DNA from: Escherichia phage KKE7M
DNA: 64,000 nucleotides
Direction: 5' to 3' (one strand)
Sequence record: PQ356295.1
Every line of letters begins with the position of its first letter. Positions within the stretch are counted from its first letter, which is position 1. Position numbers and translations under genes: made by a program. Shown here one piece after another: positions 1 through 64,000 of this stretch. Under the pieces are notes generated by a model that saw nothing but the letters and a program-made list of their open reading frames with translations, did no database searches and was not told the origin of the DNA.

Positions 1-5
1 TAACT

Positions 6-194
6 ATGACATTTATTGAAGAACTAACGAGAATTGCAAACGCACCTAACAGTAGCGAAGATCCTTACTTTATGGTGGATGATTACACTGGTGGTAATAT
101 TGATGATGCCTATGAACTAGGCAGACTACACGGTGAAATTGAAATGGCTAAATGGGTTCTTTCGCAACTGGAGGTTAAAGATGAAACAAACTAA
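6..194 (+). CDS. hypothetical protein (62 aa)
   Basis: ORF from ATG at 6; acidic; 3' end overlaps next gene start. Confidence 0.4.
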   Translation: MTFIEELTRIANAPNSSEDPYFMVDDYTGGNIDDAYELGRLHGEIEMAKWVLSQLEVKDETN

Positions 195-1296
195 TCCTAC
201 ATTATATGGTAAAACTTCTACAGGTAAAATTAAACAGTGGTCAGTCTATACCGAAGGTAGTGTTGTAACTGTTGCTCATGGTCAATTAGGTGGAAAGATT
301 ACTAGCAAATCTTATACAGCAGAACCTAAAAATATTGGTCGCTCAAATGAAACAACAGCAGAAGAACAAGCTGAAATAGAAGCTCTTGCCAAATGGACAA
401 AGCAACTTAAGAATGGGTATTATAAAACAAAAGAGGAAGCTGAAAACCATGTTCCTTCCACACCCATGAAATGTCAGGATTATAAAGATTATGCTGATCG
501 TGTTTTGTTCCCAGGTTATGCACAATATAAATTGAATGGCCTACGTTCAATGATTAACATGCAAGGTGAATGTTTATCTAAAGCTGGGGAGGTATATAAA
601 CTTCCACCTCACTGGAAAGAAATTCCAACCTTCATTAAAGAAGTAGTTGGTCATCCTCTTGACGGTGAAGTTTTTGCTGGCTTGGGTGTCCTTAGCCTTC
701 AACAAATTAATAGTGCGTGGAAAAAGCATAATGCTAACACTCCGCTTCTTAAATACTATGTATATGATGTTCCTGTGCCATCTGTACCATTTGAGAAGAG
801 GGTTCAAGTTTTAGCTGCTCTAAAAGAAGTTGTTGAAGATAAAGGTTTAGATGAACTTATTTGTGTAGTACATACAGAATACATTGAAAACCAAGAGCAG
901 TTTGATGAATTCTATGCAAAGGCTCTACGTGAAAAAGCGGAAGGTGTGGTGTATCGTAACGCACAAGGTGTTTACGAGTTTGATAAACGTTCTTATGATG
1001 TTATTAAACGTAAACCACGGCAGACTCTTGAAGTTAAGGTAGTCAGTGCAAAACGTGATAAAAATGGTGACGGGGTATTGACAGGCGAGATGGAAAATGG
1101 TAAAGTAGTCGAATTCCTGATGCGTAAGGATTCAGATGAAACCATTAACTATCGTAAAGAAGAAAATGCTTTGACACTTATTGGTCAATTTGTTGAAATT
1201 GAGTACGAAGAATTTTCAGACGAAGGTATTCCTACCAAGCCTGTTGGGGTACGTGTACGTAAGATGATTCCAGGTACTTGGGAACCAGCAGAGTAA
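181..1296 (+). CDS. ATP-dependent DNA ligase-like nucleotidyltransferase (372 aa)
   Basis: ATG 181 after GGAGGT; KLNGLR lysine motif, EGVVYR and KRKP segments resembling ligase motifs I, IV, V; size like small phage ligases. Confidence 0.55.
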   Translation: MKQTNPTLYGKTSTGKIKQWSVYTEGSVVTVAHGQLGGKITSKSYTAEPKNIGRSNETTAEEQAEIEALAKWTKQLKNGYYKTKEEAENHVPSTPMKCQDYKDYADRVLFPGYAQYKLNGLRSMINMQGECLSKAGEVYKLPPHWKEIPTFIKEVVGHPLDGEVFAGLGVLSLQQINSAWKKHNANTPLLKYYVYDVPVPSVPFEKRVQVLAALKEVVEDKGLDELICVVHTEYIENQEQFDEFYAKALREKAEGVVYRNAQGVYEFDKRSYDVIKRKPRQTLEVKVVSAKRDKNGDGVLTGEMENGKVVEFLMRKDSDETINYRKEENALTLIGQFVEIEYEEFSDEGIPTKPVGVRVRKMIPGTWEPAE

Positions 1297-1305
1297 GAGG
1301 TAAAT

Positions 1306-1485
1306 ATGGTATTAGCAACAGTTCTTATGATGTTAATTGCTATTGCAATTATAATGTTAGCCTCGTTTCCAGTGGACAAATGGTACTGCAATTTTTGTAG
1401 ATTTGTTGTTTTCCTCTGTGCTGGGGCGTATATGGGCGAATCGGTAGTTCGCATTAGTGTTTTGTTAGAACAATATTTTAAATAA
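1306..1485 (+). CDS. small hydrophobic protein (59 aa)
   Basis: ATG 1306 after AAGAGG; hydrophobic N-terminal half; below ORF-track size cutoff. Confidence 0.35.
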   Translation: MVLATVLMMLIAIAIIMLASFPVDKWYCNFCRFVVFLCAGAYMGESVVRISVLLEQYFK

Positions 1486-1494
1486 GGAGAAACA

Positions 1495-2217
1495 ATGATC
1501 GAGAATTTTTTCAAACAAGTAAAAGTGGACAATAGCTTCTTTATCAAAGCTGCCGATCAAATTGTTGCTTGGAATGCTAAGGCACGTGGTGGAGTAACTC
1601 CAGAGTTTACTCAAGAGATGTTTGAAGCTCAACTTTCTTTTGTACGAGAAGAACTTAAAGAGTTCCAAGCAGCAGCACAGGAAAATGATCACGTTGAATT
1701 ACTTGATGCAGCAGCAGATATTTTTGTGGTAGCATCCTACCTGGCGTTTATGTTCTTTGGTAAAGAAGGTGTTGATAAAGCTCTGGAAATGCCGACAGGA
1801 GATGTTCTGGCAGAAAACATCTACGATGTTATCATTGAATTTGATAAAATGGTAGAAAATGACTTGCAATTTGCCCTAATGTCTCTTACACTTACACGTA
1901 TGGCACGAGATACTTTGGTACGTTCTGTTTATAACGAGAAGAAGGTTATGCGTGAAGTGTTGAATAGCAATGAGTCCAAGTATCCTACCAAGAAGCAACT
2001 CCTGGCTATTTGGGAAACTAAGGATATTATTGAAGCTCTTGAAAAAGAATGTGATGCTATCGAGATGCGAAGCAAAGATCGTGCAGAAGGTTCTTATACT
2101 GGGGTACACGCTGTATATAACGAAGTTCAAAAGGTGTATGTATTCTTTGATGACAAAGGTAAAATTATGAAACCATCTACCTTTGTTAAACCTAATATCG
2201 CAGCAATCATTGCTTAA
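1495..2217 (+). CDS. hypothetical protein, possibly MazG-like NTP pyrophosphohydrolase (240 aa)
   Basis: RBS AAGGAG; acidic helical segment EELKEF...ELLDAAADIFVV weakly like all-alpha NTP-PPases. Confidence 0.3.
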   Translation: MIENFFKQVKVDNSFFIKAADQIVAWNAKARGGVTPEFTQEMFEAQLSFVREELKEFQAAAQENDHVELLDAAADIFVVASYLAFMFFGKEGVDKALEMPTGDVLAENIYDVIIEFDKMVENDLQFALMSLTLTRMARDTLVRSVYNEKKVMREVLNSNESKYPTKKQLLAIWETKDIIEALEKECDAIEMRSKDRAEGSYTGVHAVYNEVQKVYVFFDDKGKIMKPSTFVKPNIAAIIA

Positions 2218-2223
2218 GAAATA

Positions 2224-2244
2224 AAGCCCCTTCGGGGGCTTATT
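2224..2244 (+). terminator. stem-loop AAGCCCC-TTCG-GGGGCTT after preceding gene
   Basis: GC hairpin with short T tract. Confidence 0.45.
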
Positions 2245-2253
2245 GGAGGTATT

Positions 2254-2532
2254 ATGTTAACAGCAGAAGATATCTTTAAACACGGTTTGCGTCAGGTGAT
2301 CAAATCCTTGAAGAATGCAGGTATTGAAGATATCACACAGGAAATTGTTGGTTTAGAAAAAGAAGGTAAGAGAACAGAATTTAAGTTTTACACAGAAGAA
2401 CAGTGGTTGAGTAACCCGCAAAACAAAGCTAATGAGGCTGTTAGTCTGTTTGGTAAATCTTATAAAGGATTTAAATATCCTGATCATATTGTCGAATATG
2501 ATGGTGTAAAATATTTTGTAGTTGTTATTTGA
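2254..2532 (+). CDS. hypothetical protein (92 aa)
   Basis: ORF with GGAGG RBS. Confidence 0.5.
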   Translation: MLTAEDIFKHGLRQVIKSLKNAGIEDITQEIVGLEKEGKRTEFKFYTEEQWLSNPQNKANEAVSLFGKSYKGFKYPDHIVEYDGVKYFVVVI

Positions 2533-2542
2533 GGAGAAAACT

Positions 2543-3427
2543 ATGTTTGCTAAAAATTTCAAATCTTGCGTAACCCTGATTTCTGGTGATGGCCTGTCTA
2601 TTTCAGCACTGAACACAGTAACAGACAAACCGCTGGATTTTGTTGTGGCACAGGGGCAACAAGCACATACCATTGGTCTTGTTCGTTTTGAAGATGATGG
2701 TTCCTATGTAAAAGTGTTCTCTGGTTTAGAGGTTATTAAAGTAGGGCAATCTGTTAAGAAAGTTAACAAGAAGAAAGTTAAACGCATTCTTAATGAAAAA
2801 CTCCAGGAGATGGAACAAGAGTTTATTGCTGCAAATCCTACTAAAGAATTCTTCTTGGATAAAGAAAGTAAAAAAGCAATTGAGGCTGATATCGTGTTTT
2901 CTCTGCTTCCAGAAACAGAGGCAGATGATTTCTACAACTATGTTGTTGTAGACACTGAAAACAGTATTACCTATGTTCTTAATGGTTCTAAGAAAATTAG
3001 TGAAGATATTGCTGTATTTCTTCGTGAGGTGTTGGGTACTTTCCCAGTTCTGCCGTTTAGTGTACACGAAGAAGCCATTATTAAAGGTTTTGATACCATC
3101 TTAGAAGAACATGAGGCTGAACGACTGACCCTGGGTAATTATATTAAACTTGAAGATTCTGAAGGTGTGGTTGTATGGAGTAAAGAGTCCCTTTATGAAT
3201 CTCGTGCAGTAGAACTTATGGAAGATGGTAAGCACGTTGTTGCCATTGGCCTGGAATATGACGGTTTCGTTAACTTTATTGTCGATAAAGAATTTAAGTT
3301 GAGTGGTATTAAATTCCCTAAATACTTTAACGATGAAGAAGGATCTTTTGAAGCATCTGTCCTTCTGTGCTTTAATGAAATCCGTGGTATTATGCAAGAC
3401 CTTATCAAGTCAACTATTCAAAAATAA
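2543..3427 (+). CDS. RdgC-like recombination-associated protein (294 aa)
   Basis: ATG 2543 after GAGGAG; MFAKNFK N-terminus and LLP...VVDTEN...LREVLGTFPVLPF segment resemble RdgC. Confidence 0.5.
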   Translation: MFAKNFKSCVTLISGDGLSISALNTVTDKPLDFVVAQGQQAHTIGLVRFEDDGSYVKVFSGLEVIKVGQSVKKVNKKKVKRILNEKLQEMEQEFIAANPTKEFFLDKESKKAIEADIVFSLLPETEADDFYNYVVVDTENSITYVLNGSKKISEDIAVFLREVLGTFPVLPFSVHEEAIIKGFDTILEEHEAERLTLGNYIKLEDSEGVVVWSKESLYESRAVELMEDGKHVVAIGLEYDGFVNFIVDKEFKLSGIKFPKYFNDEEGSFEASVLLCFNEIRGIMQDLIKSTIQK

Positions 3428-3430
3428 TAC

Positions 3431-3488
3431 TTGACTTACTAATTTAATATGTGTTAATATGCCTACCTACTTAGTTAGGTGGGCTTTT
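3431..3488 (+). promoter_or_regulatory. sigma70-like promoter (TTGACT-N17/18-TAATAT) followed by stem-loop GCCTACCTA/TAGGTGGGC and T tract
   Basis: Read directly; lies between genes ending 3427 and starting 3502. Confidence 0.45.
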
Positions 3489-3501
3489 AAGGAGACACAC
3501 C

Positions 3502-3714
3502 ATGAAAAAACTTCTTGTCGGTTTACTTTTAGTAATCAGTTCTTATTCTTATGCTGGTCAAATAACTTTAATTAATTCTGGAGAACAAGTTTCTGGAAGT
3601 ACAAAATACTGTTTTTACTCTAACGGTATGTACGACAAGGTTATAGAGGTTTCTGCAAGTCGTCAGTGTCCCTACACACGAACATTCTCAACAGAGAGTT
3701 CAGATGATGAATAG
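3502..3714 (+). CDS. small secreted protein with signal peptide (70 aa)
   Basis: N-terminus MKKLLVGLLLVISSYSYAGQ is signal-peptide-like; GGAG RBS. Confidence 0.55.
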   Translation: MKKLLVGLLLVISSYSYAGQITLINSGEQVSGSTKYCFYSNGMYDKVIEVSASRQCPYTRTFSTESSDDE

Positions 3715-3722
3715 GAGGTAAT

Positions 3723-4841
3723 ATTAGCGGTTACATTTTAATCCAACCGGAAGACCTGCACAAATATGTTGACGAGAACACAATTCTTGCAATAGACTAC
3801 GATCAAGTGGCGTTCCAAGCGTCTTCAGCTTTAGAGCAAAGAAAAATCCACGCTGTACATAAGGCTTCCGGTAATGTAAAAGAGTTTGAAACAAGAACAG
3901 ATTTTTGGGGTAAGTCTTCAAAAAATATTGGAGGATGGTTAGGAGCACTTAACGCGCAACGCGAAGCTGCTGGTAAGAAGTTGTTCTCTAGAGAAGATTT
4001 TGAAATAAAAGATGTTCAAATAGTTCCAGATAATATTTCTTTTACGTTTCAAGCTGCAAAGACAAAAATAACCCAGATGATGGATCACCTAAAACTTCAA
4101 AAGTATTGCGGTGTCATCGGGGTAGGAAAAACCTTCCGGCATTCTTTCAAAATGCCAAAAGAATATAAATCAGAACGATCAGATTTAAGACCAATCCATT
4201 TATCAGATACTAAAGATTATCTAGTTGAAAAACATAACGGTGACGTTGTTACTGGTATTGAGGCAGATGATGCTTTAGAAATCTATGGGTATGCAGGGTA
4301 TAAAGCCTACAAGGAAACTGGTAAGTTTTCTCATATTGTAGCGTCTATCGACAAAGATAGCTTGCACACACCAAGTTTACTCTTTAACTTTTATAAAGAG
4401 GATGGTGTTTATAAAAATCCTTGTATTATTCTGATTGATGAATCTATCGGCGATATCTGGATCGTAGAAAAAGGTAAGAAAAAAGAAATTAAGGGCTGGG
4501 GTAGTTACTGGTTAGCTTATCAAATGCTAATGGGCGATAAGACAGATAGTATTCGACCTTACCAAGATTTCGATGTTAAGTTTGGAGATATTACTTGCTT
4601 TAATCTTATTTCCAAATGTAAAACACAGGCTGAACTTTTTCAGACAGTTAAAGATCAGTATTATGAATGGTTCCCAGATGGCGTTAAATTTACTTCTTGG
4701 GATGGTGAAGAAGTAGAGATGACAACTGACGAATGGATAGAGACAATTTTTCAGTTGGTATATATGAAACGTTGGGCGAATGATGAAACAACTTTTGAAA
4801 GTATGCTACAAGCATATATTTCAGAGCAGGAGGAACATTGA
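3723..4841 (+). CDS. rnh: FEN-family 5'-3' exonuclease / RNase H (T4 rnh or T5 D15-like)
   Basis: GIEADD, SIDKD, GDKTDSI acidic motifs; conserved N-terminal ILAIDYDQ lies upstream of the first GTG (3807), so start is probably non-canonical ATT at 3723 after AGGAGG. Confidence 0.55.
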   Translation: MSGYILIQPEDLHKYVDENTILAIDYDQVAFQASSALEQRKIHAVHKASGNVKEFETRTDFWGKSSKNIGGWLGALNAQREAAGKKLFSREDFEIKDVQIVPDNISFTFQAAKTKITQMMDHLKLQKYCGVIGVGKTFRHSFKMPKEYKSERSDLRPIHLSDTKDYLVEKHNGDVVTGIEADDALEIYGYAGYKAYKETGKFSHIVASIDKDSLHTPSLLFNFYKEDGVYKNPCIILIDESIGDIWIVEKGKKKEIKGWGSYWLAYQMLMGDKTDSIRPYQDFDVKFGDITCFNLISKCKTQAELFQTVKDQYYEWFPDGVKFTSWDGEEVEMTTDEWIETIFQLVYMKRWANDETTFESMLQAYISEQEEH

Positions 4842-5800
4842 GTAAATTAACAGACGAACAGAAAGCCTTGATTGTATCTATGAAAGCACAAGGTTACTCT
4901 TCGCGTAAGATTGCACAAGAGGTGTTGGGAAGTTCTACTAAGAAGAGCACAGTAAATGATTACTTAGCTCGTGTAAATTCACCACATCGCGGTGCTCCGC
5001 AAGACAAAGGTGGGCCAGTAATTAAAATTATTGACGTAGAGACAGCACCGGAGATTGTGTATAGCTTCTCACGTTTCAAAGCCTTTATTTCACCTGAACA
5101 AGTTATTCGTCGAGGTTACTTGCTTTCCTATTCATCTGCTGACTTAGAAACAGGAGAAGTAGAAGGTAAGAACCTTAGCAATTACCCTCTGTTTGACATA
5201 GATCATACCGATGATTGGGAATTATGTCAAGATCTGTGGCACTTGCTTGACGATGCAGATATTGTGATCGCGCATAACGGTATTAAGTTTGATAAGGCTT
5301 ATATTAACCAACGTTTTGCTTTTCACGGTATGGAGCCACCATCACACTATGTTGTAATTGATACACTCAAGGCAGCTAAGAAGCAGTTTGCACTACCTTC
5401 TAATGCGCTTAAAGAAATGTGTTTGTATTTTGATACAGAAAACTTTAAACTTGACAATGAAGGTTTTCCTTTGTGGAAAGCATGTTGTGAAGGAGACAGA
5501 CACGCCTTCTTCCGTATGCAAACATACAACGATGGTGATGTTGTTTCTCTTAGAGATCTTTACATCAAACTTCGTGCGTGGATTCCACAACATCCTAACG
5601 TATCTGCATTCTATGACGATGAAAAACTTCGTTGTCCTCGTTGCGGTAAAGAGCACCTTGAAGTTGTTCCTGGTAAGGTTTACACAACAGCGGTTAGTAC
5701 ATTCCAAGTGCTAAGATGCACATCATGTAATAGCCTGTCTCGTGGACGTGTTAATTTGCGTAGCAAAGAGAAGCGTGTAAACACTGTTATTGGAATTTAA
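4838..5800 (+). CDS. DEDD-type 3'-5' exonuclease with N-terminal HTH and C-terminal zinc ribbon (320 aa)
   Basis: TTG start after GGAGGA; IDVETAP, IAHNGIKFD, YNDGD exo motifs; CPRCG...CTSCNS. Confidence 0.6.
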   Translation: MSKLTDEQKALIVSMKAQGYSSRKIAQEVLGSSTKKSTVNDYLARVNSPHRGAPQDKGGPVIKIIDVETAPEIVYSFSRFKAFISPEQVIRRGYLLSYSSADLETGEVEGKNLSNYPLFDIDHTDDWELCQDLWHLLDDADIVIAHNGIKFDKAYINQRFAFHGMEPPSHYVVIDTLKAAKKQFALPSNALKEMCLYFDTENFKLDNEGFPLWKACCEGDRHAFFRMQTYNDGDVVSLRDLYIKLRAWIPQHPNVSAFYDDEKLRCPRCGKEHLEVVPGKVYTTAVSTFQVLRCTSCNSLSRGRVNLRSKEKRVNTVIGI

Positions 5801-5803
5801 TAA

Positions 5804-5829
5804 AAAGGGGCGGAAGCCCCTTTATTTTT
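5804..5829 (+). terminator. rho-independent terminator
   Basis: GGGGC-GGAA-GCCCC hairpin followed by TTTATTTTT. Confidence 0.65.
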
Positions 5830-5838
5830 GGAGGATTT

Positions 5839-6240
5839 ATGACTACAGCACTGGATATTCAAATTGATGGTGATCACTACAAACGTATGCGTATGCAACC
5901 TTTGGAACTTGCATATCTAATTGGTGCAACTCCTTGTTTCACTAAGTTAGCTAAGTATGCTTGTCGAAACAAAGGTGATCGTGTGATCAACCTAAACAAA
6001 GCGATTCACGTTATTCATATTGAAAAAGAATTGAGTGATAAGTATTACAATATGTTGTATGAAGCCTACCCTAATCTAAAAAACCCTGTAAAAATTGAGT
6101 TAGCTAATCAGCTAATTGATTTATACACAGACGATGATCTTGTTCGTAAGGCTTTAAAAGCAATGTATAAAGGTAAGTACATTGAAGCAGCAGATGCTAT
6201 TGAACAATTGAAGGAGAGTGTAGATGGCTTCTCACGGTAA
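5839..6240 (+). CDS. DUF3310-like protein (133 aa)
   Basis: GDHY...QP...KYACR.KG...NLNKAIHVI pattern recalled from DUF3310 phage proteins. Confidence 0.45.
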   Translation: MTTALDIQIDGDHYKRMRMQPLELAYLIGATPCFTKLAKYACRNKGDRVINLNKAIHVIHIEKELSDKYYNMLYEAYPNLKNPVKIELANQLIDLYTDDDLVRKALKAMYKGKYIEAADAIEQLKESVDGFSR

Positions 6241-6418
6241 ACAATACGGAGAGGGTGAAGTATATAAAATATACAATAAACGTGGAGATAAACTCCTATA
6301 TACAATCACAATCCCAGAAAACATGTGTAAGGCTGGTTTAGACCGTATGCTTTTCTTTAAGTATAACATTCCACCCGGAGATTATGTAGCTAAAAAGGTG
6401 AGCACTATTGGAAAATAA
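6224..6418 (+). CDS. hypothetical protein (64 aa)
   Basis: ATG overlapping upstream stop; short. Confidence 0.3.
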   Translation: MASHGKQYGEGEVYKIYNKRGDKLLYTITIPENMCKAGLDRMLFFKYNIPPGDYVAKKVSTIGK

Positions 6419-6983
6419 AGAACCTAAAGTTATTTGGGGAGATGGAACACCTTGGAAAACTCAAGCAGCCTTTTATACATATTTAAGGGGTTGCTTAAGG
6501 AAAGCATGGGTGAGACACCCGAATAAGATAAAAAAGATCCAATCTGTACGATTTAAAGCCGATAGGTTGGATAAAGATGGCAATGTAGTTTTAGATAAGA
6601 AAACAGGCAAACCGAAACAGGTTTGGAATTGTAAATGTGAATTGTGTGGACATACAGGAGGTATGAAAGACTTTCAAGTAGACCATATTAATGCAGCAGG
6701 TACATTAACCTGTTATGAAGATATCCCAAGTTTTGTTTTACGCCTATTGTATGTAACAGAAGACGACCTGCGTGTAGTTTGTAAGCAGTGTAACGCTATC
6801 CTGGCTTATGCTGACAAGCACGATATGACATTCAGGGAAGCAAAAGCGGAGAAAGAAGCGATAGCTTTATGCCAGTCTAAAAAGGATAAAAATTGGCTAA
6901 CGAAGCGCGGAATTTCACCAGAAAGTACAATAACTAAGCGAAGAAAACAGATAGTAAAAATTCTTCTTGACGAAGAGAAATAA
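6408..6983 (+). CDS. HNH endonuclease-like protein (191 aa)
   Basis: TTG start after AAGGTG; CKCELCGH...VDHIN...CKQCN zinc-finger HNH pattern. Confidence 0.5.
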   Translation: MENKEPKVIWGDGTPWKTQAAFYTYLRGCLRKAWVRHPNKIKKIQSVRFKADRLDKDGNVVLDKKTGKPKQVWNCKCELCGHTGGMKDFQVDHINAAGTLTCYEDIPSFVLRLLYVTEDDLRVVCKQCNAILAYADKHDMTFREAKAEKEAIALCQSKKDKNWLTKRGISPESTITKRRKQIVKILLDEEK

Positions 6984-7028
6984 TAAAGTATTATCGCTCC
7001 CACAAATGGGAGCGTTAGAGGAGAAAAT

Positions 7029-7592
7029 ATGGCTAAACTTTATTTCCGATATAGTCCAATGAACAGTGGTAAAAGCACACATCTGCTACAAACAGCTTGG
7101 AACTATAAAGAAAGAAATATGAAAGTTCTTCTTTTAACTTCAGCTTTAGATACCAGATCTGGTTGTGCTATTGCTTCTAGGATAGGTATTAAAGAGGAAG
7201 CAAAACCAGTTAAAACAAAAGAAGATATGCTGGAAATTTATACACAGCTTAAAGAAAATCCAGTAGATGCAGTATTTGTGGACGAATCACAATTCCTAAC
7301 TAAAGATATGGTTGACATTCTTGGAGATGTGGTAGATAATTACGATATTCCTGTATTCTGCTATGGACTTAAAACAGATTTTGCTACAGAATTGTTTGAA
7401 GGTTCTGAACGGCTATTAGCCATAGCAGATTCAATTACAGAATTGAAAAGCATTTGTAAATGTGGAAGAAAAGCTATTTTCAATGCTAGACTTATCGACT
7501 CTAAAGAACAGATTGTTATTGGGGGAGAAGACATTTACGAAACAATGTGTAGAAAATGTTATAACAGGAGAAATAATGCGTCTAGTATGTGA
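7029..7592 (+). CDS. tdk: thymidine kinase
   Basis: P-loop SPMNSGKST, VFVDESQF, C-terminal zinc ribbon CKCG...CRKC; typical Tdk length. Confidence 0.9.
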   Translation: MAKLYFRYSPMNSGKSTHLLQTAWNYKERNMKVLLLTSALDTRSGCAIASRIGIKEEAKPVKTKEDMLEIYTQLKENPVDAVFVDESQFLTKDMVDILGDVVDNYDIPVFCYGLKTDFATELFEGSERLLAIADSITELKSICKCGRKAIFNARLIDSKEQIVIGGEDIYETMCRKCYNRRNNASSM

Positions 7593-8166
7593 TTGGGATT
7601 TAGTAATAGCTCCTGCGGATATAGAATGGTTAAATTGGTTAAATGCGGTAAGTAGATCTAATATCAAATTTGATAAGACACATAAAACTGTGCATTATGA
7701 TATTACGAAATATTTCCCTGATTTTAAAAAGCAATTTGGTGTAGATCCTTACTCTTTTTGGGATAACCAACATCTATATGATACTATGGGCGTAGTACCT
7801 AATAGTACAGATGTTGTTCATCGTATAATTGCAAATGGAGCTAATATATCTATAGCAAGCCACACTAAGGGTGGACACCTTAGTTCTAAATATAGACACG
7901 TAACACGGTCTTTAGATAAAGTGGATTTTAGTAGAACATCTGGTAATGGTTTTTTCGCAACAAAAGAAAAATACTTATTACCTTGCGACGTAACTATTGA
8001 TGATAGGGCTGAAAATCTTGTCCTATTTCCAGATGAAACGTTGAAAATATATTTCAACACTATTTACGAAGATCCGTACTTGGAAGAGTTAAAGAAACTT
8101 CCTAATGTAATTATCACTGGTTTAGATAATCAGTGGGAAGAAATTGAAAGTATTTTACTACCTTAA
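7576..8166 (+). CDS. HAD-family 5'(3')-deoxyribonucleotidase (NT5C-like)
   Basis: ATG 7576 overlapping tdk stop; N-terminal DWDLV (DxDxV) HAD motif. Confidence 0.5.
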   Translation: MRLVCDWDLVIAPADIEWLNWLNAVSRSNIKFDKTHKTVHYDITKYFPDFKKQFGVDPYSFWDNQHLYDTMGVVPNSTDVVHRIIANGANISIASHTKGGHLSSKYRHVTRSLDKVDFSRTSGNGFFATKEKYLLPCDVTIDDRAENLVLFPDETLKIYFNTIYEDPYLEELKKLPNVIITGLDNQWEEIESILLP

Positions 8167-8175
8167 GGAGAAATA

Positions 8176-9147
8176 ATGGCAGATTCTATTTCAGCAAAAA
8201 TTATTGCACACTCTCAAACATCTGAAGGTAAGGATATTGTTACCTTTGAACTTGAATATCCTCGAATCATTCACTCTGAATTGATGACGCATCGTTTGTT
8301 TTCTCGTAATGCTGCATCAAGTCGAGCTATCCCTGTTAAAACTCTAATTGAAATGGTACGGCAATCTCCAGCACGTCCTTATCGTTTTGGTGCTAACCAA
8401 CCAGGTATGCAAGATAAAGGCACAGATCACGATGCCCTAATTGATGCAGGTTACACTGCAAAAGAATGGTGGGACTTGGCTGCACTAAGTGCTGCACGTT
8501 TTGCAGAAGAGTTTGCCCTTGCTGGTTATCATAAACAGGTTGCAAACCGATTACTAGAACCATTCCAGCGTATGAAGACTGTAGTAACCACTACAGAGTT
8601 AGAAAACTTCTTGTGGTTGCGCGTAGATGCTGATGCAGATCCTACTATTGAGGCTCTTGCTAAAGAAATTAAAAAACTGTATGAATCTTCTGAACCATAT
8701 CTTCTTTTCCCAGGGGAGTGGCATACACCTTACGTTAATCGTGATCGAGATCCAGAAACTGGTATGATCCGTTATTTCTTGGGTGAAACCTTCTCCAACG
8801 AGAAAATGTTGACAGAAGACGAAGCAAAAGCTATTTCAGCTTCTTGTTGCGCTCAGGTAAGTTATCGTAAGTTGAATGATACTAAAGATAAAGCATTGGA
8901 TATCTATTCTCGTTTGCTGTCTGGACAAAAGGTACATGCATCTCCGTTTGAACACCAGGCAACGCCAATGAAAGAAATGGATTTGTCAGGATTAAAACAA
9001 CAGAAAGGTGGTATTAATATTCCTCCGTTCCCTTCCTCTTGGGAAGAAGGTATTACACATATGGATCGTAAACATCGTTTGTGGAGTGGAAACTTCTGCG
9101 GTTGGATTCAACATCGTCAACTTTTGACTAACCATACAAAATGGTGA
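8176..9147 (+). CDS. thyX: flavin-dependent thymidylate synthase ThyX
   Basis: ELMTHRLFSRNAASSR (ThyX RHR-x7-S-like motif) and HASPFEH. Confidence 0.7.
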   Translation: MADSISAKIIAHSQTSEGKDIVTFELEYPRIIHSELMTHRLFSRNAASSRAIPVKTLIEMVRQSPARPYRFGANQPGMQDKGTDHDALIDAGYTAKEWWDLAALSAARFAEEFALAGYHKQVANRLLEPFQRMKTVVTTTELENFLWLRVDADADPTIEALAKEIKKLYESSEPYLLFPGEWHTPYVNRDRDPETGMIRYFLGETFSNEKMLTEDEAKAISASCCAQVSYRKLNDTKDKALDIYSRLLSGQKVHASPFEHQATPMKEMDLSGLKQQKGGINIPPFPSSWEEGITHMDRKHRLWSGNFCGWIQHRQLLTNHTKW

Positions 9148-9164
9148 TCAACTTAAAATTATAG

Positions 9165-9223
9165 TTGACTTTTAATTGAGATTCGTGTAGTATAGGCTAA
9201 CGTTAGGAGAGCTATGCTCTCCT
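9165..9223 (+). promoter_or_regulatory. sigma70-like promoter TTGACT-N17-TAGTAT followed by perfect 8-bp stem AGGAGAGC/GCTCTCCT
   Basis: Read directly upstream of gene starting 9245. Confidence 0.45.
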
Positions 9224-9244
9224 TAAAAGAGAGAAGGAGAATTT

Positions 9245-9655
9245 ATGTCACTAATTAATACAACCATTTGGGCGACCGTAAGTATGTCTACCATTAAGGC
9301 TACACCGATCTGGAAAGAAATGGCTAAAAAGCACGGAGGAAAAATTCCTCACGAATATCATAACACTACATTGCGAGCAGCATTAGTAATGCTTGGTATG
9401 TCTACCGATGGACATTATACAGTAGAACGTGGTGTTAATATTCGTAGTAACAACAATCGACGTGTGGTGTTTGCAAATACTACATTGTATACTTTCCCAG
9501 TTCGACAGGACTATAAATATAAGCGAATCTATCAAGGTGTAGATATTTTGCACTTTGGAGAAGAAGATTTTACAGGTTGGGGTAGCTCTCATATCAAAAT
9601 GGAAGACTTCGGAAATGAACATGATCCATCACGAGATGATGATTCTGAATTCTAA
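9245..9655 (+). CDS. hypothetical protein (136 aa)
   Basis: ORF with GAAGGAG RBS. Confidence 0.5.
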   Translation: MSLINTTIWATVSMSTIKATPIWKEMAKKHGGKIPHEYHNTTLRAALVMLGMSTDGHYTVERGVNIRSNNNRRVVFANTTLYTFPVRQDYKYKRIYQGVDILHFGEEDFTGWGSSHIKMEDFGNEHDPSRDDDSEF

Positions 9656-9916
9656 TTGAGAGGCCAAATGACAGAAAGTAATAAATATGAAGGCTGTGAA
9701 ATTGAAGTCTATTTTGATGAAACATTAGGTTGCAATGTAACAGTTATCCTTGATACATCTAAAAGATTATCCCCAAAAAGACAAGAAGCAGACCGCAAAG
9801 CAAAGGCAAAAGGTTTTGAAGGTATAGATCATTTTGAAGGTTTTCTATACGCAAATGGCTTATATAATGAGATGCGTGGCGGTTATGATGTAGATGTTCT
9901 AAACATGCACAATTAA
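9656..9916 (+). CDS. hypothetical protein (86 aa)
   Basis: ORF abutting upstream stop. Confidence 0.45.
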   Translation: MRGQMTESNKYEGCEIEVYFDETLGCNVTVILDTSKRLSPKRQEADRKAKAKGFEGIDHFEGFLYANGLYNEMRGGYDVDVLNMHN

Positions 9917-9927
9917 TAGGAGAGGAA

Positions 9928-12189
9928 GTGACTCAGTATCTAAGCAAATCTATCCGTTATGTAACAAAAACAAACGGCAAGAAAGAAGAATTTAATCCAG
10001 AAAAACTTCGTAAATGGTCAGAGTTTGCTGCTGGTAAATTAAATTGGTCTGAAATTGAACTCGAAGCTGTTAAACGTTGTTACGACGGTGTGCCTACTCG
10101 TGATTTACATAAAGCTATGATAGCAGCATGTATTGATAAGAAAGATCAGGCATATAGTGATATGGCAGGTCGGTTACTTCTTGGTATGATTTATAAACAG
10201 GCTCATGGGGGATATCATAATATCCCCTCCCTCCTGGATTTCTACAATATGTCTGTAAGTAAAGGCTATTGGGGAAAAATGGATTATACAGAAGAAGAAA
10301 TTATTGAGATTGGTAAAATTGTCGATCACGATAAAAACCTAACTTATGGTTATTCCGTACTGCGCCAGATGGTTGATAAGTATCTTGTGAAAGATGCGAT
10401 CAATGATGTTGTTTTTGAATCACCACAGTTTTTATTCATTGGTGTAGCAATGAAGGTAATGGAAATTCAACCAAAAGATCGCAGAGTAGAAGACATTAAA
10501 CGTCTATATACCTACGTAAGTGATCTCAAGATTAATTTACCATCGCCTTATTTAACAACTTTGCGTACTAAGATTAAAGGTAGTGCTTCTTGTTGTCTGT
10601 TTAGAGCAGATGATACAGCAGAATCTTTAGCAATTGCTAACTATCTTGCGCATGAATATACATTGAATAATGCAGGTATTGGTGTTAACCTCCAAACCCG
10701 TGCTACAGGACAAGGTGTTAAGAACAACCGTATCGTTCACGGTGGTCTTTTACCATACCTGAAATGGATGGAGACAAGTGTTGGAGCATCAAAACAAGCA
10801 AGTCGTGGTGGAAGTGCAACAGTAACGTTTACAATATTAGAACCTGATTTTGAAGATCTGGTACGTTTGAAAAACCCAACTACTGTTAGTGAAAAACGAG
10901 TAGATAAACTTGATTACTCTATCGTAGTAAACAATGCTTTCCTGCGTCGTGCAGCAAAAGGTAAAGATTGGATGCTAGTCAGTTATGACGAAGCACCAGA
11001 ACTCTATGAGGCGCTTTATAAAAGCGAGGAAGAGTTTGAAGAAGTATATGAAAAAGTTAGTCGCAAACGAATTAAGAAGAAGTTTGTAAAAGCACGAGAT
11101 CTTCTGGCAGAAATTATTACACAAAGAGCAGAGACAGGACGTATTTATATGTTCTTTGCGGATAATGCTAATAAGCATACTCCGTTTAAGGATGTTATTT
11201 ACCAGTCAAACTTGTGCCAAGAAATTTTCTTACCTACGAAAGCATTTCACAATATGACTGATCTTTTCACAGGTGAGAATACAGAAGATCAAGAATTGGC
11301 ATTATGCTTCCTGTCTTCTATTGTAGCTGGTCGTGTTACACCAGAAGAATATGAAGATGTTGCATATTATACCGTTCTGACTATTGATAATGTTATTGAA
11401 ACAATGCAGTATCCGTTTAAACATAACGAAATCACTGCTAAAGCACGTAGGTCTATCGGTGTAGGTATTACAAACCTTGCACATTATCTGGCAAGTAATT
11501 TTGTTACTTATTCAGATCCTTACGGCAAAAAACTAATTCATGAATTAGCAGAAAGACATTATTATTGGTTAGCAAGAGCTTCTCTTCGTTTGGCAAAAGA
11601 GAAAGGTAATGCAGAATGGATGCATAAAACCAAATGGCCTGGAGGATGGTTGCCTATTGACACCTACGCTAAAGCTGTAGACGATATTGGCAATTTTAAA
11701 CTTAAAATGGATTGGGAAGGTTTACGACAAGATATCATTGCACAGGGCGGTATCCGAAATAGTGTATTAGCAGCTATTGCTCCAAATGAGTCCAGTAGTC
11801 TTGTAAGTAATACGACTAACTCTGTGTATCCTGTACGTGATACTATAGTTTATAAACAAAGCCAAAAGGGTAATGTTCTGTTTATTGTGCCAGACTACGA
11901 TAAACTAAAAGATATTTACCAATCGGCTTGGGATACACCAGATAAAGATATGGCTGAAGCATATGGACTGTTGACTAAATTCTTAGATCAAGGTGCATCA
12001 TGTGATAAGTGGATTGACTATTCTAAGATGGAAGGTGGTCGTTTATCCATTAAATCAGAAATGCAATATATTCTTCAGTTTGCAAAACTTGGTGGTAAAT
12101 CTTTGTACTATCTAAATAGCAGAACAAAATCGGCAACCTCACTCGCTCAAGAGGATGAAGAATCCGGTTGTGAGGCTTGTAAGATGTAA
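9928..12189 (+). CDS. nrdA: ribonucleotide reductase class Ia large subunit
   Basis: 753 aa; GTG start after AGGAGAGG; NLCQEI active-site motif, C-terminal CEACKM tail. Confidence 0.9.
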   Translation: MTQYLSKSIRYVTKTNGKKEEFNPEKLRKWSEFAAGKLNWSEIELEAVKRCYDGVPTRDLHKAMIAACIDKKDQAYSDMAGRLLLGMIYKQAHGGYHNIPSLLDFYNMSVSKGYWGKMDYTEEEIIEIGKIVDHDKNLTYGYSVLRQMVDKYLVKDAINDVVFESPQFLFIGVAMKVMEIQPKDRRVEDIKRLYTYVSDLKINLPSPYLTTLRTKIKGSASCCLFRADDTAESLAIANYLAHEYTLNNAGIGVNLQTRATGQGVKNNRIVHGGLLPYLKWMETSVGASKQASRGGSATVTFTILEPDFEDLVRLKNPTTVSEKRVDKLDYSIVVNNAFLRRAAKGKDWMLVSYDEAPELYEALYKSEEEFEEVYEKVSRKRIKKKFVKARDLLAEIITQRAETGRIYMFFADNANKHTPFKDVIYQSNLCQEIFLPTKAFHNMTDLFTGENTEDQELALCFLSSIVAGRVTPEEYEDVAYYTVLTIDNVIETMQYPFKHNEITAKARRSIGVGITNLAHYLASNFVTYSDPYGKKLIHELAERHYYWLARASLRLAKEKGNAEWMHKTKWPGGWLPIDTYAKAVDDIGNFKLKMDWEGLRQDIIAQGGIRNSVLAAIAPNESSSLVSNTTNSVYPVRDTIVYKQSQKGNVLFIVPDYDKLKDIYQSAWDTPDKDMAEAYGLLTKFLDQGASCDKWIDYSKMEGGRLSIKSEMQYILQFAKLGGKSLYYLNSRTKSATSLAQEDEESGCEACKM

Positions 12190-12196
12190 TGAAACT

Positions 12197-12219
12197 AGGG
12201 GGCTTTGTCCCCCTTTCTT
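12197..12219 (+). terminator. stem-loop AGGGGGC-TTTG-TCCCCCT plus TTTCTT
   Basis: Read directly after nrdA. Confidence 0.5.
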
Positions 12220-12229
12220 AAGGAGGAAT

Positions 12230-12565
12230 ATGCCTACATTAGTTGTATTACCTGGGGCAACACCACAAAGACGCTGGGGAAATTATACACTGGTAGATAG
12301 TAAAGATTTTACATTCGATTGGTGTTGTCATTATATTGCAGGTTTTCAATTTTCCAGTGTTGAAATATGGGCTTCCAATGATCCCATAGCTACCTGGTAT
12401 GCTTTAACCAGAGCAAGGTATGAGGGAGAGGTTACTATATTACTCACAAAGAGTGTATGGGACGCATTAGAGAAGGCTTACCTAGAGGATGGTATGGAGA
12501 GAGAACACATTGATACAATAAAAGCAATGTGTGATATTGTGGAGGATTTAAATGGCAGCAATTAA
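12230..12565 (+). CDS. hypothetical protein between nrdA and nrdB (111 aa)
   Basis: ATG 12230 after AGGAGG. Confidence 0.45.
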   Translation: MPTLVVLPGATPQRRWGNYTLVDSKDFTFDWCCHYIAGFQFSSVEIWASNDPIATWYALTRARYEGEVTILLTKSVWDALEKAYLEDGMEREHIDTIKAMCDIVEDLNGSN

Positions 12566-13637
12566 CTTATACAACGACACTTACAAAGAAGGTTTCTACC
12601 CTGTATTTTTGGGAGAACAGTTAGGTATTTTTGATTCTATTAATGTAACATACCCAGAAATGCATCGTCTGTACAAACTACAAAAACAGCAAGATTGGGA
12701 TGAAAACGAAGTAAACTTAGATCAGACACGAAAAGATTTCGTAGCTTGTTCTAAAAGCAACTATGATGTTATGATCAAAAACCTATCCTTCCAATGGGAA
12801 AATGATTCACTTGCTAAATCAATCATCACTTTGTTTGCACCATTTTTAAGCAACAATGAAGCATGTGCAATGATGATGAAGCAATCAGAAATGGAAGTTT
12901 TACACGCTTTGACATATTCTGAAATTATTCGTCAGTGTATCCCTAATCCAAATGAAGTTATCGATCAGATTATGGAGAACGAAAGAATCTTCCAGAGGAT
13001 GGGTATAGTTGAAGAGATAATGAGTGATCTGGCAGAGGCAGGACATAAATATGCTCTAGGTCTGATTGAGAAGGATGATAACCTTCGTCTACTGATTCTG
13101 AAAGGAATGATTGCACTTATCGGTCTGGAAGGCATTCAATTCATATCATCTTTTGCTGCAACATTTGCCTTAGCAGAGCAGCAACTGTTTGTAGGTGCAG
13201 CTAAACTCATTCAAAAAATTATGTTGGATGAACTATTGCACGTTAAAATGGATTATGCTATTATTGATGCACTGCTGAAAGATCCTGTCTGGAGAAAAGT
13301 ATACGAAGATAATATCGACGTTCTGACAGAAATTCTTGACACGGTAGTTGGACAAGAGGAAGATTGGTGTGACTATCTGTTTAGTGAAGGAAGGATTATC
13401 GTTGGTGGTAACGCAGAGTTGTTCAAACTTTGGGTTTACTTCAATGCTGCGCCTATCTATCGCAGACTGAAAATGAAACACAAATTCCGTGCACCGAAGA
13501 AAAGTCCACTACCTTGGATGGATGTTTGGTTAAATCCAGACCAAATTCAAGCAGCAGCACAAGAGATCCAAATTACAGCTTACAAACTGAATTCAGCAAA
13601 TAAAGATGTAAGTGATGACGAGGAGTTAGACTTCTAA
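12552..13637 (+). CDS. nrdB: ribonucleotide reductase small subunit
   Basis: 361 aa; EMEVLHALTYSE and LEGIQFISSFA diiron-site motifs. Confidence 0.85.
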   Translation: MAAINLYNDTYKEGFYPVFLGEQLGIFDSINVTYPEMHRLYKLQKQQDWDENEVNLDQTRKDFVACSKSNYDVMIKNLSFQWENDSLAKSIITLFAPFLSNNEACAMMMKQSEMEVLHALTYSEIIRQCIPNPNEVIDQIMENERIFQRMGIVEEIMSDLAEAGHKYALGLIEKDDNLRLLILKGMIALIGLEGIQFISSFAATFALAEQQLFVGAAKLIQKIMLDELLHVKMDYAIIDALLKDPVWRKVYEDNIDVLTEILDTVVGQEEDWCDYLFSEGRIIVGGNAELFKLWVYFNAAPIYRRLKMKHKFRAPKKSPLPWMDVWLNPDQIQAAAQEIQITAYKLNSANKDVSDDEELDF

Positions 13638-13855
13638 TGAAACTACTTTGTGTTGGATTAATTTCTGACTTCAAAGACGTTTTCGAAAAGGGAGCCTCTT
13701 ATGAGGCTTCCGAATTACAGAATGGTTTCTGTGATGTTTACGGCAAACGTTTAAAAAAGAATGGTGATCATTGGCTAGGAGTTATGTCTTGCGGTCATAT
13801 TATAGTTAATGGTGTAGCCAAGTTTGAAATTATCAAAGGAGAAAAAGATGATTGA
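13637..13855 (+). CDS. hypothetical protein (72 aa)
   Basis: ORF overlapping nrdB stop. Confidence 0.4.
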   Translation: MKLLCVGLISDFKDVFEKGASYEASELQNGFCDVYGKRLKKNGDHWLGVMSCGHIIVNGVAKFEIIKGEKDD

Positions 13856-14030
13856 TTTTGTTGATGTAGATATTAATTCTGACTTAACAGAAGATGAAGG
13901 TGGTGCTTTTGTGTGTTCAGATGGAGAGAAATGTTTTACTCTGATGGTAGAAACTTATGATGGTATCACAGAAATTCTGTTAACAGAGAATGAGTTAAAA
14001 CAGATGTTAGAAAAGATTGAGGAGCTTTAA
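13848..14030 (+). CDS. hypothetical acidic protein (60 aa)
   Basis: ATG 13848 after AAAGGAG. Confidence 0.4.
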   Translation: MIDFVDVDINSDLTEDEGGAFVCSDGEKCFTLMVETYDGITEILLTENELKQMLEKIEEL

Positions 14031-14032
14031 TA

Positions 14033-14179
14033 ATGGACGATGTAAGTATTTGTCCTATCTGCGGCGGCACTGGGAATTTTATTGTTAGTATGGAACAATT
14101 TATTCCTTGTTGGAATTGTAACGGCTTAGGTTTCGTTCATACAGAAGAAAAAGAAGAGGAGGAAGATAGTGGGAGTTGA
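14033..14179 (+). CDS. small zinc-ribbon protein (48 aa)
   Basis: CPICGG...CWNCNG double CxxC; below ORF-track cutoff. Confidence 0.4.
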   Translation: MDDVSICPICGGTGNFIVSMEQFIPCWNCNGLGFVHTEEKEEEEDSGS

Positions 14180-14495
14180 TATTGCATGGCGTATGTTACA
14201 GGGTGCACCTTTTAATAAATGGGAAGAGGCTGTAGGAGAAGATCCTAAAATTGAAGAAGAATTTGGTGGAGATTTGAACTGGTTCTTACAAGAAGGTCTT
14301 GATTTAAGTCGTATCTCTCCTTTCTATGATGCTGATGAATCTTATTGCATATATGGCATTTATTTAGAAGGTGGCGAAGGAAGTATAGCTGTAGATCTTG
14401 AGCAACTAAATAAGAATGCAAAAGAAGCCTATGCACAACTTCTTGAAAAATATAACATTGAAACGGAAACTATTATTTCTCAACACGTTTGGTAA
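14169..14495 (+). CDS. hypothetical protein (108 aa)
   Basis: GTG start after GAGGAGG. Confidence 0.45.
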   Translation: MGVDIAWRMLQGAPFNKWEEAVGEDPKIEEEFGGDLNWFLQEGLDLSRISPFYDADESYCIYGIYLEGGEGSIAVDLEQLNKNAKEAYAQLLEKYNIETETIISQHVW

Positions 14496-14508
14496 GGAGG
14501 ATAGTAGA

Positions 14509-14706
14509 ATGATGCTAGATCAACTGATCAATGCTCCTCGCGTAACAGTAAGTCCAAAAACATTTGCATCACTTTTAGAAGATGCTAGAGAGGTTTATAA
14601 CTTTACTGAAGAAGAGCTTCCTGTTCCTGTTAAAAAAGGTTCCAGATGGTTATTTTATGAAGGTATTGTTTTTACTGAAGGGAATAATTGGAAGGAGACT
14701 AAATGA
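14509..14706 (+). CDS. hypothetical protein (65 aa)
   Basis: ATG 14509 after AAGGAGG. Confidence 0.4.
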   Translation: MMLDQLINAPRVTVSPKTFASLLEDAREVYNFTEEELPVPVKKGSRWLFYEGIVFTEGNNWKETK

Positions 14707-15692
14707 AATACTTAGTAACAGGTGGTTTAGGCTTTATTGGAAGTGCGGTAGTTCGTTTCCTGGCTAAAAACACTAAGAATGATATTTACGTTATAGATAA
14801 ATGGGGTTACGCTTCAGACCCTAGAAATTTATCAGAAACACCTAATGTAAAGTTTTGTCGTGTTGACTTGACAAATGCTCAGTTAACTGCTAAGATTGTG
14901 GCAGATGTTAATCCAGATTATATAATGCATCTTGCAGCAGAAAGTCACGTAGATAATTCAATAGCATCACCGAGTGTTTTTATAAATTCAAATATTGTTG
15001 GAACATTTAATCTTCTAGAAGCTGTTCGTTTAATGGGAGATAAATCAAATCTTAAAATGTTTCATCATATTTCAACAGATGAAGTGTATGGTGATATGGA
15101 AGAAGGGGATTATCCGTTTACAGAACAGAATCCTTATAAGCCAAGTAGTCCATATGCTGCATCTAAGGCAGCAAGCGATCATTTGGTAAGAGCGTGGCAT
15201 CGTACTTATGGTATTCCAACAGTTATAACAAATTGTTCAAATAATTTTGGAGCGTATCATCATCCAGAAAAACTAATACCTAAAACGATAACAAATATCT
15301 TGATGCATAAACCAATCCCTGTTTATGGCAATGGTCTTCAAGTAAGAGATTGGTTATACGTTGACGATCACGCAGAAGCATTACACCTAGTAGTAACTAA
15401 AGGCAAATCTGGAGAAACATATAATATTGGGAGCAGAAACCCTAGAACTAATATTGATGTAATCTATATGATTTGTGATTATATGGATGCGGTGTATCCA
15501 TCTGAAACAGATGCTTGTAGCCTCATTGAGATGGTTACAGATAGACCTGGACATGATTTAAGATACGAAGTGAATCCTTATAAGATTGAAAAGGAATTAG
15601 GGTGGAAAGCTAAAGGCACATTTGAAGAAAAACTTTATTCAACCATTGATTGGTATGTAGATAACAAAGAGTGGTGGGAAAATAAAGTTTAA
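14703..15692 (+). CDS. rmlB: dTDP-glucose 4,6-dehydratase
   Basis: TGGLGFIGS Rossmann motif, YAASKAASD catalytic Yxxx[10 protein letters not shown]. Confidence 0.9.
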
Positions 15693-15700
15693 GGAGGAGT

Positions 15701-16570
15701 ATGAAAGGTATTATCTTAGCAGGTGGTAGTGGAACAAGACTTTACCCAGTTACTAAAGGGGTTAGTAAACAACTATTACCAATTTATGATAAGCCTATGA
15801 TTTATTATCCACTCTCTGTCCTAATGCTTTCTGGAATTAGGGAAATACTAATAATTACAACACCAGAAGATCAAATTAATTTTGTAAATCTTTTAGGTGA
15901 TGGTTCTTCTTTTGGTATTTCCCTACAGTATGCAATACAGGATAGCCCAAGAGGTTTAGCAGAAGCGTTTATTATTGGTGAGAACTTTATTGGTGAAGAT
16001 TCTGTAGCACTTGTGCTAGGTGATAATTTATTCTTTGGTCAGAGTTTTGGTAGCATTTTAGATTCTGCTAAAGAACATATTGAAAAGAATGGTGGAGCTA
16101 ATATTTTTGGGTATCACGTAAATGATCCTGAAAGATTTGGTGTTGTTGAGTTTGATTCTGAAGGTACAGTGGTGAGTATTGAAGAAAAACCAAAAGCACC
16201 AAAAAGCAACTATGCAGTTACAGGCTTGTACTTTTACGATAATTCTGTTATACAGAAAGCTAAAAGCGTTAAACCTTCTGCTAGAGGGGAGTTAGAGATT
16301 ACAGATATAAATGAGATGTACTGGAAAGAAAAGACTTTACGTGTCTGTAAACTAGGAAGAGGTTTCACTTGGTTGGATACAGGAACACATGAAAGTCTTA
16401 TGGAAGCATCTCAATTTGTTCATGCAATAGAGAAGCAACAAGGTATGAAGGTTGCATGCCTAGAAGAGATTGCTTTTAAAAATGAATGGATTACTTTAGA
16501 TTCTGTAAAAAGTTCTGGAGAGGTTTTAAGTAAAACAGACTACGGTAAGTATTTACTTAAATTAAAATAA
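15701..16570 (+). CDS. rmlA: glucose-1-phosphate thymidylyltransferase
   Basis: [16 protein letters not shown] and [18 protein letters not shown] signature. Confidence 0.9.
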
Positions 16571-16581
16571 AGGGGAATTAA

Positions 16582-17136
16582 ATGATTCAAGCAACAAAAA
16601 TCGAAGACTTGTTGATCATTCAACCTGACGTTTATGGAGATGAACGTGGCTTTTTCTTAGAAAGTTTTAATCAGGCTTTATATGATCAATACATAGGTAA
16701 ACAAAACTTTGTCCAAGATAACCATTCACGTTCTATCAGAGGAGTTCTACGTGGGCTTCATTTTCAAAAGAAAAACCCACAAGGGAAGTTAGTACGTTGT
16801 GTTCGTGGTGAAGTTTATGATGTTGCTGTAGATATTAGGGTTGGTAGTCCAACATTTGGAGAATGGGTAGGTGTTCTCTTATCTGAAAAGAATAAAACAC
16901 AATTTTGGATTCCTCCTGGTTTCGCTCATGGCTTTGTTGTGATTAGCGATATTGCTGATTTTGAATACAAATGTACAGAATATTACGATCCGACTTCAGA
17001 GTGTAGTCTTGCGTGGAATGATCCAGATATCAATATAGATTGGGGTTTTGATTTAATCTTTAATGATATTAATTTTAAACCTATCTTGTCACAAAAAGAT
17101 CAGGAAGCCAAAACACTAAAGGAGATCATATTTTGA
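16582..17136 (+). CDS. rmlC: dTDP-4-dehydrorhamnose 3,5-epimerase
   Basis: 184 aa; RGLHFQ and FVQDNHS cupin motifs. Confidence 0.85.
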   Translation: MIQATKIEDLLIIQPDVYGDERGFFLESFNQALYDQYIGKQNFVQDNHSRSIRGVLRGLHFQKKNPQGKLVRCVRGEVYDVAVDIRVGSPTFGEWVGVLLSEKNKTQFWIPPGFAHGFVVISDIADFEYKCTEYYDPTSECSLAWNDPDINIDWGFDLIFNDINFKPILSQKDQEAKTLKEIIF

Positions 17137-17963
17137 CAAAATTTTTAGTCTTTGGTTCAAAAGGTCAATTAGGACAGTCTTTGGCAAAAGTTGCGCCAGA
17201 AGATGTTATTTTGATTGAAGCAAGTGATGTAGACATTACCAACTTTAAAGATGTTATGGATAGTCTTGTACAACATATGCCTGATGTTGTTGTGAATTGT
17301 GCGGCTTACACGGCAGTAGATAAAGCGGAAGAAGATGTTAACACCTGTATAAATGTTAATGCATACGGTGCAACAAACATTGCCAAAGCATGTAATGATT
17401 TACTGATACAGTTTGTACATATTTCAACAGATTATGTTTTTGATGGGAATGTTGCTGGCACAGAAGATAGTAAAACAAACCCCTTGAACATCTACGGTTA
17501 CAGTAAACAATTAGGTGAAACTTTAGTACAAACAGTTTGTCCTACAGCACTTATTATCAGAACAGCTTCTGTTTATAGTGAATTTGGACATAACTTTTTG
17601 AAAACTATGTTGGAACGCTACAACGGTGGTCAAAAAGAATTTAATGTAGTGTGTGATCATTTATCATGTCCTACTTATGCACCTGATCTTGCAGAAACAA
17701 TTTTTAAACTTGTAAAAGATGGTGTAAATAGTAAAATTGTACACTATGCAGGTGCAGATTATATTTCTTGGTATGATTTTGCACGAAAGATATTTCTTGT
17801 TATAGATTTATCTGTTACAGTTAATCCTGTATCTGCTTCAACCTATAATTCAAAAGCAGTCAGACCAGCAACATCTTATTTAAAAACAGATCCTACTTTA
17901 AATCCGCGAAGTGTTGATAGCGGTATTGTAAGAACTTTAACTATACTTTTAAACAAGGAGTGA
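17133..17963 (+). CDS. rmlD: dTDP-4-dehydrorhamnose reductase
   Basis: TTG start overlapping rmlC stop; FGSKGQLGQ Rossmann motif; operon context. Confidence 0.85.
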   Translation: MTKFLVFGSKGQLGQSLAKVAPEDVILIEASDVDITNFKDVMDSLVQHMPDVVVNCAAYTAVDKAEEDVNTCINVNAYGATNIAKACNDLLIQFVHISTDYVFDGNVAGTEDSKTNPLNIYGYSKQLGETLVQTVCPTALIIRTASVYSEFGHNFLKTMLERYNGGQKEFNVVCDHLSCPTYAPDLAETIFKLVKDGVNSKIVHYAGADYISWYDFARKIFLVIDLSVTVNPVSASTYNSKAVRPATSYLKTDPTLNPRSVDSGIVRTLTILLNKE

Positions 17964-17965
17964 AA

Positions 17966-18226
17966 ATGAATTTTATTATCTACGGTAAACCAAATTGTCC
18001 TTTCTGCACTAACGCTAAGATTCTACTGGAACAGCGTGAACAGGATTTTAAATACCTTACCTTAGATGAAGACTATTCTTTAGATCAGATTCAGAATCTG
18101 GTTTTAGAGAAAACAGGTGTTCTACCACGCACATTTCCTCAGATTTTTGTGGAAGATGGTGAACAGCTAACCCACGTAGGAGGTTTTTCTGAACTACGTG
18201 AATTCATGGCTCAGATTGCGGAGTAA
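17966..18226 (+). CDS. glutaredoxin/thioredoxin-fold protein (NrdC/NrdH-like)
   Basis: CPFC active site in IYGKPNCPFCTNAK; ~87 aa. Confidence 0.8.
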   Translation: MNFIIYGKPNCPFCTNAKILLEQREQDFKYLTLDEDYSLDQIQNLVLEKTGVLPRTFPQIFVEDGEQLTHVGGFSELREFMAQIAE

Positions 18227-18230
18227 CAAT

Positions 18231-18374
18231 ATGAAAGGTAAACAGAAACGTAAGATCTTTTCTCGTGCTTTGGCAACAGAGCTTAAGTCCCAAACTAAAA
18301 AGACGAAGCCTAAACGTGAAATGTCTCCTGAACACCTACTGTTTCAAGAGCTAGATCATGGGGAGGGCGACTAA
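18231..18374 (+). CDS. small basic protein (47 aa)
   Basis: ATG 18231; Lys/Arg-rich; short. Confidence 0.3.
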   Translation: MKGKQKRKIFSRALATELKSQTKKTKPKREMSPEHLLFQELDHGEGD

Positions 18375-18386
18375 TATAAGGAAAAC

Positions 18387-18887
18387 ATGGCTAAAGTAGT
18401 TGATGTGTTTGATATGTTACGTTTTGATGAAGGACTAAAGCTAACTGTATACACTGATACCGAAGGGTATTGGACAGTTGGTATTGGACACCTTCTGACA
18501 AAACTCAAAGATAAAGCAGAAGCTATACGCATTCTTGATAACTTAGTAGGTAGAAAAACCAATGGGGTTATTACTGAAGCGGAGGCTAGAAAAATCTTTG
18601 AGGGTGACGTAAAGAAAGCGATACAACAAATCCATTCAAGTACCATATTATCTCCTATTTACGATAAAGTAAGTCCTAATCGTAAAATGGCTATTATCAA
18701 TATGGTATTTCAAATGGGGTTGAAAGGTGCAGAATCTTTCAAAAATAGCTTGACTTTAGTGAGTAATTCATATTATACTCAAGCCTCTATAAATTTACGT
18801 AAAAGTAAATGGTATCGCCAAACGCCTAATCGCGCAGAGCGTGTAATTCAGGTGCTTAAAACTGGAACATTAGACGCTTATAACTAA
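18387..18887 (+). CDS. e: T4-type lysozyme (endolysin)
   Basis: Near-collinear match to T4 lysozyme recalled from memory: MLRFDEGLKLTVYTDTEGYWTVGIGHLLTK ... INMVFQMG ... WYRQTPNRAERVI. Confidence 0.95.
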   Translation: MAKVVDVFDMLRFDEGLKLTVYTDTEGYWTVGIGHLLTKLKDKAEAIRILDNLVGRKTNGVITEAEARKIFEGDVKKAIQQIHSSTILSPIYDKVSPNRKMAIINMVFQMGLKGAESFKNSLTLVSNSYYTQASINLRKSKWYRQTPNRAERVIQVLKTGTLDAYN

Positions 18888-18890
18888 ACA

Positions 18891-18910
18891 AAGGGGCGAA
18901 AGCCCCTTTT
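18891..18910 (+). terminator. rho-independent terminator
   Basis: AAAGGGGC-GAA-AGCCCCTTTT. Confidence 0.6.
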
Positions 18911-18925
18911 ATAAGGAGTGCAAAC

Positions 18926-19678
18926 ATGGGAAATAAAACCGCAAAGGCTCGTCGTCAATCAGCAGCCAATGATGACAAACGTGCCAGTCGTTATGCGGCT
19001 AAAGCAGTAGGAAATGATGATTACCGTCTTGATGAATTTACCCCTATTGGGAATCAAGAAGCTATTGTAAGAAGCATGGTTTGGAATGACTTAACCATTG
19101 TTAATGCCCCAGCAGGAACAGGAAAAACAACAACAGCACTATGGAAAGCATTGCAAATGCTTAAAGCTGGTGACTTCAGAAAGTTGATTTTCCTTAAAAA
19201 CCCGACAGAAGTAGGTGATGATCAAATTGGTTTCTTATCTGGAGATAAGACTGATAAACTAGCAGCACACTATGAATCAACTAAAAGAATTTTCCAACAG
19301 TTTATGACTGCAAATAAATTGGAAAACGATATTGCAAGTGGCAAAATTGAACTTAATATTCCAAACTATGCACTAGGTGCTACGTGGGATAACAGCATTA
19401 TTCTTATTGATGAAGTTCAACTTATGTCACCAAATACAGTAAAACTTCTCCTTGAGCGAGCAGGTCTTAATACACGTATTGTCATTATGGGCGATGTTAA
19501 TCAAACATATGCAATTAAACGAAGAGCTAATGGGTTAGGTGATTTGTTAGATCGTGTTGTTCCTATTAACGAAGAAGGAGAAAGGGAAGCTATTGTAGAT
19601 TTTATTGGTTATGTTGAAATGACAACTGCTGATAACCAACGTTCCCGTTTGTCTCAGTTCATCACGGAAGTATATTAA
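18926..19678 (+). CDS. phoH: PhoH-like ATPase
   Basis: Walker A NAPAGTGKTTTA, Walker B ILIDEVQ. Confidence 0.9.
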   Translation: MGNKTAKARRQSAANDDKRASRYAAKAVGNDDYRLDEFTPIGNQEAIVRSMVWNDLTIVNAPAGTGKTTTALWKALQMLKAGDFRKLIFLKNPTEVGDDQIGFLSGDKTDKLAAHYESTKRIFQQFMTANKLENDIASGKIELNIPNYALGATWDNSIILIDEVQLMSPNTVKLLLERAGLNTRIVIMGDVNQTYAIKRRANGLGDLLDRVVPINEEGEREAIVDFIGYVEMTTADNQRSRLSQFITEVY

Positions 19679-19714
19679 TAATTACAAGGCAAGGATGCCT
19701 ATTATGGAGGTTAA

Positions 19715-20206
19715 ATGACGCTAATTGAGATTGATCGCAATGGTATTGATGAATGCTATCAAGCTGGCTTAGTTAAGCCGAATGAGTTTAGACAGATTTA
19801 TATTGACAAGATTGAAAAAGAAATATCTCTTCGTTTAGAGAACATGACAACTTTGCAAAAAGTTCAGATGTTTTTTAGTTGGTTGAAAGGGGAGGATTGG
19901 CTAACTAAATATTACCAGGAATTATCTGATAGTCAAGAAGGCTTGTTTGAGTGTATAATAAATGTAGCTGGGTCTAATTCAGAATTACTCCTGATCGATG
20001 AAGAAGATTGTAAACTTCTTTTTCTTAGCAGCATCTTTCACAAGAAATCTATGTTAGTAAGAAATTGCAGTGATTTACTAAATCATCCACTAACAAGAAC
20101 TAATAAAATTCTTGTGGATAAAGAAACACTAAGAGCTATTGATTACCTCCGTAAATATGTAAGCGGTGGTAAAGCAGTCCTTAAAACACTACAGGAGGAA
20201 GTATAA
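19715..20206 (+). CDS. hypothetical protein (163 aa)
   Basis: ORF; stop overlaps next start. Confidence 0.5.
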   Translation: MTLIEIDRNGIDECYQAGLVKPNEFRQIYIDKIEKEISLRLENMTTLQKVQMFFSWLKGEDWLTKYYQELSDSQEGLFECIINVAGSNSELLLIDEEDCKLLFLSSIFHKKSMLVRNCSDLLNHPLTRTNKILVDKETLRAIDYLRKYVSGGKAVLKTLQEEV

Positions 20207-20859
20207 TGACAACAATTATTGCAACACGTAACAAAATTCTGTCTGACGGTAAGGTAACAGTAGGTAGTCGTGTAGACACTTTAAATTTCAAGAAAGTGCG
20301 TAAAATTGGGGACTACCTTGTTGGTGGTGCAGGACGTCTGTCTTCTATCCTGACTTTCTTTTCTTGGTTTGAACAAAACTTACAATGCCAGGCAGCACAA
20401 GAGACAATCCCAGGTTTGGTGATCCAGTCAGATCCCGATAAAGAAGATGAAGAGTTTGTGGCATTGGTTGTTCACCCAGACGGTAAAATTTATATGCACG
20501 AGGGTAATAATCCAACTCGAGCATATCCTTTAACTGAAGATTATTATGCAGTTGGTAGTGGGGCAGATTTTGCTTTAGCAGCTTTAGATGCTGGGGCAAC
20601 CCCGGAAGAAGCGATGGAAGTTGCAAAACTACGAGATGCTTTTTCAGGTGGTGAAACTTTTGTCGAAGAGATCGAAGAACAACTGGAGTTAACAGCGGAA
20701 GATATTCTGAACTTCAGCAAGGAGCAACTAATTAGTATGCTGTTGACTGGTGATCCTGATAGTGATGAAGCTGAAAGTATTTTAGCAGAAATGAAAGAAT
20801 CACAAGAAAAAGTATTGACAGTCTCTGAAAAACTTGATAAAGTATCCTCTGATAATTAA
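20206..20859 (+). CDS. HslV-like Ntn-hydrolase peptidase with acidic C-terminal tail (217 aa)
   Basis: N-terminal MTTII (Thr after Met), GGAGRLSS and YAVGSGADFALAALDAGAT glycine-rich segments like HslV. Confidence 0.45.
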   Translation: MTTIIATRNKILSDGKVTVGSRVDTLNFKKVRKIGDYLVGGAGRLSSILTFFSWFEQNLQCQAAQETIPGLVIQSDPDKEDEEFVALVVHPDGKIYMHEGNNPTRAYPLTEDYYAVGSGADFALAALDAGATPEEAMEVAKLRDAFSGGETFVEEIEEQLELTAEDILNFSKEQLISMLLTGDPDSDEAESILAEMKESQEKVLTVSEKLDKVSSDN

Positions 20860-20868
20860 TCTATCATA

Positions 20869-20888
20869 AACCCCCTCAAGGGGGTTAT
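20869..20888 (+). terminator. stem-loop AACCCCC-TCAA-GGGGGTT
   Basis: Read directly; weak T tract. Confidence 0.4.
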
Positions 20889-20899
20889 TAGGAGGAGAT

Positions 20900-21328
20900 A
20901 TGTTACCAGTACCTGTAATATTTGTAGAAAAAGCCTACTACTCTTTAGAACAAAACTGTAAAAGAGCTAAAAATTTTATTGAAAGTTTAGCAGAACAACG
21001 TTACACTGTATCTAAAAAGGGATGGTTTAGAAATTCACAATATTTAGTCAACCCTTTCGGAGAAGTTCGTGTGTTGTACGGCAACACAGAAAACATCTTA
21101 GAAAGAATGTTAGAACTAGATAGGATCTCCTCCTGTGATTATCAACTGTTGAAATTTTACGATGTGTCAGAAAACATTAAAAACTTTCTTGACGATTTGT
21201 CTAAACGAAAAACAGAAGAAGATACAATACCAGTATCTATGGAAGAATTAACGTTCTTAAGAGATATTATGGTTTTTGAAGAAAACCCTGAAATTACAAA
21301 AGAGGAGATTTTAAGTAGTGGCAAATAA
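20900..21328 (+). CDS. hypothetical protein (142 aa)
   Basis: ORF with AGGAGG RBS. Confidence 0.5.
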   Translation: MLPVPVIFVEKAYYSLEQNCKRAKNFIESLAEQRYTVSKKGWFRNSQYLVNPFGEVRVLYGNTENILERMLELDRISSCDYQLLKFYDVSENIKNFLDDLSKRKTEEDTIPVSMEELTFLRDIMVFEENPEITKEEILSSGK

Positions 21329-21827
21329 GTATGATCGTCCACCAACTGATTACTATCCTACTCCACAAAAATGTATAAATGCATTATTTAGTGTAATAGA
21401 TTTTAATAACCTTAAAGAAGAAGGTTTTATTTTTGCAGAACCGTGTAAAGGCGCTGCTGCTGCAATTTATCAACATTTTCCAGAAGGATCAGAATATTGT
21501 GAGTTAGAAGAAGGGAAGGATTATTTTAACCACGAATGGCATACTAAGCCGGATATTATAATCACAAATCCACCATTCAGACTTGCACTTGAGTTCTTGC
21601 AAAAGAGCTTAAAAGAAGCAGACGTTTGCATATACTTGTTGCGTCTTGGGTTCCTAGAGTCTATTAAACGAAGGGAATTCCATAAACAGAATCCACCAAC
21701 AAATTTGATTGTTCTCTCTGAACGACCATCTTTTGTTGCAGGTGGCACTGACAAGACAGCATATGCTTGGTACGTCTACGACCCAAAAAACAGGCTGGGT
21801 TTAACTCAACCTTTCTATTTTGTTTAA
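21318..21827 (+). CDS. minimal SAM-dependent methyltransferase-like protein (169 aa)
   Basis: YYPTP...FAEPCKGAAAA...DIIITNPPF resembles gamma-class amino-MTase motifs X, I, IV; no target-recognition domain. Confidence 0.4.
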   Translation: MANKYDRPPTDYYPTPQKCINALFSVIDFNNLKEEGFIFAEPCKGAAAAIYQHFPEGSEYCELEEGKDYFNHEWHTKPDIIITNPPFRLALEFLQKSLKEADVCIYLLRLGFLESIKRREFHKQNPPTNLIVLSERPSFVAGGTDKTAYAWYVYDPKNRLGLTQPFYFV

Positions 21828-21840
21828 GAGGAGCATTTTT

Positions 21841-22071
21841 ATGACCGAGAAATTTATTGTTACTATGGAACTCACCTTTGATGAAGAAGATTTTGATCTT
21901 CACGTATCAACTAAAGCAGATAACATTCACACAACACAGAGTGTTGCAATCGCTATGTTCTTTAAACAAGCAATTGCAAAACAAGCTGAAGTGTGTGCTG
22001 GTTTAGCTGTAGAGTATGCAGAAGTTGTCAAGGTTCTTGAAAATGCTCGTAACAACGATTGGGAAGAATAA
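21841..22071 (+). CDS. hypothetical protein (76 aa)
   Basis: ATG 21841 after AGAGGAG. Confidence 0.4.
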   Translation: MTEKFIVTMELTFDEEDFDLHVSTKADNIHTTQSVAIAMFFKQAIAKQAEVCAGLAVEYAEVVKVLENARNNDWEE

Positions 22072-22274
22072 TGGCATACAATTACTATCTGGTATATTTT
22101 AACGAAACTAAGAAAAAAGACACAGGGACTAATGTTTATGCGGAATCCGAAGAACACGCAAAAGCTATTGGTTCAGTGCTTCTTTCTAGAATAGCAGGTG
22201 AAGAAATTCCTGTAGAAGCTATCTTTGCAGAAGTTGATCCTGGTATTCAAGAAGATGATATTACCACTACTTAA
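22071..22274 (+). CDS. hypothetical protein (67 aa)
   Basis: ATG 22071 overlapping upstream stop. Confidence 0.4.
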   Translation: MAYNYYLVYFNETKKKDTGTNVYAESEEHAKAIGSVLLSRIAGEEIPVEAIFAEVDPGIQEDDITTT

Positions 22275-22331
22275 CTGTTGACTTTAACGTTAAGGTAGTG
22301 CATACTTCCTGTAACAGAACAGGAGGGTATT

Positions 22332-22994
22332 ATGAAGTTTGTACTGTATCATCGACTTTCTAAGAAGAAACAACAAGGCAACCAGTATGGTATAGAATCA
22401 CAGGAAGCAGATATCCAACGCTTCCTGGATTCACAAGAAAATTATACTATTGTAGGTAGCTTTGCAGAGTTTTATTCTGGTAAAGGCGATTGGAAGCAAC
22501 GTAGAGAGCTTGTAAAAGCTGTTAATCTTTGCAAAGAAACAGGTGCTACACTTGTTGTTGCTAAGGTTGACCGTCTTGGACGTAACACAGCTTCTGTTGC
22601 AACCTTGTTAGAGATGATTAATGTACGAATAGCAACGATGCCCTCCGCTGAAAATATGATAATAAATATTTTAGCAGTTCTGGCAGAAGAAGAGGCTCGT
22701 GCAATATCGGATCGTGTTAAGAAGAGCCTTAAGGTAGCAAAAGCGAAGGGAACGCTTCTTGGTGCAGCAAACCCTAAATACAAAAGAACAGATTATACGA
22801 AAACGGAAGAAGCAAAACGCTCAAAAGAGTTTGCGCTTTCTTTAAAAGATTCTTTAGTTGCATACAGGGCTTGTAAAACGCCATATATGACGATTGCAAA
22901 GCATCTGAATGAATCAGGAAAGAGAACTATTCGTGGGAGTTTGTTCGATGCCAAAGCGGTACAACGTCTTTGTGCAAAATTGAATATTAAATAA
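22332..22994 (+). CDS. small serine recombinase (resolvase/invertase family)
   Basis: YHRLSKKKQQ...ESQ catalytic Ser region, LVVAKVDRLGRN motif, C-terminal HTH-like segment. Confidence 0.65.
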   Translation: MKFVLYHRLSKKKQQGNQYGIESQEADIQRFLDSQENYTIVGSFAEFYSGKGDWKQRRELVKAVNLCKETGATLVVAKVDRLGRNTASVATLLEMINVRIATMPSAENMIINILAVLAEEEARAISDRVKKSLKVAKAKGTLLGAANPKYKRTDYTKTEEAKRSKEFALSLKDSLVAYRACKTPYMTIAKHLNESGKRTIRGSLFDAKAVQRLCAKLNIK

Positions 22995-23003
22995 GGAGGA
23001 AAC

Positions 23004-23207
23004 ATGGCAGTTCAATCTTTTGAGGAGACTGTTAAAAAACAATTCCTATCGAAGCGAGCGATGGTTGAATTTTTGCATTTTCTCGAAGTAGATAGGGTAC
23101 TTATTGAGACTACACCAGATGGTAACTGGCAAGTCTCGTATATTGCCACCAGGCATATCGTAGACAGTACGAAAGAAGAAATTTCGGAAGTTACGGTTGC
23201 TAGTTAA
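23004..23207 (+). CDS. hypothetical protein (67 aa)
   Basis: ORF with AAGGAGG RBS. Confidence 0.4.
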   Translation: MAVQSFEETVKKQFLSKRAMVEFLHFLEVDRVLIETTPDGNWQVSYIATRHIVDSTKEEISEVTVAS

Positions 23208-23218
23208 AGGAGTTAAAT

Positions 23219-23791
23219 ATGCGTTTAGCTTTTAACGGGAAGATAAGCACAGCAAACATATTATCAGCAATAGGATTATTAGGTAAAAAATTCACACCTT
23301 TCAGTTTACCCGTTTGTGTAGATTTTGATCATGTATTTGATATTAATAATCCTTCACGTTGTATCGCCAGAAGTAATATTGATAACCCAAGTGAAAATCT
23401 GTTTTATATTACTAAACCATCCCAAGCAATTTTGAATCAATGGGAAGCAGGTCTGATTAAACCAGGTAAATATTTTGCATTACTACCTTGTAAATCATTG
23501 GCTATAGAGGACAGTCTAAACTATGCAAACAATCTTATTGTTACAGCATTCATTGTCTCAGAAAAAGAAGAAACTGCGGCACTTGCAAACACTGTTAAAT
23601 CTTTGTATGATTCTTTGGGTGTTACTTACACTACATTCGTTTGTGAAGATATTCCTCATTGCGTTGAATTTGTAGTAAATGGTGTAACTGTATGTCGTGT
23701 AGAAACAACGCAAGATGAGGACGTTTTTATTACTGTAGCCGATGTAATATCTGAACCTGTGTTTAGTTACGCAGTTTCATTAACACATTAA
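23219..23791 (+). CDS. hypothetical protein (190 aa)
   Basis: ORF with AAGGAG RBS. Confidence 0.5.
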   Translation: MRLAFNGKISTANILSAIGLLGKKFTPFSLPVCVDFDHVFDINNPSRCIARSNIDNPSENLFYITKPSQAILNQWEAGLIKPGKYFALLPCKSLAIEDSLNYANNLIVTAFIVSEKEETAALANTVKSLYDSLGVTYTTFVCEDIPHCVEFVVNGVTVCRVETTQDEDVFITVADVISEPVFSYAVSLTH

Positions 23792-23801
23792 GGAGAAGGG
23801 G

Positions 23802-24128
23802 ATGAAAATAACGACAGAACAGGCTTTAATAGACAAAGGAAGGGAAATCTTAGAAAGTCATTTGGAGGATATTCAAAGGACTCCAGGGTATCTCGGCTGG
23901 CGTATACAAGAAGCCGTCGATTTTCTACCCCGAAAAAATAAAGAGATTGAGGTAAGATCTCTATTCCTCCTTGTTAAAGTAGATGGTGACGCTATATACA
24001 AAGATGTAGCGTCTCACATTGAACAAATAGAAGAAAAAGCCTACAAAGAATTTGCAGATCTTGTTGTAGAACATAATATAGAAGGTAAAGTTAATATCTT
24101 TATACTTATGGATTTTGAGGAGAATTGA
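23802..24128 (+). CDS. hypothetical protein (108 aa)
   Basis: ORF with AGGAGAAGG RBS. Confidence 0.5.
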   Translation: MKITTEQALIDKGREILESHLEDIQRTPGYLGWRIQEAVDFLPRKNKEIEVRSLFLLVKVDGDAIYKDVASHIEQIEEKAYKEFADLVVEHNIEGKVNIFILMDFEEN

Positions 24129-24871
24129 TGCTAGTATATCAAGAAATTAGTGTAAAAGATGATCAAGACCTGTTTATTATTGGTGATTTACATGGTTGCT
24201 TTGATTTGTACCAGAAAGGTGTTAATACTTTAGGTATCCGAGATCAAGATGTTGTTGTATCTTTAGGAGATCTTACAGATCGCGGCAAGCAGAATTTTCG
24301 TTGTACCGTTGAATTCACCAGAAAGCTAAATCGCTATGGTATTCGTGGAAATCACGAAGATATGATGATTAAAGGGTTGCTAGAAGGTGATAGACGATAT
24401 TACGAATGTTGGTTTCAGAACGGAGGCCATACAGTTCTAAATGAGTGTGGAGAAGAAGGTGCAACTGCTCTTGCTTTGATGCTAGAAGACTTACCTGTTG
24501 TACTTGTTGTCAATTATCGTAATATGAAACTAGGCTTTATTCACGGAGGATATCCTTCAGTTTTGGAACATCTGCCAGTGACGGAAGTTTTGCCATTTTG
24601 TTCGAATATGAATAAAGAACAAGTATCTCGATTCACAGAATCTTTAATGTGGGATCGTGATATGATAGATTGCGCCCTTGAAGGGATTCTTCTTCCTAGA
24701 GTTTCAGGAGTAGATTATGTATTTCACGGGCATTCTTATGTTCCTAAACCTGTGATTAGCAGTAATAGGGTATATATGGATACAGGATCTTGCTTCAATG
24801 GTAATTTAACCTTTGCATATTTTGATGATTCAAATACGTTACAATTTTATTCTACTTTAGAGGAGGACTAA
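24128..24871 (+). CDS. Ser/Thr protein phosphatase (calcineurin-like metallophosphoesterase)
   Basis: GDLHGC, GDLTDRG, GNHE motifs. Confidence 0.85.
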   Translation: MLVYQEISVKDDQDLFIIGDLHGCFDLYQKGVNTLGIRDQDVVVSLGDLTDRGKQNFRCTVEFTRKLNRYGIRGNHEDMMIKGLLEGDRRYYECWFQNGGHTVLNECGEEGATALALMLEDLPVVLVVNYRNMKLGFIHGGYPSVLEHLPVTEVLPFCSNMNKEQVSRFTESLMWDRDMIDCALEGILLPRVSGVDYVFHGHSYVPKPVISSNRVYMDTGSCFNGNLTFAYFDDSNTLQFYSTLEED

Positions 24872-25191
24872 TGTATAAAGTCACAATTAAAGAGACGGTA
24901 GGGAATATTACGAAAGAAACTACTATTGAAACAGAAGATGTTGAGTTAGTCAAAGAGCTTTTATTTCCAAAACCAGAAATAAAAGATAATGACGAACAGT
25001 TGGATGAAGATAATGAGACAGCAAGGGATAAATGGAAGAAACAACTAGCGGAGATTTGGAAAAAGCCTCAAGTAACGCCTCCATTTGATCCTCGTACACC
25101 TTATAATCCCTGGGAAATTGGAAGCCCTTGGTATACGTATCCTATTACTCCAATTGTTACTCCTAATATTATTCCCAATATTACTTGTTAA
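24871..25191 (+). CDS. hypothetical protein with Pro-rich C-terminus (106 aa)
   Basis: ORF overlapping upstream stop. Confidence 0.4.
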   Translation: MYKVTIKETVGNITKETTIETEDVELVKELLFPKPEIKDNDEQLDEDNETARDKWKKQLAEIWKKPQVTPPFDPRTPYNPWEIGSPWYTYPITPIVTPNIIPNITC

Positions 25192-25201
25192 GGAGAAAAC
25201 C

Positions 25202-25780
25202 ATGAGCGATTTATTCTACACAGGTGTTGGTAGCAGAGACATTACAGACGAAGAATGGGACACTATGGTAGCTGTTGCAAAATGGTTATCTACATGGTTC
25301 ATTTTGCGATCTGGTAAAGCAGAAGGTGCAGATTCCGCATTTGAATGCGGGGTATATGATAGTGGAAACAATACAAAGAAAGAAATATACATTCCTTGGC
25401 CTTCGTTTAAAGGTAATGAGATAGAGGGAGAGGTTATTGTTCTTGACAGACCCGATAGTGTAAACTATGCTCTAACTTTGCAATATGCAAAAGAATTGCA
25501 TCCAGCTTGGGACAGATTATCTCAAGGTGCTAAAAAATTACATCAAAGAAATATCCACCAAGTTCTTGGCAGAGATCTTGAGAATCCAAAACCATCTTGT
25601 TTTCTTTTAGCTTGTGCAAATACAGATAAGAATGGAGATCCTTTAGGTGGTACAAGAACAGCTTGGATGTTGGCTAAAAAGTTTAATGTTCCTTGTTTTA
25701 ATATTCGAGGTAAAAGTAAAAAACAAATCTTCGAATTTATTAAACCTATTTTAGAGGAGAATGGTCTTGTCCAGAAATAA
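25202..25780 (+). CDS. Rossmann-fold LOG/DprA (SLOG)-like protein (192 aa)
   Basis: ATG 25202 after AAGGAG; GVGSRD and PLGGTRTAWMLA (PGGxGT-like) motifs. Confidence 0.4.
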   Translation: MSDLFYTGVGSRDITDEEWDTMVAVAKWLSTWFILRSGKAEGADSAFECGVYDSGNNTKKEIYIPWPSFKGNEIEGEVIVLDRPDSVNYALTLQYAKELHPAWDRLSQGAKKLHQRNIHQVLGRDLENPKPSCFLLACANTDKNGDPLGGTRTAWMLAKKFNVPCFNIRGKSKKQIFEFIKPILEENGLVQK

Positions 25781-26285
25781 TATAAGTGTCATTAAAGATA
25801 GCTTTATTGATGTAACAAACGATATTGTACCTACAATACAATATATAGTTGAGGCACAAGGTTTAAACTTCATACGTGATAAAGTTAAGATTGTTTTTCA
25901 TAACACTCCAGGTTTTGTAATAGTAGGTTCAACAGAAACGATGTATCCTACAGATCTGATCACTTTAGACAAAAACTTAACACAAGAAGAAGTAGAAATT
26001 CTTAACCTCTATTGGTTAGGTTTTAAAAGATATGAGGATACAGCTTTATCCCGAATGTCAACTATTTTAGCTAATATTCTGGTGCGGAAAATTTCTAAAA
26101 TATGGGATGAAGAAAACCCAGATGAAATAATTTTACACTTTGCTAAACCGGAAGACGGGGCATATGATATAGACACATCTGAAATGGCTTATGGGTTTAT
26201 TATTTCTGGTAATGTATTACAGATGGAATCTTTATTGTATGTTGAGACAGTAAAACACAATAACAATTACGAGGAGGTTGTATGA
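25761..26285 (+). CDS. hypothetical protein (174 aa)
   Basis: ORF. Confidence 0.5.
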   Translation: MVLSRNNISVIKDSFIDVTNDIVPTIQYIVEAQGLNFIRDKVKIVFHNTPGFVIVGSTETMYPTDLITLDKNLTQEEVEILNLYWLGFKRYEDTALSRMSTILANILVRKISKIWDEENPDEIILHFAKPEDGAYDIDTSEMAYGFIISGNVLQMESLLYVETVKHNNNYEEVV

Positions 26286-26539
26286 AAGGTTTAGAGTTTA
26301 ACTTTGTAGATGCGTGGGAAGGATGGGATGAACTAGGAGTAGGGGATTTATGTTTTTATGATGTTACCTTGAAGGAAGAATACAAACATCTAGCTCCTAG
26401 TGAAGATTGCGATGTGATTCTATCTATTCTATTAAGTCAGTCTATAGTGCAATTCGATTTCTTAAAAGGTAGTGAATGTATTGAAAGTAAAGCATTCCGT
26501 TTGGAAGTTTCTCTTGGTGAAGAAATTCCTGTAGAATAA
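26282..26539 (+). CDS. hypothetical protein (85 aa)
   Basis: ORF overlapping upstream stop. Confidence 0.45.
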   Translation: MKGLEFNFVDAWEGWDELGVGDLCFYDVTLKEEYKHLAPSEDCDVILSILLSQSIVQFDFLKGSECIESKAFRLEVSLGEEIPVE

Positions 26540-26541
26540 TA

Positions 26542-26565
26542 TAAACCCGCTTCGGCGGGTTTTTT
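26542..26565 (+). terminator. rho-independent terminator (AAACCCGC-TTCG-GCGGGTTTTTTG)
   Basis: Perfect hairpin with T tract; same hairpin family recurs at 31648 and 58113. Confidence 0.7.
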
Positions 26566-26594
26566 GTTGACAACACCAGTTTTTTCGAATAAAC
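26566..26594 (+). promoter_or_regulatory. sigma70-like promoter TTGACA-N17-TAAACT
   Basis: Immediately after terminator, upstream of gene at 26622. Confidence 0.5.
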
Positions 26595-26621
26595 TACAGA
26601 AAAACAGAAGAGGAGATTAGC

Positions 26622-27035
26622 ATGTACTATAGTGACTATTTTGTAAACCCAACAAAAGAACAACTTCAATCGGCAGTGGATAAGATGCAGATTGTAGTTA
26701 AAGAATGTGAGAAAATAAGAAAACAACTACAAGAAGAAACTGTTGTTGTTAATAAATGGTTTGGTCTTAGAAAGAAGGTTGTTAGTAAACACAATATCAT
26801 CCTTGAAAAAGCAAAAACGACAGGGACTAGTTACGCCTTACAAGGCTTGTTGCTAAATTACATTGATATAGAACAACATTCTCTTCTGCACTGTTGGCTT
26901 CACAGTCCTAGTATTGAGGATCTCTTGTTCTGGTTGTCGTGTGAATCTGTACTTTTAAACGAAAATGAGGCTTACCGTTTAAACTTCTGCCTTAAGGCAG
27001 AGTTACCAGCTAGTGTTAAGGAGAAGAAGCAATAA
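26622..27035 (+). CDS. hypothetical protein (137 aa)
   Basis: ORF with GAGGAG RBS. Confidence 0.5.
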   Translation: MYYSDYFVNPTKEQLQSAVDKMQIVVKECEKIRKQLQEETVVVNKWFGLRKKVVSKHNIILEKAKTTGTSYALQGLLLNYIDIEQHSLLHCWLHSPSIEDLLFWLSCESVLLNENEAYRLNFCLKAELPASVKEKKQ

Positions 27036-28024
27036 TGAAAGTTTTAAGTCTTTTTGATGGTATGTCAGGAGGAATGCTTGCACTAAAAAGCGCAGGTATT
27101 GAAGTAGATAAGTATTATGCCTCAGAATTGGACAAATTTGCCATAGCTGAAAGCCAAGCCAATTTTCCAGATATTATTCAATTAGGTGATGTTACAAAAT
27201 GGAGAGAATGGGATATCCCGTGGGGAGAAATTGATCTTTTGTTAGGTGGTAGCCCGTGCCAAGGCTTCTCTTCTTCTGGTAAGGGTTTGAACTTTCAAGA
27301 TCCGCGATCTAAACTGTTCTTTGAATATGTTGAAATTCTTGAACATATTAAAAAGTTTAACCCTAATGTTAAGTTCATGCTTGAAAACGTTAAGATGAAG
27401 GTGGAGTGGGAAAACGTGATCACAAGTTACTTAGGTGTTGATCCCGTATTCATTAACTCCGCAGATTTCACGGCACAGAATAGGCAACGTTTATACTGGT
27501 GCAATTGGGAAATAAAACCTTGGGATATTACCAATGAAGTGTTGCAAGATATCATTGAAGATGATAGTATCGTAGACAGAGATAAGGCTTATTGCATAGA
27601 TGCAAATTATGCCAAAGGTGGTAATATAGAACAGTATTTTGAAAAGAGTCGCAGACAACTGGTTTTTTATCCGGCAGCAATATATGGGCGTAGAATTAAT
27701 GAAAATGGCAAACGTAGTACATCTAAAACTGATCGTTTGGTACATTGTTTGGAAGTTCAGGACAGTGAAAAAACTCGTTGCCTCACGACTGTGCCTAAAG
27801 ACGTACTACTAGCTTACATTCCACCTGGAAGATATCTAGATGCCTTTGAAAAATTGAGTGAAGGCGTACATTATAGAAAGTTAACGGTTAAAGAGTGTTG
27901 CCGCTTACAAGGTGTTCCAGATGATTACTTTAAAGTGAGTAGTAACACACAAGCATATAAGATGTTAGGCAATGGTTGGACTATACCTGTCATTGCGCAT
28001 ATTCTTAAATCTATGGAGGAATAA
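27035..28024 (+). CDS. DNA cytosine-5 methyltransferase
   Basis: LSLFDGMSGG (motif I), GGSPCQGFS (PCQ motif IV), ENV (motif VI), C-terminal LGNGWTIPVI. Confidence 0.85.
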   Translation: MKVLSLFDGMSGGMLALKSAGIEVDKYYASELDKFAIAESQANFPDIIQLGDVTKWREWDIPWGEIDLLLGGSPCQGFSSSGKGLNFQDPRSKLFFEYVEILEHIKKFNPNVKFMLENVKMKVEWENVITSYLGVDPVFINSADFTAQNRQRLYWCNWEIKPWDITNEVLQDIIEDDSIVDRDKAYCIDANYAKGGNIEQYFEKSRRQLVFYPAAIYGRRINENGKRSTSKTDRLVHCLEVQDSEKTRCLTTVPKDVLLAYIPPGRYLDAFEKLSEGVHYRKLTVKECCRLQGVPDDYFKVSSNTQAYKMLGNGWTIPVIAHILKSMEE

Positions 28025-28147
28025 TGGAAACATTGTGGAAAGGCTGGAAGACTGCTCTGATAGCTTTTATAATTCCATTAACTTTTCTTGGTTGGTGTTT
28101 TTGGGAATTTATCTTTTGGGTAATTTCCCATATACATTGGGGGTAAT

Positions 28148-28759
28148 ATGACTCAAAAAGTTGCATATCAAGTAGATCGTGAAGATGGTGAAGGTAGCGT
28201 TGTAGTTTTTGATACACATGGTCTTGCAGCAAGACGCAGAGGCGCTTGTCTATTGGACATTGGTGGTGAAGATGAATACTGCACTGTACGTAGAGTAAAA
28301 GAATTTGATCAATACGCTGAAAAAGGTTTTGTACCTGCAAAAGCACTATTAGAAGCTGGATGGTGGATACCTAGTGCACATGATTATGATATTTTGGAAT
28401 CAGATACAGACGAGTTTAACAGTGAAAATTTTGTTTTCTCTCTGGATGAAAAATGCGTTTGGAAAGATTGGGATGAAATGGAACGCCATGCTTATTTTAT
28501 AAACGAAGCATTAGATCGTAAAACTTGGTTTGAAAATACAGTTAAAGCAGCGTATCCTCAATTTACTTTTACAGAGTTTTGGGGTGGCCCACACCATATT
28601 ACTCATGTGGCATACTTCGAGTTCCCAGGCTCACGCTATAAAGGTACTGTCTACTGGGATTGGGACGAGGACAAAGAACCTTCTGCTCAAGACTTCCGTT
28701 GCTATGTTTGTCAAGGTGATCAAGAAGCCCTTGACAAGTACCTTAAAAGTCTGGTATAA
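28148..28759 (+). CDS. hypothetical protein (203 aa)
   Basis: ORF. Confidence 0.5.
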   Translation: MTQKVAYQVDREDGEGSVVVFDTHGLAARRRGACLLDIGGEDEYCTVRRVKEFDQYAEKGFVPAKALLEAGWWIPSAHDYDILESDTDEFNSENFVFSLDEKCVWKDWDEMERHAYFINEALDRKTWFENTVKAAYPQFTFTEFWGGPHHITHVAYFEFPGSRYKGTVYWDWDEDKEPSAQDFRCYVCQGDQEALDKYLKSLV

Positions 28760-28775
28760 TCCGTAAAACTTAACC

Positions 28776-28800
28776 AAAGCCCCAAGCAGGGGCTTTATTT
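28776..28800 (+). terminator. rho-independent terminator
   Basis: AAAGCCCC-AAGCA-GGGGCTTTATTT. Confidence 0.6.
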
Positions 28801-28813
28801 GTCTGGAGGATAT

Positions 28814-29347
28814 ATGGGTTTTGATGACATGTTATTATATGAGGAGGCTTGTGTGAAAGAAGCTATGGCTTTACCAGTTTTATCTATTGATATTACAACA
28901 GTAGACACTTTTTCAGATTGTGAAACGTGTGGATCGTATTCATCTATTGTACATGAAGTCAGTGGGGATTTAGGCACTTACGAAGATGGAGATTATGCAA
29001 GTTGTTTAGGTGATAATCGAGATGGTGAAGTGGCGAATGTTGCAAACTGGATCGCTTCTAAGTTAAAAGAAAGAAATCGTCCGTTCCCTAATCTTCTTAC
29101 ACCAGAATCTATGCTTAAAGCTGAACAAGAGATGGATGACTATGGTTATAAAGTAGATTATGACTATAATGATCCTACTTATAAAAAATTGAGTGACAAG
29201 TATTGGGAACTAGCTAATGCTTATGATAAATACTACTCTACAGAAAACATTGTTAAATTATTTTTAGATTTTGGAGTAGAAATTAATTGGGATTTCGAAG
29301 AGGAAGAGCGTTACGATGCATCTTATTGGGAGGACGAGGGTGAATGA
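28814..29347 (+). CDS. hypothetical acidic protein (177 aa)
   Basis: ATG 28814 after GGAGGA. Confidence 0.5.
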   Translation: MGFDDMLLYEEACVKEAMALPVLSIDITTVDTFSDCETCGSYSSIVHEVSGDLGTYEDGDYASCLGDNRDGEVANVANWIASKLKERNRPFPNLLTPESMLKAEQEMDDYGYKVDYDYNDPTYKKLSDKYWELANAYDKYYSTENIVKLFLDFGVEINWDFEEEERYDASYWEDEGE

Positions 29348-30084
29348 TAGAACGAAAACCCTTACCAGATAGAGATTACTTGTTATCAAGGTTTAGTGTG
29401 GAGAATGGTCGTCTTGTTTGGAAACCTAAACCTTCTACAACAAAAGAGAACAAAAGGTGGAATAGCAGATACGCAGGGAAGATTGCAGGGACTATTGATA
29501 AAGTTGGTTACTCTCATGTCAAAATAGATGGTATTGTATATTTGGAGCACAGAATTTGTTTTAAAATGTATCATAATTACTGTCCAGATGTTATAGACCA
29601 TGACGACGGCAATAAACTTAATAATGCGGAAAGTAATTTATTGGATAGTAACTATTTATTAAATAATAACAATAGACACGTAGATGGGTTAGAAGGTATT
29701 TATGAAAAGGATGGTGTTTTTCTTTGGGTTATAAACTACAACCAAGAAACTTTCTCTGTTTCAGGTTTCAAAACTAAAGAGGAAGCTACTGTAGCTAGAG
29801 CTTTAGCAAAACAAGAAATTTTGAAAGGATCTTATATCAAAAAAGAAAAGAAGCGTATAGATAACACTTCAGGATTAAGTTGTGTGTTTGTGGCAACAAG
29901 AGAGAGAACATTCTTTTTCAAGTTTGTGTTTGACAAGACCGCTTATTGCAAATATGGTTTCAACGATCCAGAGAGATGTGCTATAGCTCTGGAGAAGTTA
30001 AGGTTGAAGGTGATGAAAGAAAAATATAAACCTGCAAATAAAAGCATTTGCGAAAAATATAAGGAGGAGATTTATGCCGCGTAG
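29344..30084 (+). CDS. HNH endonuclease-like protein (HNH_3-type, 246 aa)
   Basis: GYSHVKIDG...LEHRI...VIDHDDGNKLNNAESNL pattern. Confidence 0.5.
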   Translation: MIERKPLPDRDYLLSRFSVENGRLVWKPKPSTTKENKRWNSRYAGKIAGTIDKVGYSHVKIDGIVYLEHRICFKMYHNYCPDVIDHDDGNKLNNAESNLLDSNYLLNNNNRHVDGLEGIYEKDGVFLWVINYNQETFSVSGFKTKEEATVARALAKQEILKGSYIKKEKKRIDNTSGLSCVFVATRERTFFFKFVFDKTAYCKYGFNDPERCAIALEKLRLKVMKEKYKPANKSICEKYKEEIYAA

Positions 30085-30889
30085 AGTCATATTCATAACT
30101 GGCGCAGGACTATCTGTGGATAGCGGTATCCCAGCTTTTAGAACAGATACTTCTTCAGGGGAGGCGTTATGGTCTTCTTATGATCTTTCTGAGGTCTGTG
30201 ACATTTTCAACTTCCGTGATGGTTATCAGCAAGAACAAGGTGTTCTTGATGCTATGGGTGGTTTAGATGCGGAAGGATATAACCTCTACCGTAAAACTCA
30301 CGACTTTTACAATAAACGTCGCGTGGAATTAGCGAAAGTTGACCCGAATCCAGCACATCTTCAGATTGGAGAATGGTTCAAAAAATATGGCCCAGAACGA
30401 ATTCTTAACATTACTACTAACGTGGATGACCTCCTTGAACGAGCAGGAGTAAATAGGGAAGAAGTGCTACATGTGCACGGTTTTCTTCCTGAAATTACTT
30501 TTCAAAGAAAAGCTGGACAACCTACAATTGTAAAAGATGTTGGTTATCAAGCCATAGATGTAGATGACTACCATTATGTAAAACCTAATGTAATTTTCTT
30601 TGGAGAAGCTGCTCCACTTTACACAGATATGTATCATATTCTTGATACACTAACGGCTCAAGATATGGTTGTAGTAGTAGGATGTTCAAACCAAGTTATC
30701 AATTTTAATTGGGAATTATTCCCTGCACTTAATATGGGTACAAAAATGATCGTTGTTAACCCAGGAATTAATTACGAAGAAACTCTTCTTTACGAAGATA
30801 GAGGAGTCTTTGTTTATCGAGAAAAGGCCGCAGATGCTTTTAGCAATCCTGCTTTCATAAAAATGATAGAAGATCATTTGACTAAATAA
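30074..30889 (+). CDS. SIR2-family (sirtuin-like) protein lacking zinc-binding cysteines
   Basis: GAGLSVDSGIPAFR, NPAH, TTNVDDLLERAG, HVHG, VIFFGE, VVVGCS, VVNPGIN match sirtuin motifs; no CxxC...CxxC module. Confidence 0.75.
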   Translation: MPRRVIFITGAGLSVDSGIPAFRTDTSSGEALWSSYDLSEVCDIFNFRDGYQQEQGVLDAMGGLDAEGYNLYRKTHDFYNKRRVELAKVDPNPAHLQIGEWFKKYGPERILNITTNVDDLLERAGVNREEVLHVHGFLPEITFQRKAGQPTIVKDVGYQAIDVDDYHYVKPNVIFFGEAAPLYTDMYHILDTLTAQDMVVVVGCSNQVINFNWELFPALNMGTKMIVVNPGINYEETLLYEDRGVFVYREKAADAFSNPAFIKMIEDHLTK

Positions 30890-30896
30890 CTTAACC

Positions 30897-30920
30897 AAGG
30901 GGGCGAAAGCCCCTTTTCTT
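30897..30920 (+). terminator. rho-independent terminator
   Basis: AAGGGGGC-GAA-AGCCCCTTTTCTT. Confidence 0.65.
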
Positions 30921-30933
30921 ATAGGAGAATATT

Positions 30934-31191
30934 ATGACCACAGAACAAATCGTTAAAGACCATTTTATGATGCACTACGTTTATTACTTCAATAATAATC
31001 AGCAGAAAGGTGAGGGATTTTGTTATCTATCCGCACAACAAGGTTTTGGTATCCGTCAAGCAGATATTAACGGGGCAGTAGCTGGGATTACAAAAGGCTT
31101 GGTTGCAAACCTTAAAGATAATGTTGTTGTTGTCCCAACGTGCATTTCTTATCTCTCAACCTGTCCTGAAGAAGATTTTATGCATTCCTAA
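30934..31191 (+). CDS. hypothetical protein (85 aa)
   Basis: ORF with AGGAGA RBS. Confidence 0.45.
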   Translation: MTTEQIVKDHFMMHYVYYFNNNQQKGEGFCYLSAQQGFGIRQADINGAVAGITKGLVANLKDNVVVVPTCISYLSTCPEEDFMHS

Positions 31192-31257
31192 AACCTCCTG
31201 TAACGCATTCTAACGCACTTTTTATTTTAGTAATACGTTTCCCTACCTTATGCAAAC

Positions 31258-31293
31258 AAAAGCCCCTAGAAGCGATTCTAGGGGCTTTATTTT
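31258..31293. terminator. bidirectional terminator at convergence of plus and minus gene blocks
   Basis: AGCCCCTAGAA-GCG-ATTCTAGGGGCT hairpin flanked by A and T tracts. Confidence 0.65.
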
Positions 31294-31366
31294 AGTCTTC
31301 TGTAAAATATCCTATGACAACAATGATAAAGATGATTAACACTACAATACTCTCTAATAAAGTCAT

Positions 31367-31588
31367 CTATAGATCTCGTTCATATAGTTCAATTATCAAT
31401 TCATCCTCTGCTGTTATCGTACCAATTTGCCAAGTGTGAAGATAAACCTCTGTATAAGAGTGTATCTTACTATCTAACAAGCACAGCCACGTATTGTTGC
31501 TTACCTTTTCTTGAATATGAACCTTAACCACGAAAGGGTGAGGGTTATCTACTAAGAAACCAATACTACCTTCTACAACTACAGACAT
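31367..31588 (-). CDS. hypothetical protein (73 aa)
   Basis: ORF, minus strand. Confidence 0.45.
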   Translation of the reverse strand: MSVVVEGSIGFLVDNPHPFVVKVHIQEKVSNNTWLCLLDSKIHSYTEVYLHTWQIGTITAEDELIIELYERDL

Positions 31589-31647
31589 AATACCTCCTAT
31601 TGTTTATGCTAAAAGTGTTTATAACATATAAAGAGCATATATACAAG

Positions 31648-31667
31648 AAAACCCGCCGAAGCGGGTT
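31648..31667 (-). terminator. terminator hairpin AAACCCGC-CGAA-GCGGGTTT
   Basis: Downstream of minus gene ending 31674; T tract on minus strand. Confidence 0.55.
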
Positions 31668-31673
31668 TATGCG

Positions 31674-31997
31674 TCATACAATGTGTTTTGTTTTAACGTG
31701 CGAAGATTTAAAAATCTTGTTATGTAATGAAATACGATTATCACGGAACACATAATAGTTAGCAACATCTGGTTTATCAACACAGAGTGTAGCCACAACT
31801 TTCATAGGTATAGATACATTCTCACGAAGAGTAACACTACCTTTCAAACGTTCAGATGAAATGTGAATCAAACCTTCTTTTTCATCAATGATGACTTCTT
31901 TAACATTTTTGAAATTATAACAAGAGTTATCAATATAAGACACCCTTGCTTTTGTTTGCTTCTGTTTAGGACGAGAACCAGTGTTTATTTTTTGCAT
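31674..31997 (-). CDS. hypothetical protein (107 aa)
   Basis: ORF, minus strand. Confidence 0.5.
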   Translation of the reverse strand: MQKINTGSRPKQKQTKARVSYIDNSCYNFKNVKEVIIDEKEGLIHISSERLKGSVTLRENVSIPMKVVATLCVDKPDVANYYVFRDNRISLHNKIFKSSHVKTKHIV

Positions 31998-32005
31998 AGT
32001 TTTCC

Positions 32006-32293
32006 TTATTTGCTTTCACGAGCAAAATAATAATTTTCATATTCATTACGTGTAACGATTTCTGGATGATCAGGTTCACCGTAACTAAGTTTAACTTCAG
32101 GATACACTTTGGTGTTGAATAGACACGTAACACCTCTCATATAATATCCTGTAGGACTTAAAACAACATCATCTTCACTTACACTTGAGAATTTTATTTC
32201 ACCATTAGTATCTTTGACGACAATAAGAGCATGTTCAGGCCAATCAAGATTCTCTTCTTTTAGTTTTTCATAAACTTCTTGTACTAGTTCCAT
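32006..32293 (-). CDS. hypothetical protein (95 aa)
   Basis: ORF with GGAGG RBS. Confidence 0.5.
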   Translation of the reverse strand: MELVQEVYEKLKEENLDWPEHALIVVKDTNGEIKFSSVSEDDVVLSPTGYYMRGVTCLFNTKVYPEVKLSYGEPDHPEIVTRNEYENYYFARESK

Positions 32294-32302
32294 ATTGCCT
32301 CC

Positions 32303-32476
32303 TCAGATTACAAATTTTTCTTCTTCTGGTTTCTCGTAGTTGGGAGAATAAACGTGGGATGGATTAAAACCTTTAAAGCTACCTCGCCCTTTTCGTGGAC
32401 AATTGAACGTCTTAGCTTGGTGATCACCAAAAGATTTACCACAATGTACACATTTATAATTGGTATCTTTGAACAT
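32303..32476 (-). CDS. small zinc-finger protein (57 aa)
   Basis: CVHCGK...CPRKGRG; AGGAGAG RBS; preferred over overlapping 65-aa track ORF in another frame. Confidence 0.4.
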   Translation of the reverse strand: MFKDTNYKCVHCGKSFGDHQAKTFNCPRKGRGSFKGFNPSHVYSPNYEKPEEEKFVI

Positions 32477-32632
32477 TTTACTCTCCTTTGAAAGATAGGC
32501 TGCACAATAGTACAGCCTTTTAGAAAATTAGTGTTTAAATTTTTCGATTACTTCGTCAACTTTAGCGATGATAACATCCTGATACTTGTGACCAAAATAA
32601 CCAACAACAACACCAACAATAAACGTCATCAT

Positions 32633-33232
32633 TTACTTCTCCTTTTTAACTATAATGGCTTCTTCATTCAGAGTAAACAGCAAGGAAGATGTATCACCAA
32701 CACACCTTGCACCTGGAATGAGTTCTAAAATTTTAGAGGATATAGCAATAGTAGTGTCATCCAGTACGTATTCCCCAGGTAACAATCTTAATGTTATTGG
32801 AAAATCTACAGATGCCAGACCAGAGAACATCCCATCATTCAGAAGAATAACTTCTAAACCGCTATCTTCTTGTTGTGCATTATGCACTTTTTCAGGTAAG
32901 AAGTCAATACATTGATTTAAAATTTCTACATCTAATTCTACACCAGTCCTAGCCTTATAAACTCTAGCCAAATCTATGATCCGAGAATCAATGCTGGCGT
33001 AAGGAGATTCCAAGTGTTTTGGGTCAATAGGAGCAACGCGTAATTTACTATCGAGAGATATCCACGTTACAATCCACATTTCACCAACCCCAGGTTGATC
33101 TCGCGCAGTAAGGAATTCTACTAATGCTCCAGGATTAGGCATTATGTAATCTTGTGTGATCAACATGTTCTTTACTCGCAAAAGCATTCCTGGCTTTAGC
33201 AAGCCCTTCTCACCACTCCAATATTCTTTCAT
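32633..33232 (-). CDS. hypothetical protein (199 aa)
   Basis: Start refined to internal ATG with GGAG RBS. Confidence 0.5.
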   Translation of the reverse strand: MKEYWSGEKGLLKPGMLLRVKNMLITQDYIMPNPGALVEFLTARDQPGVGEMWIVTWISLDSKLRVAPIDPKHLESPYASIDSRIIDLARVYKARTGVELDVEILNQCIDFLPEKVHNAQQEDSGLEVILLNDGMFSGLASVDFPITLRLLPGEYVLDDTTIAISSKILELIPGARCVGDTSSLLFTLNEEAIIVKKEK

Positions 33233-33245
33233 TTTTACTCCTGAT

Positions 33246-33518
33246 TTAATGTCGTAGTTCACTAAACTTACAAACAAAGTGAACGTTAAGAAAAGTTAGT
33301 TTTCGATCTGGTGTAAACTCTGTTACTGTTTTATACACCTGTGCAATACCGAACCTGTTGACAGCAGGTACTGACAATTGGCTTATACACTTTATAGCTG
33401 ATAGTTTTGCCTCTTCTTCAGATGCAAAATAAGTAAACATACCTTCTTCGTCAACTATAATTTCTTGTGTAACGCAATCTACAAAACAAAAGAAAACGTT
33501 AGGTAATTTTTCCGACAT
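33246..33518 (-). CDS. hypothetical protein (90 aa)
   Basis: Start refined to MSEKLPN. Confidence 0.45.
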   Translation of the reverse strand: MSEKLPNVFFCFVDCVTQEIIVDEEGMFTYFASEEEAKLSAIKCISQLSVPAVNRFGIAQVYKTVTEFTPDRKLTFLNVHFVCKFSELRH

Positions 33519-33519
33519 A

Positions 33520-33732
33520 TTAGTTGTTCCTGTACTTAGAGAACAAAGTATTGACCAACCAATCAGCAAACAGTAGTCCAAGTGTACCAATACCGTAACC
33601 AATAAGCATAATGTAAGGCACGGCTTTATTTTCATTACCTGTCATTACTTCAGGAAAAATCAAAAATACGATACCGTTACCAACGATAATCCAGAACATA
33701 AGAAACACAAAAATACGAAGCAACATTGTCAT
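33520..33732 (-). CDS. small membrane protein, two predicted TM helices (70 aa)
   Basis: Hydrophobic stretches FVFLMFWIIVG and LIGYGIGTLGLLF. Confidence 0.5.
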   Translation of the reverse strand: MTMLLRIFVFLMFWIIVGNGIVFLIFPEVMTGNENKAVPYIMLIGYGIGTLGLLFADWLVNTLFSKYRNN

Positions 33733-33733
33733 A

Positions 33734-33916
33734 TTATTCTTCCTCCTTCACTTCTTCAACTTTACGAAGCATACGTTTATCAAATGTAGCTTTCTGTAGT
33801 TGCTCATTAACATCAAACCACACTACTTCGCAAGTATCATAAGTAGATACCATTACAGTCATTAACATTTCTTCACTGGCAAGACGTACAATATCACCTG
33901 TTTTAATATTTACCAT
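33734..33916 (-). CDS. hypothetical protein (60 aa)
   Basis: ORF abutting neighbours. Confidence 0.4.
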   Translation of the reverse strand: MVNIKTGDIVRLASEEMLMTVMVSTYDTCEVVWFDVNEQLQKATFDKRMLRKVEEVKEEE

Positions 33917-34320
33917 AACTCCTCCAGAAGTTTACCAAGTTTAGTTTTAAATTCATTATCCCACGCTGTGCTAACTATGTCAAGATTACCTTGTGAATTA
34001 CGTTTTGTCTCTAAATAGTAACCACCACGCTCATAGCGATGTTTTATATGCTCGATCAGACGTTCTTTATCACTCTTAGATAAATAATCATCAAACTCCC
34101 CATTGAAAAGATCTAAGATTGTTTGTCTATTATCTCCTAATTGAGTGATTCTAAAACTAATCAAACATCCCTGTAAACCTATATCTGTTTGTTTAAGGGA
34201 AAACCCATGACCAAAGCCGCCTGTAACTATAACAAGCGGTTTTCCTGTGATAGAGCTTTTAATAACATCTTGCTTAGGTTCTGCCAAAGATGTTAGAAAC
34301 CCTTTTAACCATTTGAACAT
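33910..34320 (-). CDS. hypothetical protein (136 aa)
   Basis: ORF. Confidence 0.5.
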   Translation of the reverse strand: MFKWLKGFLTSLAEPKQDVIKSSITGKPLVIVTGGFGHGFSLKQTDIGLQGCLISFRITQLGDNRQTILDLFNGEFDDYLSKSDKERLIEHIKHRYERGGYYLETKRNSQGNLDIVSTAWDNEFKTKLGKLLEELW

Positions 34321-34425
34321 AAACTCTCCTATGTGGCGTGGCTTTGCCTAAGCGCCGAAGGCGCGGATCAAATATAAGCTGAATTTATTACGCCCAGGTA
34401 GCCAGGGCGCATAAATATCAGAAAT

Positions 34426-34674
34426 TTACCATCGAATAACTATTCGAGTAAAGTTTTCATCGTAGTGGGATGTTTCTGTATCAATAAAAGTTGAAAAACC
34501 TTCAGCATCCAAGCTAACTTTTACAAAAGTTGGATAAAGCGTGTAGATAGCAACTTCTCTGTCCCCGTCTTTAGCTGCTCTCTCAATATACGCGTAGATA
34601 TTTTGTAAACTCTCCTTTGCTTTGTTAAGTTCTGCGTTTTCTGCCAGTTCTCTCATTTTATCTGCTACAGTCAT
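34426..34674 (-). CDS. hypothetical protein (82 aa)
   Basis: ORF. Confidence 0.45.
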   Translation of the reverse strand: MTVADKMRELAENAELNKAKESLQNIYAYIERAAKDGDREVAIYTLYPTFVKVSLDAEGFSTFIDTETSHYDENFTRIVIRW

Positions 34675-34943
34675 TTGTCAGTATCCTTTTCAATAAAGCC
34701 TGTGGTTTTACAAGGTACACATTCATACATTTGTCCAACATCTGCAACCACCCAACCCATTCCACTGCAATAAGGACATATTGTTTTGTTCTCTTTAGCA
34801 TACACAGCCAGAAGTCTTTCTTCTAGCTTATTGTAATCAGCAAGAAGAACATAATCCCCTTCTGGATCTGGTACAATATCACATTGACCAGCAGCACCTT
34901 GGCTGTACACCTCTAAACCATATCGTGTAACCATTATTCCCAC
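34671..34943 (-). CDS. hypothetical Cys-rich protein (90 aa)
   Basis: CPYCSG...CVPCKTTG zinc-ribbon-like. Confidence 0.45.
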   Translation of the reverse strand: MGIMVTRYGLEVYSQGAAGQCDIVPDPEGDYVLLADYNKLEERLLAVYAKENKTICPYCSGMGWVVADVGQMYECVPCKTTGFIEKDTDK

Positions 34944-35152
34944 TCCGCAATCAGTTTTGGATTTTCTGCACGAGAATAGAATGTTGTAATGTCACCGTAA
35001 GTGTACTCTTGTTCTGACAGCTTTACAAGAGAGATCATTTCACGATCTGGAGTACCAGAGATCCAATCAAATACAGCAACACCTCGTGGTGTTACATAGA
35101 AACCAGATGTATTACCCGTAAACTTATCTTTTGCTTTATATAATTTGTACAC
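34934..35152 (-). CDS. hypothetical protein (72 aa)
   Basis: GTG start after GAGGAG. Confidence 0.45.
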   Translation of the reverse strand: MYKLYKAKDKFTGNTSGFYVTPRGVAVFDWISGTPDREMISLVKLSEQEYTYGDITTFYSRAENPKLIAEWE

Positions 35153-35209
35153 TTTCTACTCCTCATAGATAAAATCTATTAAAAACCTGCTATCAATCAG
35201 TATAAACAG

Positions 35210-35310
35210 TTTTACTTTTCGTAAAAAACATGCTACCCTAATCTTATATACCGAGCGATAGCGAGGTAGAGAATATTCCATGTTATACATGGAAAGAGTA
35301 TATGTAATGT
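35210..35310 (+). repeat. conserved noncoding element, copy A (promoter-like TTTACT-N17-TACCCT plus GAGCGATAGCGAG)
   Basis: Shares 18-mer AAAAACATGCTACCCTAA and extended similarity with 63039-63150. Confidence 0.5.
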
Positions 35311-35359
35311 TACTAACTCTATAACTAACTATATACTCTTTATATCTTACTTACTACTC

Positions 35360-35623
35360 TTATTGCAGTTCAAAGATATCCCCATCTCCATCATATCCAT
35401 ACTCTAACTCTCCTGTATCATATAATACAATAAAGTCTGTATCATCTTCAATAAAAGATTTAGCATAATCTACTAACTCTTCATTATCTTCATAACCTTC
35501 CAGGTACTCAATACGACCATTGATACACTTAGCTGCAACAATTCCTGGGCCATTGCTTGGAGTCCACTCACTGTATACTCGCATCCCTAATTCTTTAATC
35601 ATTGTTTGTCTCCTCATAATCAA
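35360..35623 (-). CDS. hypothetical acidic protein (87 aa)
   Basis: ORF. Confidence 0.45.
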   Translation of the reverse strand: MIMRRQTMIKELGMRVYSEWTPSNGPGIVAAKCINGRIEYLEGYEDNEELVDYAKSFIEDDTDFIVLYDTGELEYGYDGDGDIFELQ

Positions 35624-35819
35624 TGTAATTGTAACACTTATTCTTTAAGAAATCTTCTGCTTGTTTATTGTGTTTTAGAATGGTGCACTTCTCTATATTG
35701 TGTTCTACATTATTATGTAGCTTGTATAAGTTAGATGCACCATACAGAATACCAATTAACAAAAGCAAAAAGATTGCTGTTGATAACAAAAATTGTTGCA
35801 ACTTGTTTACAGACTTCAT
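35595..35819 (-). CDS. small membrane protein (74 aa)
   Basis: Hydrophobic segment LLSTAIFLLLLIGILYG. Confidence 0.45.
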   Translation of the reverse strand: MKSVNKLQQFLLSTAIFLLLLIGILYGASNLYKLHNNVEHNIEKCTILKHNKQAEDFLKNKCYNYIDYEETNND

Positions 35820-35872
35820 AAACCCTCCTTATCGTTAGTACATACTGATACTAACAAGAAGTTAAGATCGTG

Positions 35873-36046
35873 TCAACATCTTTGTGTTAATTTTATCCAC
35901 TGTTCACATTCCTCTTTTGTGTCATACTCTACAGGCTTCCCTGTATCATTTCCACAACCATCTCCGAACGTAGCCCACCAGGAGAATAGAAAACAAGTTT
36001 CTCTTACTCTCCACTTATTGGCATAGGGTACAACATAATAACTCAT
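35873..36046 (-). CDS. small Cys-rich protein (57 aa)
   Basis: ATG overlapping upstream stop (ATGA); below ORF-track cutoff. Confidence 0.3.
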   Translation of the reverse strand: MSYYVVPYANKWRVRETCFLFSWWATFGDGCGNDTGKPVEYDTKEECEQWIKLTQRC

Positions 36047-36294
36047 AAGATTGTGATCCTTAGCTCATTTTCTAAGGTATGTCTCACACACTCTTTGAAA
36101 TTGTTATCAATATACACCACACGTACTCCATGAGGTGTGTCTTTACATTCAAACACATTATATACAGTATCAGATAAGACATGTTGTACGTTTACTTGTC
36201 CAATGCCATCTTTAACCACAACCATTACTTTCAGTAAACTTGTATGGTTTTTAACTTCATCTTCTACGTATGCTACAACATCTTTGATATTCAT
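36043..36294 (-). CDS. hypothetical protein (83 aa)
   Basis: ORF. Confidence 0.45.
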   Translation of the reverse strand: MNIKDVVAYVEDEVKNHTSLLKVMVVVKDGIGQVNVQHVLSDTVYNVFECKDTPHGVRVVYIDNNFKECVRHTLENELRITIL

Positions 36295-36590
36295 GGTTTC
36301 TCCTGTTTAAGTACGATATAAGATTGACGAGATTTCCATCGCCCTATCTTAACAAGGCAAATAATGCCTCTCTTTAACAAATATTTCATATCTTCGTCAT
36401 AAGCTGTTTGCAATTGCCACTTACTGTTAACAGGAAGCGAACCATGTACCCTTAAATGAGCTAACAAATACTTTCTTCGCTCTTTTCCATAAGGCAGGTA
36501 TTGCCATTCTTTCTTTGATACAGGTTCATGTACTTTGCGATGCCAGTAAGTAAGGTGTCTTCTTTTATGTAAACCCCTATTCCTTACCAT
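36291..36590 (-). CDS. hypothetical basic protein (99 aa)
   Basis: Arg/Lys/His-rich. Confidence 0.45.
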   Translation of the reverse strand: MVRNRGLHKRRHLTYWHRKVHEPVSKKEWQYLPYGKERRKYLLAHLRVHGSLPVNSKWQLQTAYDEDMKYLLKRGIICLVKIGRWKSRQSYIVLKQEKP

Positions 36591-36829
36591 TATACCTCTA
36601 CCTCCGTTACCCCAGGATCTCTAGTCCAGGTGTAGTAGAGCATACCATCTTCTTTCAGTGCAATGCGATCACTTTCGTCTCGAAGATATAGGTCACAAAC
36701 CACACGCAGTTGCGGATCTGATCCTAGTAGTTCGGAAACAATAAAGTCATCACCACTCATACGAGCAACAATCACTGCATATTGACCAGTATCTTCATCA
36801 AAAATTGGTTGTCCGATGTTTAATTGCAT
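36590..36829 (-). CDS. hypothetical protein (79 aa)
   Basis: ORF. Confidence 0.45.
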   Translation of the reverse strand: MQLNIGQPIFDEDTGQYAVIVARMSGDDFIVSELLGSDPQLRVVCDLYLRDESDRIALKEDGMLYYTWTRDPGVTEVEV

Positions 36830-37016
36830 TGTGTTGTCTCCTTATTCAGTACGTTGTTTTGTGCTGCGCACCAGCACTCATAAAAACCTTGGGTTAATGG
36901 CATAGTGTAGTTTCCAGAAGGATCTCTTTCGAGATCCCCCATCTGCATAACAACCACTACCTAAGAACCATTTTTCAAAATCGGATAAATCATCCCAATC
37001 TACACTATGTTTCATA

Positions 37017-37508
37017 TTATACAGTCTTATACCCGACAATAGCAACCTGATTCGTAGGCTTCCAACGACCAATAATCTCACCAGAAATCTCTGTGCTACT
37101 GTTTATGTATTGGTAATGGGTATCATCATGATTAACCCACGCCATAATGTCAAGGGTAGGGGTTTTCACGTGTACCAGTAGTGTAGCCCATTCTGGGGCT
37201 TCTTTAATATCCACAGAATCTTGCCAATCTTCTTCGATGTGCCAAGTAGGTTCACCATCAACATCTGTAACGAAGAAACGAGCTTTCATACGTTTAAAGA
37301 ACATTGGTGTATACCCATGATCGCACTCTGGGATAAAATCATCCATCGTCTCGTCATAGGTGAAATATTGTCCATCTTTGTAATGAAAAGATGCACAAAA
37401 CAGTTCATTACGAGCAGGAACATGCCATACAGCTACAAAACTACGACCATGTGGATAATGTTTAACCTCTTGCATAGTTTTCTCCTTATTTTTATTCAAA
37501 AGAATCAA
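37017..37508 (-). CDS. hypothetical protein (163 aa)
   Basis: ORF. Confidence 0.5.
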   Translation of the reverse strand: MILLNKNKEKTMQEVKHYPHGRSFVAVWHVPARNELFCASFHYKDGQYFTYDETMDDFIPECDHGYTPMFFKRMKARFFVTDVDGEPTWHIEEDWQDSVDIKEAPEWATLLVHVKTPTLDIMAWVNHDDTHYQYINSSTEISGEIIGRWKPTNQVAIVGYKTV

Positions 37509-37836
37509 TTCGATTTTGTTCTATGTCAATTGCAGCATCTAGGATAAGTTTTAATGCTTCAAATTGCAAGTGTTCTTCTAAAGAGAAGACATATAAAACA
37601 ACGGATTCCAAGTAAGACAGCACCCCAAGACTAAGAGTTGCAATTTCTACTCCTGCATCGGAGAAGCCTGTTTGCAAAACTTCTTTGAAGAAACGTTGTT
37701 TATCAACAATAGCAGATAAAATAAGCGTTTTACGCTCCTCTGCTGATCGTACTGTGCAGTATATGTTGCTAAAAGAGTCCAGCCACATTTTGATCATACC
37801 TTGTCGGTACATAAGGATTTCAATATCAGCCAACAT
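37492..37836 (-). CDS. hypothetical protein (114 aa)
   Basis: Start refined to ATG with GAGGAG RBS. Confidence 0.45.
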   Translation of the reverse strand: MLADIEILMYRQGMIKMWLDSFSNIYCTVRSAEERKTLILSAIVDKQRFFKEVLQTGFSDAGVEIATLSLGVLSYLESVVLYVFSLEEHLQFEALKLILDAAIDIEQNRIDSFE

Positions 37837-37837
37837 A

Positions 37838-38005
37838 TTATTTCTCCTCTGGAGAGAGATTCGAATTGATTTGATAGTAAAAATCAAAATCCTTGTGTTG
37901 ATTGCACCATTCTTGAGCTTCTTTAAACGACGCAAATTGCATAGTGAATGTTGCCATCCACGTGTTCATATTTTTATTGAACTTGTCGATAAAAAATGTT
38001 TGCAT
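37838..38005 (-). CDS. hypothetical protein (55 aa)
   Basis: ATG with GGGAGG RBS. Confidence 0.35.
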   Translation of the reverse strand: MQTFFIDKFNKNMNTWMATFTMQFASFKEAQEWCNQHKDFDFYYQINSNLSPEEK

Positions 38006-38238
38006 TATTCCTCCCATTTTATCCAAAGGCAGTATTCTGGAACATAAACCTCTTTCCCTTTGTTATTCACAAAGGTGTACTCCACAAATTCTGCTTTATA
38101 TGTTTTGTTATATTCCTGTGCTGCTGGCACAGGACATTTTGTAATGCGCGTTTCAGTCCAACGGCGGTGTATAACCGCCTTGTTCTTTGGATCAAACGGA
38201 TGTATAAAGTGTGTTTTACTCATGTGCCATTTCCACAA
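38005..38238 (-). CDS. hypothetical protein (77 aa)
   Basis: ORF. Confidence 0.45.
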   Translation of the reverse strand: MWKWHMSKTHFIHPFDPKNKAVIHRRWTETRITKCPVPAAQEYNKTYKAEFVEYTFVNNKGKEVYVPEYCLWIKWEE

Positions 38239-38620
38239 GATTTTTAATCATAGTTTCTCGACAGAGATTCCACATATCTGAAGCAACCATAGAGGCATAT
38301 TCATCGGGGTTGGATTCTGGTAAAATCTCTTTGACTGCTTCTGGTGTCGGATTGCACATAGCAGGTAGTGCTTTAAGTGCATCTTCAATAGAGAGCTTCT
38401 TACCTTCACTGTAAATAATCTCGTAATCATAGTCATTTACATCTTCCGAAATATCCCGATCCAGGTAACGTACAGTGGAGTTATGCATTTTGTTCATAGA
38501 TTCACTAACACCAGCACCACAAAGCTGTGCAACTTCTTTAGAGATACAGTCACAAATAACAACTTCGTAAGGCTTTCCACCATAATACTGCGCATTATAT
38601 TTGATTTTAACAGACCACAT
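38216..38620 (-). CDS. hypothetical protein (134 aa)
   Basis: ORF. Confidence 0.5.
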   Translation of the reverse strand: MWSVKIKYNAQYYGGKPYEVVICDCISKEVAQLCGAGVSESMNKMHNSTVRYLDRDISEDVNDYDYEIIYSEGKKLSIEDALKALPAMCNPTPEAVKEILPESNPDEYASMVASDMWNLCRETMIKNLVEMAHE

Positions 38621-38630
38621 ATTACTCTCC

Positions 38631-39317
38631 TTATTTAACGTGTTTTAGCAATTCAATGTTAGCAGAATAGTTTTCACCACAATTAGTAACGCTCAACAGT
38701 GACCATTTACAAGAGAATACACCTTTTAGATGATCTGGAATACACATCAACGGAACATAAACTGTTTCTGAATCTTCTGTTTGCTCTGTTTTGTTAACAT
38801 TGCAACAAAATGGCAATACATCATCATGAATCATTTTACATTCACTCAAATTGTCTAACATATGTGAAACTTGTTCTGAAGTTTCAAACATTTCTGCTTC
38901 ACAAGCCAGTGCACCAACCACTTGATAAGCCTCTCCACACAAATCTTCTAGTTCTAAAATACGTTCAGACATAGTTTCGATGATTGCTGATCGTGCTTTC
39001 ACTTTAGTTTCTGCTTCTTTAATTTTATTCTCAAGTTCGGCAATGTACTTCAGTAGTGCACTAACAACATCTTGAGTATTTTCTTGATCATCTTGGGAAA
39101 TTTTTACCAAAGAAGAAGCTGCTTTGCAGCGCACTTTAGGCTCTACGTAGCCAAAAGTCATATTTTCCGAAGAAGATTGTTGTGAAAACCAGTGTTTGTT
39201 CGAAGAAAACACAGGTTCATCTTCAAACCAGAACACATCCCCAGTAATATCACGAGCCATGAAGTTTGCATTATCTGGAACTTCGTAACGATGCCCTTCA
39301 AACATAATCTCTTTCAT
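38631..39317 (-). CDS. hypothetical protein with coiled-coil segment (228 aa)
   Basis: Heptad-like LLKYIAELENKIKEAETKVKAR. Confidence 0.5.
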   Translation of the reverse strand: MKEIMFEGHRYEVPDNANFMARDITGDVFWFEDEPVFSSNKHWFSQQSSSENMTFGYVEPKVRCKAASSLVKISQDDQENTQDVVSALLKYIAELENKIKEAETKVKARSAIIETMSERILELEDLCGEAYQVVGALACEAEMFETSEQVSHMLDNLSECKMIHDDVLPFCCNVNKTEQTEDSETVYVPLMCIPDHLKGVFSCKWSLLSVTNCGENYSANIELLKHVK

Positions 39318-39901
39318 TACACATCCTCCATTTGGAACATCTCTTTGTGGTTAGAATAGATCTGTTTGAAAATCTTGTCAAGGCGTTCATATGATTCTTT
39401 ATGCTCTTGTTTCCATCCGTGATTTCGGATTTTATCTGCCAGGTCATAAACCTCGCATAAAACTTTGGCAAAGTTGGTATTATTTATAGCACAAGCCTCA
39501 AAACCTTGAACTAAACCCTCTACATCGTACCACGTATAGTCAGAGTCACTAGGAGGCTTTCCTGCATCGGCTAAACGTTGCCTTACCCATTCAATACGTT
39601 TTTCATTCAAATGGCACTTACCTTCTCTGCACTCTTGTTCTAATTCTTCTTTAGATTCATTGAATGGGTGAAGGACAGGAAGTTCTGCTTTTTGCAATTG
39701 CTCCAGGTATTCACCTACAATGCGCATAGCTTCACTGTGTGTACACTTTCTGCCTGTGTGCCAGTAACGGAAGATACTTTCTGTTAAACAGATGTTTTTA
39801 CTAAACATCGCATTGTCTTTAACATTCGATCTAGTAACCCAGTCTATATAATATACATAAAACTGCAATAATTCATAACTGCTTGGTATAATTTTACTCA
39901 T
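39317..39901 (-). CDS. hypothetical protein, paralog family member 1 (194 aa)
   Basis: Shares SxYxLLxFY, LHPFN, HLNEKRIEWV motifs with 40525-40893 and 42821-43186. Confidence 0.5.
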   Translation of the reverse strand: MSKIIPSSYELLQFYVYYIDWVTRSNVKDNAMFSKNICLTESIFRYWHTGRKCTHSEAMRIVGEYLEQLQKAELPVLHPFNESKEELEQECREGKCHLNEKRIEWVRQRLADAGKPPSDSDYTWYDVEGLVQGFEACAINNTNFAKVLCEVYDLADKIRNHGWKQEHKESYERLDKIFKQIYSNHKEMFQMEDV

Positions 39902-39910
39902 GACTTCTCC

Positions 39911-40078
39911 TTAGTTGTGCAAAATGTTATCGATCAGTATGACTAGTAGTACGAGGATAGAAGGGAGCAGGAATAGAAATCTTAACATTATGTGATGCGT
40001 GTGAGAAGCGGCTTTAGCTCCAGCCGCCAATAAGCCTACTAGTCCTACAATAAAGAGGAGTTGTTCAGGGACACCCAT
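39911..40078 (-). CDS. small membrane protein (55 aa)
   Basis: Hydrophobic; below ORF-track cutoff. Confidence 0.3.
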   Translation of the reverse strand: MGVPEQLLFIVGLVGLLAAGAKAASHTHHIMLRFLFLLPSILVLLVILIDNILHN

Positions 40079-40079
40079 A

Positions 40080-40304
40080 TTATGGAACACTTGGATACTC
40101 CGTAAGTTTAGCTAACAGTTGAATATGTGGACACGTAAATTGTTGTCCTGGATAGCGTGAGCTAATATCCTCCAGTAAAGCGATCACAGCATTGTGCAAT
40201 GCTTCGTAATCTTCATAATACACCATTTCTCCATTAGGATCTTCAACAATATCGCAGTGACAAGCGTGAGCAGTACACGCATCCCATTCCAGACGTTTTA
40301 CCAT
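40080..40304 (-). CDS. hypothetical Cys/His-rich protein (74 aa)
   Basis: CTAHACHCD motif. Confidence 0.45.
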   Translation of the reverse strand: MVKRLEWDACTAHACHCDIVEDPNGEMVYYEDYEALHNAVIALLEDISSRYPGQQFTCPHIQLLAKLTEYPSVP

Positions 40305-40313
40305 AAATCCTCC

Positions 40314-40532
40314 TTACTTATACATTTGATATGATACATAACGATTGCAATCAAGTGCGAGAAACTTTTCAGCATCCCTTTGATGCTTGAACACAATACA
40401 CTGTTCTTTTTTAGCTTCACTTTCACGAGCTTCTCTTGCCATATAATCACCTAAACGAACGATATTAGAGAACAATACGTATGCAAGAATAAGACAAACA
40501 GTAATTGCACAGAAAATTTTAAACTTAACCAT
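40314..40532 (-). CDS. small membrane protein (72 aa)
   Basis: Start refined to ATG with GGAGGG RBS. Confidence 0.45.
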   Translation of the reverse strand: MVKFKIFCAITVCLILAYVLFSNIVRLGDYMAREARESEAKKEQCIVFKHQRDAEKFLALDCNRYVSYQMYK

Positions 40533-40893
40533 TGTATCCCTCCATATCACGAATACGATCAATCACCCATTGTACACGTTCTTTGTTAAGGTGTGCAGTG
40601 CCTAGCTCTGTTTCCGTAAAGTAATGTGAGAAATCTGTATTAAATGGATGTAAATGGTTCAAACCCGCTTTCTTAAACTGTTCCTTCATTTCCTCTCGTA
40701 CAGAGGATTGGAGTTTTGATACATTTTCAACATCTTTTATCCAAGCGATGTTATATAAGAAGTCTACAAGACACGTGCAAAGACCATAGTGCTTTTTGCT
40801 AAAGTTTGTATCTTCTTGTTCCAACCACCACTCATAAAATTGTAGCAAATAGGGGCTGCTTTTCATGTTACACACTTTATTATTCTCTTGCAT
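40525..40893 (-). CDS. hypothetical protein, paralog family member 2 (122 aa)
   Basis: SPYLLQFYEWW, GLCTCL, LHPFN, HLNKERVQWVIDRI. Confidence 0.5.
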   Translation of the reverse strand: MQENNKVCNMKSSPYLLQFYEWWLEQEDTNFSKKHYGLCTCLVDFLYNIAWIKDVENVSKLQSSVREEMKEQFKKAGLNHLHPFNTDFSHYFTETELGTAHLNKERVQWVIDRIRDMEGYNG

Positions 40894-40902
40894 GGCTTCT
40901 CC

Positions 40903-41202
40903 TTAATGCCAGTCTACGATCACTGAATCTACAAAACCCTCTTTGGTGTTTAAAGCATACACCTTACTAAGTCCACGCTCTCGTAGTGCTTCCATAGCAA
41001 GATCAATCAAATCAACTTGGCGTTTCCTTGCTTGTTCATTTGTCGGGTAGTCATCCAAACCGAAAACAGATGGTTTAAATGCTTTGGAGTATTTACCAGT
41101 CTTAGCCTGATCATAACAGTCCTGAATGACTTCATCAATAGGAAACCACAAGCCTTCTCCACTTTGTTTTGCAATACAACGCAGTTTTTCTGTAACAGTC
41201 AT
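40903..41202 (-). CDS. hypothetical protein (99 aa)
   Basis: ORF. Confidence 0.45.
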   Translation of the reverse strand: MTVTEKLRCIAKQSGEGLWFPIDEVIQDCYDQAKTGKYSKAFKPSVFGLDDYPTNEQARKRQVDLIDLAMEALRERGLSKVYALNTKEGFVDSVIVDWH

Positions 41203-41420
41203 TCTTCCTCTCCTTTCAATTTACACTCAAAGATACCATTCTTAATGTTATCTGTCAAATAAAGGCTATCTTCTATCTCTTCTTTTGTATACACATAAGC
41301 CTCCTTTTCCACGTCAGTCAGACCTTGCATCGGAGCTAGTAGCCACCAGCCCCGCCAGTCAAACATAGGAGACTTATCAGATACACGAAGAATGTATCTG
41401 TCATTACACATATTATACAA
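41199..41420 (-). CDS. hypothetical protein (73 aa)
   Basis: ORF. Confidence 0.45.
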   Translation of the reverse strand: MYNMCNDRYILRVSDKSPMFDWRGWWLLAPMQGLTDVEKEAYVYTKEEIEDSLYLTDNIKNGIFECKLKGEEE

Positions 41421-41865
41421 TGTTCACATGAACATCTGCAACACCAATAAGAGAATAGACTTCAACTACACTCTGTGTACGATCCAGCTTGTAACGTTTT
41501 GCCTCTTTTTCAACTTCCTCACGGTAGATGGTTTCCACGATTGGAACTCCATCCACTACAAGCAGGTATTTCTCTTCATGCTTACTTTTTGGTGCTTCTT
41601 CTAATACCTCTACAAAGTATTCAAACTCACTCTCTACAAGCAATGTGTAACACTGAAGAAAATCTCCTTCATTTTGAGTGATAATTTCTTGCTCTCCTGC
41701 TAAGGATTGCAAAGAAGTGACACCATACCAGTCATCAATATCTAATACACGAAAATAGGAATCACCTAAGAAAGAAGCAATCCTGCTATTGAACTCAGAC
41801 ACATTAGCAAACTTACGGATATAAGATTCGTTCTTAAAACGATACACTTTACCAATTTCAAACAT
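41413..41865 (-). CDS. hypothetical protein (150 aa)
   Basis: ORF. Confidence 0.5.
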   Translation of the reverse strand: MFEIGKVYRFKNESYIRKFANVSEFNSRIASFLGDSYFRVLDIDDWYGVTSLQSLAGEQEIITQNEGDFLQCYTLLVESEFEYFVEVLEEAPKSKHEEKYLLVVDGVPIVETIYREEVEKEAKRYKLDRTQSVVEVYSLIGVADVHVNIV

Positions 41866-41876
41866 TACACAACTCC

Positions 41877-42059
41877 TTATTGTTCAATAGTAAAAGGAAT
41901 GATTTCACCATAACTGTGTTGCATTTGCATGGCATCCACTTCTGCTTCTGCGCGTTGTGCTAGTTCTAATGTTGCACAGATCTTGTAAGGGACAGTGCTG
42001 CATTGGTTCCAGTCTAGGGTATTCTTTGTTACTAAGTACACAGTAGTTTGTTTATCCAT
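41877..42059 (-). CDS. hypothetical protein (60 aa)
   Basis: ORF. Confidence 0.4.
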   Translation of the reverse strand: MDKQTTVYLVTKNTLDWNQCSTVPYKICATLELAQRAEAEVDAMQMQHSYGEIIPFTIEQ

Positions 42060-42074
42060 CTTCTTTTCCTCTCT

Positions 42075-42335
42075 TTAAACAGTATATTCGTGTGGAAGGA
42101 AAACATAGTCTTCTCCTTCAACAACATCAACTACTTCCCAATTCCAGCCAGGTACTTGGCTCATTGTCTTGAATGACACATAAGCAACTCCGCTGTAAGC
42201 TATATCGGCATCCAATATAAGAGGGAAAGCAACGTGTGTCAACCCCAGATAGCCACAATTATTCTCGATACACACCCTAATGCTTTTCATGTTATGCTCC
42301 ATTAAAGACGGGGCGTGTAGCGTTACGTTCATCAT
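42075..42335 (-). CDS. hypothetical protein (86 aa)
   Basis: ORF. Confidence 0.45.
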   Translation of the reverse strand: MMNVTLHAPSLMEHNMKSIRVCIENNCGYLGLTHVAFPLILDADIAYSGVAYVSFKTMSQVPGWNWEVVDVVEGEDYVFLPHEYTV

Positions 42336-42750
42336 TCACTGTAATAAGGTTTTTCATAACCATAACACCCTGAATATAGCCTAGCCAACGATGGCGTTTG
42401 GTTTCAGACATACCATTACACCCATCCTGAATTTCATTCAACATCCACAGCAAGTGGGAAGCACCTGTTTCACTAGTATCTGGATCTTCTACAGAACTAA
42501 GAATCGTTTCATAGCGTTCACAAATTTCTGGGTAGAATTCATAATCCTGTAGTACATCTCGCATTTCTTGAATGAAGTGACGAGCAATAGGTTTTCCACG
42601 AAAATATTCATTGAGGAAATCAATAACACACATCTCACTGCCTGTCACCACGGAAGGCTTTCCTATGTTAAATTGAACACTCACACCGCATTCTTTTACA
42701 AGATTATGTACACGCTCCGTGTTAGCAAGATACAAAGATACAGTTTTCAT
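42292..42750 (-). CDS. hypothetical protein (152 aa)
   Basis: ORF. Confidence 0.5.
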   Translation of the reverse strand: MKTVSLYLANTERVHNLVKECGVSVQFNIGKPSVVTGSEMCVIDFLNEYFRGKPIARHFIQEMRDVLQDYEFYPEICERYETILSSVEDPDTSETGASHLLWMLNEIQDGCNGMSETKRHRWLGYIQGVMVMKNLITVNDERNATRPVFNGA

Positions 42751-42820
42751 TTACACCTCTCATTAGTAGTTTGTTATGCGCGATATTGTATATCTTATGG
42801 AACACAGTGTACAGACATTT

Positions 42821-43186
42821 CTATTCAATGCAAGCATTATTTGCATCTTCGATTCTGTCTTTCACCCACTGCAATCTCTTTGGGTTGGTATGGCAAGAAT
42901 GTGTCTTACCTTCATCTTCATAACACAGAAGATCATAATTAAAGGGTAGGAAGGAGGATAGCCCAGCACACGTGAATTGCAGTTTCATCTCTTCCAGTGT
43001 TTTACTACGAACCATCTTGAAATATTCTATATCTTCTTCCGTAGGTTTTTTCTTTGACATAGTGGTTGCCAGGTAATCCATAAGGCAATTACACAAACCA
43101 ACATTCTCACGATGCATTGAGGAATGATCTTCCATCCATGCTTTGTAAAATTCTAACAGCAGAGGACTGCTAAGAGGAACACACAT
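42821..43186 (-). CDS. hypothetical protein, paralog family member 3 (121 aa)
   Basis: Start refined (AAGGAG RBS); SPLLLEFYKAW, GLCNCL, LPFN, RLQWVKDRI. Confidence 0.5.
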   Translation of the reverse strand: MCVPLSSPLLLEFYKAWMEDHSSMHRENVGLCNCLMDYLATTMSKKKPTEEDIEYFKMVRSKTLEEMKLQFTCAGLSSFLPFNYDLLCYEDEGKTHSCHTNPKRLQWVKDRIEDANNACIE

Positions 43187-43546
43187 ATCAGACTCCTTTA
43201 TAAATTTACGTTTCATGCTACACATCATACAGCGTCTTTTCATCTATTACAAGAACAGCAACCTAGAAACATCATTAATAGAGGAATTAGTATAGGATTT
43301 CCCTATCAATTATTCTATATATACCTAATATTTTTAACACACCCCTTTGTACATAATATAGACAAATAAATATCTATGCCACAAAAATTTTCCGGTATAC
43401 CCGATTTATTTCGACACACCCCCTTTTCATAAGCGTAAAGCCAATAATATCAATAACTTGCCGCAAAATACTGCTCGCTTGCGAGAGGTGCTTAACGCGA
43501 TTTTTAGCGCCCCCGATTTCTGCCGACCGTCCCCCTCAAATATCAA

Positions 43547-43561
43547 TGAGAATTATTATCA
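43547..43561. promoter_or_regulatory. Fur-box-like 7-1-7 palindrome TGAGAATTATTATCA
   Basis: 14/15 match to TGATAAT-N-ATTATCA. Confidence 0.45.
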
Positions 43562-43741
43562 TTTGCATTATCATTCAATGACTTATAAGACTTTTGATTA
43601 TTTTCTGAGCAAGAAAGGCACTACTCACAACAAAACAGATAAATTATAAGTAAATCAATGACTTGGCAAGTCTAAACATCTATATACACCTTGCCAAATG
43701 AAATGATCCTGCGTGAAATAGTGCTACCCGTGGAAGATAGC

Positions 43742-43756
43742 TGATAATGATTATCA
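43742..43756. promoter_or_regulatory. Fur-box-like palindrome TGATAATGATTATCA (perfect 7-1-7 match), with TATACT -10-like hexamer 14 bp downstream
   Basis: Exact match to Fur 7-1-7 consensus TGATAAT-N-ATTATCA. Confidence 0.55.
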
Positions 43757-44279
43757 TTTGCATATTTTCTATACTATAAAACTACCTAAAAATCAAGATA
43801 ATTCTGATTTATTGCGCTTTTAAGAGAATAGGCTCAACAAATAGGCTATAACTATGCTCAACAAATGATAGGTTATATGGGGCAATAGTATGAAAAACCA
43901 TCTATTCAGATATAAATAATTTTGCGCAATAATGGTGATATTTTTCTTGACAAGAAAGATTTCTTTGTGTTCACATAGCGTCCCCTGGAAGGTGGCGCAT
44001 TATGATCATCAATGTCATTGTTCACGATGTTTATTATTGAATAGCTTATTATATGTAGCTTATATTATAGCCAATGTTCCAAACATTAGCTAATAATAAC
44101 GCACCGCAACAATGTAAGGGATACAATATACCATGTATATTGTTGCGCTTGCAATTGTTGCAAGCTACATAAGCACAAATAATAACTATCGGTGATGGTT
44201 ATTATGTGGGGTGTGTAGTTGCGTTATTATTAGCCGCCTATGTGTCCGGCATAGGCTGCTAATGATACGCTTGCTAATT

Positions 44280-44640
44280 ATATTTCTTGTTATAATTATT
44301 GTATGAAATGATTACGGTATGAAATGATTATTTAGGTAATAGATAGTAAGGTAAAGATTAGATCATAAATAGATAGGATATTAATTATTTAGTAATGTTA
44401 CTAACAATTTAATAGTTACTTTGTGCAACAATTCGATAGATTATAGTTATAGTTTTAAAGGTTAGATAGATTATATTTAGCTTGGTAATGATTTATATTA
44501 GTTATTGTTGTTTAATATAAGGTTATCAATGAGATAGTAACAGTAAGTTATAAATAAAGGTGAAATAATTAGCTTTAATTTAGTTAGATAACTTATTATT
44601 TTATAGGTTAGATGGTCATAAGTTAAGAATGATTATCATT
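44280..44640. repeat. AT-rich iteron-like repeat block (TAGATAG repeats, 14-bp direct repeat GTATGAAATGATTA x2)
   Basis: Read directly; ORF-free. Confidence 0.5.
44624..44638. promoter_or_regulatory. Fur-box-like palindrome TAAGAATGATTATCA
   Basis: 13/15 match to 7-1-7 consensus. Confidence 0.4.
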
Positions 44641-44681
44641 ATTGCATTATGCAGTTTATTGCATAAATAATCAGCTATAAA

Positions 44682-44696
44682 TGAGAATGATTATTA
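44682..44696. promoter_or_regulatory. Fur-box-like palindrome TGAGAATGATTATTA
   Basis: 13/15 match to 7-1-7 consensus. Confidence 0.4.
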
Positions 44697-44903
44697 TTTA
44701 AGAGGAAAGACAAGAAAAAGGCTGTTTTTGCCAGATAGTTACATGGAGAAATTAAAAATAAGCGGTCTAAAACACGTTGTAAGCGCCTTATGATCTTCAT
44801 GGTATGGTTGTTCATCTGCTCCTTGATTAGCTCGATACCGCGATCTATTCACTTTTTTCGGTGAACGTTTTTGATAGGTAAAAGCTATCATCTTTATTTA
44901 GGT

Positions 44904-44930
44904 AAAAAGAAAGGGCGCTTTGTGCGCCCT
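44904..44930 (-). terminator. terminator hairpin GGGCGC-TTTGT-GCGCCC with flanking A/T tracts
   Basis: Downstream of minus gene ending 44946; same hairpin family at 46082 and 50473. Confidence 0.55.
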
Positions 44931-44945
44931 GGTGTGAAATGTTAT

Positions 44946-45329
44946 TTACTGATAAGCTGGATCGTTTGTTATATCAATCCAATGAGCTAAATTAATTTTA
45001 TTTTTTGCTTTCATTTTCTCGATCAAACGTTCGGCTAATGTCTCGGAACGAATATAAACATGCTCGCTAAAATCTTGCCCCGTTTCCTCGTCGATCATCT
45101 CGCGATATTCAATTTTCCCGATAAACGCATGATTCAGCGCATAAGTTTTACCCGTGTACCAGTTGTGCAAATGAATCTCACATTTATAATCATCGCTATA
45201 ACCTTCGGTTGTTCTAACTTCAACCAGATCGCCTTTAAACACTGATAAGCACCACATAGGATCACGATCTACAGCGCCGTTAAAGTCTTTACCGTTTACA
45301 GTAGCCGCCAGGTTGATGATATTGCTCAT
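44946..45329 (-). CDS. hypothetical protein (127 aa)
   Basis: Start refined to MSNIINL with GAGGAA RBS. Confidence 0.5.
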   Translation of the reverse strand: MSNIINLAATVNGKDFNGAVDRDPMWCLSVFKGDLVEVRTTEGYSDDYKCEIHLHNWYTGKTYALNHAFIGKIEYREMIDEETGQDFSEHVYIRSETLAERLIEKMKAKNKINLAHWIDITNDPAYQ

Positions 45330-45416
45330 GGTGATTCCTCGTTTACCGTTTAAAATGATTTGCCCTACGTGATAAATAATAATGTAAGCGCGATCCGGTG
45401 TCAATAAGAAAGTTAA

Positions 45417-45653
45417 TTATTTTGCATAATCAATAACAGCGCAGATTTTATCATTTACATCTTGTAAATCAAAAGCATAGGCGATCTTACCTTGCAATTT
45501 CCCACGGGTGAAACAGATACGATAAACGCCGTTTTTACTATCCTCTTCTGATTTTAGTATTTTTGCAACCGTTGCAATTAACAGATCATCAGAGTAAGCG
45601 ATAAAGCCACCACGTAAAATAGGTGATTTTTTGAGGATCATGACTTCTTTCAT
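45417..45653 (-). CDS. hypothetical protein (78 aa)
   Basis: ORF; promoter TTGACC-N17-TAATAT upstream (rc of 45702-45730). Confidence 0.45.
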   Translation of the reverse strand: MKEVMILKKSPILRGGFIAYSDDLLIATVAKILKSEEDSKNGVYRICFTRGKLQGKIAYAFDLQDVNDKICAVIDYAK

Positions 45654-46074
45654 TTTCTTTTTCCTGTTTTCGTTTTGGGTATGTTCTACCCTCTAAAAAC
45701 AATATTAAACTGCTATGATTTATCGGTCAATAGATGAGATTGTAAAGATTTGATAGTTTATTCCTTTGATGTTTTGTTGTTTGATAGTTATTAGCTATCA
45801 ATATATAGCGGGATCTTCCGGTGATTATCTTCCCCTGTCCCCAGGTGCCGCCCGTTCCATAATAATAATCAAAAGCAGGGTAAAAGGCAAGATAAAAAGC
45901 AAATTATTTCCTATGTGCTTTAAACGCTCTAAACAGCTTTATAACAGCTTTTTCATCCTGGTAAGGGGATTAATCATCCCTACCTTGTTTAAGCGGTTAC
46001 AGTCGGTTTTAGATGGTTTTACGCCACCTTTACGCCTATTCTTTACGTGTTGTTTCCATCGTGAAAAAAGAATA

Positions 46075-46107
46075 CAAAAAAGGGCGCTTAGTGCGCCCCT
46101 TTCTTTT
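46075..46107. terminator. bidirectional terminator hairpin GGGCGC-TTAGT-GCGCCC
   Basis: A tract before and T-rich tract after. Confidence 0.55.
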
Positions 46108-46115
46108 ACCGTGTA

Positions 46116-46505
46116 TTAATATTCGTTATAATACATCGCTAATTTTTCATCAAAAGCCGATTGACGATCAGCATACTCCCAAAACATTTCCTGATCCTGT
46201 TGGTCATCTTCATCCATCATGTTAAACTGTGCTACTTCCTGGTAAGTGATCGCCATATTATAACGATAGGTGATCTCTTCTGCGATGTTTTCCGGTAAAG
46301 ATGATTCTACACTGTCTAACAGCATATTTAACATCATTTCAGCCGCTTTTTCATCATTATCAAAGCAGTAAGCAGACCATGCCGCATGATGCTTATTCTT
46401 CATCTTTGCAATCAAGCCATTGACTAAAAAAGGCGCTACGTTGTTAACGATACCCTGTAAAGATTGGAATTTTTCAACGTTAGAAACAGAAACCAGGTTG
46501 CGCAT
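46116..46505 (-). CDS. hypothetical protein (129 aa)
   Basis: Start refined; track start ATG lies inside the 5' stem-loop. Confidence 0.5.
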   Translation of the reverse strand: MRNLVSVSNVEKFQSLQGIVNNVAPFLVNGLIAKMKNKHHAAWSAYCFDNDEKAAEMMLNMLLDSVESSLPENIAEEITYRYNMAITYQEVAQFNMMDEDDQQDQEMFWEYADRQSAFDEKLAMYYNEY

Positions 46506-46528
46506 AGTATTTACCTTTTTGATTACCT

Positions 46529-46587
46529 GGCGGGAAACCATTTCCCGCCTACGTGGTAAATAATACCATACTGGGGATCGGTGTCAA
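46529..46587 (-). promoter_or_regulatory. promoter plus 5' stem-loop cassette (TTGACA-N16-TATTAT then GGCGGGAAATGGTTTCCCGCC)
   Basis: Read directly; hairpin 46529-46549. Confidence 0.55.
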
Positions 46588-46593
46588 TACTTT

Positions 46594-46980
46594 TTATTCA
46601 ATATAAATCAAATTATCTTCACCAATGTAAGCATGCACCGATGGCATTAATTTAGCGGCATTTGTTAGGCGGTTCGCCGTGTTAGTGGTGTATATTTCAG
46701 GGCGATCCCAAAAGCCTACGCCGTGACCGTTACGGGTAAAATGTAAATCATTCCCGATCTGGTTTGCTGTAGCGCCGTCGCTCATTGCCTCAGAGATAGC
46801 TGCAACATTGGCATTACAAAAGGCGGTCACATCGCTGGTAATACGTTTCAGGGCGCTAGAAGAAAAATCATAATCGTCTAGATTCTCAATATATTCCCCA
46901 TTGTGATCCGTCGCTGGTTCGGCAAAAATAAAGGCTTCTTTATAGCCGTTGATCATTTCGTTAATGATTTCTGTTTTCAT
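46594..46980 (-). CDS. hypothetical protein (128 aa)
   Basis: ORF. Confidence 0.5.
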   Translation of the reverse strand: MKTEIINEMINGYKEAFIFAEPATDHNGEYIENLDDYDFSSSALKRITSDVTAFCNANVAAISEAMSDGATANQIGNDLHFTRNGHGVGFWDRPEIYTTNTANRLTNAAKLMPSVHAYIGEDNLIYIE

Positions 46981-47192
46981 GCTGTACGCTCAACAATAAT
47001 AATGGTTTGCGGGATCTCGTTTTCTACTACTATCAAGGCTTTTTTCTGCGTGATAGATATCTTTACCCGCTTCAGCGTGGCGGTAAAGTCTTTCATTTCG
47101 TCACGTGGTGTTTTAGTGCAATACCAGATCTCAGGTTTACCTATTTGCAAGCCGCGTAAAAATTCCGTTTTACCTGTCTTATTCGTGATCAT
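46977..47192 (-). CDS. hypothetical protein (71 aa)
   Basis: Start refined to ATG with AAGGTG RBS. Confidence 0.45.
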   Translation of the reverse strand: MITNKTGKTEFLRGLQIGKPEIWYCTKTPRDEMKDFTATLKRVKISITQKKALIVVENEIPQTIIIVERTA

Positions 47193-47202
47193 TTGTTTCA
47201 CC

Positions 47203-47307
47203 TTATCCAATACCGTGGGAAGATAGGATCATGTTAGCCATAGTTGCAATCACTCCAACCGATAACGCCAGGCCCACTATTACAACCGTGAAAATTTTCT
47301 CTAACAT
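47203..47307 (-). CDS. small hydrophobic peptide (34 aa)
   Basis: Preceded by promoter/stem-loop cassette; short. Confidence 0.3.
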   Translation of the reverse strand: MLEKIFTVVIVGLALSVGVIATMANMILSSHGIG

Positions 47308-47325
47308 GATGCTACCCTCATTAGT

Positions 47326-47387
47326 GGGCGTTGCCTTATTGCCCCGCCCTATGTGATACATATTATCAGCTTATTAGCCGTTGTCAA
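47326..47387 (-). promoter_or_regulatory. promoter plus stem-loop cassette (variant hairpin GGGCG...CGCCC)
   Basis: TTGACA (rc of 47382-47387) and CCTATGTGATACAT box. Confidence 0.45.
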
Positions 47388-47492
47388 TTACTTTTTTAAA
47401 CTTCTTTCAAAGAGAAGATCATCGATCTCAGAAACAATAAGCGTTATCAAAGGAATAATAACCGCCGCGCACATCATGGTAAGAATAATCAT
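47388..47492 (-). CDS. small hydrophobic peptide (34 aa)
   Basis: MIILTMMCAAVIIPLITLIV...; preceded by cassette at 47511. Confidence 0.3.
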   Translation of the reverse strand: MIILTMMCAAVIIPLITLIVSEIDDLLFERSLKK

Positions 47493-47510
47493 TTTAGTTC
47501 TCTCTATTCT

Positions 47511-47570
47511 GGCGGGAAACCATTTCCCGCCCTACGTGGTACACTTTACCAGATAACCGCATATTGTCAA
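47511..47570 (-). promoter_or_regulatory. promoter plus stem-loop cassette (GGCGGGAAATGGTTTCCCGCC)
   Basis: Hairpin 47511-47531; TTGACA rc at 47565-47570. Confidence 0.55.
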
Positions 47571-47571
47571 A

Positions 47572-47766
47572 CTATTTTTTACAAGGGATCAGTAAACTTC
47601 TCGCTACTGCTTCACGAAAACCTTTACTTTTTATTAGATCTATTGTTGCAGGGTGACAAGTAAAAGCCTTTGACCATTTTTGATCACCTGGTTTACGGGC
47701 GAAAATGTATACTTCCCCGTCAATTTCATCCCAACGAGTATTGCTTGTTAGTTTTTTAAGCGCCAT
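47572..47766 (-). CDS. hypothetical protein (64 aa)
   Basis: Start refined to MALKKLTS. Confidence 0.45.
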   Translation of the reverse strand: MALKKLTSNTRWDEIDGEVYIFARKPGDQKWSKAFTCHPATIDLIKSKGFREAVARSLLIPCKK

Positions 47767-47789
47767 GATGATTTCTCTTTTAGTTGTGA

Positions 47790-47845
47790 GCGGCACTATT
47801 GCCGCCCTACGCAATACATTCTACCCTATTTATAATTGTTGTCAA
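47790..47845 (-). promoter_or_regulatory. promoter plus stem-loop cassette (GCGGCAATAGTGCCGC variant)
   Basis: TTGACA-N16-TAGAAT then hairpin. Confidence 0.5.
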
Positions 47846-47846
47846 A

Positions 47847-48116
47847 CTATTTTTTCAAGCTCGCCCAGTCAAAACACGGCGGGATCTCGTTAAAACTTGT
47901 GCCCTGTAAAGCACATAATTTTTTAGCAATAGCCGCCGTGACCTGGCGCTGTACGCGCGGATCTGCTACTGATTGGAGAAAGTAGGCGGCTTTATATGTG
48001 ATCATGCTTTCGCCTGTTTCCTTGTTAACATGATGCACTATTTTAGCCTTATCATCTTTTACCAGGGTGTAACCGGATTCGATGGCCTTGATTGCAACGT
48101 CCAATGATATTTTCAT
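47847..48116 (-). CDS. hypothetical protein (89 aa)
   Basis: ORF. Confidence 0.45.
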   Translation of the reverse strand: MKISLDVAIKAIESGYTLVKDDKAKIVHHVNKETGESMITYKAAYFLQSVADPRVQRQVTAAIAKKLCALQGTSFNEIPPCFDWASLKK

Positions 48117-48162
48117 GATTTATCTCTTTATTGATGGCGGGGAATACTCCCCGCCTTATTAA

Positions 48163-48333
48163 TTACTCTTCATCGTCGCCGTTGTAGTATTCAATGCCGT
48201 TTTCATCGGTTACGGTAATATTAACGCCACCGATAGCAACACGATCACGGGCAAACGTCATGGCTTCATTTAAATCTTCAGACCAAAAAATATTGTGACC
48301 TTTGCGCGATACGTAAAACATAGTCGGGATCAT
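48163..48333 (-). CDS. hypothetical protein (56 aa)
   Basis: Below cutoff; preceded by cassette at 48357. Confidence 0.35.
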   Translation of the reverse strand: MIPTMFYVSRKGHNIFWSEDLNEAMTFARDRVAIGGVNITVTDENGIEYYNGDDEE

Positions 48334-48356
48334 GATTTGTTTCTCTTCTGCTGTGA

Positions 48357-48416
48357 GCGGGAAACCATTTCCCGCCCTATGTGATAAACTTTACTACGTT
48401 GTTTGCCTACTGTCAA
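48357..48416 (-). promoter_or_regulatory. promoter plus stem-loop cassette
   Basis: Hairpin GCGGGAAACCATTTCCCGC 48357-48375; TTGACA rc 48411-48416. Confidence 0.55.
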
Positions 48417-48417
48417 A

Positions 48418-48702
48418 TTATTTTTTAATGTTTTGCCCTACAAAATTGATCACATCTTTAAGCTGTTTCTCAGTCATGATCGTGCCTGGTAGTTCCTCTT
48501 TGATTTCTTGCGGTAAATAGATATTACCGCGCCAGGTTAATAAACAACCGTTTTGATCTTCGCAGATAGAATAAGAGAAGATCCACTCATTATCATTCTC
48601 AAGCTCCCAAAAGCACAAAAAATCTTCTTTCCCTAAGTTTTCAACGGTTAAGCATAAGCCGCGACGTGCTGCATAGTTGGAAAGTGCTTTTGTGATCTTC
48701 AT
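48418..48702 (-). CDS. hypothetical protein (94 aa)
   Basis: ORF. Confidence 0.45.
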   Translation of the reverse strand: MKITKALSNYAARRGLCLTVENLGKEDFLCFWELENDNEWIFSYSICEDQNGCLLTWRGNIYLPQEIKEELPGTIMTEKQLKDVINFVGQNIKK

Positions 48703-48721
48703 ATCTTATCTCTTCTGTTAA

Positions 48722-48784
48722 GGCGGGAAAACCATTTCCCCGCTCTATGAGATACAATATACCCCTTATCAGGTGTGCTGTCAA
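48722..48784 (-). promoter_or_regulatory. promoter plus stem-loop cassette
   Basis: Hairpin 48722-48743; TTGACA rc 48779-48784. Confidence 0.5.
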
Positions 48785-49108
48785 TCAATAATCTTTAATA
48801 TTTTCCACATTTACAAAAGTGTGTTTATTTTCTAAGTTTTCGCCGTACCATTGCCCAATGTTGATTTCTGCGGTGCGCAACCAGGACATGCCGCGTTCTA
48901 TCTTTTTGCTTGCAATGTCGATCCGGCTTTTACATAGTGCTTTCGCTTGCAATGTAAAAACACTATTGCCCTGTAATGCTTCCAGGTCATCATGTGCAAG
49001 GCGATACTCTTTAAAGCCTGATTCTATCATTTCAATAGCATCAAGTAAACGCGCGCGATGATAGAAAAAATCAGAGTTATCCAAATAAACACCGATCACA
49101 GATTTCAT
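48785..49108 (-). CDS. hypothetical protein (107 aa)
   Basis: Start refined to MKSVIGVYL. Confidence 0.45.
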   Translation of the reverse strand: MKSVIGVYLDNSDFFYHRARLLDAIEMIESGFKEYRLAHDDLEALQGNSVFTLQAKALCKSRIDIASKKIERGMSWLRTAEINIGQWYGENLENKHTFVNVENIKDY

Positions 49109-49437
49109 AATTTTACCCTTTTGTTTGCGGCCTTTGCCGTTTTCAAGATATAGTTTAAAGCATAACAAAAAATTGTCAAGCCTTTAAAGCGTACAACTAT
49201 AAAACCTATTAAAACACAATGTATAACAACATGGCTATAGTAGCAATACAACATAAAGCCATGCTTGTTTTCCTTCCTTCCTCGTATGCTGGATTTATTA
49301 CGCTATATTGTACGGGAATAATTTTCATGCTGTTTCCTTAATGTCTTAAAACGTGGTTTACAATAGAAACAAGTATACAGAAGAAAAAAGATCCTGACAA
49401 TAAGATCCCGAAAAATAAATGTAAATAGGGCATGGTT

Positions 49438-49740
49438 TTACTCCTTAAAAAAATCATTGACAATTAAACTGATAACGCCCAGCACCAGATCACCAGGTAG
49501 CGCCGCGCTTTCGTTGTTGCTTGTTTGCACTTCCTCACTAGTACCAGCATGATAGATTGCATGGTAAGCAATAGTATAATAACCTTTCGTTATTTCTTTA
49601 AGATTAATGATTAGCACGTTATTTGTTTCATCTTGAAACAATTTAGCGGTGATAGTATTGTTTTCTTTTACACTATCGACTTTTATTGATGGATCATTTA
49701 CACCAGAAAAAAGAAAAAACGTTTTAGCTATGCCGTTCAT
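49438..49740 (-). CDS. hypothetical protein (100 aa)
   Basis: ORF with GGAG RBS. Confidence 0.45.
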   Translation of the reverse strand: MNGIAKTFFLFSGVNDPSIKVDSVKENNTITAKLFQDETNNVLIINLKEITKGYYTIAYHAIYHAGTSEEVQTSNNESAALPGDLVLGVISLIVNDFFKE

Positions 49741-49787
49741 GTAGTTCTCCTTTGTTGTGTGTATCTTATAACGTGCTTTCTATGTTG

Positions 49788-50189
49788 TCAATCTTTTATT
49801 TCGGTGCATTTTGCTAGGGTATACGTTGCAAGTGCTGACACTAGTTTTTCATTGTTACGATCTGCGGCTGTACTGTGTACTTTTTGGATACTTTTTAACC
49901 ACGGTGTAAAATTTTGAGTAGTGAGCACACTGGTAATAATTTCACATGGCACGTTTTCATTTAAGCCATTAACAATAGATTTATCTATTTTTGCCGTTAA
50001 TTGTGTAACAGCACCATAAGCGATCATGTGTGAATCCTCCATGATTTCATCGGGGATCGCATTATTAATGATCATGACGTTTTCCATTGCATCAACGGCG
50101 CTTAATTCTGCTACTGTGGAGGATATCGCCGCGTGAGATGTTCCAACCATGCCAAAAGAGATTAAACCAGCGATCAATAATTTTTTCAT
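49788..50189 (-). CDS. secreted/periplasmic protein with signal peptide (133 aa)
   Basis: MKKLLIAGLISFGMVGTSHA signal-like N-terminus. Confidence 0.5.
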   Translation of the reverse strand: MKKLLIAGLISFGMVGTSHAAISSTVAELSAVDAMENVMIINNAIPDEIMEDSHMIAYGAVTQLTAKIDKSIVNGLNENVPCEIITSVLTTQNFTPWLKSIQKVHSTAADRNNEKLVSALATYTLAKCTEIKD

Positions 50190-50197
50190 TTCTTGCC

Positions 50198-50440
50198 TCA
50201 TATATGTTTTATTGAGATTATATTGTCACTATATACAACGTTTTTCAACGTGTCAATAAAAATTTTATTGTCTTCAATCCCCAGGATCACGCCGCTAGTT
50301 ATAAAGCCATATTGATCACGATATCTGGCGCATAACCTTTGCCCCTGGGCTAGTGCCTTGCTTATTTCGTCTAATTTCATTTTTAAAGCTCCTGTAAAGC
50401 CGTCTAACGTTGATTTATAGGCTTGCCCTGGCGTTACCAT
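50198..50440 (-). CDS. hypothetical protein (80 aa)
   Basis: ORF. Confidence 0.45.
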   Translation of the reverse strand: MVTPGQAYKSTLDGFTGALKMKLDEISKALAQGQRLCARYRDQYGFITSGVILGIEDNKIFIDTLKNVVYSDNIISIKHI

Positions 50441-50472
50441 TGCCTATGGGTAACAAGCCTCTATATAAGCTA

Positions 50473-50497
50473 AAAGGGCGCTTATTGCGCCCTTTTT
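50473..50497. terminator. terminator hairpin AAAGGGCGC-TTATT-GCGCCCTTTTT
   Basis: Perfect hairpin with T tract. Confidence 0.6.
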
Positions 50498-50498
50498 G

Positions 50499-50636
50499 TT
50501 ATTCGTTCCAGTGTCTTTTTGTGCTGCGATCTCTTTTTGTTTTGTTCCGCTTATCGCCTTTCTTGGTAATCTCTTCGTTCCAATTTTTACGCGCCTTGCT
50601 GCGGTTGAATTTTTCGATCTGCTGTGATGCGTTCAT
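50499..50636 (-). CDS. small highly basic protein (45 aa)
   Basis: Lys/Arg-rich; short. Confidence 0.3.
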   Translation of the reverse strand: MNASQQIEKFNRSKARKNWNEEITKKGDKRNKTKRDRSTKRHWNE

Positions 50637-50651
50637 GTTTTTTCCTCTTAA

Positions 50652-51011
50652 TTACGCAACGTTATGCTGTTTTGCCAGGGTTACAATCATGCTTGCAATA
50701 TATAACCAATAATTTTCCCTCTCACGGGTAACGGTTGTTTCTTTGCTTGTTTCTTTTATGTACTTCCATTCAATTAACAAGTGATCGATCTCGTTATAAT
50801 CAAAAGCAATATTGACTTCTGACGGTAAACCTTGTAACCATGAGGCTATTGCCTTGATCACGTTATAATTGTAACGTTTTTGATTATCGGGATACCAGTA
50901 TTCAGAGTTAAAACGGCGCATCAGTTCGGTGATCTTTTCTTTTTCGGTTGTAGTACCATCAAAAGAAATAGCCGACACAATGTAAGTTTTAATTGCTTTT
51001 ACTGATTTCAT
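50652..51011 (-). CDS. hypothetical protein (119 aa)
   Basis: ORF. Confidence 0.5.
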   Translation of the reverse strand: MKSVKAIKTYIVSAISFDGTTTEKEKITELMRRFNSEYWYPDNQKRYNYNVIKAIASWLQGLPSEVNIAFDYNEIDHLLIEWKYIKETSKETTVTRERENYWLYIASMIVTLAKQHNVA

Positions 51012-51031
51012 AATCTTATCTCTTTATTGAT

Positions 51032-51090
51032 GGCGGGAAACCATTTCCCGCCGTTGTTGTTACTTTACTTATAAATGATGCTACTGTCAA
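51032..51090 (-). promoter_or_regulatory. promoter plus stem-loop cassette
   Basis: Hairpin GGCGGGAAACCATTTCCCGCC 51032-51052; TTGACA-N17-TAAAGT. Confidence 0.55.
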
Positions 51091-51097
51091 GCGAATA

Positions 51098-51268
51098 TTA
51101 TTTATTTTTTAACGTTAATGTTCCCAGCTTATCAGCGTGACGCAGACCAGGAAAGATCCATTTTCCTGATTCATCTTTCACCGGGGCTTTAAGCGTAGCG
51201 CCCAGGTTGGCGGCGTTAACTTTACGTGCAACGTTGCGAGCGGCTTCACGGGTGGCGAAAGTGATCAT
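51098..51268 (-). CDS. hypothetical protein (56 aa)
   Basis: Below cutoff; preceded by cassette at 51292. Confidence 0.35.
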   Translation of the reverse strand: MITFATREAARNVARKVNAANLGATLKAPVKDESGKWIFPGLRHADKLGTLTLKNK

Positions 51269-51291
51269 GATGTTTCCTCTTCTCTTTGTTA

Positions 51292-51354
51292 GGCGGTGGG
51301 CTATTCCACCGCCTTAATGAATATAATTTACTTTATTGATGGCCCTGGAGTCAA
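51292..51354 (-). promoter_or_regulatory. promoter plus stem-loop cassette (hairpin GGCGGTGG...CCACCGCC)
   Basis: TTGACT-N18-TAAATT then hairpin. Confidence 0.5.
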
Positions 51355-51372
51355 GGCCATCTAAAAATAAAT

Positions 51373-51714
51373 TTACTCGTTTTCTTCCAGCTCTGAAAGA
51401 TCTTCTTTCACTTCTTCGAGCTCTGTCTGCAATTCTTGGTACTCTTCATCGTCCTCAATATCCAGGCTGCCGATGTAGTCGCTAAATCCGCAGCGGTAAG
51501 CGATAGGATCTAACTCCTTGAGGATACGCGACGGAAGAAAAGAAATGTCTCCGATCATAATTTCGCCGTAGATCTCGTCTAACCATTCATCATAGTTTTC
51601 GTCGTACTTGTCCTCGTCGATTTCAAAGTTATCGATCTTGTTCTCAAGGTCTGCGATCTGTTTTTTCAGCGCGGCGATCTGCATAGCTTTTTCTGCGGCG
51701 GTCATAGTAGTCAT
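51373..51714 (-). CDS. hypothetical acidic coiled-coil protein (113 aa)
   Basis: ORF. Confidence 0.5.
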   Translation of the reverse strand: MTTMTAAEKAMQIAALKKQIADLENKIDNFEIDEDKYDENYDEWLDEIYGEIMIGDISFLPSRILKELDPIAYRCGFSDYIGSLDIEDDEEYQELQTELEEVKEDLSELEENE

Positions 51715-51739
51715 GGTGTTTTCTCCTTTTGTGTATTCT

Positions 51740-51793
51740 GGGAAGTTTTCCCGTTTACGTGTTTAAGTATATCGATTTTAGTTATCTTGTCAA
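51740..51793 (-). promoter_or_regulatory. promoter plus short stem-loop (GGGAA-GTT-TTCCC)
   Basis: TTGACA rc at 51788-51793. Confidence 0.4.
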
Positions 51794-51801
51794 TATTATT
51801 T

Positions 51802-52029
51802 TTAGTTTAACTGATCCAGGCACAACAAGCGATCAACATTTAGATCGGTTAGGCTAATCGTTGGCACTTGGTAGGCTTCGATGTACTCAACGCTCGACCA
51901 TTGCCCAAAGTTAGCGACCGCCCAGCTATTCAAGGAGGAGTGAAGATCATCCCCTTTCTTCTCGGTGATAACTGCTACTACCTGGGATATTCCAACCGTG
52001 CCGGATACGCGAACAATAACGATAGCCAT
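51802..52029 (-). CDS. hypothetical protein (75 aa)
   Basis: ORF. Confidence 0.45.
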   Translation of the reverse strand: MAIVIVRVSGTVGISQVVAVITEKKGDDLHSSLNSWAVANFGQWSSVEYIEAYQVPTISLTDLNVDRLLCLDQLN

Positions 52030-52051
52030 AATGTTAACCTTTCTTTGATTT

Positions 52052-52111
52052 GGCGGGAAACCATTTCCCGCCCTATGCGATAAACTATACCAGATTAAAA
52101 AACGTTGTCAA
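52052..52111 (-). promoter_or_regulatory. promoter plus stem-loop cassette
   Basis: TTGACA-N16-TATAGT then GGCGGGAAATGGTTTCCCGCC. Confidence 0.55.
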
Positions 52112-52120
52112 CTGCTTTTA

Positions 52121-52360
52121 TTACATTCCTACCATAGCGGCGCGGATACTGGTTTTACTGAATTTATAGCCATCTGGCGTAGTATTTTGGCCCATTTCGT
52201 TAAGTAGTGACATCATTTCACGCGCGGCGTTATCTTTATTGTTGTTCACGGCTATAAATTCTTTTGCCATATTATAAAAACCTGGATCGTTATTAATCCA
52301 AAGGCTTACATTCCAATGAGTTTTATTTTTGTGACCGTTGTACATTTTAGATTTAGCCAT
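52121..52360 (-). CDS. hypothetical protein (79 aa)
   Basis: ORF. Confidence 0.45.
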   Translation of the reverse strand: MAKSKMYNGHKNKTHWNVSLWINNDPGFYNMAKEFIAVNNNKDNAAREMMSLLNEMGQNTTPDGYKFSKTSIRAAMVGM

Positions 52361-52384
52361 GATGTTAATCTCTTTTTCAGTGAG

Positions 52385-52442
52385 GCGGGAACTATTCCCG
52401 CTCTCGATATAAGTATTATATGCTTTTTATTCGTGCTGTCAA
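52385..52442 (-). promoter_or_regulatory. promoter plus stem-loop cassette
   Basis: TTGACA-N16-TATAAT (perfect -10) then GCGGGAATAGTTCCCGC. Confidence 0.55.
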
Positions 52443-52448
52443 TGCTTT

Positions 52449-52814
52449 TTATAAATCTTTTTTGCGTTTAACATCGCTTGCATGACTGTATACAGCGATC
52501 CCATTGTCACGGCAAAAACGGGAAAGGTAAGCATAATTTGAAAAGTCTTTACCTTCCAGGTTGATAACCTTGCTAAACTCTTCCAGGGCAACGGTATCAA
52601 AATGATCACCATAACCATATTGAAACGGAACGTTAACGACTTCAATCAGTTTACCGCCGATCTCAACGTCAACCATCAAAGAGAAATAAGTATTACCATA
52701 CGACTTTTGAAACCAGCGACGGGCGCTAATATGTACCGCTTCAATGCTGGATAGCTCAATTTTAGCAGTGTTAGCCAGGGTAGCATAAGCAGAAACATTG
52801 ATATTTTTAGCCAT
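52449..52814 (-). CDS. hypothetical protein (121 aa)
   Basis: ORF. Confidence 0.5.
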   Translation of the reverse strand: MAKNINVSAYATLANTAKIELSSIEAVHISARRWFQKSYGNTYFSLMVDVEIGGKLIEVVNVPFQYGYGDHFDTVALEEFSKVINLEGKDFSNYAYLSRFCRDNGIAVYSHASDVKRKKDL

Positions 52815-52909
52815 AGTCTTTAATCTCTTTTGATTAGTTAGGAGTATTCCCGATAAAAGTTATTATGCTTGTGCTATCGTTCGTTGTCAATAGCACAAGA
52901 CTAAAACTT

Positions 52910-53089
52910 TTAACGATAATCATCATAGGCTTTATTGACCTGGCGAATATAGCATTCAAAAGCTAGATCAATAGATTTATATTCACGGATATAATCACCA
53001 TAGGAAACCACATACATTTCTATAGCTTCCTCATATGCCAGGATGATAGAATCTAAACCTACGATCTCAGTCTTTGCAATAATAGCCAT
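52910..53089 (-). CDS. hypothetical protein (59 aa)
   Basis: Below cutoff; own promoter TTGACA (rc 53149-53154) and TATAAT. Confidence 0.35.
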   Translation of the reverse strand: MAIIAKTEIVGLDSIILAYEEAIEMYVVSYGDYIREYKSIDLAFECYIRQVNKAYDDYR

Positions 53090-53176
53090 GCTTTTATTCC
53101 TTAGTAATGTTTCAATCTATATAAGCATTATAGCTTACTGATTTCAGGTGTCAAGTGATTTTTTATTTCACCTTAT

Positions 53177-53232
53177 GGGGCGTTGCCCCGCTTTATGTGG
53201 TACATATTACGGGGCTTATTTGCATATGTCAA
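53177..53232 (-). promoter_or_regulatory. promoter plus stem-loop cassette (GGGGC-GTT-GCCCC)
   Basis: TTGACA rc 53227-53232. Confidence 0.45.
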
Positions 53233-53235
53233 GCC

Positions 53236-53790
53236 TTACACAATGCAATTTTCATAATTTTTTAGGGCTTGTCTTTTTTCCTCTTCTGTCGGCATGTATG
53301 GCTGGATCTCTTCCTCTTCCAGAGTAGGCATGATTTCTTCCTCTTCCTCCTGGTCGCCCTGGTCTTCCTCTTGCGCTATGGTAACAAGTTTATTGATCTT
53401 CTCCTGGGCTTTAATCAATTTTGCATCTAGCACCATTTTAGCGGTGTTGTATACAGTCCAGGCCATGCGCTTTTCTTCGTATGCCTTATCTAGTGCGGCT
53501 AATTTAGCGGGATACTCTTCCAACACCTTAAAAGCCGGATCAATGTTGTACAAGGGATTATTTTTAGCGTCATCGCTTGGATCTGCGGCGCTTGCAATGT
53601 CAGCGTTACCATTCGCCAGCCATCCAGGACGAACGGATCGCGTCCTGGTGTTGCCGTTGCTCTTTGCCGCTCGATTTCCTATCTGCTCCCCGCTATACCC
53701 TACCATGTGATCGATCATGTCATCTGGTATTATGCGCGGATCATTTGCGTCATGCTTTACCCAGGACTGGATCACATATTCACGCCCCAT
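53236..53790 (-). CDS. hypothetical protein with acidic C-terminal tail (184 aa)
   Basis: ORF. Confidence 0.5.
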   Translation of the reverse strand: MGREYVIQSWVKHDANDPRIIPDDMIDHMVGYSGEQIGNRAAKSNGNTRTRSVRPGWLANGNADIASAADPSDDAKNNPLYNIDPAFKVLEEYPAKLAALDKAYEEKRMAWTVYNTAKMVLDAKLIKAQEKINKLVTIAQEEDQGDQEEEEEIMPTLEEEEIQPYMPTEEEKRQALKNYENCIV

Positions 53791-53791
53791 G

Positions 53792-54052
53792 CTAGTTCGC
53801 CTCTTCTGTTAGTAGTTTACATACCTTAAACATGCTTGCAGCGTCTTTTGACGGTAGCCAGCCTATTCGATACACTCCAGGATCTGGATTAGTTACATCA
53901 GTCAGTTGCGCGTTGCGATGATTAAAAATAGTGTAACCGCCGCCAGCACGGGGATAAACATTATCTTTAAACCTGATAGCGTATCTCGCCAGGTCGAACG
54001 TTGTAGCATGTTCAAAAGCGATCACATTATCAAAAACTTTTAGAAAAAACAA
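53792..54052 (-). CDS. hypothetical protein (86 aa)
   Basis: TTG start after GGGGAGGA. Confidence 0.45.
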   Translation of the reverse strand: MFFLKVFDNVIAFEHATTFDLARYAIRFKDNVYPRAGGGYTIFNHRNAQLTDVTNPDPGVYRIGWLPSKDAASMFKVCKLLTEEAN

Positions 54053-54220
54053 GATTATCCTCCCCAGCGTTTAAAGCCCGTTGCACGGTTATTTTTTAGC
54101 TCTCGTTTTAGTCTCTTGCAACGGTTTACAAGTGCAAACCGTGCCGGAGTCGTAACAGTAGCGCCGTTTTTGGTATGAATACTCATTACATATTGTTTCA
54201 TAAAGTTTTATCCTATATAA

Positions 54221-54273
54221 GCGGGAACAATTCCCGCTTTAAGATAGCTTATCAGGTTTTAGTGCAATGTCAA
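54221..54273 (-). promoter_or_regulatory. promoter plus stem-loop cassette
   Basis: Hairpin GCGGGAACAATTCCCGC 54221-54237; TTGACA rc 54268-54273. Confidence 0.5.
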
Positions 54274-54279
54274 CCGTTT

Positions 54280-54642
54280 TTATTCGTAAATTTTACCGCT
54301 TTCTACCCATACCATAACACGGCGCATGTTATCCCATGCATCTTGTTGCAGATTTAAGGCATGCAATTCTTCCGTGGTGCTCATACCTAGAACGGGCTTG
54401 CTATATGTTACAAAGAGATCGCCAGCATATTCATAAGCCAGGGTAAGATCACATTGAATCATCTTTTTAATCATAGCATCAAGCATCATATTAGCGGCAT
54501 GTTGATCACGTTTCAGCGGTAACGTTGCGATCTGTGTGCGATAGCTTTCGATCCGTGCATCCACTGCATCACGCGAAAGGTTTTTCACGTCATCGCGGAA
54601 AGATACCAGATTAAACATGATAGTATTGATTTGCTTGCTCAT
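54280..54642 (-). CDS. hypothetical protein (120 aa)
   Basis: ORF. Confidence 0.5.
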   Translation of the reverse strand: MSKQINTIMFNLVSFRDDVKNLSRDAVDARIESYRTQIATLPLKRDQHAANMMLDAMIKKMIQCDLTLAYEYAGDLFVTYSKPVLGMSTTEELHALNLQQDAWDNMRRVMVWVESGKIYE

Positions 54643-54664
54643 TGTGTTACCCTTTCTTTGATTT

Positions 54665-54724
54665 GGCGGGAAACCATTTCCCGCCTTATGTGGTATATAT
54701 TACCAGATTATTTTTCAGTGTCAA
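54665..54724 (-). promoter_or_regulatory. promoter plus stem-loop cassette
   Basis: Hairpin 54665-54685; TTGACA rc 54719-54724. Confidence 0.55.
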
Positions 54725-54727
54725 GCC

Positions 54728-55000
54728 TTAAAACAAAAATGCTATATCTTGCGCTTTTAGTGTAGTGTCGATCATTTTCGGGCTTTTATAATCGACAAAG
54801 CGCGCGGTTTTTTCAATAACGAAGCCGAGGTAATCTTGTTTATTGAAATCACATTCTTTTTTAAATGTTTCCCGTGCCACTGTGATCGCTGCGTCCAGGG
54901 ATAAACGTCCATCAATATTGATGTTAGCGAAAGATCCGCCACCGCGCATAGGTTTACCAGTGATACCCTTTACGATCATTGATGCGCTATATGATGCCAT
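54728..55000 (-). CDS. hypothetical protein (90 aa)
   Basis: ORF. Confidence 0.45.
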   Translation of the reverse strand: MASYSASMIVKGITGKPMRGGGSFANINIDGRLSLDAAITVARETFKKECDFNKQDYLGFVIEKTARFVDYKSPKMIDTTLKAQDIAFLF

Positions 55001-55024
55001 GATTATTTCTCTCTTCTGTTATGA

Positions 55025-55080
55025 GCGGCACTATTGCCGCCCTATGTGATACATCTTATCAGATTAAAAAACGTTGTCAA
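55025..55080 (-). promoter_or_regulatory. promoter plus stem-loop cassette
   Basis: TTGACA-N16-TAAGAT then GCGGCAATAGTGCCGC. Confidence 0.5.
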
Positions 55081-55089
55081 GAATATTTT

Positions 55090-55185
55090 TTAGAAAATAA
55101 CAACCGCTACTACAATCCAAAATGGAACGGCTAGAATGATAGCGTTAATCGTTCCAACCGTCAAGCTGTTTTCTTTCTTGATCAT
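55090..55185 (-). CDS. small membrane peptide (31 aa)
   Basis: Hydrophobic; strong promoter TTGACG-N17-TATTAT upstream; short. Confidence 0.3.
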   Translation of the reverse strand: MIKKENSLTVGTINAIILAVPFWIVVAVVIF

Positions 55186-55451
55186 CGTTATCAACCTTTT
55201 ATAAGTAATGTTATTGTGACGGTGGATTGTGGAGATCCTCACCTTTGCCCGTCCTGCATTGCACCCGCCTTTTATTTATTGTCGTTGTGCCTTGCCCCCC
55301 TCGACAAGATGAATAATATGTTATTACCCTGGTAACGTCAACCATTTTTTTAATCTTTTTTCATTTCTTTTTTGCTTGCTATCTATAAAGGAAACGGCTA
55401 TTATCTTTCTACCGCGCCAACCAGGGCGCACATCAAAGAAAGGGCGATACC

Positions 55452-55718
55452 ATGACAAATACTCCTTTACATCTCATGCACTCATTGGGCTGGCAAGGCG
55501 GCACGGTGCACCAGGTAGCAAGCGCAACGGGCTTAAAGGTTGAAACCGTTCTCAACCTGGGCGATCATAAGGTGGAAGAGATAGATCATTTTGATACGTT
55601 CGCAAATGGTTATCTATGGGCTTGCAGTGGCGGCGGGGAAAGCAAGATCCCACCAGGGGCGCGGGGCGACATGTATTTTTGGTTAGGTGTCCTATCCTGG
55701 CAAGAAAACAAAAAATAA
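55452..55718 (+). CDS. hypothetical protein (88 aa)
   Basis: ORF; promoter-like TTGCTA-N17-TATTAT upstream. Confidence 0.45.
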   Translation: MTNTPLHLMHSLGWQGGTVHQVASATGLKVETVLNLGDHKVEEIDHFDTFANGYLWACSGGGESKIPPGARGDMYFWLGVLSWQENKK

Positions 55719-55721
55719 TCT

Positions 55722-55750
55722 TGACAAGCCCAGGGATCGGGCTTATACTG
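55722..55750 (+). promoter_or_regulatory. sigma70-like promoter TTGACA-N17-TATACT
   Basis: Points into ORF-free Fur-box/repeat region. Confidence 0.4.
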
Positions 55751-55981
55751 TTTTACATACAGAAGAGGAAGCGCCACCCCCACGGCGTAAAGGCGGGGCT
55801 AACATACCAGGGGGGCACTGGTTGGAAGGTTGATCGCCGGTAGCTCGTCTAAAATAAATTTGTAAAGAAATGTAAAGATAAAAATAATCGCTTGCTTTTG
55901 TTGTTGGTTATGCTATTCTTATTGTATGGCGAGGGGACACGGGAGCGCGAGACAAACACCACCCCTGCGCGTTATTCTCTA

Positions 55982-56000
55982 AATGAGAAAAATTCTCATT
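55982..56000. promoter_or_regulatory. palindrome AATGAGAA-AAA-TTCTCATT
   Basis: Perfect inverted repeat related to adjacent Fur-box-like sites. Confidence 0.4.
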
Positions 56001-56024
56001 TGCTAACGATTCTCATTCTCTTAC

Positions 56025-56039
56025 TGAGAATGATTATCA
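56025..56039. promoter_or_regulatory. Fur-box-like palindrome TGAGAATGATTATCA
   Basis: 14/15 match to 7-1-7 consensus. Confidence 0.5.
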
Positions 56040-56053
56040 CTTACATAATTAAA

Positions 56054-56068
56054 TGATAATGATTCTCA
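56054..56068. promoter_or_regulatory. Fur-box-like palindrome TGATAATGATTCTCA
   Basis: 14/15 match. Confidence 0.5.
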
Positions 56069-56076
56069 TTTACAAA

Positions 56077-56091
56077 TGAGAATGATTATCA
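56077..56091. promoter_or_regulatory. Fur-box-like palindrome TGAGAATGATTATCA
   Basis: 14/15 match. Confidence 0.5.
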
Positions 56092-56116
56092 TACGCACAC
56101 CTATAAAAACACGAAA

Positions 56117-56320
56117 TTGAACTTTTCATTTTTGATTTTTCTACGGAAAAAGGCAAAAAAACTTTAAATAAACTGGGGAATTTTTAAAAAATTGAAGTTT
56201 TCATTTTCAAAATCTGGATAGAAATACATACAAAAACTTTAAATAATTTTGACCAAACTTGAACTTTTCATTTTCTAAATTTGTACCCAAAAATCTGTAA
56301 AAACTTTAAATAATTTTGTA
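56117..56320. repeat. three tandem ~67-77 bp repeat units, each with boxes TTGAA(C/G)TTTTCATTTT and AAAAACTTTAAATAA
   Basis: Box 1 at 56117, 56192, 56259; box 2 at 56154, 56231, 56300. Confidence 0.6.
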
Positions 56321-56532
56321 CTTTTTATAAAAATGATTTTACTGTTCTGTTATAAGTAGTAGTTAAGAGATAGTATGTCTTTTAAAGATCAGATACCATA
56401 GTCCAACAAACAAATTAAATACTTTATTAACAGGGTATAGAATACTACTTACTCTGGATATATTATTCAGAGGGTGAATTTCCGTACATGAAACCCACAC
56501 CCCTTTTTATAAAAATAAAAATTTTCAAAATA

Positions 56533-57084
56533 TCAGGAAATATCAGATTGTGCTTTTAGATAAACAGCAAGGTCTGTATGCCATTTTCCTAAAAGATTTT
56601 GTCCTTTCCAACAATCCTTATTTTCCACGTCACGATCCCACATCCCCATTTTGATACCATAAATAGAATCATAAGGGCTTGCCTCTACGAACTCCTTATC
56701 TGCGTAAGCGATAAGTTTATTTTTGAGATCTTCATTTTGTGTGTATTTAAGATACAAACCACGCTTGACAATCTTCTCCCGTAAAGAAGCCCAAGTATCT
56801 TCATCGTAATCTTTAACTAATCTACCTAGTCGCTTATAATATGCCTGTTCTTTTTCTCCTGTATATCTTAGATCTCCGGTTAAAATAGAAGATGCAATGT
56901 TGTAATCATAAAACAAACATGCTTTTCTCCACATCATATATTGTTCCACACAAGTAAATTCAACAGAACTTGTAATAGAATTATTATACTTGGGTGCTAA
57001 AGGTTCAATAAAAGATGATAGATACCAGTTGCTAAATTCATCTTTTGCTGAAAAGAAGAACACATACTTATCAGTAATCCGCAT
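56533..57084 (-). CDS. NADAR (YbiA-like) family protein
   Basis: VFFFSAKDEFSNW and CVEQYMMWRKACLF match YbiA FYS...FSNF and SEHYFQAQKF; NLLGKWHTDLAVYL C-terminal match. Confidence 0.65.
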   Translation of the reverse strand: MRITDKYVFFFSAKDEFSNWYLSSFIEPLAPKYNNSITSSVEFTCVEQYMMWRKACLFYDYNIASSILTGDLRYTGEKEQAYYKRLGRLVKDYDEDTWASLREKIVKRGLYLKYTQNEDLKNKLIAYADKEFVEASPYDSIYGIKMGMWDRDVENKDCWKGQNLLGKWHTDLAVYLKAQSDIS

Positions 57085-58074
57085 TTACATCTCCTTACTG
57101 TATACTAATTTGCCACCATATTGTGTAATAATTTTTTGAAGATTTTCCAAATCAGAAACACTTACTGTTTCTGTATAACCGTCTTTCAACTCTCTTTCCG
57201 TTAAAATACCAGTTTTTAATTTTTTCTTTATAGCTCTTTCAGCAGCCTTACATTGTTTTACTGTGCTAAAATCATATAAACAAATACGCTCCATAGGAAA
57301 CATATTACGGCTATTTTGAATTTTTAATCGTCTATCACTATCTTTAGCTATACCAAACTTAAGAGCAACTATAATATTATCATCCTTAACAATATTAATA
57401 TATAACTGCTGCTGACTATGACCAGCACACATAGGACAACCTCGACCGAGGCTTAATAAATTATGAGCACTCCCTATCTGCTCACCATGCACAAGACAAA
57501 AATATTTAAACTTACCTATAGAAGAGGGTTTGGTAATCCAATCTACCCAGACATACCCTTTCCCTTCTACTTCCTTTTTTACCCTATAGGTGATCTGGTC
57601 TTCTGTATACCGATAGTTCCCACAACGACACGGAATATACCCTCGTTTAAGGTTATCTCCTTCAGAGTAAAATTTACCATCACAAACACCTGCTTGAACA
57701 TATTCATCATGAGAGCAAACAGGACATTCAACCATCCAGATAATATTCCTACATCCTTTACCCCGTGTTCCTGTGTTAGTGAAGATAGTGCCTTCCTTAA
57801 ATTCCCCTGTAGAAAAGAAATCTGCAATATGTTGATCGTCGGACATTGTTTGTGACTTCCTTATATTCTTCCTCCTACATTGTGGACAACCGCTACCACA
57901 TTTAAAACTGTTAATACTTGTAGTATCCCATTTATAACCACAATGGCACAACAAATCAAGTTTTGTGTGGACCCCTTTCCATTGTCCCGTCCATCCTAAG
58001 ATTTGGATTTGCTTACTCTCTGCTATTGGTATACACTCTTCTTTATATTGTTCCCATGATTTTGGTGCTGCCAT
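57085..58074 (-). CDS. T5orf172 (GIY-YIG-like) domain protein with N-terminal zinc-ribbon repeats (329 aa)
   Basis: Repeated CxxC pairs; C-terminal LYINIVKDDNIIVALKFGIAKDSDRRLKIQN resembles T5orf172 domain. Confidence 0.45.
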   Translation of the reverse strand: MAAPKSWEQYKEECIPIAESKQIQILGWTGQWKGVHTKLDLLCHCGYKWDTTSINSFKCGSGCPQCRRKNIRKSQTMSDDQHIADFFSTGEFKEGTIFTNTGTRGKGCRNIIWMVECPVCSHDEYVQAGVCDGKFYSEGDNLKRGYIPCRCGNYRYTEDQITYRVKKEVEGKGYVWVDWITKPSSIGKFKYFCLVHGEQIGSAHNLLSLGRGCPMCAGHSQQQLYINIVKDDNIIVALKFGIAKDSDRRLKIQNSRNMFPMERICLYDFSTVKQCKAAERAIKKKLKTGILTERELKDGYTETVSVSDLENLQKIITQYGGKLVYSKEM

Positions 58075-58112
58075 CTACTACTCCTCTTATTAAATCTGGC
58101 ATTAATGCAAGA

Positions 58113-58134
58113 AAACCCGCCGAAGCGGGTTTTT
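58113..58134. terminator. terminator hairpin AAACCCGC-CGAA-GCGGGTTTTT
   Basis: Between AAA+ gene and T5orf172 gene. Confidence 0.55.
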
Positions 58135-58148
58135 ATTTGCTGGCTTAC

Positions 58149-59276
58149 TTAAAACACACTTGCCAAAGTTGCACCATTGGTGATAGTTGGTTCCAGAACA
58201 ATACGGAAAGAATCTTCTGGATCATCACTAAACACAACGATTTTACCGCCTGTGATAAGATCTGCTTTCATTTTTGTCGCATTCAATGGAATTCGAGCAT
58301 CGCCTTCATCATCAAAAACCACGTAAGAGCTATTAGCAAGGGCTTCTTTAGAGTCTGCATCACTTGGAGATGACAAGTACACGTCTAGTGTGCACGAACC
58401 ACCTAAAAAGATTGCAGGTGTAAAGTTATGCCAACTAGATACCCAGCTAACTTTCTGAAGTTTTCCATTAATAACAACGCTGCTGATATCCCATTTATTA
58501 CCACCACCTAAAGAAACGCCCATCATAGAGATGCATTCTTTAAAGGATAAATCAGGGTAGAAATTAAGTTCTTCTACTATACCTTGGATCACATCAAAGG
58601 ACAACTCTAAACTTACATCCCAAAGTCTTTGGAAATTATCAAAGTGTGCTTTGTTATCCAGGTTTTTATCTAAATAGTCAATCATAGTTTCTAGTGAGAT
58701 TTTATCATAATTAAAATTATAAAACACACGACTAGGACGATTTAAAAAGAATTCAGAGATAAAACCACTGTTTTTAGTCAGAATAAACAGTTTATTACCA
58801 CTGCCAGTACCATCTAACAAAGTGAGAAGTGCTTCTTGATCTTGTTTCTTCTCATATACTTTATCAAACTCGTCAAAAATAATCACTGCTTTGTCGGTGA
58901 TCTTGCTAATAAGTTCAATGAAATTAGCATCACTGTAGGCTTGAGTAACCATAATAGTTGGAATACCTTCTTCTACAAGATCACGACTAATGAGTTTGGC
59001 TAACATAGTTTTACCACTACCCTTAGTTCCTGTCAGAAGCAAGCCTGTATTTTTACCTTGTGCACTCCGGCGATGGAATGTACGGATAACGTGATTTGCT
59101 CGTTTTTCTGTTTCACCATACAGAACATCCGGTACACCTGTTAGATTACCACGGCTTAAAAAATAATTGCCAAGGGGATCACGACTAACAGTATAGAATC
59201 CAGGTGGAAGATAGTTAGATTCCACGCCCATATCTTTATTTACACTTACAATATCACCATAAATCGTGTATTTCAT
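58149..59276 (-). CDS. AAA+ / P-loop ATPase (375 aa)
   Basis: Walker A GTKGSGKT, Walker B VIIFDEFD; C-terminal domain unassigned. Confidence 0.6.
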   Translation of the reverse strand: MKYTIYGDIVSVNKDMGVESNYLPPGFYTVSRDPLGNYFLSRGNLTGVPDVLYGETEKRANHVIRTFHRRSAQGKNTGLLLTGTKGSGKTMLAKLISRDLVEEGIPTIMVTQAYSDANFIELISKITDKAVIIFDEFDKVYEKKQDQEALLTLLDGTGSGNKLFILTKNSGFISEFFLNRPSRVFYNFNYDKISLETMIDYLDKNLDNKAHFDNFQRLWDVSLELSFDVIQGIVEELNFYPDLSFKECISMMGVSLGGGNKWDISSVVINGKLQKVSWVSSWHNFTPAIFLGGSCTLDVYLSSPSDADSKEALANSSYVVFDDEGDARIPLNATKMKADLITGGKIVVFSDDPEDSFRIVLEPTITNGATLASVF

Positions 59277-59287
59277 TTTAACCCCTT

Positions 59288-59725
59288 TTATTTTTGTTGA
59301 GATGAACGAATTAAATCAGCAGCAAATTCAATCAGATACACTTTTGGTGCAATAATGATTTTTAGCCAATCAAAATTCGAAAAGAAAATAACAAATCCTA
59401 AAAAGAAAAAGAAAGCACAGACAACAAGACCAACAATAGGTAAAGCAGATACTTCACCATAACGATCTCGTGACCACAGGCATTCTTTATCTTTAATTGC
59501 TTTTACGATGTTCCGCACAGCAATAAAAGTAATAAACATAAAGCAAATACTAAAAAGTTGCCATAAACCTGCGGATACTGCTTTCCACACTAATAATTGA
59601 TGGATTACTTCTGGAATTTGTTGTTTTCCAAACTCTACAACATCACTCATTGTTTGAATAGTGACGTTAACCATGTTCAGAAGTACATCCGTTGCTTTAT
59701 CTGCGATTACGTTTGTTTTACTCAT
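59288..59725 (-). CDS. membrane protein, two predicted TM helices (145 aa)
   Basis: Hydrophobic segments LWQLFSICFMFITFIAV and LPIVGLVVCAFFFFLGFVIFF. Confidence 0.5.
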   Translation of the reverse strand: MSKTNVIADKATDVLLNMVNVTIQTMSDVVEFGKQQIPEVIHQLLVWKAVSAGLWQLFSICFMFITFIAVRNIVKAIKDKECLWSRDRYGEVSALPIVGLVVCAFFFFLGFVIFFSNFDWLKIIIAPKVYLIEFAADLIRSSQQK

Positions 59726-59739
59726 TCTTTATTCCTCAC

Positions 59740-59913
59740 TTACCTTTTAAGGAAACCAATCATAATGAAGAACCACATCCAGGCAGGAGAGATAATAAAG
59801 CCAAAGAAACCGCAAATAACCGCTTTCTTAATCTCTTCCAGACAACCCACTAGGAAAAGAACGAGTGAGACTACAATCCAAATAGCCATAAATACTGTAA
59901 CAAAGAAACTCAT
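59740..59913 (-). CDS. small membrane protein (57 aa)
   Basis: Hydrophobic; below cutoff. Confidence 0.35.
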   Translation of the reverse strand: MSFFVTVFMAIWIVVSLVLFLVGCLEEIKKAVICGFFGFIISPAWMWFFIMIGFLKR

Positions 59914-59933
59914 ACCTTTCTCCCGTCTGTATT

Positions 59934-60185
59934 TTAAAATTCAACCACCACTTTATCGAGGTGCTCTGCTTCAACTTGATCTAATGTTAACACCTCAACT
60001 AAACCCTTGTCAATACCTAATTTAATAACATCAACATATTGTCCAAACAGATCCTGGATAGATATCTTGTGTTCGACAACAACAACCACTTCATTCCCTT
60101 TTGTGAATTCTCTCCATACACGTCCACATTTGAAAATAAAGTCTGCTTCATCTGCTGTTATCATTTTAGGTTTGATACTTAACAT
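59934..60185 (-). CDS. hypothetical protein (83 aa)
   Basis: ORF. Confidence 0.45.
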   Translation of the reverse strand: MLSIKPKMITADEADFIFKCGRVWREFTKGNEVVVVVEHKISIQDLFGQYVDVIKLGIDKGLVEVLTLDQVEAEHLDKVVVEF

Positions 60186-60736
60186 TATAAAACTCCGTAT
60201 TCCGGCTCAAAATCATATTTTTCACAAATCATGTCCCAGCGTTCGTTACCGAAGCTGCGACCACAAATTGCATCGTAAGCATAATGCTCTGCTAACCATT
60301 TTACAACAGTGTCTACATCATTATCAAGTGGTAATCTGAATTCTTTGCCATAGCGCATACGAAGAACAAATTCACCCCCTTCTTCAAACAAGTGCATATG
60401 GCTTTTTGCATAAGAAGCCAGGTTGAAAAAAGATACCTCTTCCCAGCATTCTTTTTCCACTGCAATCCCGTGATCAACAACTAAAGCACCGATGACGCGA
60501 TACATAATAGGGCTAAACAGTGCGCTTGAGTTAGGCTGATCTTCAACTATAGACCAACCTGTTCCCTGCCAAATTTCATTTTTGAACCATTGTTCCATGT
60601 TATTTCCTTTTTCGTCTACAAGGGATTGGTTACGCATTTCAAACCATTCCCCTTCGCAAAAGTATGTATGTTTAACACGTTTGCCTTTTAACATTGCTTC
60701 TTTGGCTTCTACCCAAGTCAGATCGGTGTTTTGCAT
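60185..60736 (-). CDS. hypothetical protein with DUF2829-like N-terminus (183 aa)
   Basis: Start refined (GAGAGGAG RBS); TWVEAKEAMLKGKRVKH resembles DUF2829 phage proteins. Confidence 0.45.
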   Translation of the reverse strand: MQNTDLTWVEAKEAMLKGKRVKHTYFCEGEWFEMRNQSLVDEKGNNMEQWFKNEIWQGTGWSIVEDQPNSSALFSPIMYRVIGALVVDHGIAVEKECWEEVSFFNLASYAKSHMHLFEEGGEFVLRMRYGKEFRLPLDNDVDTVVKWLAEHYAYDAICGRSFGNERWDMICEKYDFEPEYGVL

Positions 60737-60852
60737 TCGTTTATCTCCTCTCATTTGTGTATGCATTAAGATTAGCACAATAAAACAGTATGTCAATACT
60801 TGATCTGAAATTAGTTTCTGGTACTCTGTGTGTATCGTAACAAAAGAGGTAG

Positions 60853-61146
60853 ATGATGAACATTACTTTAGCAACTAAGAATATTTCTGAAACAATTAAC
60901 GGTTTTGGTGTGATTGTAGCCTTGCACGGTAACAATGAGAAATGGTTGGCTTCTTTTGAAGAGGATCGTCAGCACAACATCATTTTAGATGCTCCTATAA
61001 AAGTTATGCATATTGTTGGTGAAAGCAAAGTGCTCACTTCCTCCCGTTCAAGGGAACAAATTACAAATGAATTAGTAAAACTGCTTGACAATGTTCTTAA
61101 CATGTTTGATGATGCTCCCATCAACACAAAACGTGTCTTAATGTGA
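60853..61146 (+). CDS. hypothetical protein (97 aa)
   Basis: ORF with AGAGG RBS. Confidence 0.45.
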   Translation: MMNITLATKNISETINGFGVIVALHGNNEKWLASFEEDRQHNIILDAPIKVMHIVGESKVLTSSRSREQITNELVKLLDNVLNMFDDAPINTKRVLM

Positions 61147-61158
61147 GAGGAGAACCAA

Positions 61159-61446
61159 ATGTATTATTCACAAGACGAAGTAGCAAACATTAAACTGGCA
61201 GTGGGCGATCTTATTGTGTCACCTAACTACTATTGGGATAACACAGACTTGGTTGAAGTAGTAACCTATGTTGGAGTTGAAGGTATTGTGCTCTACACAC
61301 TAGGTGGAGGTGTTGTTGGGGAAATGGAACGTTATACGACAACGAAGAAACTGGTAAGCTCTTATCACATGTTTTTACACCAAGGTTCGGAAGAGTATAC
61401 AGATTTCTTGTTGAAATTAGATGCAGATCGGGAGAAGGCACGATGA
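61159..61446 (+). CDS. hypothetical protein (95 aa)
   Basis: ORF with GAGGAGAA RBS. Confidence 0.45.
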   Translation: MYYSQDEVANIKLAVGDLIVSPNYYWDNTDLVEVVTYVGVEGIVLYTLGGGVVGEMERYTTTKKLVSSYHMFLHQGSEEYTDFLLKLDADREKAR

Positions 61447-61796
61447 AAATTGTACACGATGAAATTCAATTTGAAGAGAGTGATCTTCTTGATCTGGATG
61501 TGACACTAAGTAAACTGATCTACAATGCACTTTCTGCGTATCGTGCAAAAGTGATAGCCACAAACAATGTTAAAATTCCTAGTGGGTTACTTCGTCGGAT
61601 GTACCCACACGCTAAAGGTGACTATCTACCTTATATGGAAGAACGAGCAGCAGAACACTGGTTAGAAATTCTTGAAAAAATGGAGTCTTCTTTTAAGGAC
61701 TCAACTCCACCAGAAGAAGTTAATGAAAAACAACGGCAAGATCGTTTAGAAGGTCGTATTTTGTTTGCTAAGTATTTTCATAACCTGTGGATGTAA
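61443..61796 (+). CDS. hypothetical protein (117 aa)
   Basis: ORF overlapping upstream stop. Confidence 0.45.
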   Translation: MKIVHDEIQFEESDLLDLDVTLSKLIYNALSAYRAKVIATNNVKIPSGLLRRMYPHAKGDYLPYMEERAAEHWLEILEKMESSFKDSTPPEEVNEKQRQDRLEGRILFAKYFHNLWM

Positions 61797-61808
61797 CAAG
61801 GAGTAAAG

Positions 61809-61964
61809 ATGGTTATCTACAAAAATAAGTTCACTGGCTGTCTGCGTAAATTTATTGACAAAAAAGGGTATGTTTCTGTTGACAATGGTGTTACGTGGGT
61901 GCAAAATGGCACTTCAGAACAACTGATCAGGGCTTTACCTTACTACGAGGAGTCTACAAAATGA
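61809..61964 (+). CDS. hypothetical protein (51 aa)
   Basis: ATG after AAGGAG; below cutoff. Confidence 0.3.
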   Translation: MVIYKNKFTGCLRKFIDKKGYVSVDNGVTWVQNGTSEQLIRALPYYEESTK

Positions 61965-62161
61965 CAGAATGGGTAAAAGTAGAAGATCCATACGATATCC
62001 CACTAGGTGAGTATGTGGTGGTAATGGAAGATGGTGGAAAAGGGTATTGTGAAGTGCATAAAAGTATGTCTGGTAAGATTATTGTGGTGAACCATCATTT
62101 TCACTTTGATTACCCTCCCATTGTGGCATATATGCCTTTACCTAAATATGAAGGGGATTAA
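61961..62161 (+). CDS. hypothetical protein (66 aa)
   Basis: ATG 61961 (ATGA overlap). Confidence 0.4.
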   Translation: MTEWVKVEDPYDIPLGEYVVVMEDGGKGYCEVHKSMSGKIIVVNHHFHFDYPPIVAYMPLPKYEGD

Positions 62162-62304
62162 ATGTTATTCTTTAGACTTAATATTGCTTTTTGTTTGTTT
62201 GCAAATATTGCATTCTGGGTATTGGGTAGTGTAAAATTAGGCTACTTCTTTATTGTACTACAAGCTATTTGTTTAGCTGGTCAAATAATCACTAAGGGGC
62301 GAGT

Positions 62305-62733
62305 ATGACACAACAAATCCAAGACAAGTTTAATGAACTCTATCCAGCAAGCGAAAGCGGCACTCATAACGTGCGTAAATCGCTCTATAACGTCTTTAAA
62401 GCAGGATGGGAGGCTTGCCTTCAGGCTCAAGAGGAACCAGCGTCAGGGACGCGTAACGGCTTTTATATCCCGATTGTTGAAAGTGAGGAAGGATGGGGTA
62501 GCAAACATGATGGTTATATGGTAGGATTCACCATAGAAGATCTTGAAGAACGCCGTAAAGTCTTTGAGGCAGCTAATACAGAAAAGTATGGCTACTATTA
62601 TGAACGACCTGTTCGTTACATTCCTGTTGTGCTTAGTCCTAAAGCTGTTGAAACAATGTCTGCAACAGAAAAAGAAAGGACTCGCCATTGTGTATGGTTT
62701 GATGATATTGACGATTTTCGATTTGGAGAATAA
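62305..62733 (+). CDS. hypothetical protein (142 aa)
   Basis: ORF. Confidence 0.5.
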   Translation: MTQQIQDKFNELYPASESGTHNVRKSLYNVFKAGWEACLQAQEEPASGTRNGFYIPIVESEEGWGSKHDGYMVGFTIEDLEERRKVFEAANTEKYGYYYERPVRYIPVVLSPKAVETMSATEKERTRHCVWFDDIDDFRFGE

Positions 62734-62736
62734 ATT

Positions 62737-63009
62737 ATGAAAAATAAACACCCTTACTATAAATTATTGCATGTACTGCGCCGATTGCGCAATAAACAGA
62801 TTGAAGATTTCCGTCACTTCAAGCGTGATCGTGTGAATCGTCAATGGATGGATCATCGTTTCTTCTCTCTAACTATACGTAAGTTCCGTGAAGAGATTAA
62901 GAAGACAGACCAGGTAATTGCAGGTGCTAAACGTGCAATCTCTATGTCAAAGATCACAGGTGTAAATCATATGTACGACTTCAAAACAGACTCTGTTGTA
63001 CCTATGTAA
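62737..63009 (+). CDS. hypothetical basic protein (90 aa)
   Basis: ORF. Confidence 0.45.
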   Translation: MKNKHPYYKLLHVLRRLRNKQIEDFRHFKRDRVNRQWMDHRFFSLTIRKFREEIKKTDQVIAGAKRAISMSKITGVNHMYDFKTDSVVPM

Positions 63010-63038
63010 AAGTATTTTGTAAAGTTTTGTGGAGAGTA

Positions 63039-63150
63039 TTGACTTTTTCAGAAAAACATGCTACCCTAAACCTGAAAGGTGACGAGCGAAGCGAGTTAGT
63101 ATTCTCTATAGATATTGTTCCTGTCACTCATGGAGGGGCAGGAACAGAGT
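63039..63150 (+). repeat. conserved noncoding element, copy B (TTGACT-N17-TACCCT plus GAGCGAAGCGAG)
   Basis: Same architecture and shared 18-mer as 35210-35310. Confidence 0.5.
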
Positions 63151-63173
63151 ATATTACTGTATAGGAGAATACT

Positions 63174-63440
63174 ATGGATGTTACTACACTAAGGTTTATA
63201 CTTCTCTTCTTACTTATAGTTATAGGATTAATTGTTATACCCTATCTATATGTCTACATGTTATCTTGTAAGTATGGTTATGATCGTATACCATTTTACT
63301 ATTTAATACCTGTCTTAATTATCTATCTATTTCTCTTTTGTAGATATTGCCCTGAATTAGTCCCTGAACACTGGAAGTTAGAACCTGTTGAAGTTTACTA
63401 TTGTGAATGGAAGACAGAATACAGATCTAACAGTAATTAG
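63174..63440 (+). CDS. membrane protein (88 aa)
   Basis: Hydrophobic N-terminal half; GGAGAA RBS. Confidence 0.45.
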   Translation: MDVTTLRFILLFLLIVIGLIVIPYLYVYMLSCKYGYDRIPFYYLIPVLIIYLFLFCRYCPELVPEHWKLEPVEVYYCEWKTEYRSNSN

Positions 63441-63500
63441 TTATTGACTCTATCTACTAAATAATCTAGACTCTATGTAAAATTTACTAAGGAGACTACT

Positions 63501-63665
63501 ATGCAAAACATTTCTATCACTAAAACAAAAAGATCTGTACCTAAACTTACTCACTCTACATATCCTGTTATCATCCGTAAAGGAAAAGAATGGATTAAAG
63601 ATGATCATGGTGGTTATGTAGAAGTGTCAAAGCTGAAAGAAGCAGAAGTTAACTTTGTACGCTAA
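63501..63665 (+). CDS. hypothetical protein (54 aa)
   Basis: ATG after AAGGAG; below cutoff. Confidence 0.3.
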   Translation: MQNISITKTKRSVPKLTHSTYPVIIRKGKEWIKDDHGGYVEVSKLKEAEVNFVR

Positions 63666-63675
63666 GGAGTAGACT

Positions 63676-63957
63676 ATGACTGAAGAATTTAAGCAATGGT
63701 TTGATAAAACCTTCCCACCACATATGTGGCCTAACGAAGAAGAACGTCAAGAAGTGATGATCTACACTTGGCTTGCCTGGCGGGATGGTATCCGTAGCAA
63801 AGAAGCACAGGAAGAGGAACCTATTGCCTACATCTTTAAACATCCAGCAGGTAAGTTGTTTTGGGCTTTAACAGATGAAAGTAATAAAGATCAACACGAT
63901 GTTATTCCTGTGTATACCAAGAGCAATGTAAAGGATCAATCAGATGACAAGGTATAG
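63676..63957 (+). CDS. hypothetical protein (93 aa)
   Basis: ORF with AAGGAG RBS. Confidence 0.45.
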   Translation: MTEEFKQWFDKTFPPHMWPNEEERQEVMIYTWLAWRDGIRSKEAQEEEPIAYIFKHPAGKLFWALTDESNKDQHDVIPVYTKSNVKDQSDDKV

Positions 63958-64000
63958 CATATGGGGTAGAATGGGCGAAGACCATGATTACTATTGCTTG

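Follow-up and report, generated by a model that had tools for sequence, protein, structure and literature searches.

In Escherichia coli, the only confirmed non-canonical start codons are those of infC and pcnB, and the four codons AUA, AUC, AUU and CUG have been found to initiate at 1-2% of the level of AUG, the N-terminus still being Met (bioRxiv 10.1101/063800). With another reporter, AUU and UUG were 6-8 times below AUG and GUG (PMC3592434). The AUU start of infC is located behind a preceding cistron (modelled as UAA GGU AUU), and reinitiation at this site was comparable to de novo initiation (PMC3592434). IF3 discriminates against AUU, AUC and AUA, and the infC orthologs have AUU or AUC (PMC5499595). 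As IF3 is itself the product of infC, the AUU of this gene serves as the sensor of an autoregulatory loop.

We analysed a stretch of 64,000 nucleotides from Escherichia phage KKE7M (PQ356295.1), hereafter the window, in which the gene for a predicted 5' nuclease on the plus strand appears to start with ATT. The nuclease frame is closed on its 5' side by tandem in-frame TGA stops (3705-3707 and 3708-3710), and the in-frame codons from 3711 to 3806 include no ATG, GTG or TTG, the earliest canonical in-frame codon being the GTG at 3807-3809. A Shine-Dalgarno sequence AGGAGGT (3713-3719; AGGAGG at 3713-3718, followed by TAAT) is located 3-4 nt 5' of ATT 3723-3725. A sequence-only reading of the window had pointed out these elements and had suggested rare AUU initiation at 3723; all its coordinates were confirmed, and the suggestion gained support from the comparison with relatives and outgroups. 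We consider it likely that AUU 3723 is the translation start of a 372-residue nuclease of the FEN family, with the full-length flap endonuclease / 5'-3' exonuclease gene covering 3723-4841 (372 codons plus TGA) and GTG 3807 most likely encoding the internal Val29. The evidence for the initiation codon comes from the alignment with outgroup starts, from the near-cognate codons at the same position in relatives and from a TAA that directly precedes this position in four lineages.

The spacing AGGAGG-N4 was the commonest one at real gene starts of the window (9 of 18), and the Shine-Dalgarno sequence is kept in nearly all relatives. The 3-4 nt found at ATT 3723 lie close to the lower limit of the usual spacing. 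Of the 26 long ORFs of the window, this one has the longest run without a canonical start (32 codons), and by our own estimate such a run would arise by chance with a probability of about 0.95^32, roughly 0.2. As such a run is expected in about one of five cases, the argument stands or falls with the evidence for translation of the stretch. Other candidates for a non-canonical start in the window, namely AGGAGG sites that no canonical start follows and the ORF ending at 60185, were rejected, as they proved to be internal sites or had no Shine-Dalgarno sequence.

As far as is known, the T5 D15, T4 RNase H and bacterial ExoIX / Pol I genes use ATG. The phage nuclease differs from the T5 D15 flap endonuclease, T4 RNase H and the ExoIX / Pol I 5' nuclease domain in having about 100 residues more, together with insertions and an extension at the C-terminus, and in being too divergent for Pfam and PDB sequence searches. 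The window protein had no Pfam match at E ≤ 0.01 and did not reach the Pfam gathering score of PF02739 and PF01367. A search of PDB sequences with phmmer gave no match, and a profile of 7 sequences gave only a marginal match in the PDB, to an unrelated protein. The sole match of the direct sequence searches was phrog_107 'exonuclease' (E = 1.5e-60). As these searches failed to identify a FEN, the structure model was needed, and it showed the fold of the 5' nuclease domain of the FEN / 5'-3' exonuclease family (PIN-like 5' nuclease). The values obtained for FEN identification were 16.8 for the plastid 5'-3' exonuclease, 15.2 for M. smegmatis FEN, 14.8 for E. coli ExoIX, 14.4 for T5 exonuclease and 13.8 for T4 RNase H, and Foldseek agreed with them. 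The model places the enzyme, a predicted 5' nuclease, within the FEN fold family as a divergent member.

A large protein collection yielded 68 homologs, the most distant of which carry PF02739 and PF01367; in an alignment of 41 homologs these families were matched by 8 and 3 sequences, respectively. The label FEN/RNase H, given to the gene in the sequence-only reading, thus agrees with the fold and with the homologs that match PF02739. Invariant in the 41 sequences were the carboxylates D25, D27, E180, D182, D183, D210, D212, D272 and D275, together with F55, R139, Y148, K149, P157, K211, G260 and Q267. D25 (GAC, 3795-3797) and D27 (GAT, 3801-3803) are encoded 5' of the GTG at 3807, within the segment ILAIDYDQVAF (3783-3815), and the counterpart of D25-x-D27 in the PF02739-matching members is their N-terminal IDGD or VDGD. 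From this (I/V)DGD motif of the homologs, D25 and D27 are putative metal ligands.

For the region 3400-4900, 55 phage records showed 95-99% identity, most of them from Justusliebigvirus (phi92-like; Stephanstirmvirinae) of E. coli, and the same start sequence was present in six copies, namely phi92, two IMG/VR contigs, two metagenome contigs and the window. We extended the sample of start regions by scans of IMG/VR and metagenome contigs and by three further look-ups, from which about 27 distinct sequences were obtained, the most divergent at about 47% protein identity. At the start position all of them carry ATT, ATC, ATA or CTG, and ATG, GTG or TTG was found in none; the sequence-only reading had allowed that a corrected sequence might supply an ATG, and no relative of the clade has one at this position. 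ATC was found in 10, ATT in 9, ATA in 4 and CTG in 1 of 24 distinct sequences, and the three look-ups beyond these gave ATT in Klebsiella phage FBKp34, ATT in L115 and ATA in L116. AGGAGG or GGGGG is located 4-5 nt 5' of the start codon in nearly all relatives, with only AGGA in one. In four lineages (L014, L092, L094 and L098) an in-frame TAA directly abuts the ATC, indicating that the reading frame opens at that codon. A conserved internal Ile or Leu residue would also appear as ATT, ATC, ATA or CTG. For this reason it is the in-frame stops and the Shine-Dalgarno geometry that carry the argument for the start, and not the codon set by itself.

In Phapecoctavirus, whose protein is 77% identical, the start region reads GGGGGAAAT ATT AGC GGT TAT; ATC stands in the place of GTG 3807, and no canonical in-frame codon occurs before codon 144. 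In two lineages (P0025 and P0030) gene callers had picked an ATG, and in both a Shine-Dalgarno sequence with ATT or ATA and the homologous N-terminal peptide are found 8-9 codons farther upstream. L115 and L116 have an ATG at codon 9-10, and shorter products are possible in both. The 23 full-length lineages formed a single clade in a neighbour-joining tree, with at least about 7 changes of the start codon inside it and none to a canonical codon; further partial sequences carry the same set of codons. By our own rough estimate, seven or more independent changes without any to ATG have a probability of about (2/3)^7 = 0.06, which is marginally significant and suggestive only. Across the orthologs of this clade the canonical start is absent and a near-cognate codon is kept at the proper Shine-Dalgarno spacing, where the conserved coding region begins, as in genes with an AUU-class start. 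As judged by sequence comparison, a second-tier start (AUU, AUC, AUA or CUG) is inherited and maintained throughout the phi92/phAPEC8-like clade.

Outside the clade, the genes of rV5, phiA009, Mydo, K54_rec4 and PAK_P3 have a canonical start at or near the alignment column of ATT 3723. The aligned starts were GGAGGGTCT TTG in rV5, AGGAGGAGAT TTG in Aeromonas phage phiA009, GAGGGCTA GTG in Proteus phage Mydo, AGGAGGAATG TTG in Klebsiella phage K54_rec4 (TTG or ATG) and ATG in Pseudomonas phage PAK_P3, and the Shine-Dalgarno geometry at these starts is the same as at ATT 3723. The sequence-only reading had considered that homologs might start at the equivalent of 3807, which is not what the outgroups show. 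In 70 more distant relatives the best-supported starts were ATG (38), TTG (21) and GTG (11), and TTG and GTG predominated in the nearest outgroups. The rV5-like phages (Vequintavirinae) and Plateaulakevirus share with the phi92/phAPEC8-like clade the orthologous gene, the AGGAGG-N4 geometry and the N-terminal alignment column, but they differ in using TTG or GTG, which are canonical though weak, whereas the clade is one tier weaker. Being canonical, the starts of the rV5-like phages and Plateaulakevirus are found by gene callers.

Among the alternatives to a start at ATT 3723, the one that survives best is initiation at another near-cognate codon farther downstream in the same frame (ATT 3735, ATC 3741 or CTG 3756), giving a product 4-11 residues shorter in which D25 and D27 are kept. 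Ile is conserved at codons 5 and 7, L107 has ATG in place of ATC 3741 (codon 7), an ATG is found at codon 9-10 in L115 and L116, and codons 2-8 are less conserved at long range, all of which would fit with such a start. However, these codons are located 16-37 nt from the sole Shine-Dalgarno sequence, and the geometry between this sequence and the start is kept for codon 1 only. L023 and L024 have GAA at codon 5, and CTG 3756 is replaced by CTT, CTA or TTA elsewhere. In the structure model residues 5-7 form a beta-strand, which would explain the conservation of Ile. We therefore regard a downstream near-cognate start as unlikely.

Translation of the stretch upstream of GTG 3807 was assessed with pairwise Nei-Gojobori counts, both between the window and 13 relatives and among the relatives. 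Codons 9-28 showed pN of 0.04-0.20 against pS of 0.5-1.3, which is strong purifying selection in the nuclease frame. For codons 2-8, pN was 0.06 against pS of 0.5 among the closer relatives, and the constraint was looser at long range. The pN/pS of codons 2-28 indicates that frame 0 is read from near the ATT. In the model, residues 5-7, 9-14 and 21-25 are ordered secondary-structure elements (strand and helix; pLDDT 96). As D25, D27 and these N-terminal elements precede Val29, a protein starting at Val29 would lack them.

These results bear directly on the annotation in GenBank, according to which translation starts at GTG 3807, the protein has 344 aa and the 28 codons upstream are untranslated. 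GTG 3807 is the first canonical codon, and it is the choice of the gene caller in all five Justusliebigvirus records inspected, phi92 included. It is not preceded by a Shine-Dalgarno sequence, though, and the phi92 record itself carries the remark 'No RBS identified; weak Prodigal statistics' on this CDS. The GTG is also not conserved, the equivalent codon being ATC, ATT or ATA in most relatives. Applied to Phapecoctavirus, the rule of a canonical start would cost 143 residues, and the GenBank CDS of this genus indeed begins at codon 144 (229 aa). Together with the purifying selection on the 28 codons, the invariant D25 and D27 and the ordered fold elements that they encode, this makes a start at GTG 3807 very improbable in our judgement. 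The two starts predict different N-termini, the tryptic peptide (M)SGYILIQPEDLHK for the ATT 3723 product and the sequence MAFQASSALEQR for the GTG 3807 product.

The nuclease gene is part of a tightly packed run, in which an RdgC-like gene and a gene for a 70-aa protein with a signal peptide (3502-3714, +; homolog of phi92 gp086, phrog_4641, with a SignalP note in the phi92 record) are followed by the nuclease and by a DnaQ-like 3'-5' exonuclease (4838-5800, +; PF13482 on a homolog). The TTG start of the DnaQ-like gene overlaps the nuclease stop (TTGA), and AGGAGG is located 4 nt before that TTG. The TAG stop of the small upstream cistron (3712-3714) is embedded in the Shine-Dalgarno sequence of the nuclease gene, 8 nt before ATT 3723. 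In every lineage the upstream cistron ends 8-18 nt before the nuclease start, and its TAG is often part of TAGGAGG.

This arrangement raises the possibility of recoding, in which the nuclease would be joined to the small protein encoded upstream, through readthrough of the stop codon or a programmed frameshift, or would be translated from the out-of-frame ATG at 3766 followed by a frameshift. The upstream ORF and the nuclease share a frame in several lineages and are separated there by a single TAG, a database protein of 444 aa (P0002) resembles such a fusion, and the ATG at 3766 is found in many relatives. The database protein is an artefact, however: the contig DNA has TAG where the protein has Q, which indicates that the gene caller used an alternative code, and under table 11 there is no translation to the query. 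Relative to the nuclease, the upstream cistron has a frame offset that varies between lineages (0, 1 or 2), its identity changes as well (in L115 it is a methyltransferase), and the four lineages with TAA directly before the start have an extra in-frame stop there. Readthrough and frameshifting, the latter also mentioned in the sequence-only reading, are excluded on these three grounds. A signal peptide on the upstream protein would moreover make little sense in a fusion with a replication nuclease. As for ATG 3766, it arises from out-of-frame reading of a Tyr-Val codon pair (TAT GTx), the frame that it opens ends after 6-9 codons, and the codons 5' of it are under selection in frame 0. Taken as a whole, recoding appears even less probable than a start at GTG 3807. 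The weakest alternative, namely a sequencing or assembly error (also raised in the sequence-only reading) or a pseudogene in which the real ATG was lost from the record, has nothing more than the missing canonical start in its favour and can be dismissed, as the 55 matching records and the six identical copies of the start sequence speak against it, the same architecture recurs in isolates, IMG/VR and metagenomes down to about 47% protein identity, and purifying selection acts on an uninterrupted ORF.

Upstream of the small ORF a sigma-70-like promoter candidate was found by a consensus scan at 3431-3460 (+), consisting of TTGACT, 18 nt and TAATAT with TG. The evidence for it is weak, as the number of sites in the scan was not above that in shuffled sequence. 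A promoter is annotated at the corresponding place in Klebsiella phage FBKp34, and the candidate may be the start of a transcript carrying the small ORF and the nuclease gene. The RNA around the nuclease start did not fold better than shuffled sequences (z = -0.78) and no conserved structure was found there; an apparent pairing of the Shine-Dalgarno sequence was not kept in Phapecoctavirus, and Rfam gave no match around the start.

With translation starting at ATT 3723, the initiator tRNA would read the near-cognate AUU, guided by the strong Shine-Dalgarno sequence AGGAGGU. The yield would be low, perhaps a few percent of that of AUG, and it would be offset in part by the strong Shine-Dalgarno sequence and in part by the ribosomes that terminate 8 nt upstream, through coupling to or reinitiation on the preceding cistron. 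The end of the upstream cistron 8-18 nt before the start suggests translational coupling. By analogy, the nuclease start would work in the same way as the AUU starts of infC and pcnB, with no new mechanism involved. It resembles them in that a non-canonical AUU start is conserved across orthologs (AUC in some), in that the start is located just 3' of the stop of the preceding cistron and in a yield expected below that of AUG. The comparison with infC made in the sequence-only reading accordingly holds in two respects, the AUU codon and the location shortly after an upstream cistron. The case differs in that the gene is a phage gene and in that its orthologs also use AUA and CUG, its start being predicted by sequence comparison. 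As the product is a DNA nuclease, in contrast to infC, any dependence on IF3 would be passive.

A low dosage of a potentially harmful DNA nuclease is probably the purpose of the weak start, possibly along with sensitivity to IF3. The family-wide drift from ATG to TTG or GTG and on to ATH or CTG could then reflect selection for low nuclease dosage. More tentatively, and leaning somewhat against it ourselves, we raise the idea that the weak start, rather than being a defect that is tolerated, is an actively selected device for dosage or regulation, coupled to the upstream cistron and keeping the nuclease at trace level. Its synthesis could follow the ratio of IF3 to ribosomes in the infected cell and so act as a timer. 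T5 FEN triggers Retron-Eco7 through cutting of msDNA (PMC12640716), and, speculatively, a low level of FEN could also help the phage to evade host defences that sense phage FEN activity.

All seven of the phi92-, phAPEC8- and FBKp34-like GenBank records inspected appear mis-annotated, giving 344, 229 or about 345 residues against about 372 and omitting D25 and D27. In the large protein collection, none of the predicted proteins of the clade begins at the codon of ATT 3723 either. In the searchable literature on phAPEC8, Stephanstirmvirinae, phage AUU starts and flap endonuclease, which is itself incomplete, no description of an ATT or AUU start of this nuclease was found. The start described here appears to be a well-supported, conserved and previously overlooked AUU-class start in a laboratory-tractable phage. 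Cloning of the ORF as annotated would probably give an inactive enzyme. Beside infC and pcnB, the clade would represent a third and comparatively well-supported case of a non-canonical start; it infects E. coli K-12 and is directly testable. With natural variants of all four second-tier codons and outgroups that use TTG, GTG and ATG, it would offer a ready-made system for the evolution of start-codon strength. If the weak start is indeed a selected control device, it would be the first AUU-class start in a phage to be described as conserved and functionally motivated, and the family would provide a natural comparative series from ATG through TTG or GTG to ATH or CTG.

The small protein encoded immediately 5' of the nuclease (window 3502-3714; phrog_4641, phi92 gp086) has an acidic tail, DDE, at its C-terminus in addition to a signal peptide, and its gene is kept in that position in most of the phi92/phAPEC8-like clade. 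The gene is located within a replication and recombination gene cluster, where a signal-peptide protein is unexpected company. The codons of its acidic tail, GATGATGAA, also give rise to an out-of-frame mini-ORF, ATG ATG AAT AGG AGG TAA (window 3704-3721), which ends one nucleotide before the proposed start codon ATT 3723. This mini-ORF is probably an incidental by-product of the Asp-Asp-Glu codons. A database protein of 444 aa, P0002 (601-1935 of related locus L112; 48 member sequences in its cluster in the protein collection), looked like a fusion of the small secreted protein to the nuclease. It was rejected as an artefact, as an in-frame TAG had been read as Gln by the gene caller, apparently after an alternative genetic code was picked on a short contig.

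At the other end of the nuclease, the apparent start codon of a DnaQ-like exonuclease gene is TTG 4838, which is placed 4 nt after an AGGAGG and shares bases with the nuclease stop codon (TTGA, window 4838-4841). The annotated start of this gene is not uniform across GenBank records: most use TTG 4838, and the phage Antha record places it later, at 1981 of that locus (about window 4880).

Several matching records, including MG065639, MG065645, MG065656 and MG065689, are labelled 'Campylobacter phage' with C. jejuni as host, and one, OK210077, is a Serratia phage record. All are about 99% identical to the E. coli Justusliebigvirus region, which suggests that the hosts were mislabelled or that phages contaminated the source studies.

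The codon at the start position varies among relatives. The sister lineages L024 and L023 carry CTG and ATA, respectively (601-603 in both), codons that are two substitutions apart via either ATG or the non-start CTA; this lineage may therefore have held a canonical ATG temporarily and later lost it again. For the metagenomic lineages L115 and L116 (about 474-503), gene callers chose an ATG at codon 9-10. Upstream of this ATG, a Shine-Dalgarno-plus-ATT or -ATA module and the homologous N-terminal peptide are still present, and these phages might produce two N-terminal isoforms of the nuclease.

Follow-up and report, generated by a model that had tools for sequence, protein, structure and literature searches.

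A conserved, predicted dTDP-L-rhamnose biosynthesis cassette within the ribonucleotide reductase operon of phi92-like coliphages

Phages phi92, phAPEC8 and other Stephanstirmvirinae carry an rml operon that is already known. It has been annotated since 2012, is found in about 130 related genomes, and has been discussed by Olsen et al. 2020 (PMC7552041), who noted its 'peculiar' location, and by Maffei et al. 2021 (PMC8594841). Both papers put forward the idea that it serves DNA glycosylation. Their very broad host range has made phi92-/phAPEC8-like phages popular candidates for therapy and biocontrol. We have analysed a stretch of 64,000 nucleotides (here called the window) from Escherichia phage KKE7M (PQ356295.1), a phi92-like Justusliebigvirus coliphage whose closest relative is Escherichia phage Antha (99.5% identity). 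Its rml genes are the same, in the same order and the same place, as those of phi92, phAPEC8 and other Stephanstirmvirinae, with no substantive difference; the KKE7M locus is a further isolate of the genus and not a new kind of system. To what is known we add that the genes are under purifying selection with no sign of recent host capture, that they form a cassette within nrdA-nrdB-grx, that a glycosyltransferase cluster co-occurs with them, and that bulk glycosylation of phage DNA is unlikely.

A first-pass annotation of the window described a complete rmlB-A-C-D operon of four contiguous, overlapping genes followed by a glutaredoxin. The operon is indeed complete and intact. On the + strand lie rmlB (14703-15692, 329 aa), encoding dTDP-D-glucose 4,6-dehydratase, an extended SDR enzyme; rmlA (15701-16570, 289 aa), encoding glucose-1-phosphate thymidylyltransferase of the short form; rmlC (16582-17136, 184 aa), encoding dTDP-4-dehydrorhamnose 3,5-epimerase, a cupin; and rmlD (17133-17963, 276 aa, with a TTG start), encoding dTDP-4-dehydrorhamnose reductase. 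The genes are contiguous as described, but only rmlC and rmlD overlap, by 4 nt; gaps of 8 nt and 11 nt separate rmlB from rmlA and rmlA from rmlC. A Shine-Dalgarno-like sequence precedes each of the four and the glutaredoxin gene. The nucleotide-metabolism setting that had been assigned to the locus agrees with both ORF coordinates and Pfam matches. The class Ia ribonucleotide reductase genes nrdA (9928-12189) and nrdB (12552-13637) are + strand ORFs named from the annotation of the 99%-identical phage JohannJBalmer, and further upstream are tdk (7029-7592; PF00265, 185 bits) and a gene for a ThyX-like protein (8176-9147; PF02511, 30 bits). Elsewhere in the window is an accessory island with a C5-cytosine methyltransferase, which is extra relative to other isolates of the genus.

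Enzyme assignments were made with NCBIfam equivalog models at their curated cut-offs, cross-checked against Pfam and by alignment to solved homologues. All four proteins exceed the cut-offs: RmlB against TIGR01181 (441.7 bits, cut-off 365.1, E 1e-132), RmlA against TIGR01207 (473.6 bits, cut-off 360.7, E 2e-142), RmlC against TIGR01221 (259.8 bits, cut-off 155.8, E 1e-77) and, by a modest margin, RmlD against TIGR01214 (254.9 bits, cut-off 224.05, E 8e-76). The Pfam assignments are consistent throughout, and the scores lie well outside what chance would give. Against NF012024, a narrower enterobacterial model, RmlA does not reach the cut-off (443.7 vs 588). Catalytic motifs are kept in every case. 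Aligned to Salmonella enterica RmlB (1g1a, 393 bits), the phage dehydratase has GGxGFIG, the catalytic Thr/Asp/Glu of S-T-D-E-V-Y-G, and YxxxK; aligned to S. enterica RmlA (1iim, 420 bits), the thymidylyltransferase retains GGSGTRL, LGDN, EEKP and WLDTGT. RmlC matches S. enterica RmlC (1dzr, 219 bits) at RGLHFQ (His), GKLVRC (Lys) and FEYK (Tyr), and shares 57% identity with E. coli K-12 RfbC, with the C-terminal K-D aligned. RmlD, which diverges most among the four enzymes (38-67% identity among the four phage copies compared), matches Bacillus anthracis RmlD (3sc6, 157 bits) at GSKGQLG (GxxGxxG), ISTDYVF and YGYSK (YxxxK). All four steps of the dTDP-L-rhamnose pathway are therefore encoded by intact, co-oriented genes. 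The predicted product is presumably dTDP-L-rhamnose, as in the bacterial pathway; the stereospecificity of RmlD is not readable from sequence, and reductases with an RmlD-like fold also make the C4 epimer, giving 6-deoxy-L-talose instead of L-rhamnose.

The fifth gene (grx, 17966-18226, + strand) encodes an 86-aa protein of the glutaredoxin fold (PF00462, 45.4 bits against a cut-off of 22.9) with C-P-F-C at residues 12-15, consistent with a class I dithiol glutaredoxin. Its start is most likely the ATG at 17966, as annotated in JohannJBalmer; an alternative start at 17960 would give 88 aa. The protein scores below every NCBIfam equivalog cut-off (best GRX_bact, 53 vs 90); T4 glutaredoxin (1aaz) and E. 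coli Grx1 (1ego) are among the PDB structures related to it. A CPFC glutaredoxin gene does follow rmlD, as first described, but it does not belong with the sugar pathway. In Vequintavirus FFH2, an rV5-like phage of the sister subfamily, grx lies immediately 3' of nrdB in a locus that has no rml genes. Since grx adjoins nrdB in rV5-like phages without rml, we assign the glutaredoxin to the ribonucleotide reductase, most likely as the electron donor of the phage NrdAB. The rml cassette is thus inserted between nrdB and grx, within an nrdA-nrdB-grx operon. Five small + strand ORFs of about 48-108 aa with no assigned function fill the interval from nrdB to rmlB (13637-14706). They accompany the cassette in Stephanstirmvirinae and are missing from the nrdB-grx interval of FFH2; the 108-aa ORF (14169-14495), the only one of the five long enough for our scan, had no Pfam match.

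The nrdAB-rmlBACD-grx block is conserved across four divergent lineages, represented by JohannJBalmer, ESCO5, Klebsiella phage 05F01 and PsgM04F, and in the last three the order nrdA-nrdB-small ORFs-rmlBACD-grx-endolysin-phoH is kept. Nucleotide identity of the operon is 95-99.5% in 55 Justusliebigvirus records, and RmlC protein is 60-80% identical in 77 further records. The rml genes are under purifying selection. Relative to JohannJBalmer, rmlB, rmlC, rmlD and grx have only synonymous changes (dN=0 in four of the five genes); between ESCO5 and PsgM04F, omega is 0.056 for rmlB and rmlA and 0.13-0.15 for rmlC, rmlD and grx. Between genera dS is saturated, yet all ORFs are intact at 38-72% identity. 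GC and GC3 of the operon are in line with the phage background, and the closest cellular RmlA relatives are 69-70% identical, with no cellular RmlA above 70%. From these sequence comparisons the operon appears to be an ancient, vertically inherited resident and not a recent capture from a host.

One could envision that the genes are passengers, a captured host fragment in decay with no current function. Since rfbBDAC is already present in many hosts, K-12 among them, the phage genes look redundant there. We find this scarcely credible. The genes do not look like the inactive pseudo-copies that the first-pass annotation had allowed for: ORFs and catalytic motifs are intact, and omega is 0.06-0.15 where it is measurable, with no amino acid change within the genus in four of five genes. 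The operon is present in some 130 genomes of several genera, no close cellular donor is found, and composition is that of the phage. The selection analysis effectively refutes the passenger reading.

The position of the cassette inside the nrdAB-grx operon, near tdk and thyX, would fit a role in nucleotide metabolism itself. dTDP-L-rhamnose inhibits RmlA, and the phage pathway could serve only to manage nucleotide pools, with no glycoconjugate of its own: dTDP-rhamnose would accumulate and exert feedback inhibition on host RmlA/RffH, or would buffer dTTP, so that thymidine nucleotides are spared for phage DNA synthesis. However, the pathway itself uses up dTTP, and one inhibitor protein would come at a lower cost. 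Purifying selection has maintained all four enzymes across deep divergence, in phage groups that also have a glycosyltransferase cluster, and this joint retention indicates that the product is used. We consider pool management very improbable as the sole function.

The first-pass annotation had recognised no glycosyltransferase in the window, and our Pfam scan of the 63 ORFs in the window that reach 105 aa likewise returned none. Its suggestion that the search be carried beyond the window was productive. Near-identical genomes, including Antha, have a conserved cluster of four candidate glycosyltransferases about 71 kb away, beside the primase/helicase and DNA polymerase genes, and KKE7M itself presumably carries this cluster outside the window. 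It comprises a GT-A protein that has a DXD motif, one or two GT-B proteins of GT4-like type and a fourth candidate (3-4 glycosyltransferases in all), with matches to PHROG glycosyltransferase families at E 1e-79 to 1e-149. An FDDD motif is invariant in the GT-A family. The AlphaFold model of the GT-A protein (pLDDT 88.6) matches GT-A enzymes, and that of the GT-B protein (pLDDT 94.6) matches GT4-type enzymes (BshA, MshA, PglA, SdgB, GtfC, TarM). None of the glycosyltransferases has transmembrane segments or membrane-association features.

The rml operon and the glycosyltransferase cluster are each present in 55 Justusliebigvirus records, and Escherichia-phage records number 105 with RmlC, 106 with GT-A and 106 with GT-B. 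All three proteins occur in Klebsiella phage 05F01, the deepest branch, and summary counts of RmlC, GT-A and GT-B records show no trace of the large rV5-like group. This co-distribution, which extends across the subfamily, is essentially that of one clade, and it therefore counts as a single evolutionary event. In a distant phage lineage GT-B adjoins the primase/helicase, and 1.5 kb upstream lies a gene for a sugar epimerase/dehydratase.

We propose that, early in infection, RmlA and then RmlB, RmlC and RmlD would convert glucose-1-phosphate and dTTP into dTDP-L-rhamnose, a donor supply that would be independent of host serotype. The soluble phage glycosyltransferases probably use this donor to build a rhamnose-containing glycan. 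That a working rml pathway supplies the phage's own glycosyltransferases, with an acceptor other than DNA, seems to us only a little short of an even proposition. Both the use of dTDP-rhamnose by these enzymes and the identity of the acceptor are inferred. Our leading guess for the acceptor is a protein, most plausibly of the virion, with a cell-envelope glycan second; we advance a virion or other protein tentatively, and some other or unknown molecule would be an unlikely acceptor. Somewhat doubtful, in our estimation, is that the rml and glycosyltransferase genes together make a rhamnose glycan on an acceptor new for Gram-negative phages, either virion proteins or a sparse, sequence-specific DNA mark that gives no protection from the restriction systems tested. 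Against our proposal, UDP- or GDP-sugars are the usual donors of GT4-type enzymes, and the rml and glycosyltransferase loci are 71 kb apart. We know of no glycosylated coliphage virion.

Sugar modification of phage DNA was the first of the uses suggested in the first-pass annotation. In such a scheme the glycosyltransferases would move rhamnose from dTDP-rhamnose onto a modified base, as in T-even phages, and so evade host defences. The rml genes do lie in the nucleotide-metabolism module, and the glycosyltransferases stand beside primase/helicase and DNA polymerase genes even in distant lineages. Weak matches connect the GT-A protein with PF20691, the family of TET-associated glycosyltransferases (23.3 bits, under the cut-off of 27.5), and with a PHROG beta-glucosyl-HMC-alpha-glucosyltransferase (E 5e-5). 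The hypothesis is also already in print (PMC7552041). Yet the phi92-like BASEL phages Bas60-62, whose operon is 98-99% identical to that of KKE7M, have been described as 'exceptionally susceptible' to restriction-modification of types I, II and III 'despite a putative dTDP glycosylation machinery' (PMC8594841; also PMC10844046). Pfam scans covering every window ORF from 105 aa upwards and the larger unannotated JohannJBalmer proteins returned no ThyA-like hydroxymethylase or other dCMP/dUMP hydroxymethylase and no TET/JBP or related enzyme, although several proteins match no Pfam family at all; the thymidylate synthase is of the ThyX type. Fold neighbours of the glycosyltransferases are generic GT-A and GT4 enzymes and not the T4 alpha- and beta-glucosyltransferases, and our literature searches found no published data on glycosylated nucleosides in the DNA of these phages. 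Bulk DNA glycosylation is unlikely because of the exceptional restriction sensitivity and because no base-hydroxymethylating enzyme was found in these scans; as an account of the operon we give DNA modification little credence.

Alternatively, the phage could increase or redirect dTDP-sugar flux, and either its own enzymes or rhamnosyltransferases of the host could then add rhamnose to surface glycans such as nascent LPS core, O-antigen or enterobacterial common antigen (ECA); or dTDP-4-keto-6-deoxyglucose could be diverted from ECA synthesis. The ECA precursor dTDP-Fuc4NAc shares RmlA/RmlB-type steps. Remodelling of the host envelope would mask receptors against superinfection or reduce the loss of progeny on cell debris. 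Folds of the GT-A and GT4-type GT-B kinds are employed in LPS, teichoic acid and polysaccharide assembly. The receptors of these phages are themselves glycans, namely the NGR glycan, O-antigen, capsule and, as terminal receptor, LPS core glucose (PMC8594841, PMC11984140, PMC11990801), and rhamnose on the LPS inner core is possible in E. coli K-12, according to work cited in PMC12548472. However, the phages are strictly lytic, little new envelope is made per cycle, and the glycosyltransferases lack membrane-association features. Pfam scans of window ORFs from 105 aa upwards, and of the larger unannotated proteins outside the window, showed no flippase, polymerase or Gtr-type gene, nor did literature searches find a report of changed surface glycans in infected cells. 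We regard envelope remodelling as improbable.

If the particle carries a glycan of its own making, as in our leading guess for the acceptor, its immune recognition, stability and pharmacokinetics would be affected, as has been argued for glycosylated mycobacteriophages. If envelope or DNA is modified instead, the consequences would be for superinfection and for escape from host defence. The rml genes are predicted to matter most on hosts without rml. The components for a direct test are in place: four enzymes, 3-4 transferases, and tractable BASEL isolates on E. coli K-12.

The phage enzymes belong to the same four families as bacterial RmlABCD/rfbBDAC of S. enterica and E. coli O-antigen clusters, with conserved catalytic motifs. 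They differ from them in gene order (B-A-C-D in the phage, B-D-A-C in K-12), in being only 57-70% identical to the enterobacterial versions, and in lying inside a ribonucleotide reductase operon and not a polysaccharide cluster, with no adjacent rhamnosyltransferase, flippase or polymerase. RmlC homologues of 34-57% identity, often near other sugar-nucleotide enzymes, are present in Synechococcus phages RN05-S and RB11-B, Sphingomonas phage PAU and gut metagenomic phages; these genomes and contexts are unrelated.

T-even phages glucosylate hydroxymethylcytosine with host UDP-glucose and their own dCMP hydroxymethylase, and their DNA is restriction-resistant. The likeness, an analogy drawn in the literature, is that phage-encoded glycosyltransferases stand alongside DNA-metabolism genes. 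Unlike T-even phages, the phages studied here would make their own dTDP-sugar, have no hydroxymethylase that we found, are restriction-sensitive, and have glycosyltransferase folds that are not specifically T4-like.

Virion glycosylation is described for the cluster F1 mycobacteriophages Che8 and Rita by Freeman et al. 2023, as relayed in PMC11256854. Our phages resemble the Che8 type in having several adjacent soluble glycosyltransferases outside the structural module; the mycobacteriophages, to our knowledge, do not encode a nucleotide-sugar pathway. Apart from members of its own family, GT-A has sequence relatives in the phage collection only among mycobacteriophage glycosyltransferases, about 51 of them, at 25-30% identity. 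None of four pairings with Che8 gp108-110, including GT-A against gp109-110, gave significant BLASTP similarity; since it is to these Che8 proteins that proven virion glycosylation has been linked, the analogy with virion modification is an indirect one.

Giant viruses offer a further parallel. Mimivirus synthesises UDP-L-rhamnose and has glycosylated fibrils. In these viruses, an unrelated lineage with another kind of host, the donor is UDP- and not dTDP-linked and its pathway has a eukaryote-type bifunctional enzyme. The structures that resemble the GT-A model in fold include Mimivirus glycosyltransferase R655 and megavirus glycosyltransferases. The two systems are alike in pairing a virus-encoded, host-independent pathway to a rhamnose donor with viral glycosyltransferases, which in the giant viruses decorate the particle.

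Five co-oriented plus-strand ORFs were confirmed where the first-pass annotation had placed a dTDP-L-rhamnose operon followed by a glutaredoxin gene. The products of rmlB (14703-15692), rmlA (15701-16570), rmlC (16582-17136) and rmlD (17133-17963) all exceed the curated NCBIfam equivalog thresholds (TIGR01181, 441.7 bits against a cut-off of 365; TIGR01207, 473.6 against 361; TIGR01221, 259.8 against 156; and TIGR01214, 254.9 against 224, respectively), and their Pfam assignments are concordant. The fifth gene, grx (17966-18226), matches PF00462 and encodes a glutaredoxin fold with a C-P-F-C active site. To call the four rml genes overlapping was a slight overstatement: the order rmlB-A-C-D is contiguous, and the overlap is confined to rmlC/rmlD. 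A Shine-Dalgarno-like sequence lies 5' of all five genes; in a scan for promoters and terminators around the operon, counts did not differ from those in shuffled sequence. The neighbouring nrdA, nrdB, tdk and ThyX-type thymidylate synthase genes are real by ORF and Pfam analysis. The thymidylate synthase (8176-9147) is unusually long (323 aa) and divergent, matching PF02511 at 30 bits over residues 22-170 and carrying the motif T-H-R in place of the canonical R-H-R. The ORF just upstream of it (7462-8166) has a weak NT5C-type deoxynucleotidase match.

Judged from their sequences, the four rml genes are working genes. In alignments to solved structures, RmlB has its NAD-binding glycine motif, Thr-Asp-Glu and YxxxK, RmlA retains GGSGTRL and the active-site Asp and Lys positions, and RmlD retains GxxGxxG, Thr and YxxxK; alignments of RmlC likewise show the His, Lys, Tyr and C-terminal Asp retained. 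Between the window and JohannJBalmer (MZ501084), an annotated relative that is 99% identical, all substitutions in rmlB, rmlC, rmlD and grx are synonymous. A comparison of Phapecoctavirus ESCO5 with phage PsgM04F gives omega values of 0.056 for both rmlB and rmlA, and values of 0.13-0.15 for the other two rml genes and grx. Across four divergent phage copies (38-72% amino acid identity for most pairs) synonymous sites are saturated, and every ORF is open. The possibility that these are inactive pseudo-copies is thus contradicted by intact motifs and purifying selection, and the selection data exclude the idea that the operon is a decaying passenger. Which C4 epimer the RmlD-type reduction yields, L-rhamnose or 6-deoxy-L-talose, cannot be read from sequence.

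Justusliebigvirus comprises phi92-like phages of the subfamily Stephanstirmvirinae. The operon is 99.5% identical to that of phage Antha and 95-99% identical to those in 54 other Justusliebigvirus records, most of which are already annotated with the four Rml enzyme names. A further 77 records, from Phapecoctavirus, 'Wecvirus' and several Klebsiella phages, contain RmlC homologues that are 60-80% identical. Olsen et al. (2020) had discussed the operon, calling its location 'peculiar', and proposed a role in DNA glycosylation (PMC7552041). Maffei et al. (2021) described phi92-like phages as 'exceptionally susceptible' to restriction-modification 'despite a putative dTDP glycosylation machinery' (PMC8594841), and Vitt et al. 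(2024) restated the point on restriction sensitivity (PMC10844046). The operon, whose presence in the window is fully confirmed, is therefore a previously described trait of a well-sampled phage group, and both it and the main idea of the first-pass annotation had been published. Our literature searches found no functional study. What we add is evidence of functionality, the placing of the glutaredoxin with ribonucleotide reductase, a history of the cassette within its operon, a link to a distant glycosyltransferase (GT) cluster that occurs in the same groups of phages, folds assigned to two of the GT families, explicit arguments against glycosylation of bulk DNA, and a rationale for host independence with a number attached. 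Four records labelled as 'Campylobacter phage' (A150, A145, C3 and A110a; MG065639, MG065645, MG065656 and MG065689) carry an operon 98.6% identical to that of the coliphages and also contain the coliphage GT cluster; Campylobacter is probably a mistaken host assignment. Close relatives labelled as phages of 'Acinetobacter', 'Serratia' and 'Pseudomonas' may need their hosts checked as well.

JohannJBalmer, ESCO5, PsgM04F and Klebsiella phage 05F01 share the arrangement nrdA-nrdB-(small ORFs)-rmlB-rmlA-rmlC-rmlD-grx-(small ORF)-endolysin-phoH; 05F01 is deeply divergent, with an RmlC 52% identical to that of the window. Vequintavirus FFH2, from the sister subfamily, has thyX...nrdA-nrdB-glutaredoxin without rml genes, and its glutaredoxin starts 4 nt after nrdB. 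Relatives of the window's glutaredoxin in the PDB include T4 glutaredoxin and E. coli Grx1, which are reductants of class Ia ribonucleotide reductase. From this adjacency and these relatives we conclude that the glutaredoxin is the likely partner of ribonucleotide reductase. The rml cassette, accompanied by several small ORFs, accordingly lies within an nrdAB-grx operon.

The cassette is long established in the lineage. Its GC content is 34.6%, and both GC and GC3 resemble the phage background. Across 185,579 species, one genome each, the best cellular RmlA is 70% identical, above a flat continuum of 60-68% that spans phyla. We rejected recent capture from a host, given this distance and the phage-like composition. 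Between Justusliebigvirus and Phapecoctavirus, NrdB is 84-85% identical and the Rml proteins 55-72%. ESCO5 and PsgM04F share 95% identity in RmlB and 98% in RmlA, but 66% in RmlC, 67% in RmlD and 74% in Grx. This mosaic implies recombination inside the operon, with a breakpoint between rmlA and rmlC, and implies that rmlC and rmlD fall into at least three divergent allele classes across the subfamily.

Several other features of the window were recorded. The minus-strand small-ORF region at 46500-55100, which is GC-richer (about 0.41), contains at least eight intergenic cassette copies (repeat families D1-D5 and D9), in which a TTGACA-N17-TAnnnT promoter-like element on the minus strand is followed by the hairpin GGCGGGAAATGGTTTCCCGCC; these look like an early promoter array with stem-loops ahead of small ORFs. 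Flanking this region are six copies of a palindromic, Fur box-like motif, AATGAGAATGATTATCATTT (43532-43763, 44667-44703 and 55977-56098; D7 and D8), and three repeats of ~75 nt lie at 56114-56334 (D6). An accessory island at 26600-30100, lacking from the corresponding site in JohannJBalmer, encodes a C5-cytosine DNA methyltransferase (27035-28024; PF00145, 144 bits) and a weakly matching HNH endonuclease (29344-30084). An annotated N6-adenine methyltransferase (21318-21827) is separate from the island. Domain matches identify a SIR2-family protein (30074-30889), a T4 gp30.8-like protein (44946-45404) and, on the minus strand, a NADAR-domain protein (56533-57084), a CapR and T5orf172 protein (57085-58074) and an AAA ATPase (58149-59276).

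The first-pass annotation recognised no glycosyltransferase in the window, and our Pfam scan agrees, having found none in the 63 ORFs that are 105 aa or longer. These were joined by GS and poly-P linkers, of which the scan's Serglycin and proline-rich matches were artefacts. The other arm of the JohannJBalmer genome has four adjacent genes, two annotated as 'disaccharide synthase' and two as 'glycosyltransferase', adjoining the primase/helicase and DNA polymerase genes. All four proteins match PHROG glycosyltransferase families (E 1e-79 to 1e-149), and a transmembrane segment is absent from each. Also outside the window, JohannJBalmer carries a Ter-like cluster (50400-59100; TerF-type vWA, TelA and TerC) accompanied by a ComF-like phosphoribosyltransferase, a HAD hydrolase and a macrodomain protein, and a nicotinamide phosphoribosyltransferase with a PRPP synthetase (137250-139950).

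Pfam matches within the GT cluster are weak: two paralogues are GT1/GT4-like, and a 228-aa protein has a sub-threshold match to TET-associated glycosyltransferases (TAGT). The 228-aa family is nearly restricted to phages (17 clusters among 5.8 billion proteins), and its F-D-D-D motif is invariant. A member at 78% identity was modelled by AlphaFold (pLDDT 88.6) as a generic GT-A fold, whose neighbours are STIV A197, WrtF, chondroitin and heparosan synthases, TarP, Listeria RmlT and giant-virus glycosyltransferases. For the 314-aa protein, a copy at 99% identity was modelled (pLDDT 94.6) and has a GT4-type GT-B fold, with BshA, MshA, GlgM, PglA, SdgB, GtfC and TarM as neighbours. As clues to the acceptor, the fold searches gave only generic GT-A and GT4 neighbours, the top viral ones being unnamed. 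Sequence searches of three GT candidates against the PDB returned zero matches, and the closest cellular GT-B relative, from Burkholderia dolosa, has an uninformative setting beside an invasin-like gene, outside any polysaccharide or rml cluster.

The GT cluster is present in 55 Justusliebigvirus records, the same number as the rml operon, and in Antha the two loci are 71 kb apart. Escherichia-phage records number 105 for RmlC and 106 for each of GT-A and GT-B; the corresponding counts for Klebsiella phages are 8, 9 and 10. The deep-branching 05F01 has all three proteins, with a three-gene version of the GT cluster at an unchanged position, and summary counts gave no sign of any of them in the large rV5-like group. 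In a more distant phage lineage, GT-B adjoins the primase/helicase gene, and a sugar epimerase/dehydratase lies 1.5 kb upstream. This shared distribution is consistent with a functional link, in a pattern that amounts to essentially one clade.

The operon and the glycosyltransferases could together serve bulk modification of phage DNA. The GT cluster sits in the replication module, the 228-aa protein has its weak TAGT-like match, and modification could be sparse; for these reasons we keep the idea at low probability. Bulk modification is unlikely, as near-identical phages are highly restriction-sensitive (PMC8594841), neither the window nor the larger unannotated proteins elsewhere yielded an enzyme for making an acceptor base, and the GT folds have no specific resemblance to the T4 DNA glucosyltransferases.

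We favour a reading in which the dTDP-L-rhamnose pathway would supply the phage's own soluble glycosyltransferases, which may build a short rhamnose-containing glycan on an acceptor other than DNA. Of 5426 complete E. coli genomes, blastn detected rfbC in only 2199, a lower bound that leaves about 59% with no detectable copy, so that a phage needing dTDP-rhamnose cannot depend on its host. Among the 2199, the rfbC of 483 matches the K-12 allele at 99% identity or more and that of 1712 at only 60-80%, which illustrates how extremely host rml genes vary in allele. An autonomous donor supply thus makes ecological sense. Remodelling of envelope glycans as the use of the dTDP-rhamnose, or a role of the pathway purely in pool effects, are weaker alternatives.

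For the favoured glycan, virion or other proteins are our leading guess as acceptor. Ser/Thr-rich tails of capsid and tail proteins, weakly enriched only at the sheath and portal C-termini, were not counted as evidence. A claim that the coliphage glycosyltransferases connect directly to proven virion glycosylation was dropped: none of four pairs with mycobacteriophage Che8 gp108-110 was significant by BLASTP, which makes the connection indirect. Proteins are favoured because two of the GT4 neighbours, SdgB and GtfC, are protein O-glycosyltransferases, and because, in the phage collection, the only GT-A relatives outside the family itself are mycobacteriophage glycosyltransferases. Cluster F1 phages, which are related to those mycobacteriophages, are reported to have glycosylated capsids (PMC11256854).

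Follow-up and report, generated by a model that had tools for sequence, protein, structure and literature searches.

A phage-borne threonine hydrolase of the proteasome/HslV fold in Escherichia phage KKE7M

Proteasome-fold relatives and the placement of the phage gene

In every domain of life, proteasome-like proteases play a central part in protein turnover. In HslV, the pocket into which HslU docks consists of Phe54, Phe57 and Gln114, together with Ala79 and Lys80 on helix H2 (PMC6429459), and both the basic cluster of HslV (R86/R89/K90) and the acidic pore loop of BPH, which comes after helix H2 in the published secondary structure, have been described (PMC5777263). BPH (PDB 5ovs, 5ovu) is a chromosomal bacterial protein, a tetradecamer with Ser1 in some subfamilies, that has no unfoldase partner and displayed no activity on model substrates (PMC5777263). 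Connectase (PDB 6zw0, 8jtu), a proteasome-fold Ntn protein with a Thr or Ser nucleophile, ligates proteins, and the fold is thus capable of non-degradative chemistry (PMC8665760). The proteasome homologs of phages were catalogued by Fuchs, Alva and Lupas in 2021, with PPH (represented by WP_042125023.1) and RPC (WP_140207863) as phage-associated group I (HslV/BPH-like) homologs that have helices H1, H3 and H4 and are without H2 (PMC8665760). The occurrence of 'HslV without HslU' in phages has already been remarked in genome papers (PMC7823757).

The stretch of DNA analysed here (the window; 64,000 nucleotides of Escherichia phage KKE7M, PQ356295.1) is 99% identical to phi92-like Justusliebigvirus genomes, which agrees with the view of an earlier note on this DNA that the gene studied is phage-encoded. 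The gene (20206..20859, plus strand) codes for a proteasome/HslV-fold N-terminal-threonine hydrolase of 217 aa and is the orthologue of phi92 gp058 (PHROG 1040), which has been noted as 'putative 20S proteasome' since deposition and is labelled 'peptidase HslV family' or 'putative 20S proteasome' in GenBank/PHROGs. The gene is therefore already known: its family has been catalogued, and its annotation as part of that family is correct. Literature searches on its function returned only annotation-level mentions and the 2021 bioinformatic catalogue, with no experimental test of any member of the phage clade found.

The open reading frame is a genuine gene: its first start codon lies at 20206, the protein begins with MTTIIATRNK, and an MTT[I/V] start is shared by 121 of 145 homolog representatives. 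A Shine-Dalgarno sequence (AGGAGG; 20193..20198, plus strand) stands 7 nt 5' of the ATG, with an AGGAG ribosome-binding site annotated at the equivalent phi92 site, and the ATG shares one base with the stop codon of the upstream reading frame (TAATG, 20204-20208). A GC-rich hairpin (CCCCC-TCAA-GGGGG, then TTATT; 20871..20884), located 12 nt past the stop codon, could act as a weak terminator or stabilise the RNA; the terminator scan puts it on the minus strand, and terminator-like sites in the region were no commoner than expected from shuffled sequence (5 against 4.9), and the same held for promoter-like sites.

Judged from its sequence, the similarity of the protein to the proteasome/HslV family is far above chance: the match to PHROG 1040 ('peptidase HslV family') had E = 8e-62, solved HslV structures were matched over aa 1-131 (E = 5e-8 to 4e-5), and the Pfam model Proteasome (PF00227) was passed marginally (25.1 bits, gathering cut-off 22.4, E = 1.6e-5), the best stretch covering aa 11-63 only. 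By its fold, its N-terminal Thr, its catalytic set and its Pfam score, the protein belongs to the proteasome/HslV superfamily (MEROPS T1; PF00227). However, it reached only 34 and 31.6 bits with the NCBIfam equivalogs of HslV (NF003964, TIGR03692; cut-offs 137 and 157.75), failing them by about 100 bits, whereas E. coli HslV, used as a control, scored 303 and 287.5 bits. The description 'HslV-like' in the earlier note can thus be kept for the proteasome/HslV fold and active site but not for HslV proper. A true HslV (ClpQ) was ruled out by the equivalog failure, the lack of an hslU gene and the unconserved pocket residues.

All 145 relatives from the profile search that were tested gave far better scores with the query (mean 56-99 bits) than with E. 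coli HslV (2.5-9 bits). The search covered 1.84 billion representatives and gave 57 clusters at E <= 1e-30, mostly of 180-350 aa, and the long-form clusters grade continuously into many proteins of 137-160 aa. Matches of about 137-160 aa have the size reported for PPH. Compared by description, the gene fits a phage-borne clade that corresponds to the 'PPH' group plus C-terminally extended relatives. Like PPH, as published, it occurs in tailed phages, belongs to group I and has neither H2 nor a propeptide, but PPH has about 140 residues, whereas the phage protein has 217 aa with an acidic tail; it also has a loop of 16 residues that is deleted in the short forms. With RPC, again by published description, it shares the absence of H2 and an extra C-terminal region matching no known structure, whereas RPC was reported from Proteobacteria genomes only, not from phages (PMC8665760, Table 1). 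A 131-aa 'Ntn hydrolase' of a Caulobacter phage in BFVD superposes with a TM of 0.89.

Active site, H2 region and acidic tail

The catalytic core (aa 1-155; 20206..20670, plus strand) is marked by invariant columns in two alignments (A1, A2) and by pLDDT values above 90. It comprises Thr2 (Thr1 without Met1), Asp14 (HslV Asp17), Lys30 (Lys33), Gly40 (the oxyanion Gly45), Gly43, and Gly117-Ser118-Gly119, which corresponds to G123-S124-G125 of HslV. Among 133 aligned relatives of the wider clade, which are only about 30% identical, Thr2 and Lys30 are each present in 133/133 and Asp14 in 132/133, the G-[S/T]-G at 117-119 is kept in 133, 131 and 133 sequences, and position 40 is Gly in 99/133 and Ala in 29. 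The Thr directly after Met1, which the earlier note had pointed out, is thus part of an MTT start and a family-wide feature, and the glycine-rich segments in which that note saw a resemblance to HslV do align with it: GGAGR (aa 40-44) with GFAGG (45-49), and GSGAD (aa 117-121) with GSGGP (123-127). The AF2 model of the core is an alpha-beta-beta-alpha Ntn-hydrolase sandwich (pLDDT >90) with the catalytic set complete, as would be expected from the Ntn-hydrolase fold proposed in the same note. DSSP assigned one helix to residues 45-67 of the model, followed by coil at 68-83 and then helices at 120-128 and 133-143. The hairpin at the N-terminus has 4 residues fewer than that of HslV (E. coli; T. 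maritima, PDB 1m4y).

An acidic loop containing Pro and Gly (aa 65-84, ETIPGLVIQSDPDKEDEEFV; 20398..20457, plus strand; net -6) stands in place of helix H2 and the basic pore cluster of HslV. In the single-chain AF2 model (pLDDT 74-83 there), H2 is absent and the coil that replaces it includes Pro69, Gly70 and Pro77. The segment from H1 to S5 is, however, nearly the same length as in HslV (40 and 42 aa), compared with 22-30 aa in the short forms. Immediately before strand S5 the phage protein reads PDKEDEEF, whereas HslV has RTDRMLRK, and the columns at aa 81-83 stay acidic throughout the superfamily alignment. Exactly where the HslV pore residues fall varies with the alignment used (slightly so between A1 and a larger MAFFT alignment), and it is only the net charge that is robust. 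The segment close to the pore is thus acidic, as in BPH, and not basic, as in HslV.

The C-terminal extension of 62 residues (aa 156-217; 20671..20856, plus strand), which has no equivalent in HslV and, likewise, none in BPH, is the long acidic tail of the earlier note, and its net charge is indeed -12 (17 D/E versus 5 K/R); the whole protein has a pI of 4.3. In all 18 phage homologs compared in A1 the tail is acidic (net -6 to -27). Helices are predicted at 164-168, 172-181 and 188-215 with low-to-moderate confidence (pLDDT 54-83), and Pfam found no domain in the tails of the query and the longer homologs. Within the tail, a conserved motif (aa 162-181, LTAEDILNFSKEQLISMLLT; 20689..20748, plus strand) with the consensus L-T-x-E-x5-S-K-E-E-L-x3-L-F-G, followed by a polyacidic run, was also seen in homologs from Vibrio and Aeromonas phages; in 55 representatives of long-form clusters, T163 was found in 37, E165 and K172 in 44 each, and G181 in 31. 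A reading of this motif as SAP/HeH was dropped, the resemblance being unsupported.

Gene neighbourhood and distribution

The immediate upstream neighbour (19715..20206, plus strand) is a gp059-like gene of 163 aa (PHROG 14834), which is conserved in the enterobacterial-phage branch and, according to phmmer, confined to it; a gp059 profile did not match the upstream proteins of Vibrio and Aeromonas phages. Before it lies a gene for a PhoH-like P-loop ATPase (18926..19678, plus strand; Pfam PF02562, E = 1.4e-35), which is not an AAA+ unfoldase. In most of the lineages covered, one or two genes separate the start of the PhoH gene from that of the HslV-like gene downstream, with the same gene order in phi92, VnaP, 1.193.O and L009-L011, and when the proteins encoded on either side were compared by BLASTP between phi92-type, Vibrio and Aeromonas phages, PhoH alone proved to be conserved. 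The surrounding block is one of early/middle nucleotide metabolism (RNR, glutaredoxin, lysozyme, PhoH, gp059, HslV-like), and a separate prohead protease gene is present in the structural module of the genome.

No AAA+ gene was found within several kb on either side of the HslV-like gene, and the earlier note was therefore right that no unfoldase gene is adjacent, although a PhoH gene stands two genes upstream and a gene for an AAA ATPase (PF00004; 58149-59276, other strand; phi92 gp221) about 37 kb away. Apart from the latter, no further AAA+ domain was detected among the window ORFs of at least 200 aa, and the annotation of phage JohannJBalmer, which is 99% identical and completely sequenced, includes no HslU.

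The gene occurs in 166 phage records, and the contigs that bear homologs are mostly phage-sized. When 185,579 bacterial and archaeal genomes were scanned with narrow peptide patterns, by which distant chromosomal relatives could be missed, the family was encountered on one 425-bp contig only. A PADLOC search with defence models gave no match. One of the records of phage VEcB (MT932211) carries an in-frame deletion of 1,122 bp, flanked by an 8-bp microhomology (GCAGCACA), by which aa 1-62 are lost; the other VEcB record is intact, and the deletion may have arisen in that one stock or in the assembly.

Probable mode of action

We regard it as an even chance (about 0.5) that the gene product is a catalytically competent peptidase with an N-terminal threonine, belonging to a phage clade, and an accessory enzyme that works without HslU. 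Catalytic residues that are near-invariant at about 30% identity suggest selection on catalysis, since a pseudo-enzyme is not expected to keep them; the inactivity of BPH on model substrates shows, however, that an intact active site is no guarantee of general peptidase activity. Met1 would be removed by the host methionine aminopeptidase, as expected from the specificity of this enzyme and the maturation of E. coli HslV, so that the exposed Thr could serve as nucleophile and general base. Asp14, Lys30, Gly40 and Ser118, as seen in the sequence and the predicted fold, complete a classical proteasomal active site. On the pattern of HslV and BPH, the subunits probably form rings that enclose the active sites. 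Function without HslU is the most likely, given the acidic loop in place of H2, the lack of conservation at the other pocket positions, and a segment near the pore that is acidic like that of BPH. More speculatively, substrates, plausibly basic and/or unstructured polypeptides, might be chosen or drawn in by the acidic loop at the pore together with the conserved acidic tail. The position in the gene block, the separate prohead protease and the loss of the N-terminus in one isolate together argue for an accessory role in the infection phase rather than a morphogenetic one.

A different, rather unlikely possibility is that the protein is a non-degradative or highly specific enzyme, comparable to connectase, which processes, ligates or deamidates one target, maybe together with the translationally coupled gp059-like protein and with the acidic tail as a docking element. 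The gp059-like protein is a possible partner of the peptidase, but its homologs are not detectable beside the members in Vibrio and Aeromonas phages, start/stop overlaps such as the one between the two genes are common throughout the block, and the fold of gp059 (AF2 model, pLDDT 94) gives no functional clue. Furthermore, unlike connectase, the phage protein is without the defining helical insertion between S3 and S4 (PMC8665760) and has plain strands there in the model.

It is also unlikely, and slightly more so, that the protein hijacks the HslU of the host, as the earlier note had suggested, with HslV-like dodecamers docking on host HslU hexamers and either redirecting ATP-dependent degradation or titrating HslU off host HslV. 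The best-scoring solved structure for the gp058-like protein is HslV, both it and E. coli HslV begin with MTTI, and the phage is without its own HslU, its sole AAA ATPase not being co-distributed with the HslV-like gene. The hosts (E. coli, Klebsiella, Vibrio, Aeromonas) all belong to the gammaproteobacteria, in which hslVU is generally present, so that the distribution does not speak against the use of HslU. Structurally, however, the suggestion finds no support: besides the wide margin by which the HslV equivalog models failed, the model has a loop in place of helix H2, which bears Ala79 and Lys80 in HslV, and the segment before S5 is acidic in contrast to the basic pore residues of HslV. 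The equivalents of Phe54, Phe57 and Gln114 are L49, F52 and P108, and all three positions vary within the family; the alignment and the monomer model thus both indicate that the docking pocket of HslV is not conserved. In addition, the phage clade is about as far from HslV as are other proteasome homologs without a partner. A supposed salt bridge between HslV Lys28 and the C-terminus of HslU, for which no literature confirmation was found, is not used as evidence here.

A more far-reaching version of the HslU-independent peptidase, which we consider doubtful, is a self-sufficient viral 'mini-proteasome', ring-shaped and without an unfoldase, whose acidic pore loop and tail would capture basic, loosely folded host proteins that are destroyed early in infection, perhaps with gp059 and PhoH as the other parts of a three-gene accessory module. 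Nucleoid-associated or nucleic-acid-binding proteins or defence effectors would be possible targets in this reading.

That the protein pairs with the AAA ATPase of the phage (58149-59276; termed 'FtsH-like protease' in JohannJBalmer) to form a two-component ATP-dependent protease is very improbable. The ATPase has a bona fide PF00004 domain (E = 1.5e-9) with Walker A/B and an 'RPSRVF' akin to the second region of homology, the solved structures nearest to it are domains of p97/Cdc48, which are partners of proteasomes, and both genes are present in 106/106 Escherichia phage records. The two genes are, however, 37 kb apart on opposite strands, the ATPase reads 'VTQAYS' at pore-loop 1 ('MWFGES' in Cdc48 D2) and misses the aromatic-hydrophobic-Gly motif, and its C-terminus (...LASVF) is neither HbYX-like nor HslU-like. 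The distributions also differ: the ATPase family is widespread in phages of Enterococcus, Bacillus, Staphylococcus and Lactococcus, genera of which none occurs among the organisms named for the HslV-like matches, and in Vibrio phages the ATPase is found in at most 7 records, compared with 12 for the HslV-like gene. As an obligate unfoldase partner the ATPase was rejected on its distribution and the missing pore-loop motif. Finally, a catalytically irrelevant protein in which the Ntn fold is a scaffold and the acidic tail the functional part (e.g., a DNA mimic or decoy) would accord with the strong acidity of the whole protein and the family-wide occurrence of the tail but is hardly credible in view of the near-invariant catalytic residues in the 133 relatives and of short relatives of about 140 aa without any tail.

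The analysis shows that the label 'HslV' overstates the relationship and that the idea of a pairing with HslU is without structural support. If the proteases of the phage clade do work independently of an unfoldase, with an acidic gate and tail selecting their substrates, they would represent a new viral route to the remodelling of the host proteome, and they would provide a compact model for proteasome-fold enzymes that work without ATPase partners.

The HslV-like gene and its neighbourhood

The HslV-like gene of KKE7M (20206..20859, + strand) is best explained, with a probability of about 0.5, as encoding a predicted threonine peptidase of a phage clade that would act without HslU. It is a real ORF of 217 aa (N-terminus MTTIIATRNK), and the earlier note's placement of Thr directly after Met1 (MTTIIA) is borne out by the sequence. 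The ATG is the earliest start codon available within the ORF, shares a base with the stop codon of the ORF before it (TAATG) and has an AGGAGG Shine-Dalgarno 7 nt to its 5' side; an MTT[I/V] N-terminus is found in 121 of 145 cluster representatives of the wider HslV-like family. The protein matches PHROG 1040 "peptidase HslV family" (E = 8e-62), scores 25.1 bits against the Pfam Proteasome model (gathering score 22.4) and is matched over aa 1-131 by solved HslV chains (E = 5e-8 to 4e-5); at the sequence level, its resemblance to HslV and the proteasome is beyond chance. The glycine-rich segments that had been likened to HslV are GGAGR (aa 40-44) and GSGAD (aa 117-121), which align with GFAGG and GSGGP of HslV.

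The window region shares 98.4-99.1% identity with the phi92-like Escherichia phages among the matches listed (genus Justusliebigvirus, subfamily Stephanstirmvirinae), whose orthologues of the HslV-like protein are 98.6-100% identical. The gene was found by tblastn in 166 phage records: relatives at 70-79% identity occur, among the matches listed, in other Escherichia, Shigella and Klebsiella phage records, those of Vibrio and Aeromonas myoviruses are 34-41% identical, and four Shewanella phage records also match. Five "Campylobacter phage" records were matched as well; two of them among the matches listed, A110a and B15 (MG065689.1, MG065650.1), have genomes of phi92/phAPEC8 size, and their HslV-like proteins share 100% and 71% identity with the query; probably the host is mislabelled or the records are contaminants. 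In Aeromonas phage 4L372D, a second, divergent proteasome-type protein of 183 aa (gene 228, locus L003:3432-3983) is encoded directly upstream of the HslV-like gene; it begins (M)TCIIALRD...AGDKLG, has 'GCG' in place of 'GSG', and matches Pfam Proteasome at E = 0.013 over near-full length and the family profile at E = 1.7e-5. Such a pair of adjacent paralogs hints that 4L372D may assemble a hetero-oligomeric particle.

The gene is already annotated just as the earlier note proposed, under the public names "peptidase HslV family", "putative 20S proteasome", "putative proteasome component" and "ATP-dependent protease subunit HslV", and phi92 gp058 carries the record note "putative 20S proteaseome". 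The missing HslU beside phage HslV genes has been remarked earlier (PMC7823757) and phage proteasome homologs have been catalogued (PMC8665760). The annotation is ordinary; no experimental study of any phage member of this clade was found in the literature.

The gene lies outside the structural module, in a co-directional block comprising RNR large and small subunits, dTDP-rhamnose enzymes, glutaredoxin, lysozyme, PhoH (18926..19678, +), gp059, HslV-like, gp057, DNA methyltransferase and invertase. Metagenomic phage contigs repeat the succession RNR, glutaredoxin, lysozyme, PhoH, gp059-like, HslV-like with HslV-like proteins that share only 41-51% identity with the query (alignment A2), and in Vibrio phages VnaP and 1.193.O PhoH lies shortly upstream of the HslV-like gene. 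In the enterobacterial branch the gene immediately upstream is a conserved gp059-like one (19715..20206, +; 163 aa in the window; E 1e-14 to 1e-33), which was undetected beside Vibrio and Aeromonas members. Foremost of the alternatives, and an unlikely one, is an enzyme that processes or ligates a specific target, possibly together with gp059. A separate prohead protease is present in the structural module of JohannJBalmer, a 99%-identical phage with a complete genome.

GC-rich hairpins (18890-18909, 19687-19700, 20871-20884) occupy the short intergenic stretches that follow the lysozyme, PhoH and HslV-like genes; they showed no statistical enrichment as terminators in a simple scan and could be a recurring intergenic RNA element in the phage. 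Further downstream lie genes for a C-5 cytosine DNA methylase (27035-28024, +; PF00145, E = 1e-43), an HNH-domain protein (29344-30084, +) and a Sir2-family protein (30074-30889, +). No C-5 methylase is among the annotated products in the corresponding part of JohannJBalmer, which may account for the shift of ~3 kb between the two.

Active site, helix H2 and the relation to HslV

From 25 family sequences AlphaFold2 gave a model with a mean pLDDT of 83.9 and a core mostly above 90; on this model, a fold other than Ntn-hydrolase, which would have spoken against the earlier note, can be set aside. In alignment A1, which takes in E. coli HslV and 34-36%-identical Vibrio/Aeromonas phage proteins, M1, T2, T3, I4, D14, K30, G43, G117, S118, G119, A123, A136 and A140 are invariant, including the equivalents of HslV Thr1, Asp17, Lys33, Gly48 and Gly123-Ser124-Gly125. 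Across the wider clade (133 sequences, HslV numbering), Thr1 and Lys33 are present in all, Asp17 in 132, the G-[S/T]-G motif in 133, 131 and 133 by position, and the oxyanion column holds Gly in 99 and Ala in 29. Such strict conservation of the active site at ~30% overall identity argues, as far as sequences tell, for selection on catalysis. We hold with very high confidence that the protein has a proteasome-type fold with a complete, strictly conserved predicted active site (Thr1/Asp/Lys/Gly/Ser).

The description "HslV-like peptidase" stands as regards this fold and the Thr1 set and fails as regards HslV proper: the protein scores 34 and 31.6 bits against NCBI curated HslV equivalog cut-offs of 137 and 157.75, whereas E. 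coli HslV, as a control, reaches 303 and 287.5 bits. A family profile searched against 1.84 billion cluster representatives recovered 8,062 proteins at E <= 1e-3, 57 of them at E <= 1e-30. These 57 form the family proper and carry C-terminal extensions, since they are mostly 180-350 aa long; below them the matches shade continuously into a large number of proteins 137-160 aa in length. Each of the 145 representatives retrieved was query-like (mean 56-99 bits, versus 2.5-9 bits to E. coli HslV), none being nearer E. coli HslV than the query. The protein is thus, with high confidence, not a true HslV and belongs to a distinct phage clade. This picture matches the catalogue of Fuchs, Alva and Lupas 2021 (PMC8665760), in which the phage-associated (PPH) and C-terminally extended (RPC) proteasome homolog groups, likened here by description, are both characterised by a missing helix H2.

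Where HslV has two helices, the model shows a single long helix (aa 45-67) that gives way to a coil (aa 68-83, ETIPGLVIQSDPDKEDEE, pLDDT 74-83). In the model H2 is replaced rather than removed, because the segment that bears it has HslV length (40 aa versus 42), unlike that of the ~140-aa relatives, in which it is truly deleted (22-30 aa). In HslV, the C-terminus of HslU is received by Phe54, Phe57, Gln114, Ala79 and Lys80 (PMC6429459); Ala79 and Lys80 sit on H2, and the equivalents of the other three (L49, F52, P108) are family-variable positions. The HslU-pocket signature is lost, and the earlier suggestion of pairing with host HslU fares badly; hijacking of host HslU by the phage protein, second among the alternatives, is doubtful.

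Unfoldase candidates in the phage

The absence of an adjacent AAA+ unfoldase gene, as stated in the earlier note, holds for the neighbourhood and, save for one ATPase, for the genome, because the complete genome of JohannJBalmer contains no HslU-like, ClpX-like or Lon-like gene and no other AAA+ or protease domain was found among window ORFs of at least 200 aa. The single candidate is an AAA ATPase of 375 aa (58149-59276, - strand; PF00004, E = 1.5e-9; PHROG 2376; phi92 gp221), and its pairing with the HslV-like peptidase, third among the alternatives, is very improbable: the gene is 37 kb distant on the opposite strand, the product has no aromatic pore loop ("VTQAYS" where Cdc48 D2 has "MWFGES"), and its C-terminus is ...LASVF. 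Moreover, this AAA family turns up often in phages of Enterococcus, Bacillus, Staphylococcus and Lactococcus, genera absent among the organisms named for HslV-like matches, and in Vibrio phage records it occurs in at most 7, versus 12 with the HslV-like gene.

The gp221 family is common in large myoviruses of Gram-negative and Gram-positive hosts. Its member in the window has Walker A and B motifs, an SRH-like 'RPSRVF' and ~175 C-terminal aa without assigned function; it has no protease domain, although the name given in JohannJBalmer is 'FtsH-like protease'. The product of the adjoining gene (57085-58074, -), 329 aa long, combines CapR-homology repeats (PF21817, E = 6e-25) with a T5orf172 (GIY-YIG-like) domain; its match is PHROG 681 'endonuclease', and it could act as a homing endonuclease.

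Acidic segments and the VEcB deletion

The acidic C-terminal tail described in the earlier note is confirmed (aa 156-217, 17 D/E versus 5 K/R), and the extension is acidic in all 18 phage homologs of A1 (net -6 to -27). It includes a motif of moderate conservation, L-T-x-E-x5-S-K-E-E-L-x3-L-F-G, ahead of a polyacidic run, with E165 and K172 each in 44 of 55 long-form representatives; the family tails had no match in Pfam. The HslV pore entrance bears a basic cluster (Arg86, Arg89, Lys90), whereas the bacterial proteasome homolog BPH has a highly acidic pore loop and no unfoldase partner (PMC5777263). The eight-residue stretch that precedes strand S5 reads PDKEDEEF (net -4) in the HslV-like protein versus RTDRMLRK (net +3) in E. 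coli HslV, and acidic columns there are conserved superfamily-wide; residue-level pore mapping differs between two alignments, and only the charge reversal of the segment is robust. An acidic, non-catalytic decoy, to which the tail might lend itself and with which selection on catalysis agrees poorly, comes last and is scarcely credible.

For the predicted threonine peptidase, host MetAP would take off Met1, the subunits would build rings and, by analogy with BPH, the enzyme might work without HslU. Its acidic loop and tail may choose basic or unfolded substrates, a mode of selection in which our confidence is modest.

In one genome record of phage VEcB (MT932211 / NC_052663), PhoH aa 1-115 are fused in frame with HslV-like aa 63-217 into a 267-aa protein by a 1,122-bp in-frame deletion that takes out gp059 entirely (locus L012, MT932211.1, 19998-23798; corresponding to window 19270-20391). 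Although it is without the catalytic N-terminus, the fusion is named 'peptidase HslV family' in RefSeq. An 8-bp repeat, GCAGCACA, lies on both sides, and this microhomology suggests that the deletion is genuine; a second VEcB record (OZ035773) has an intact HslV-like gene. Should the deletion be real, propagation on the laboratory host would not require the C-terminal half of PhoH, any of gp059 or the catalytic N-terminus of the HslV-like protein, so that an accessory role would fit.
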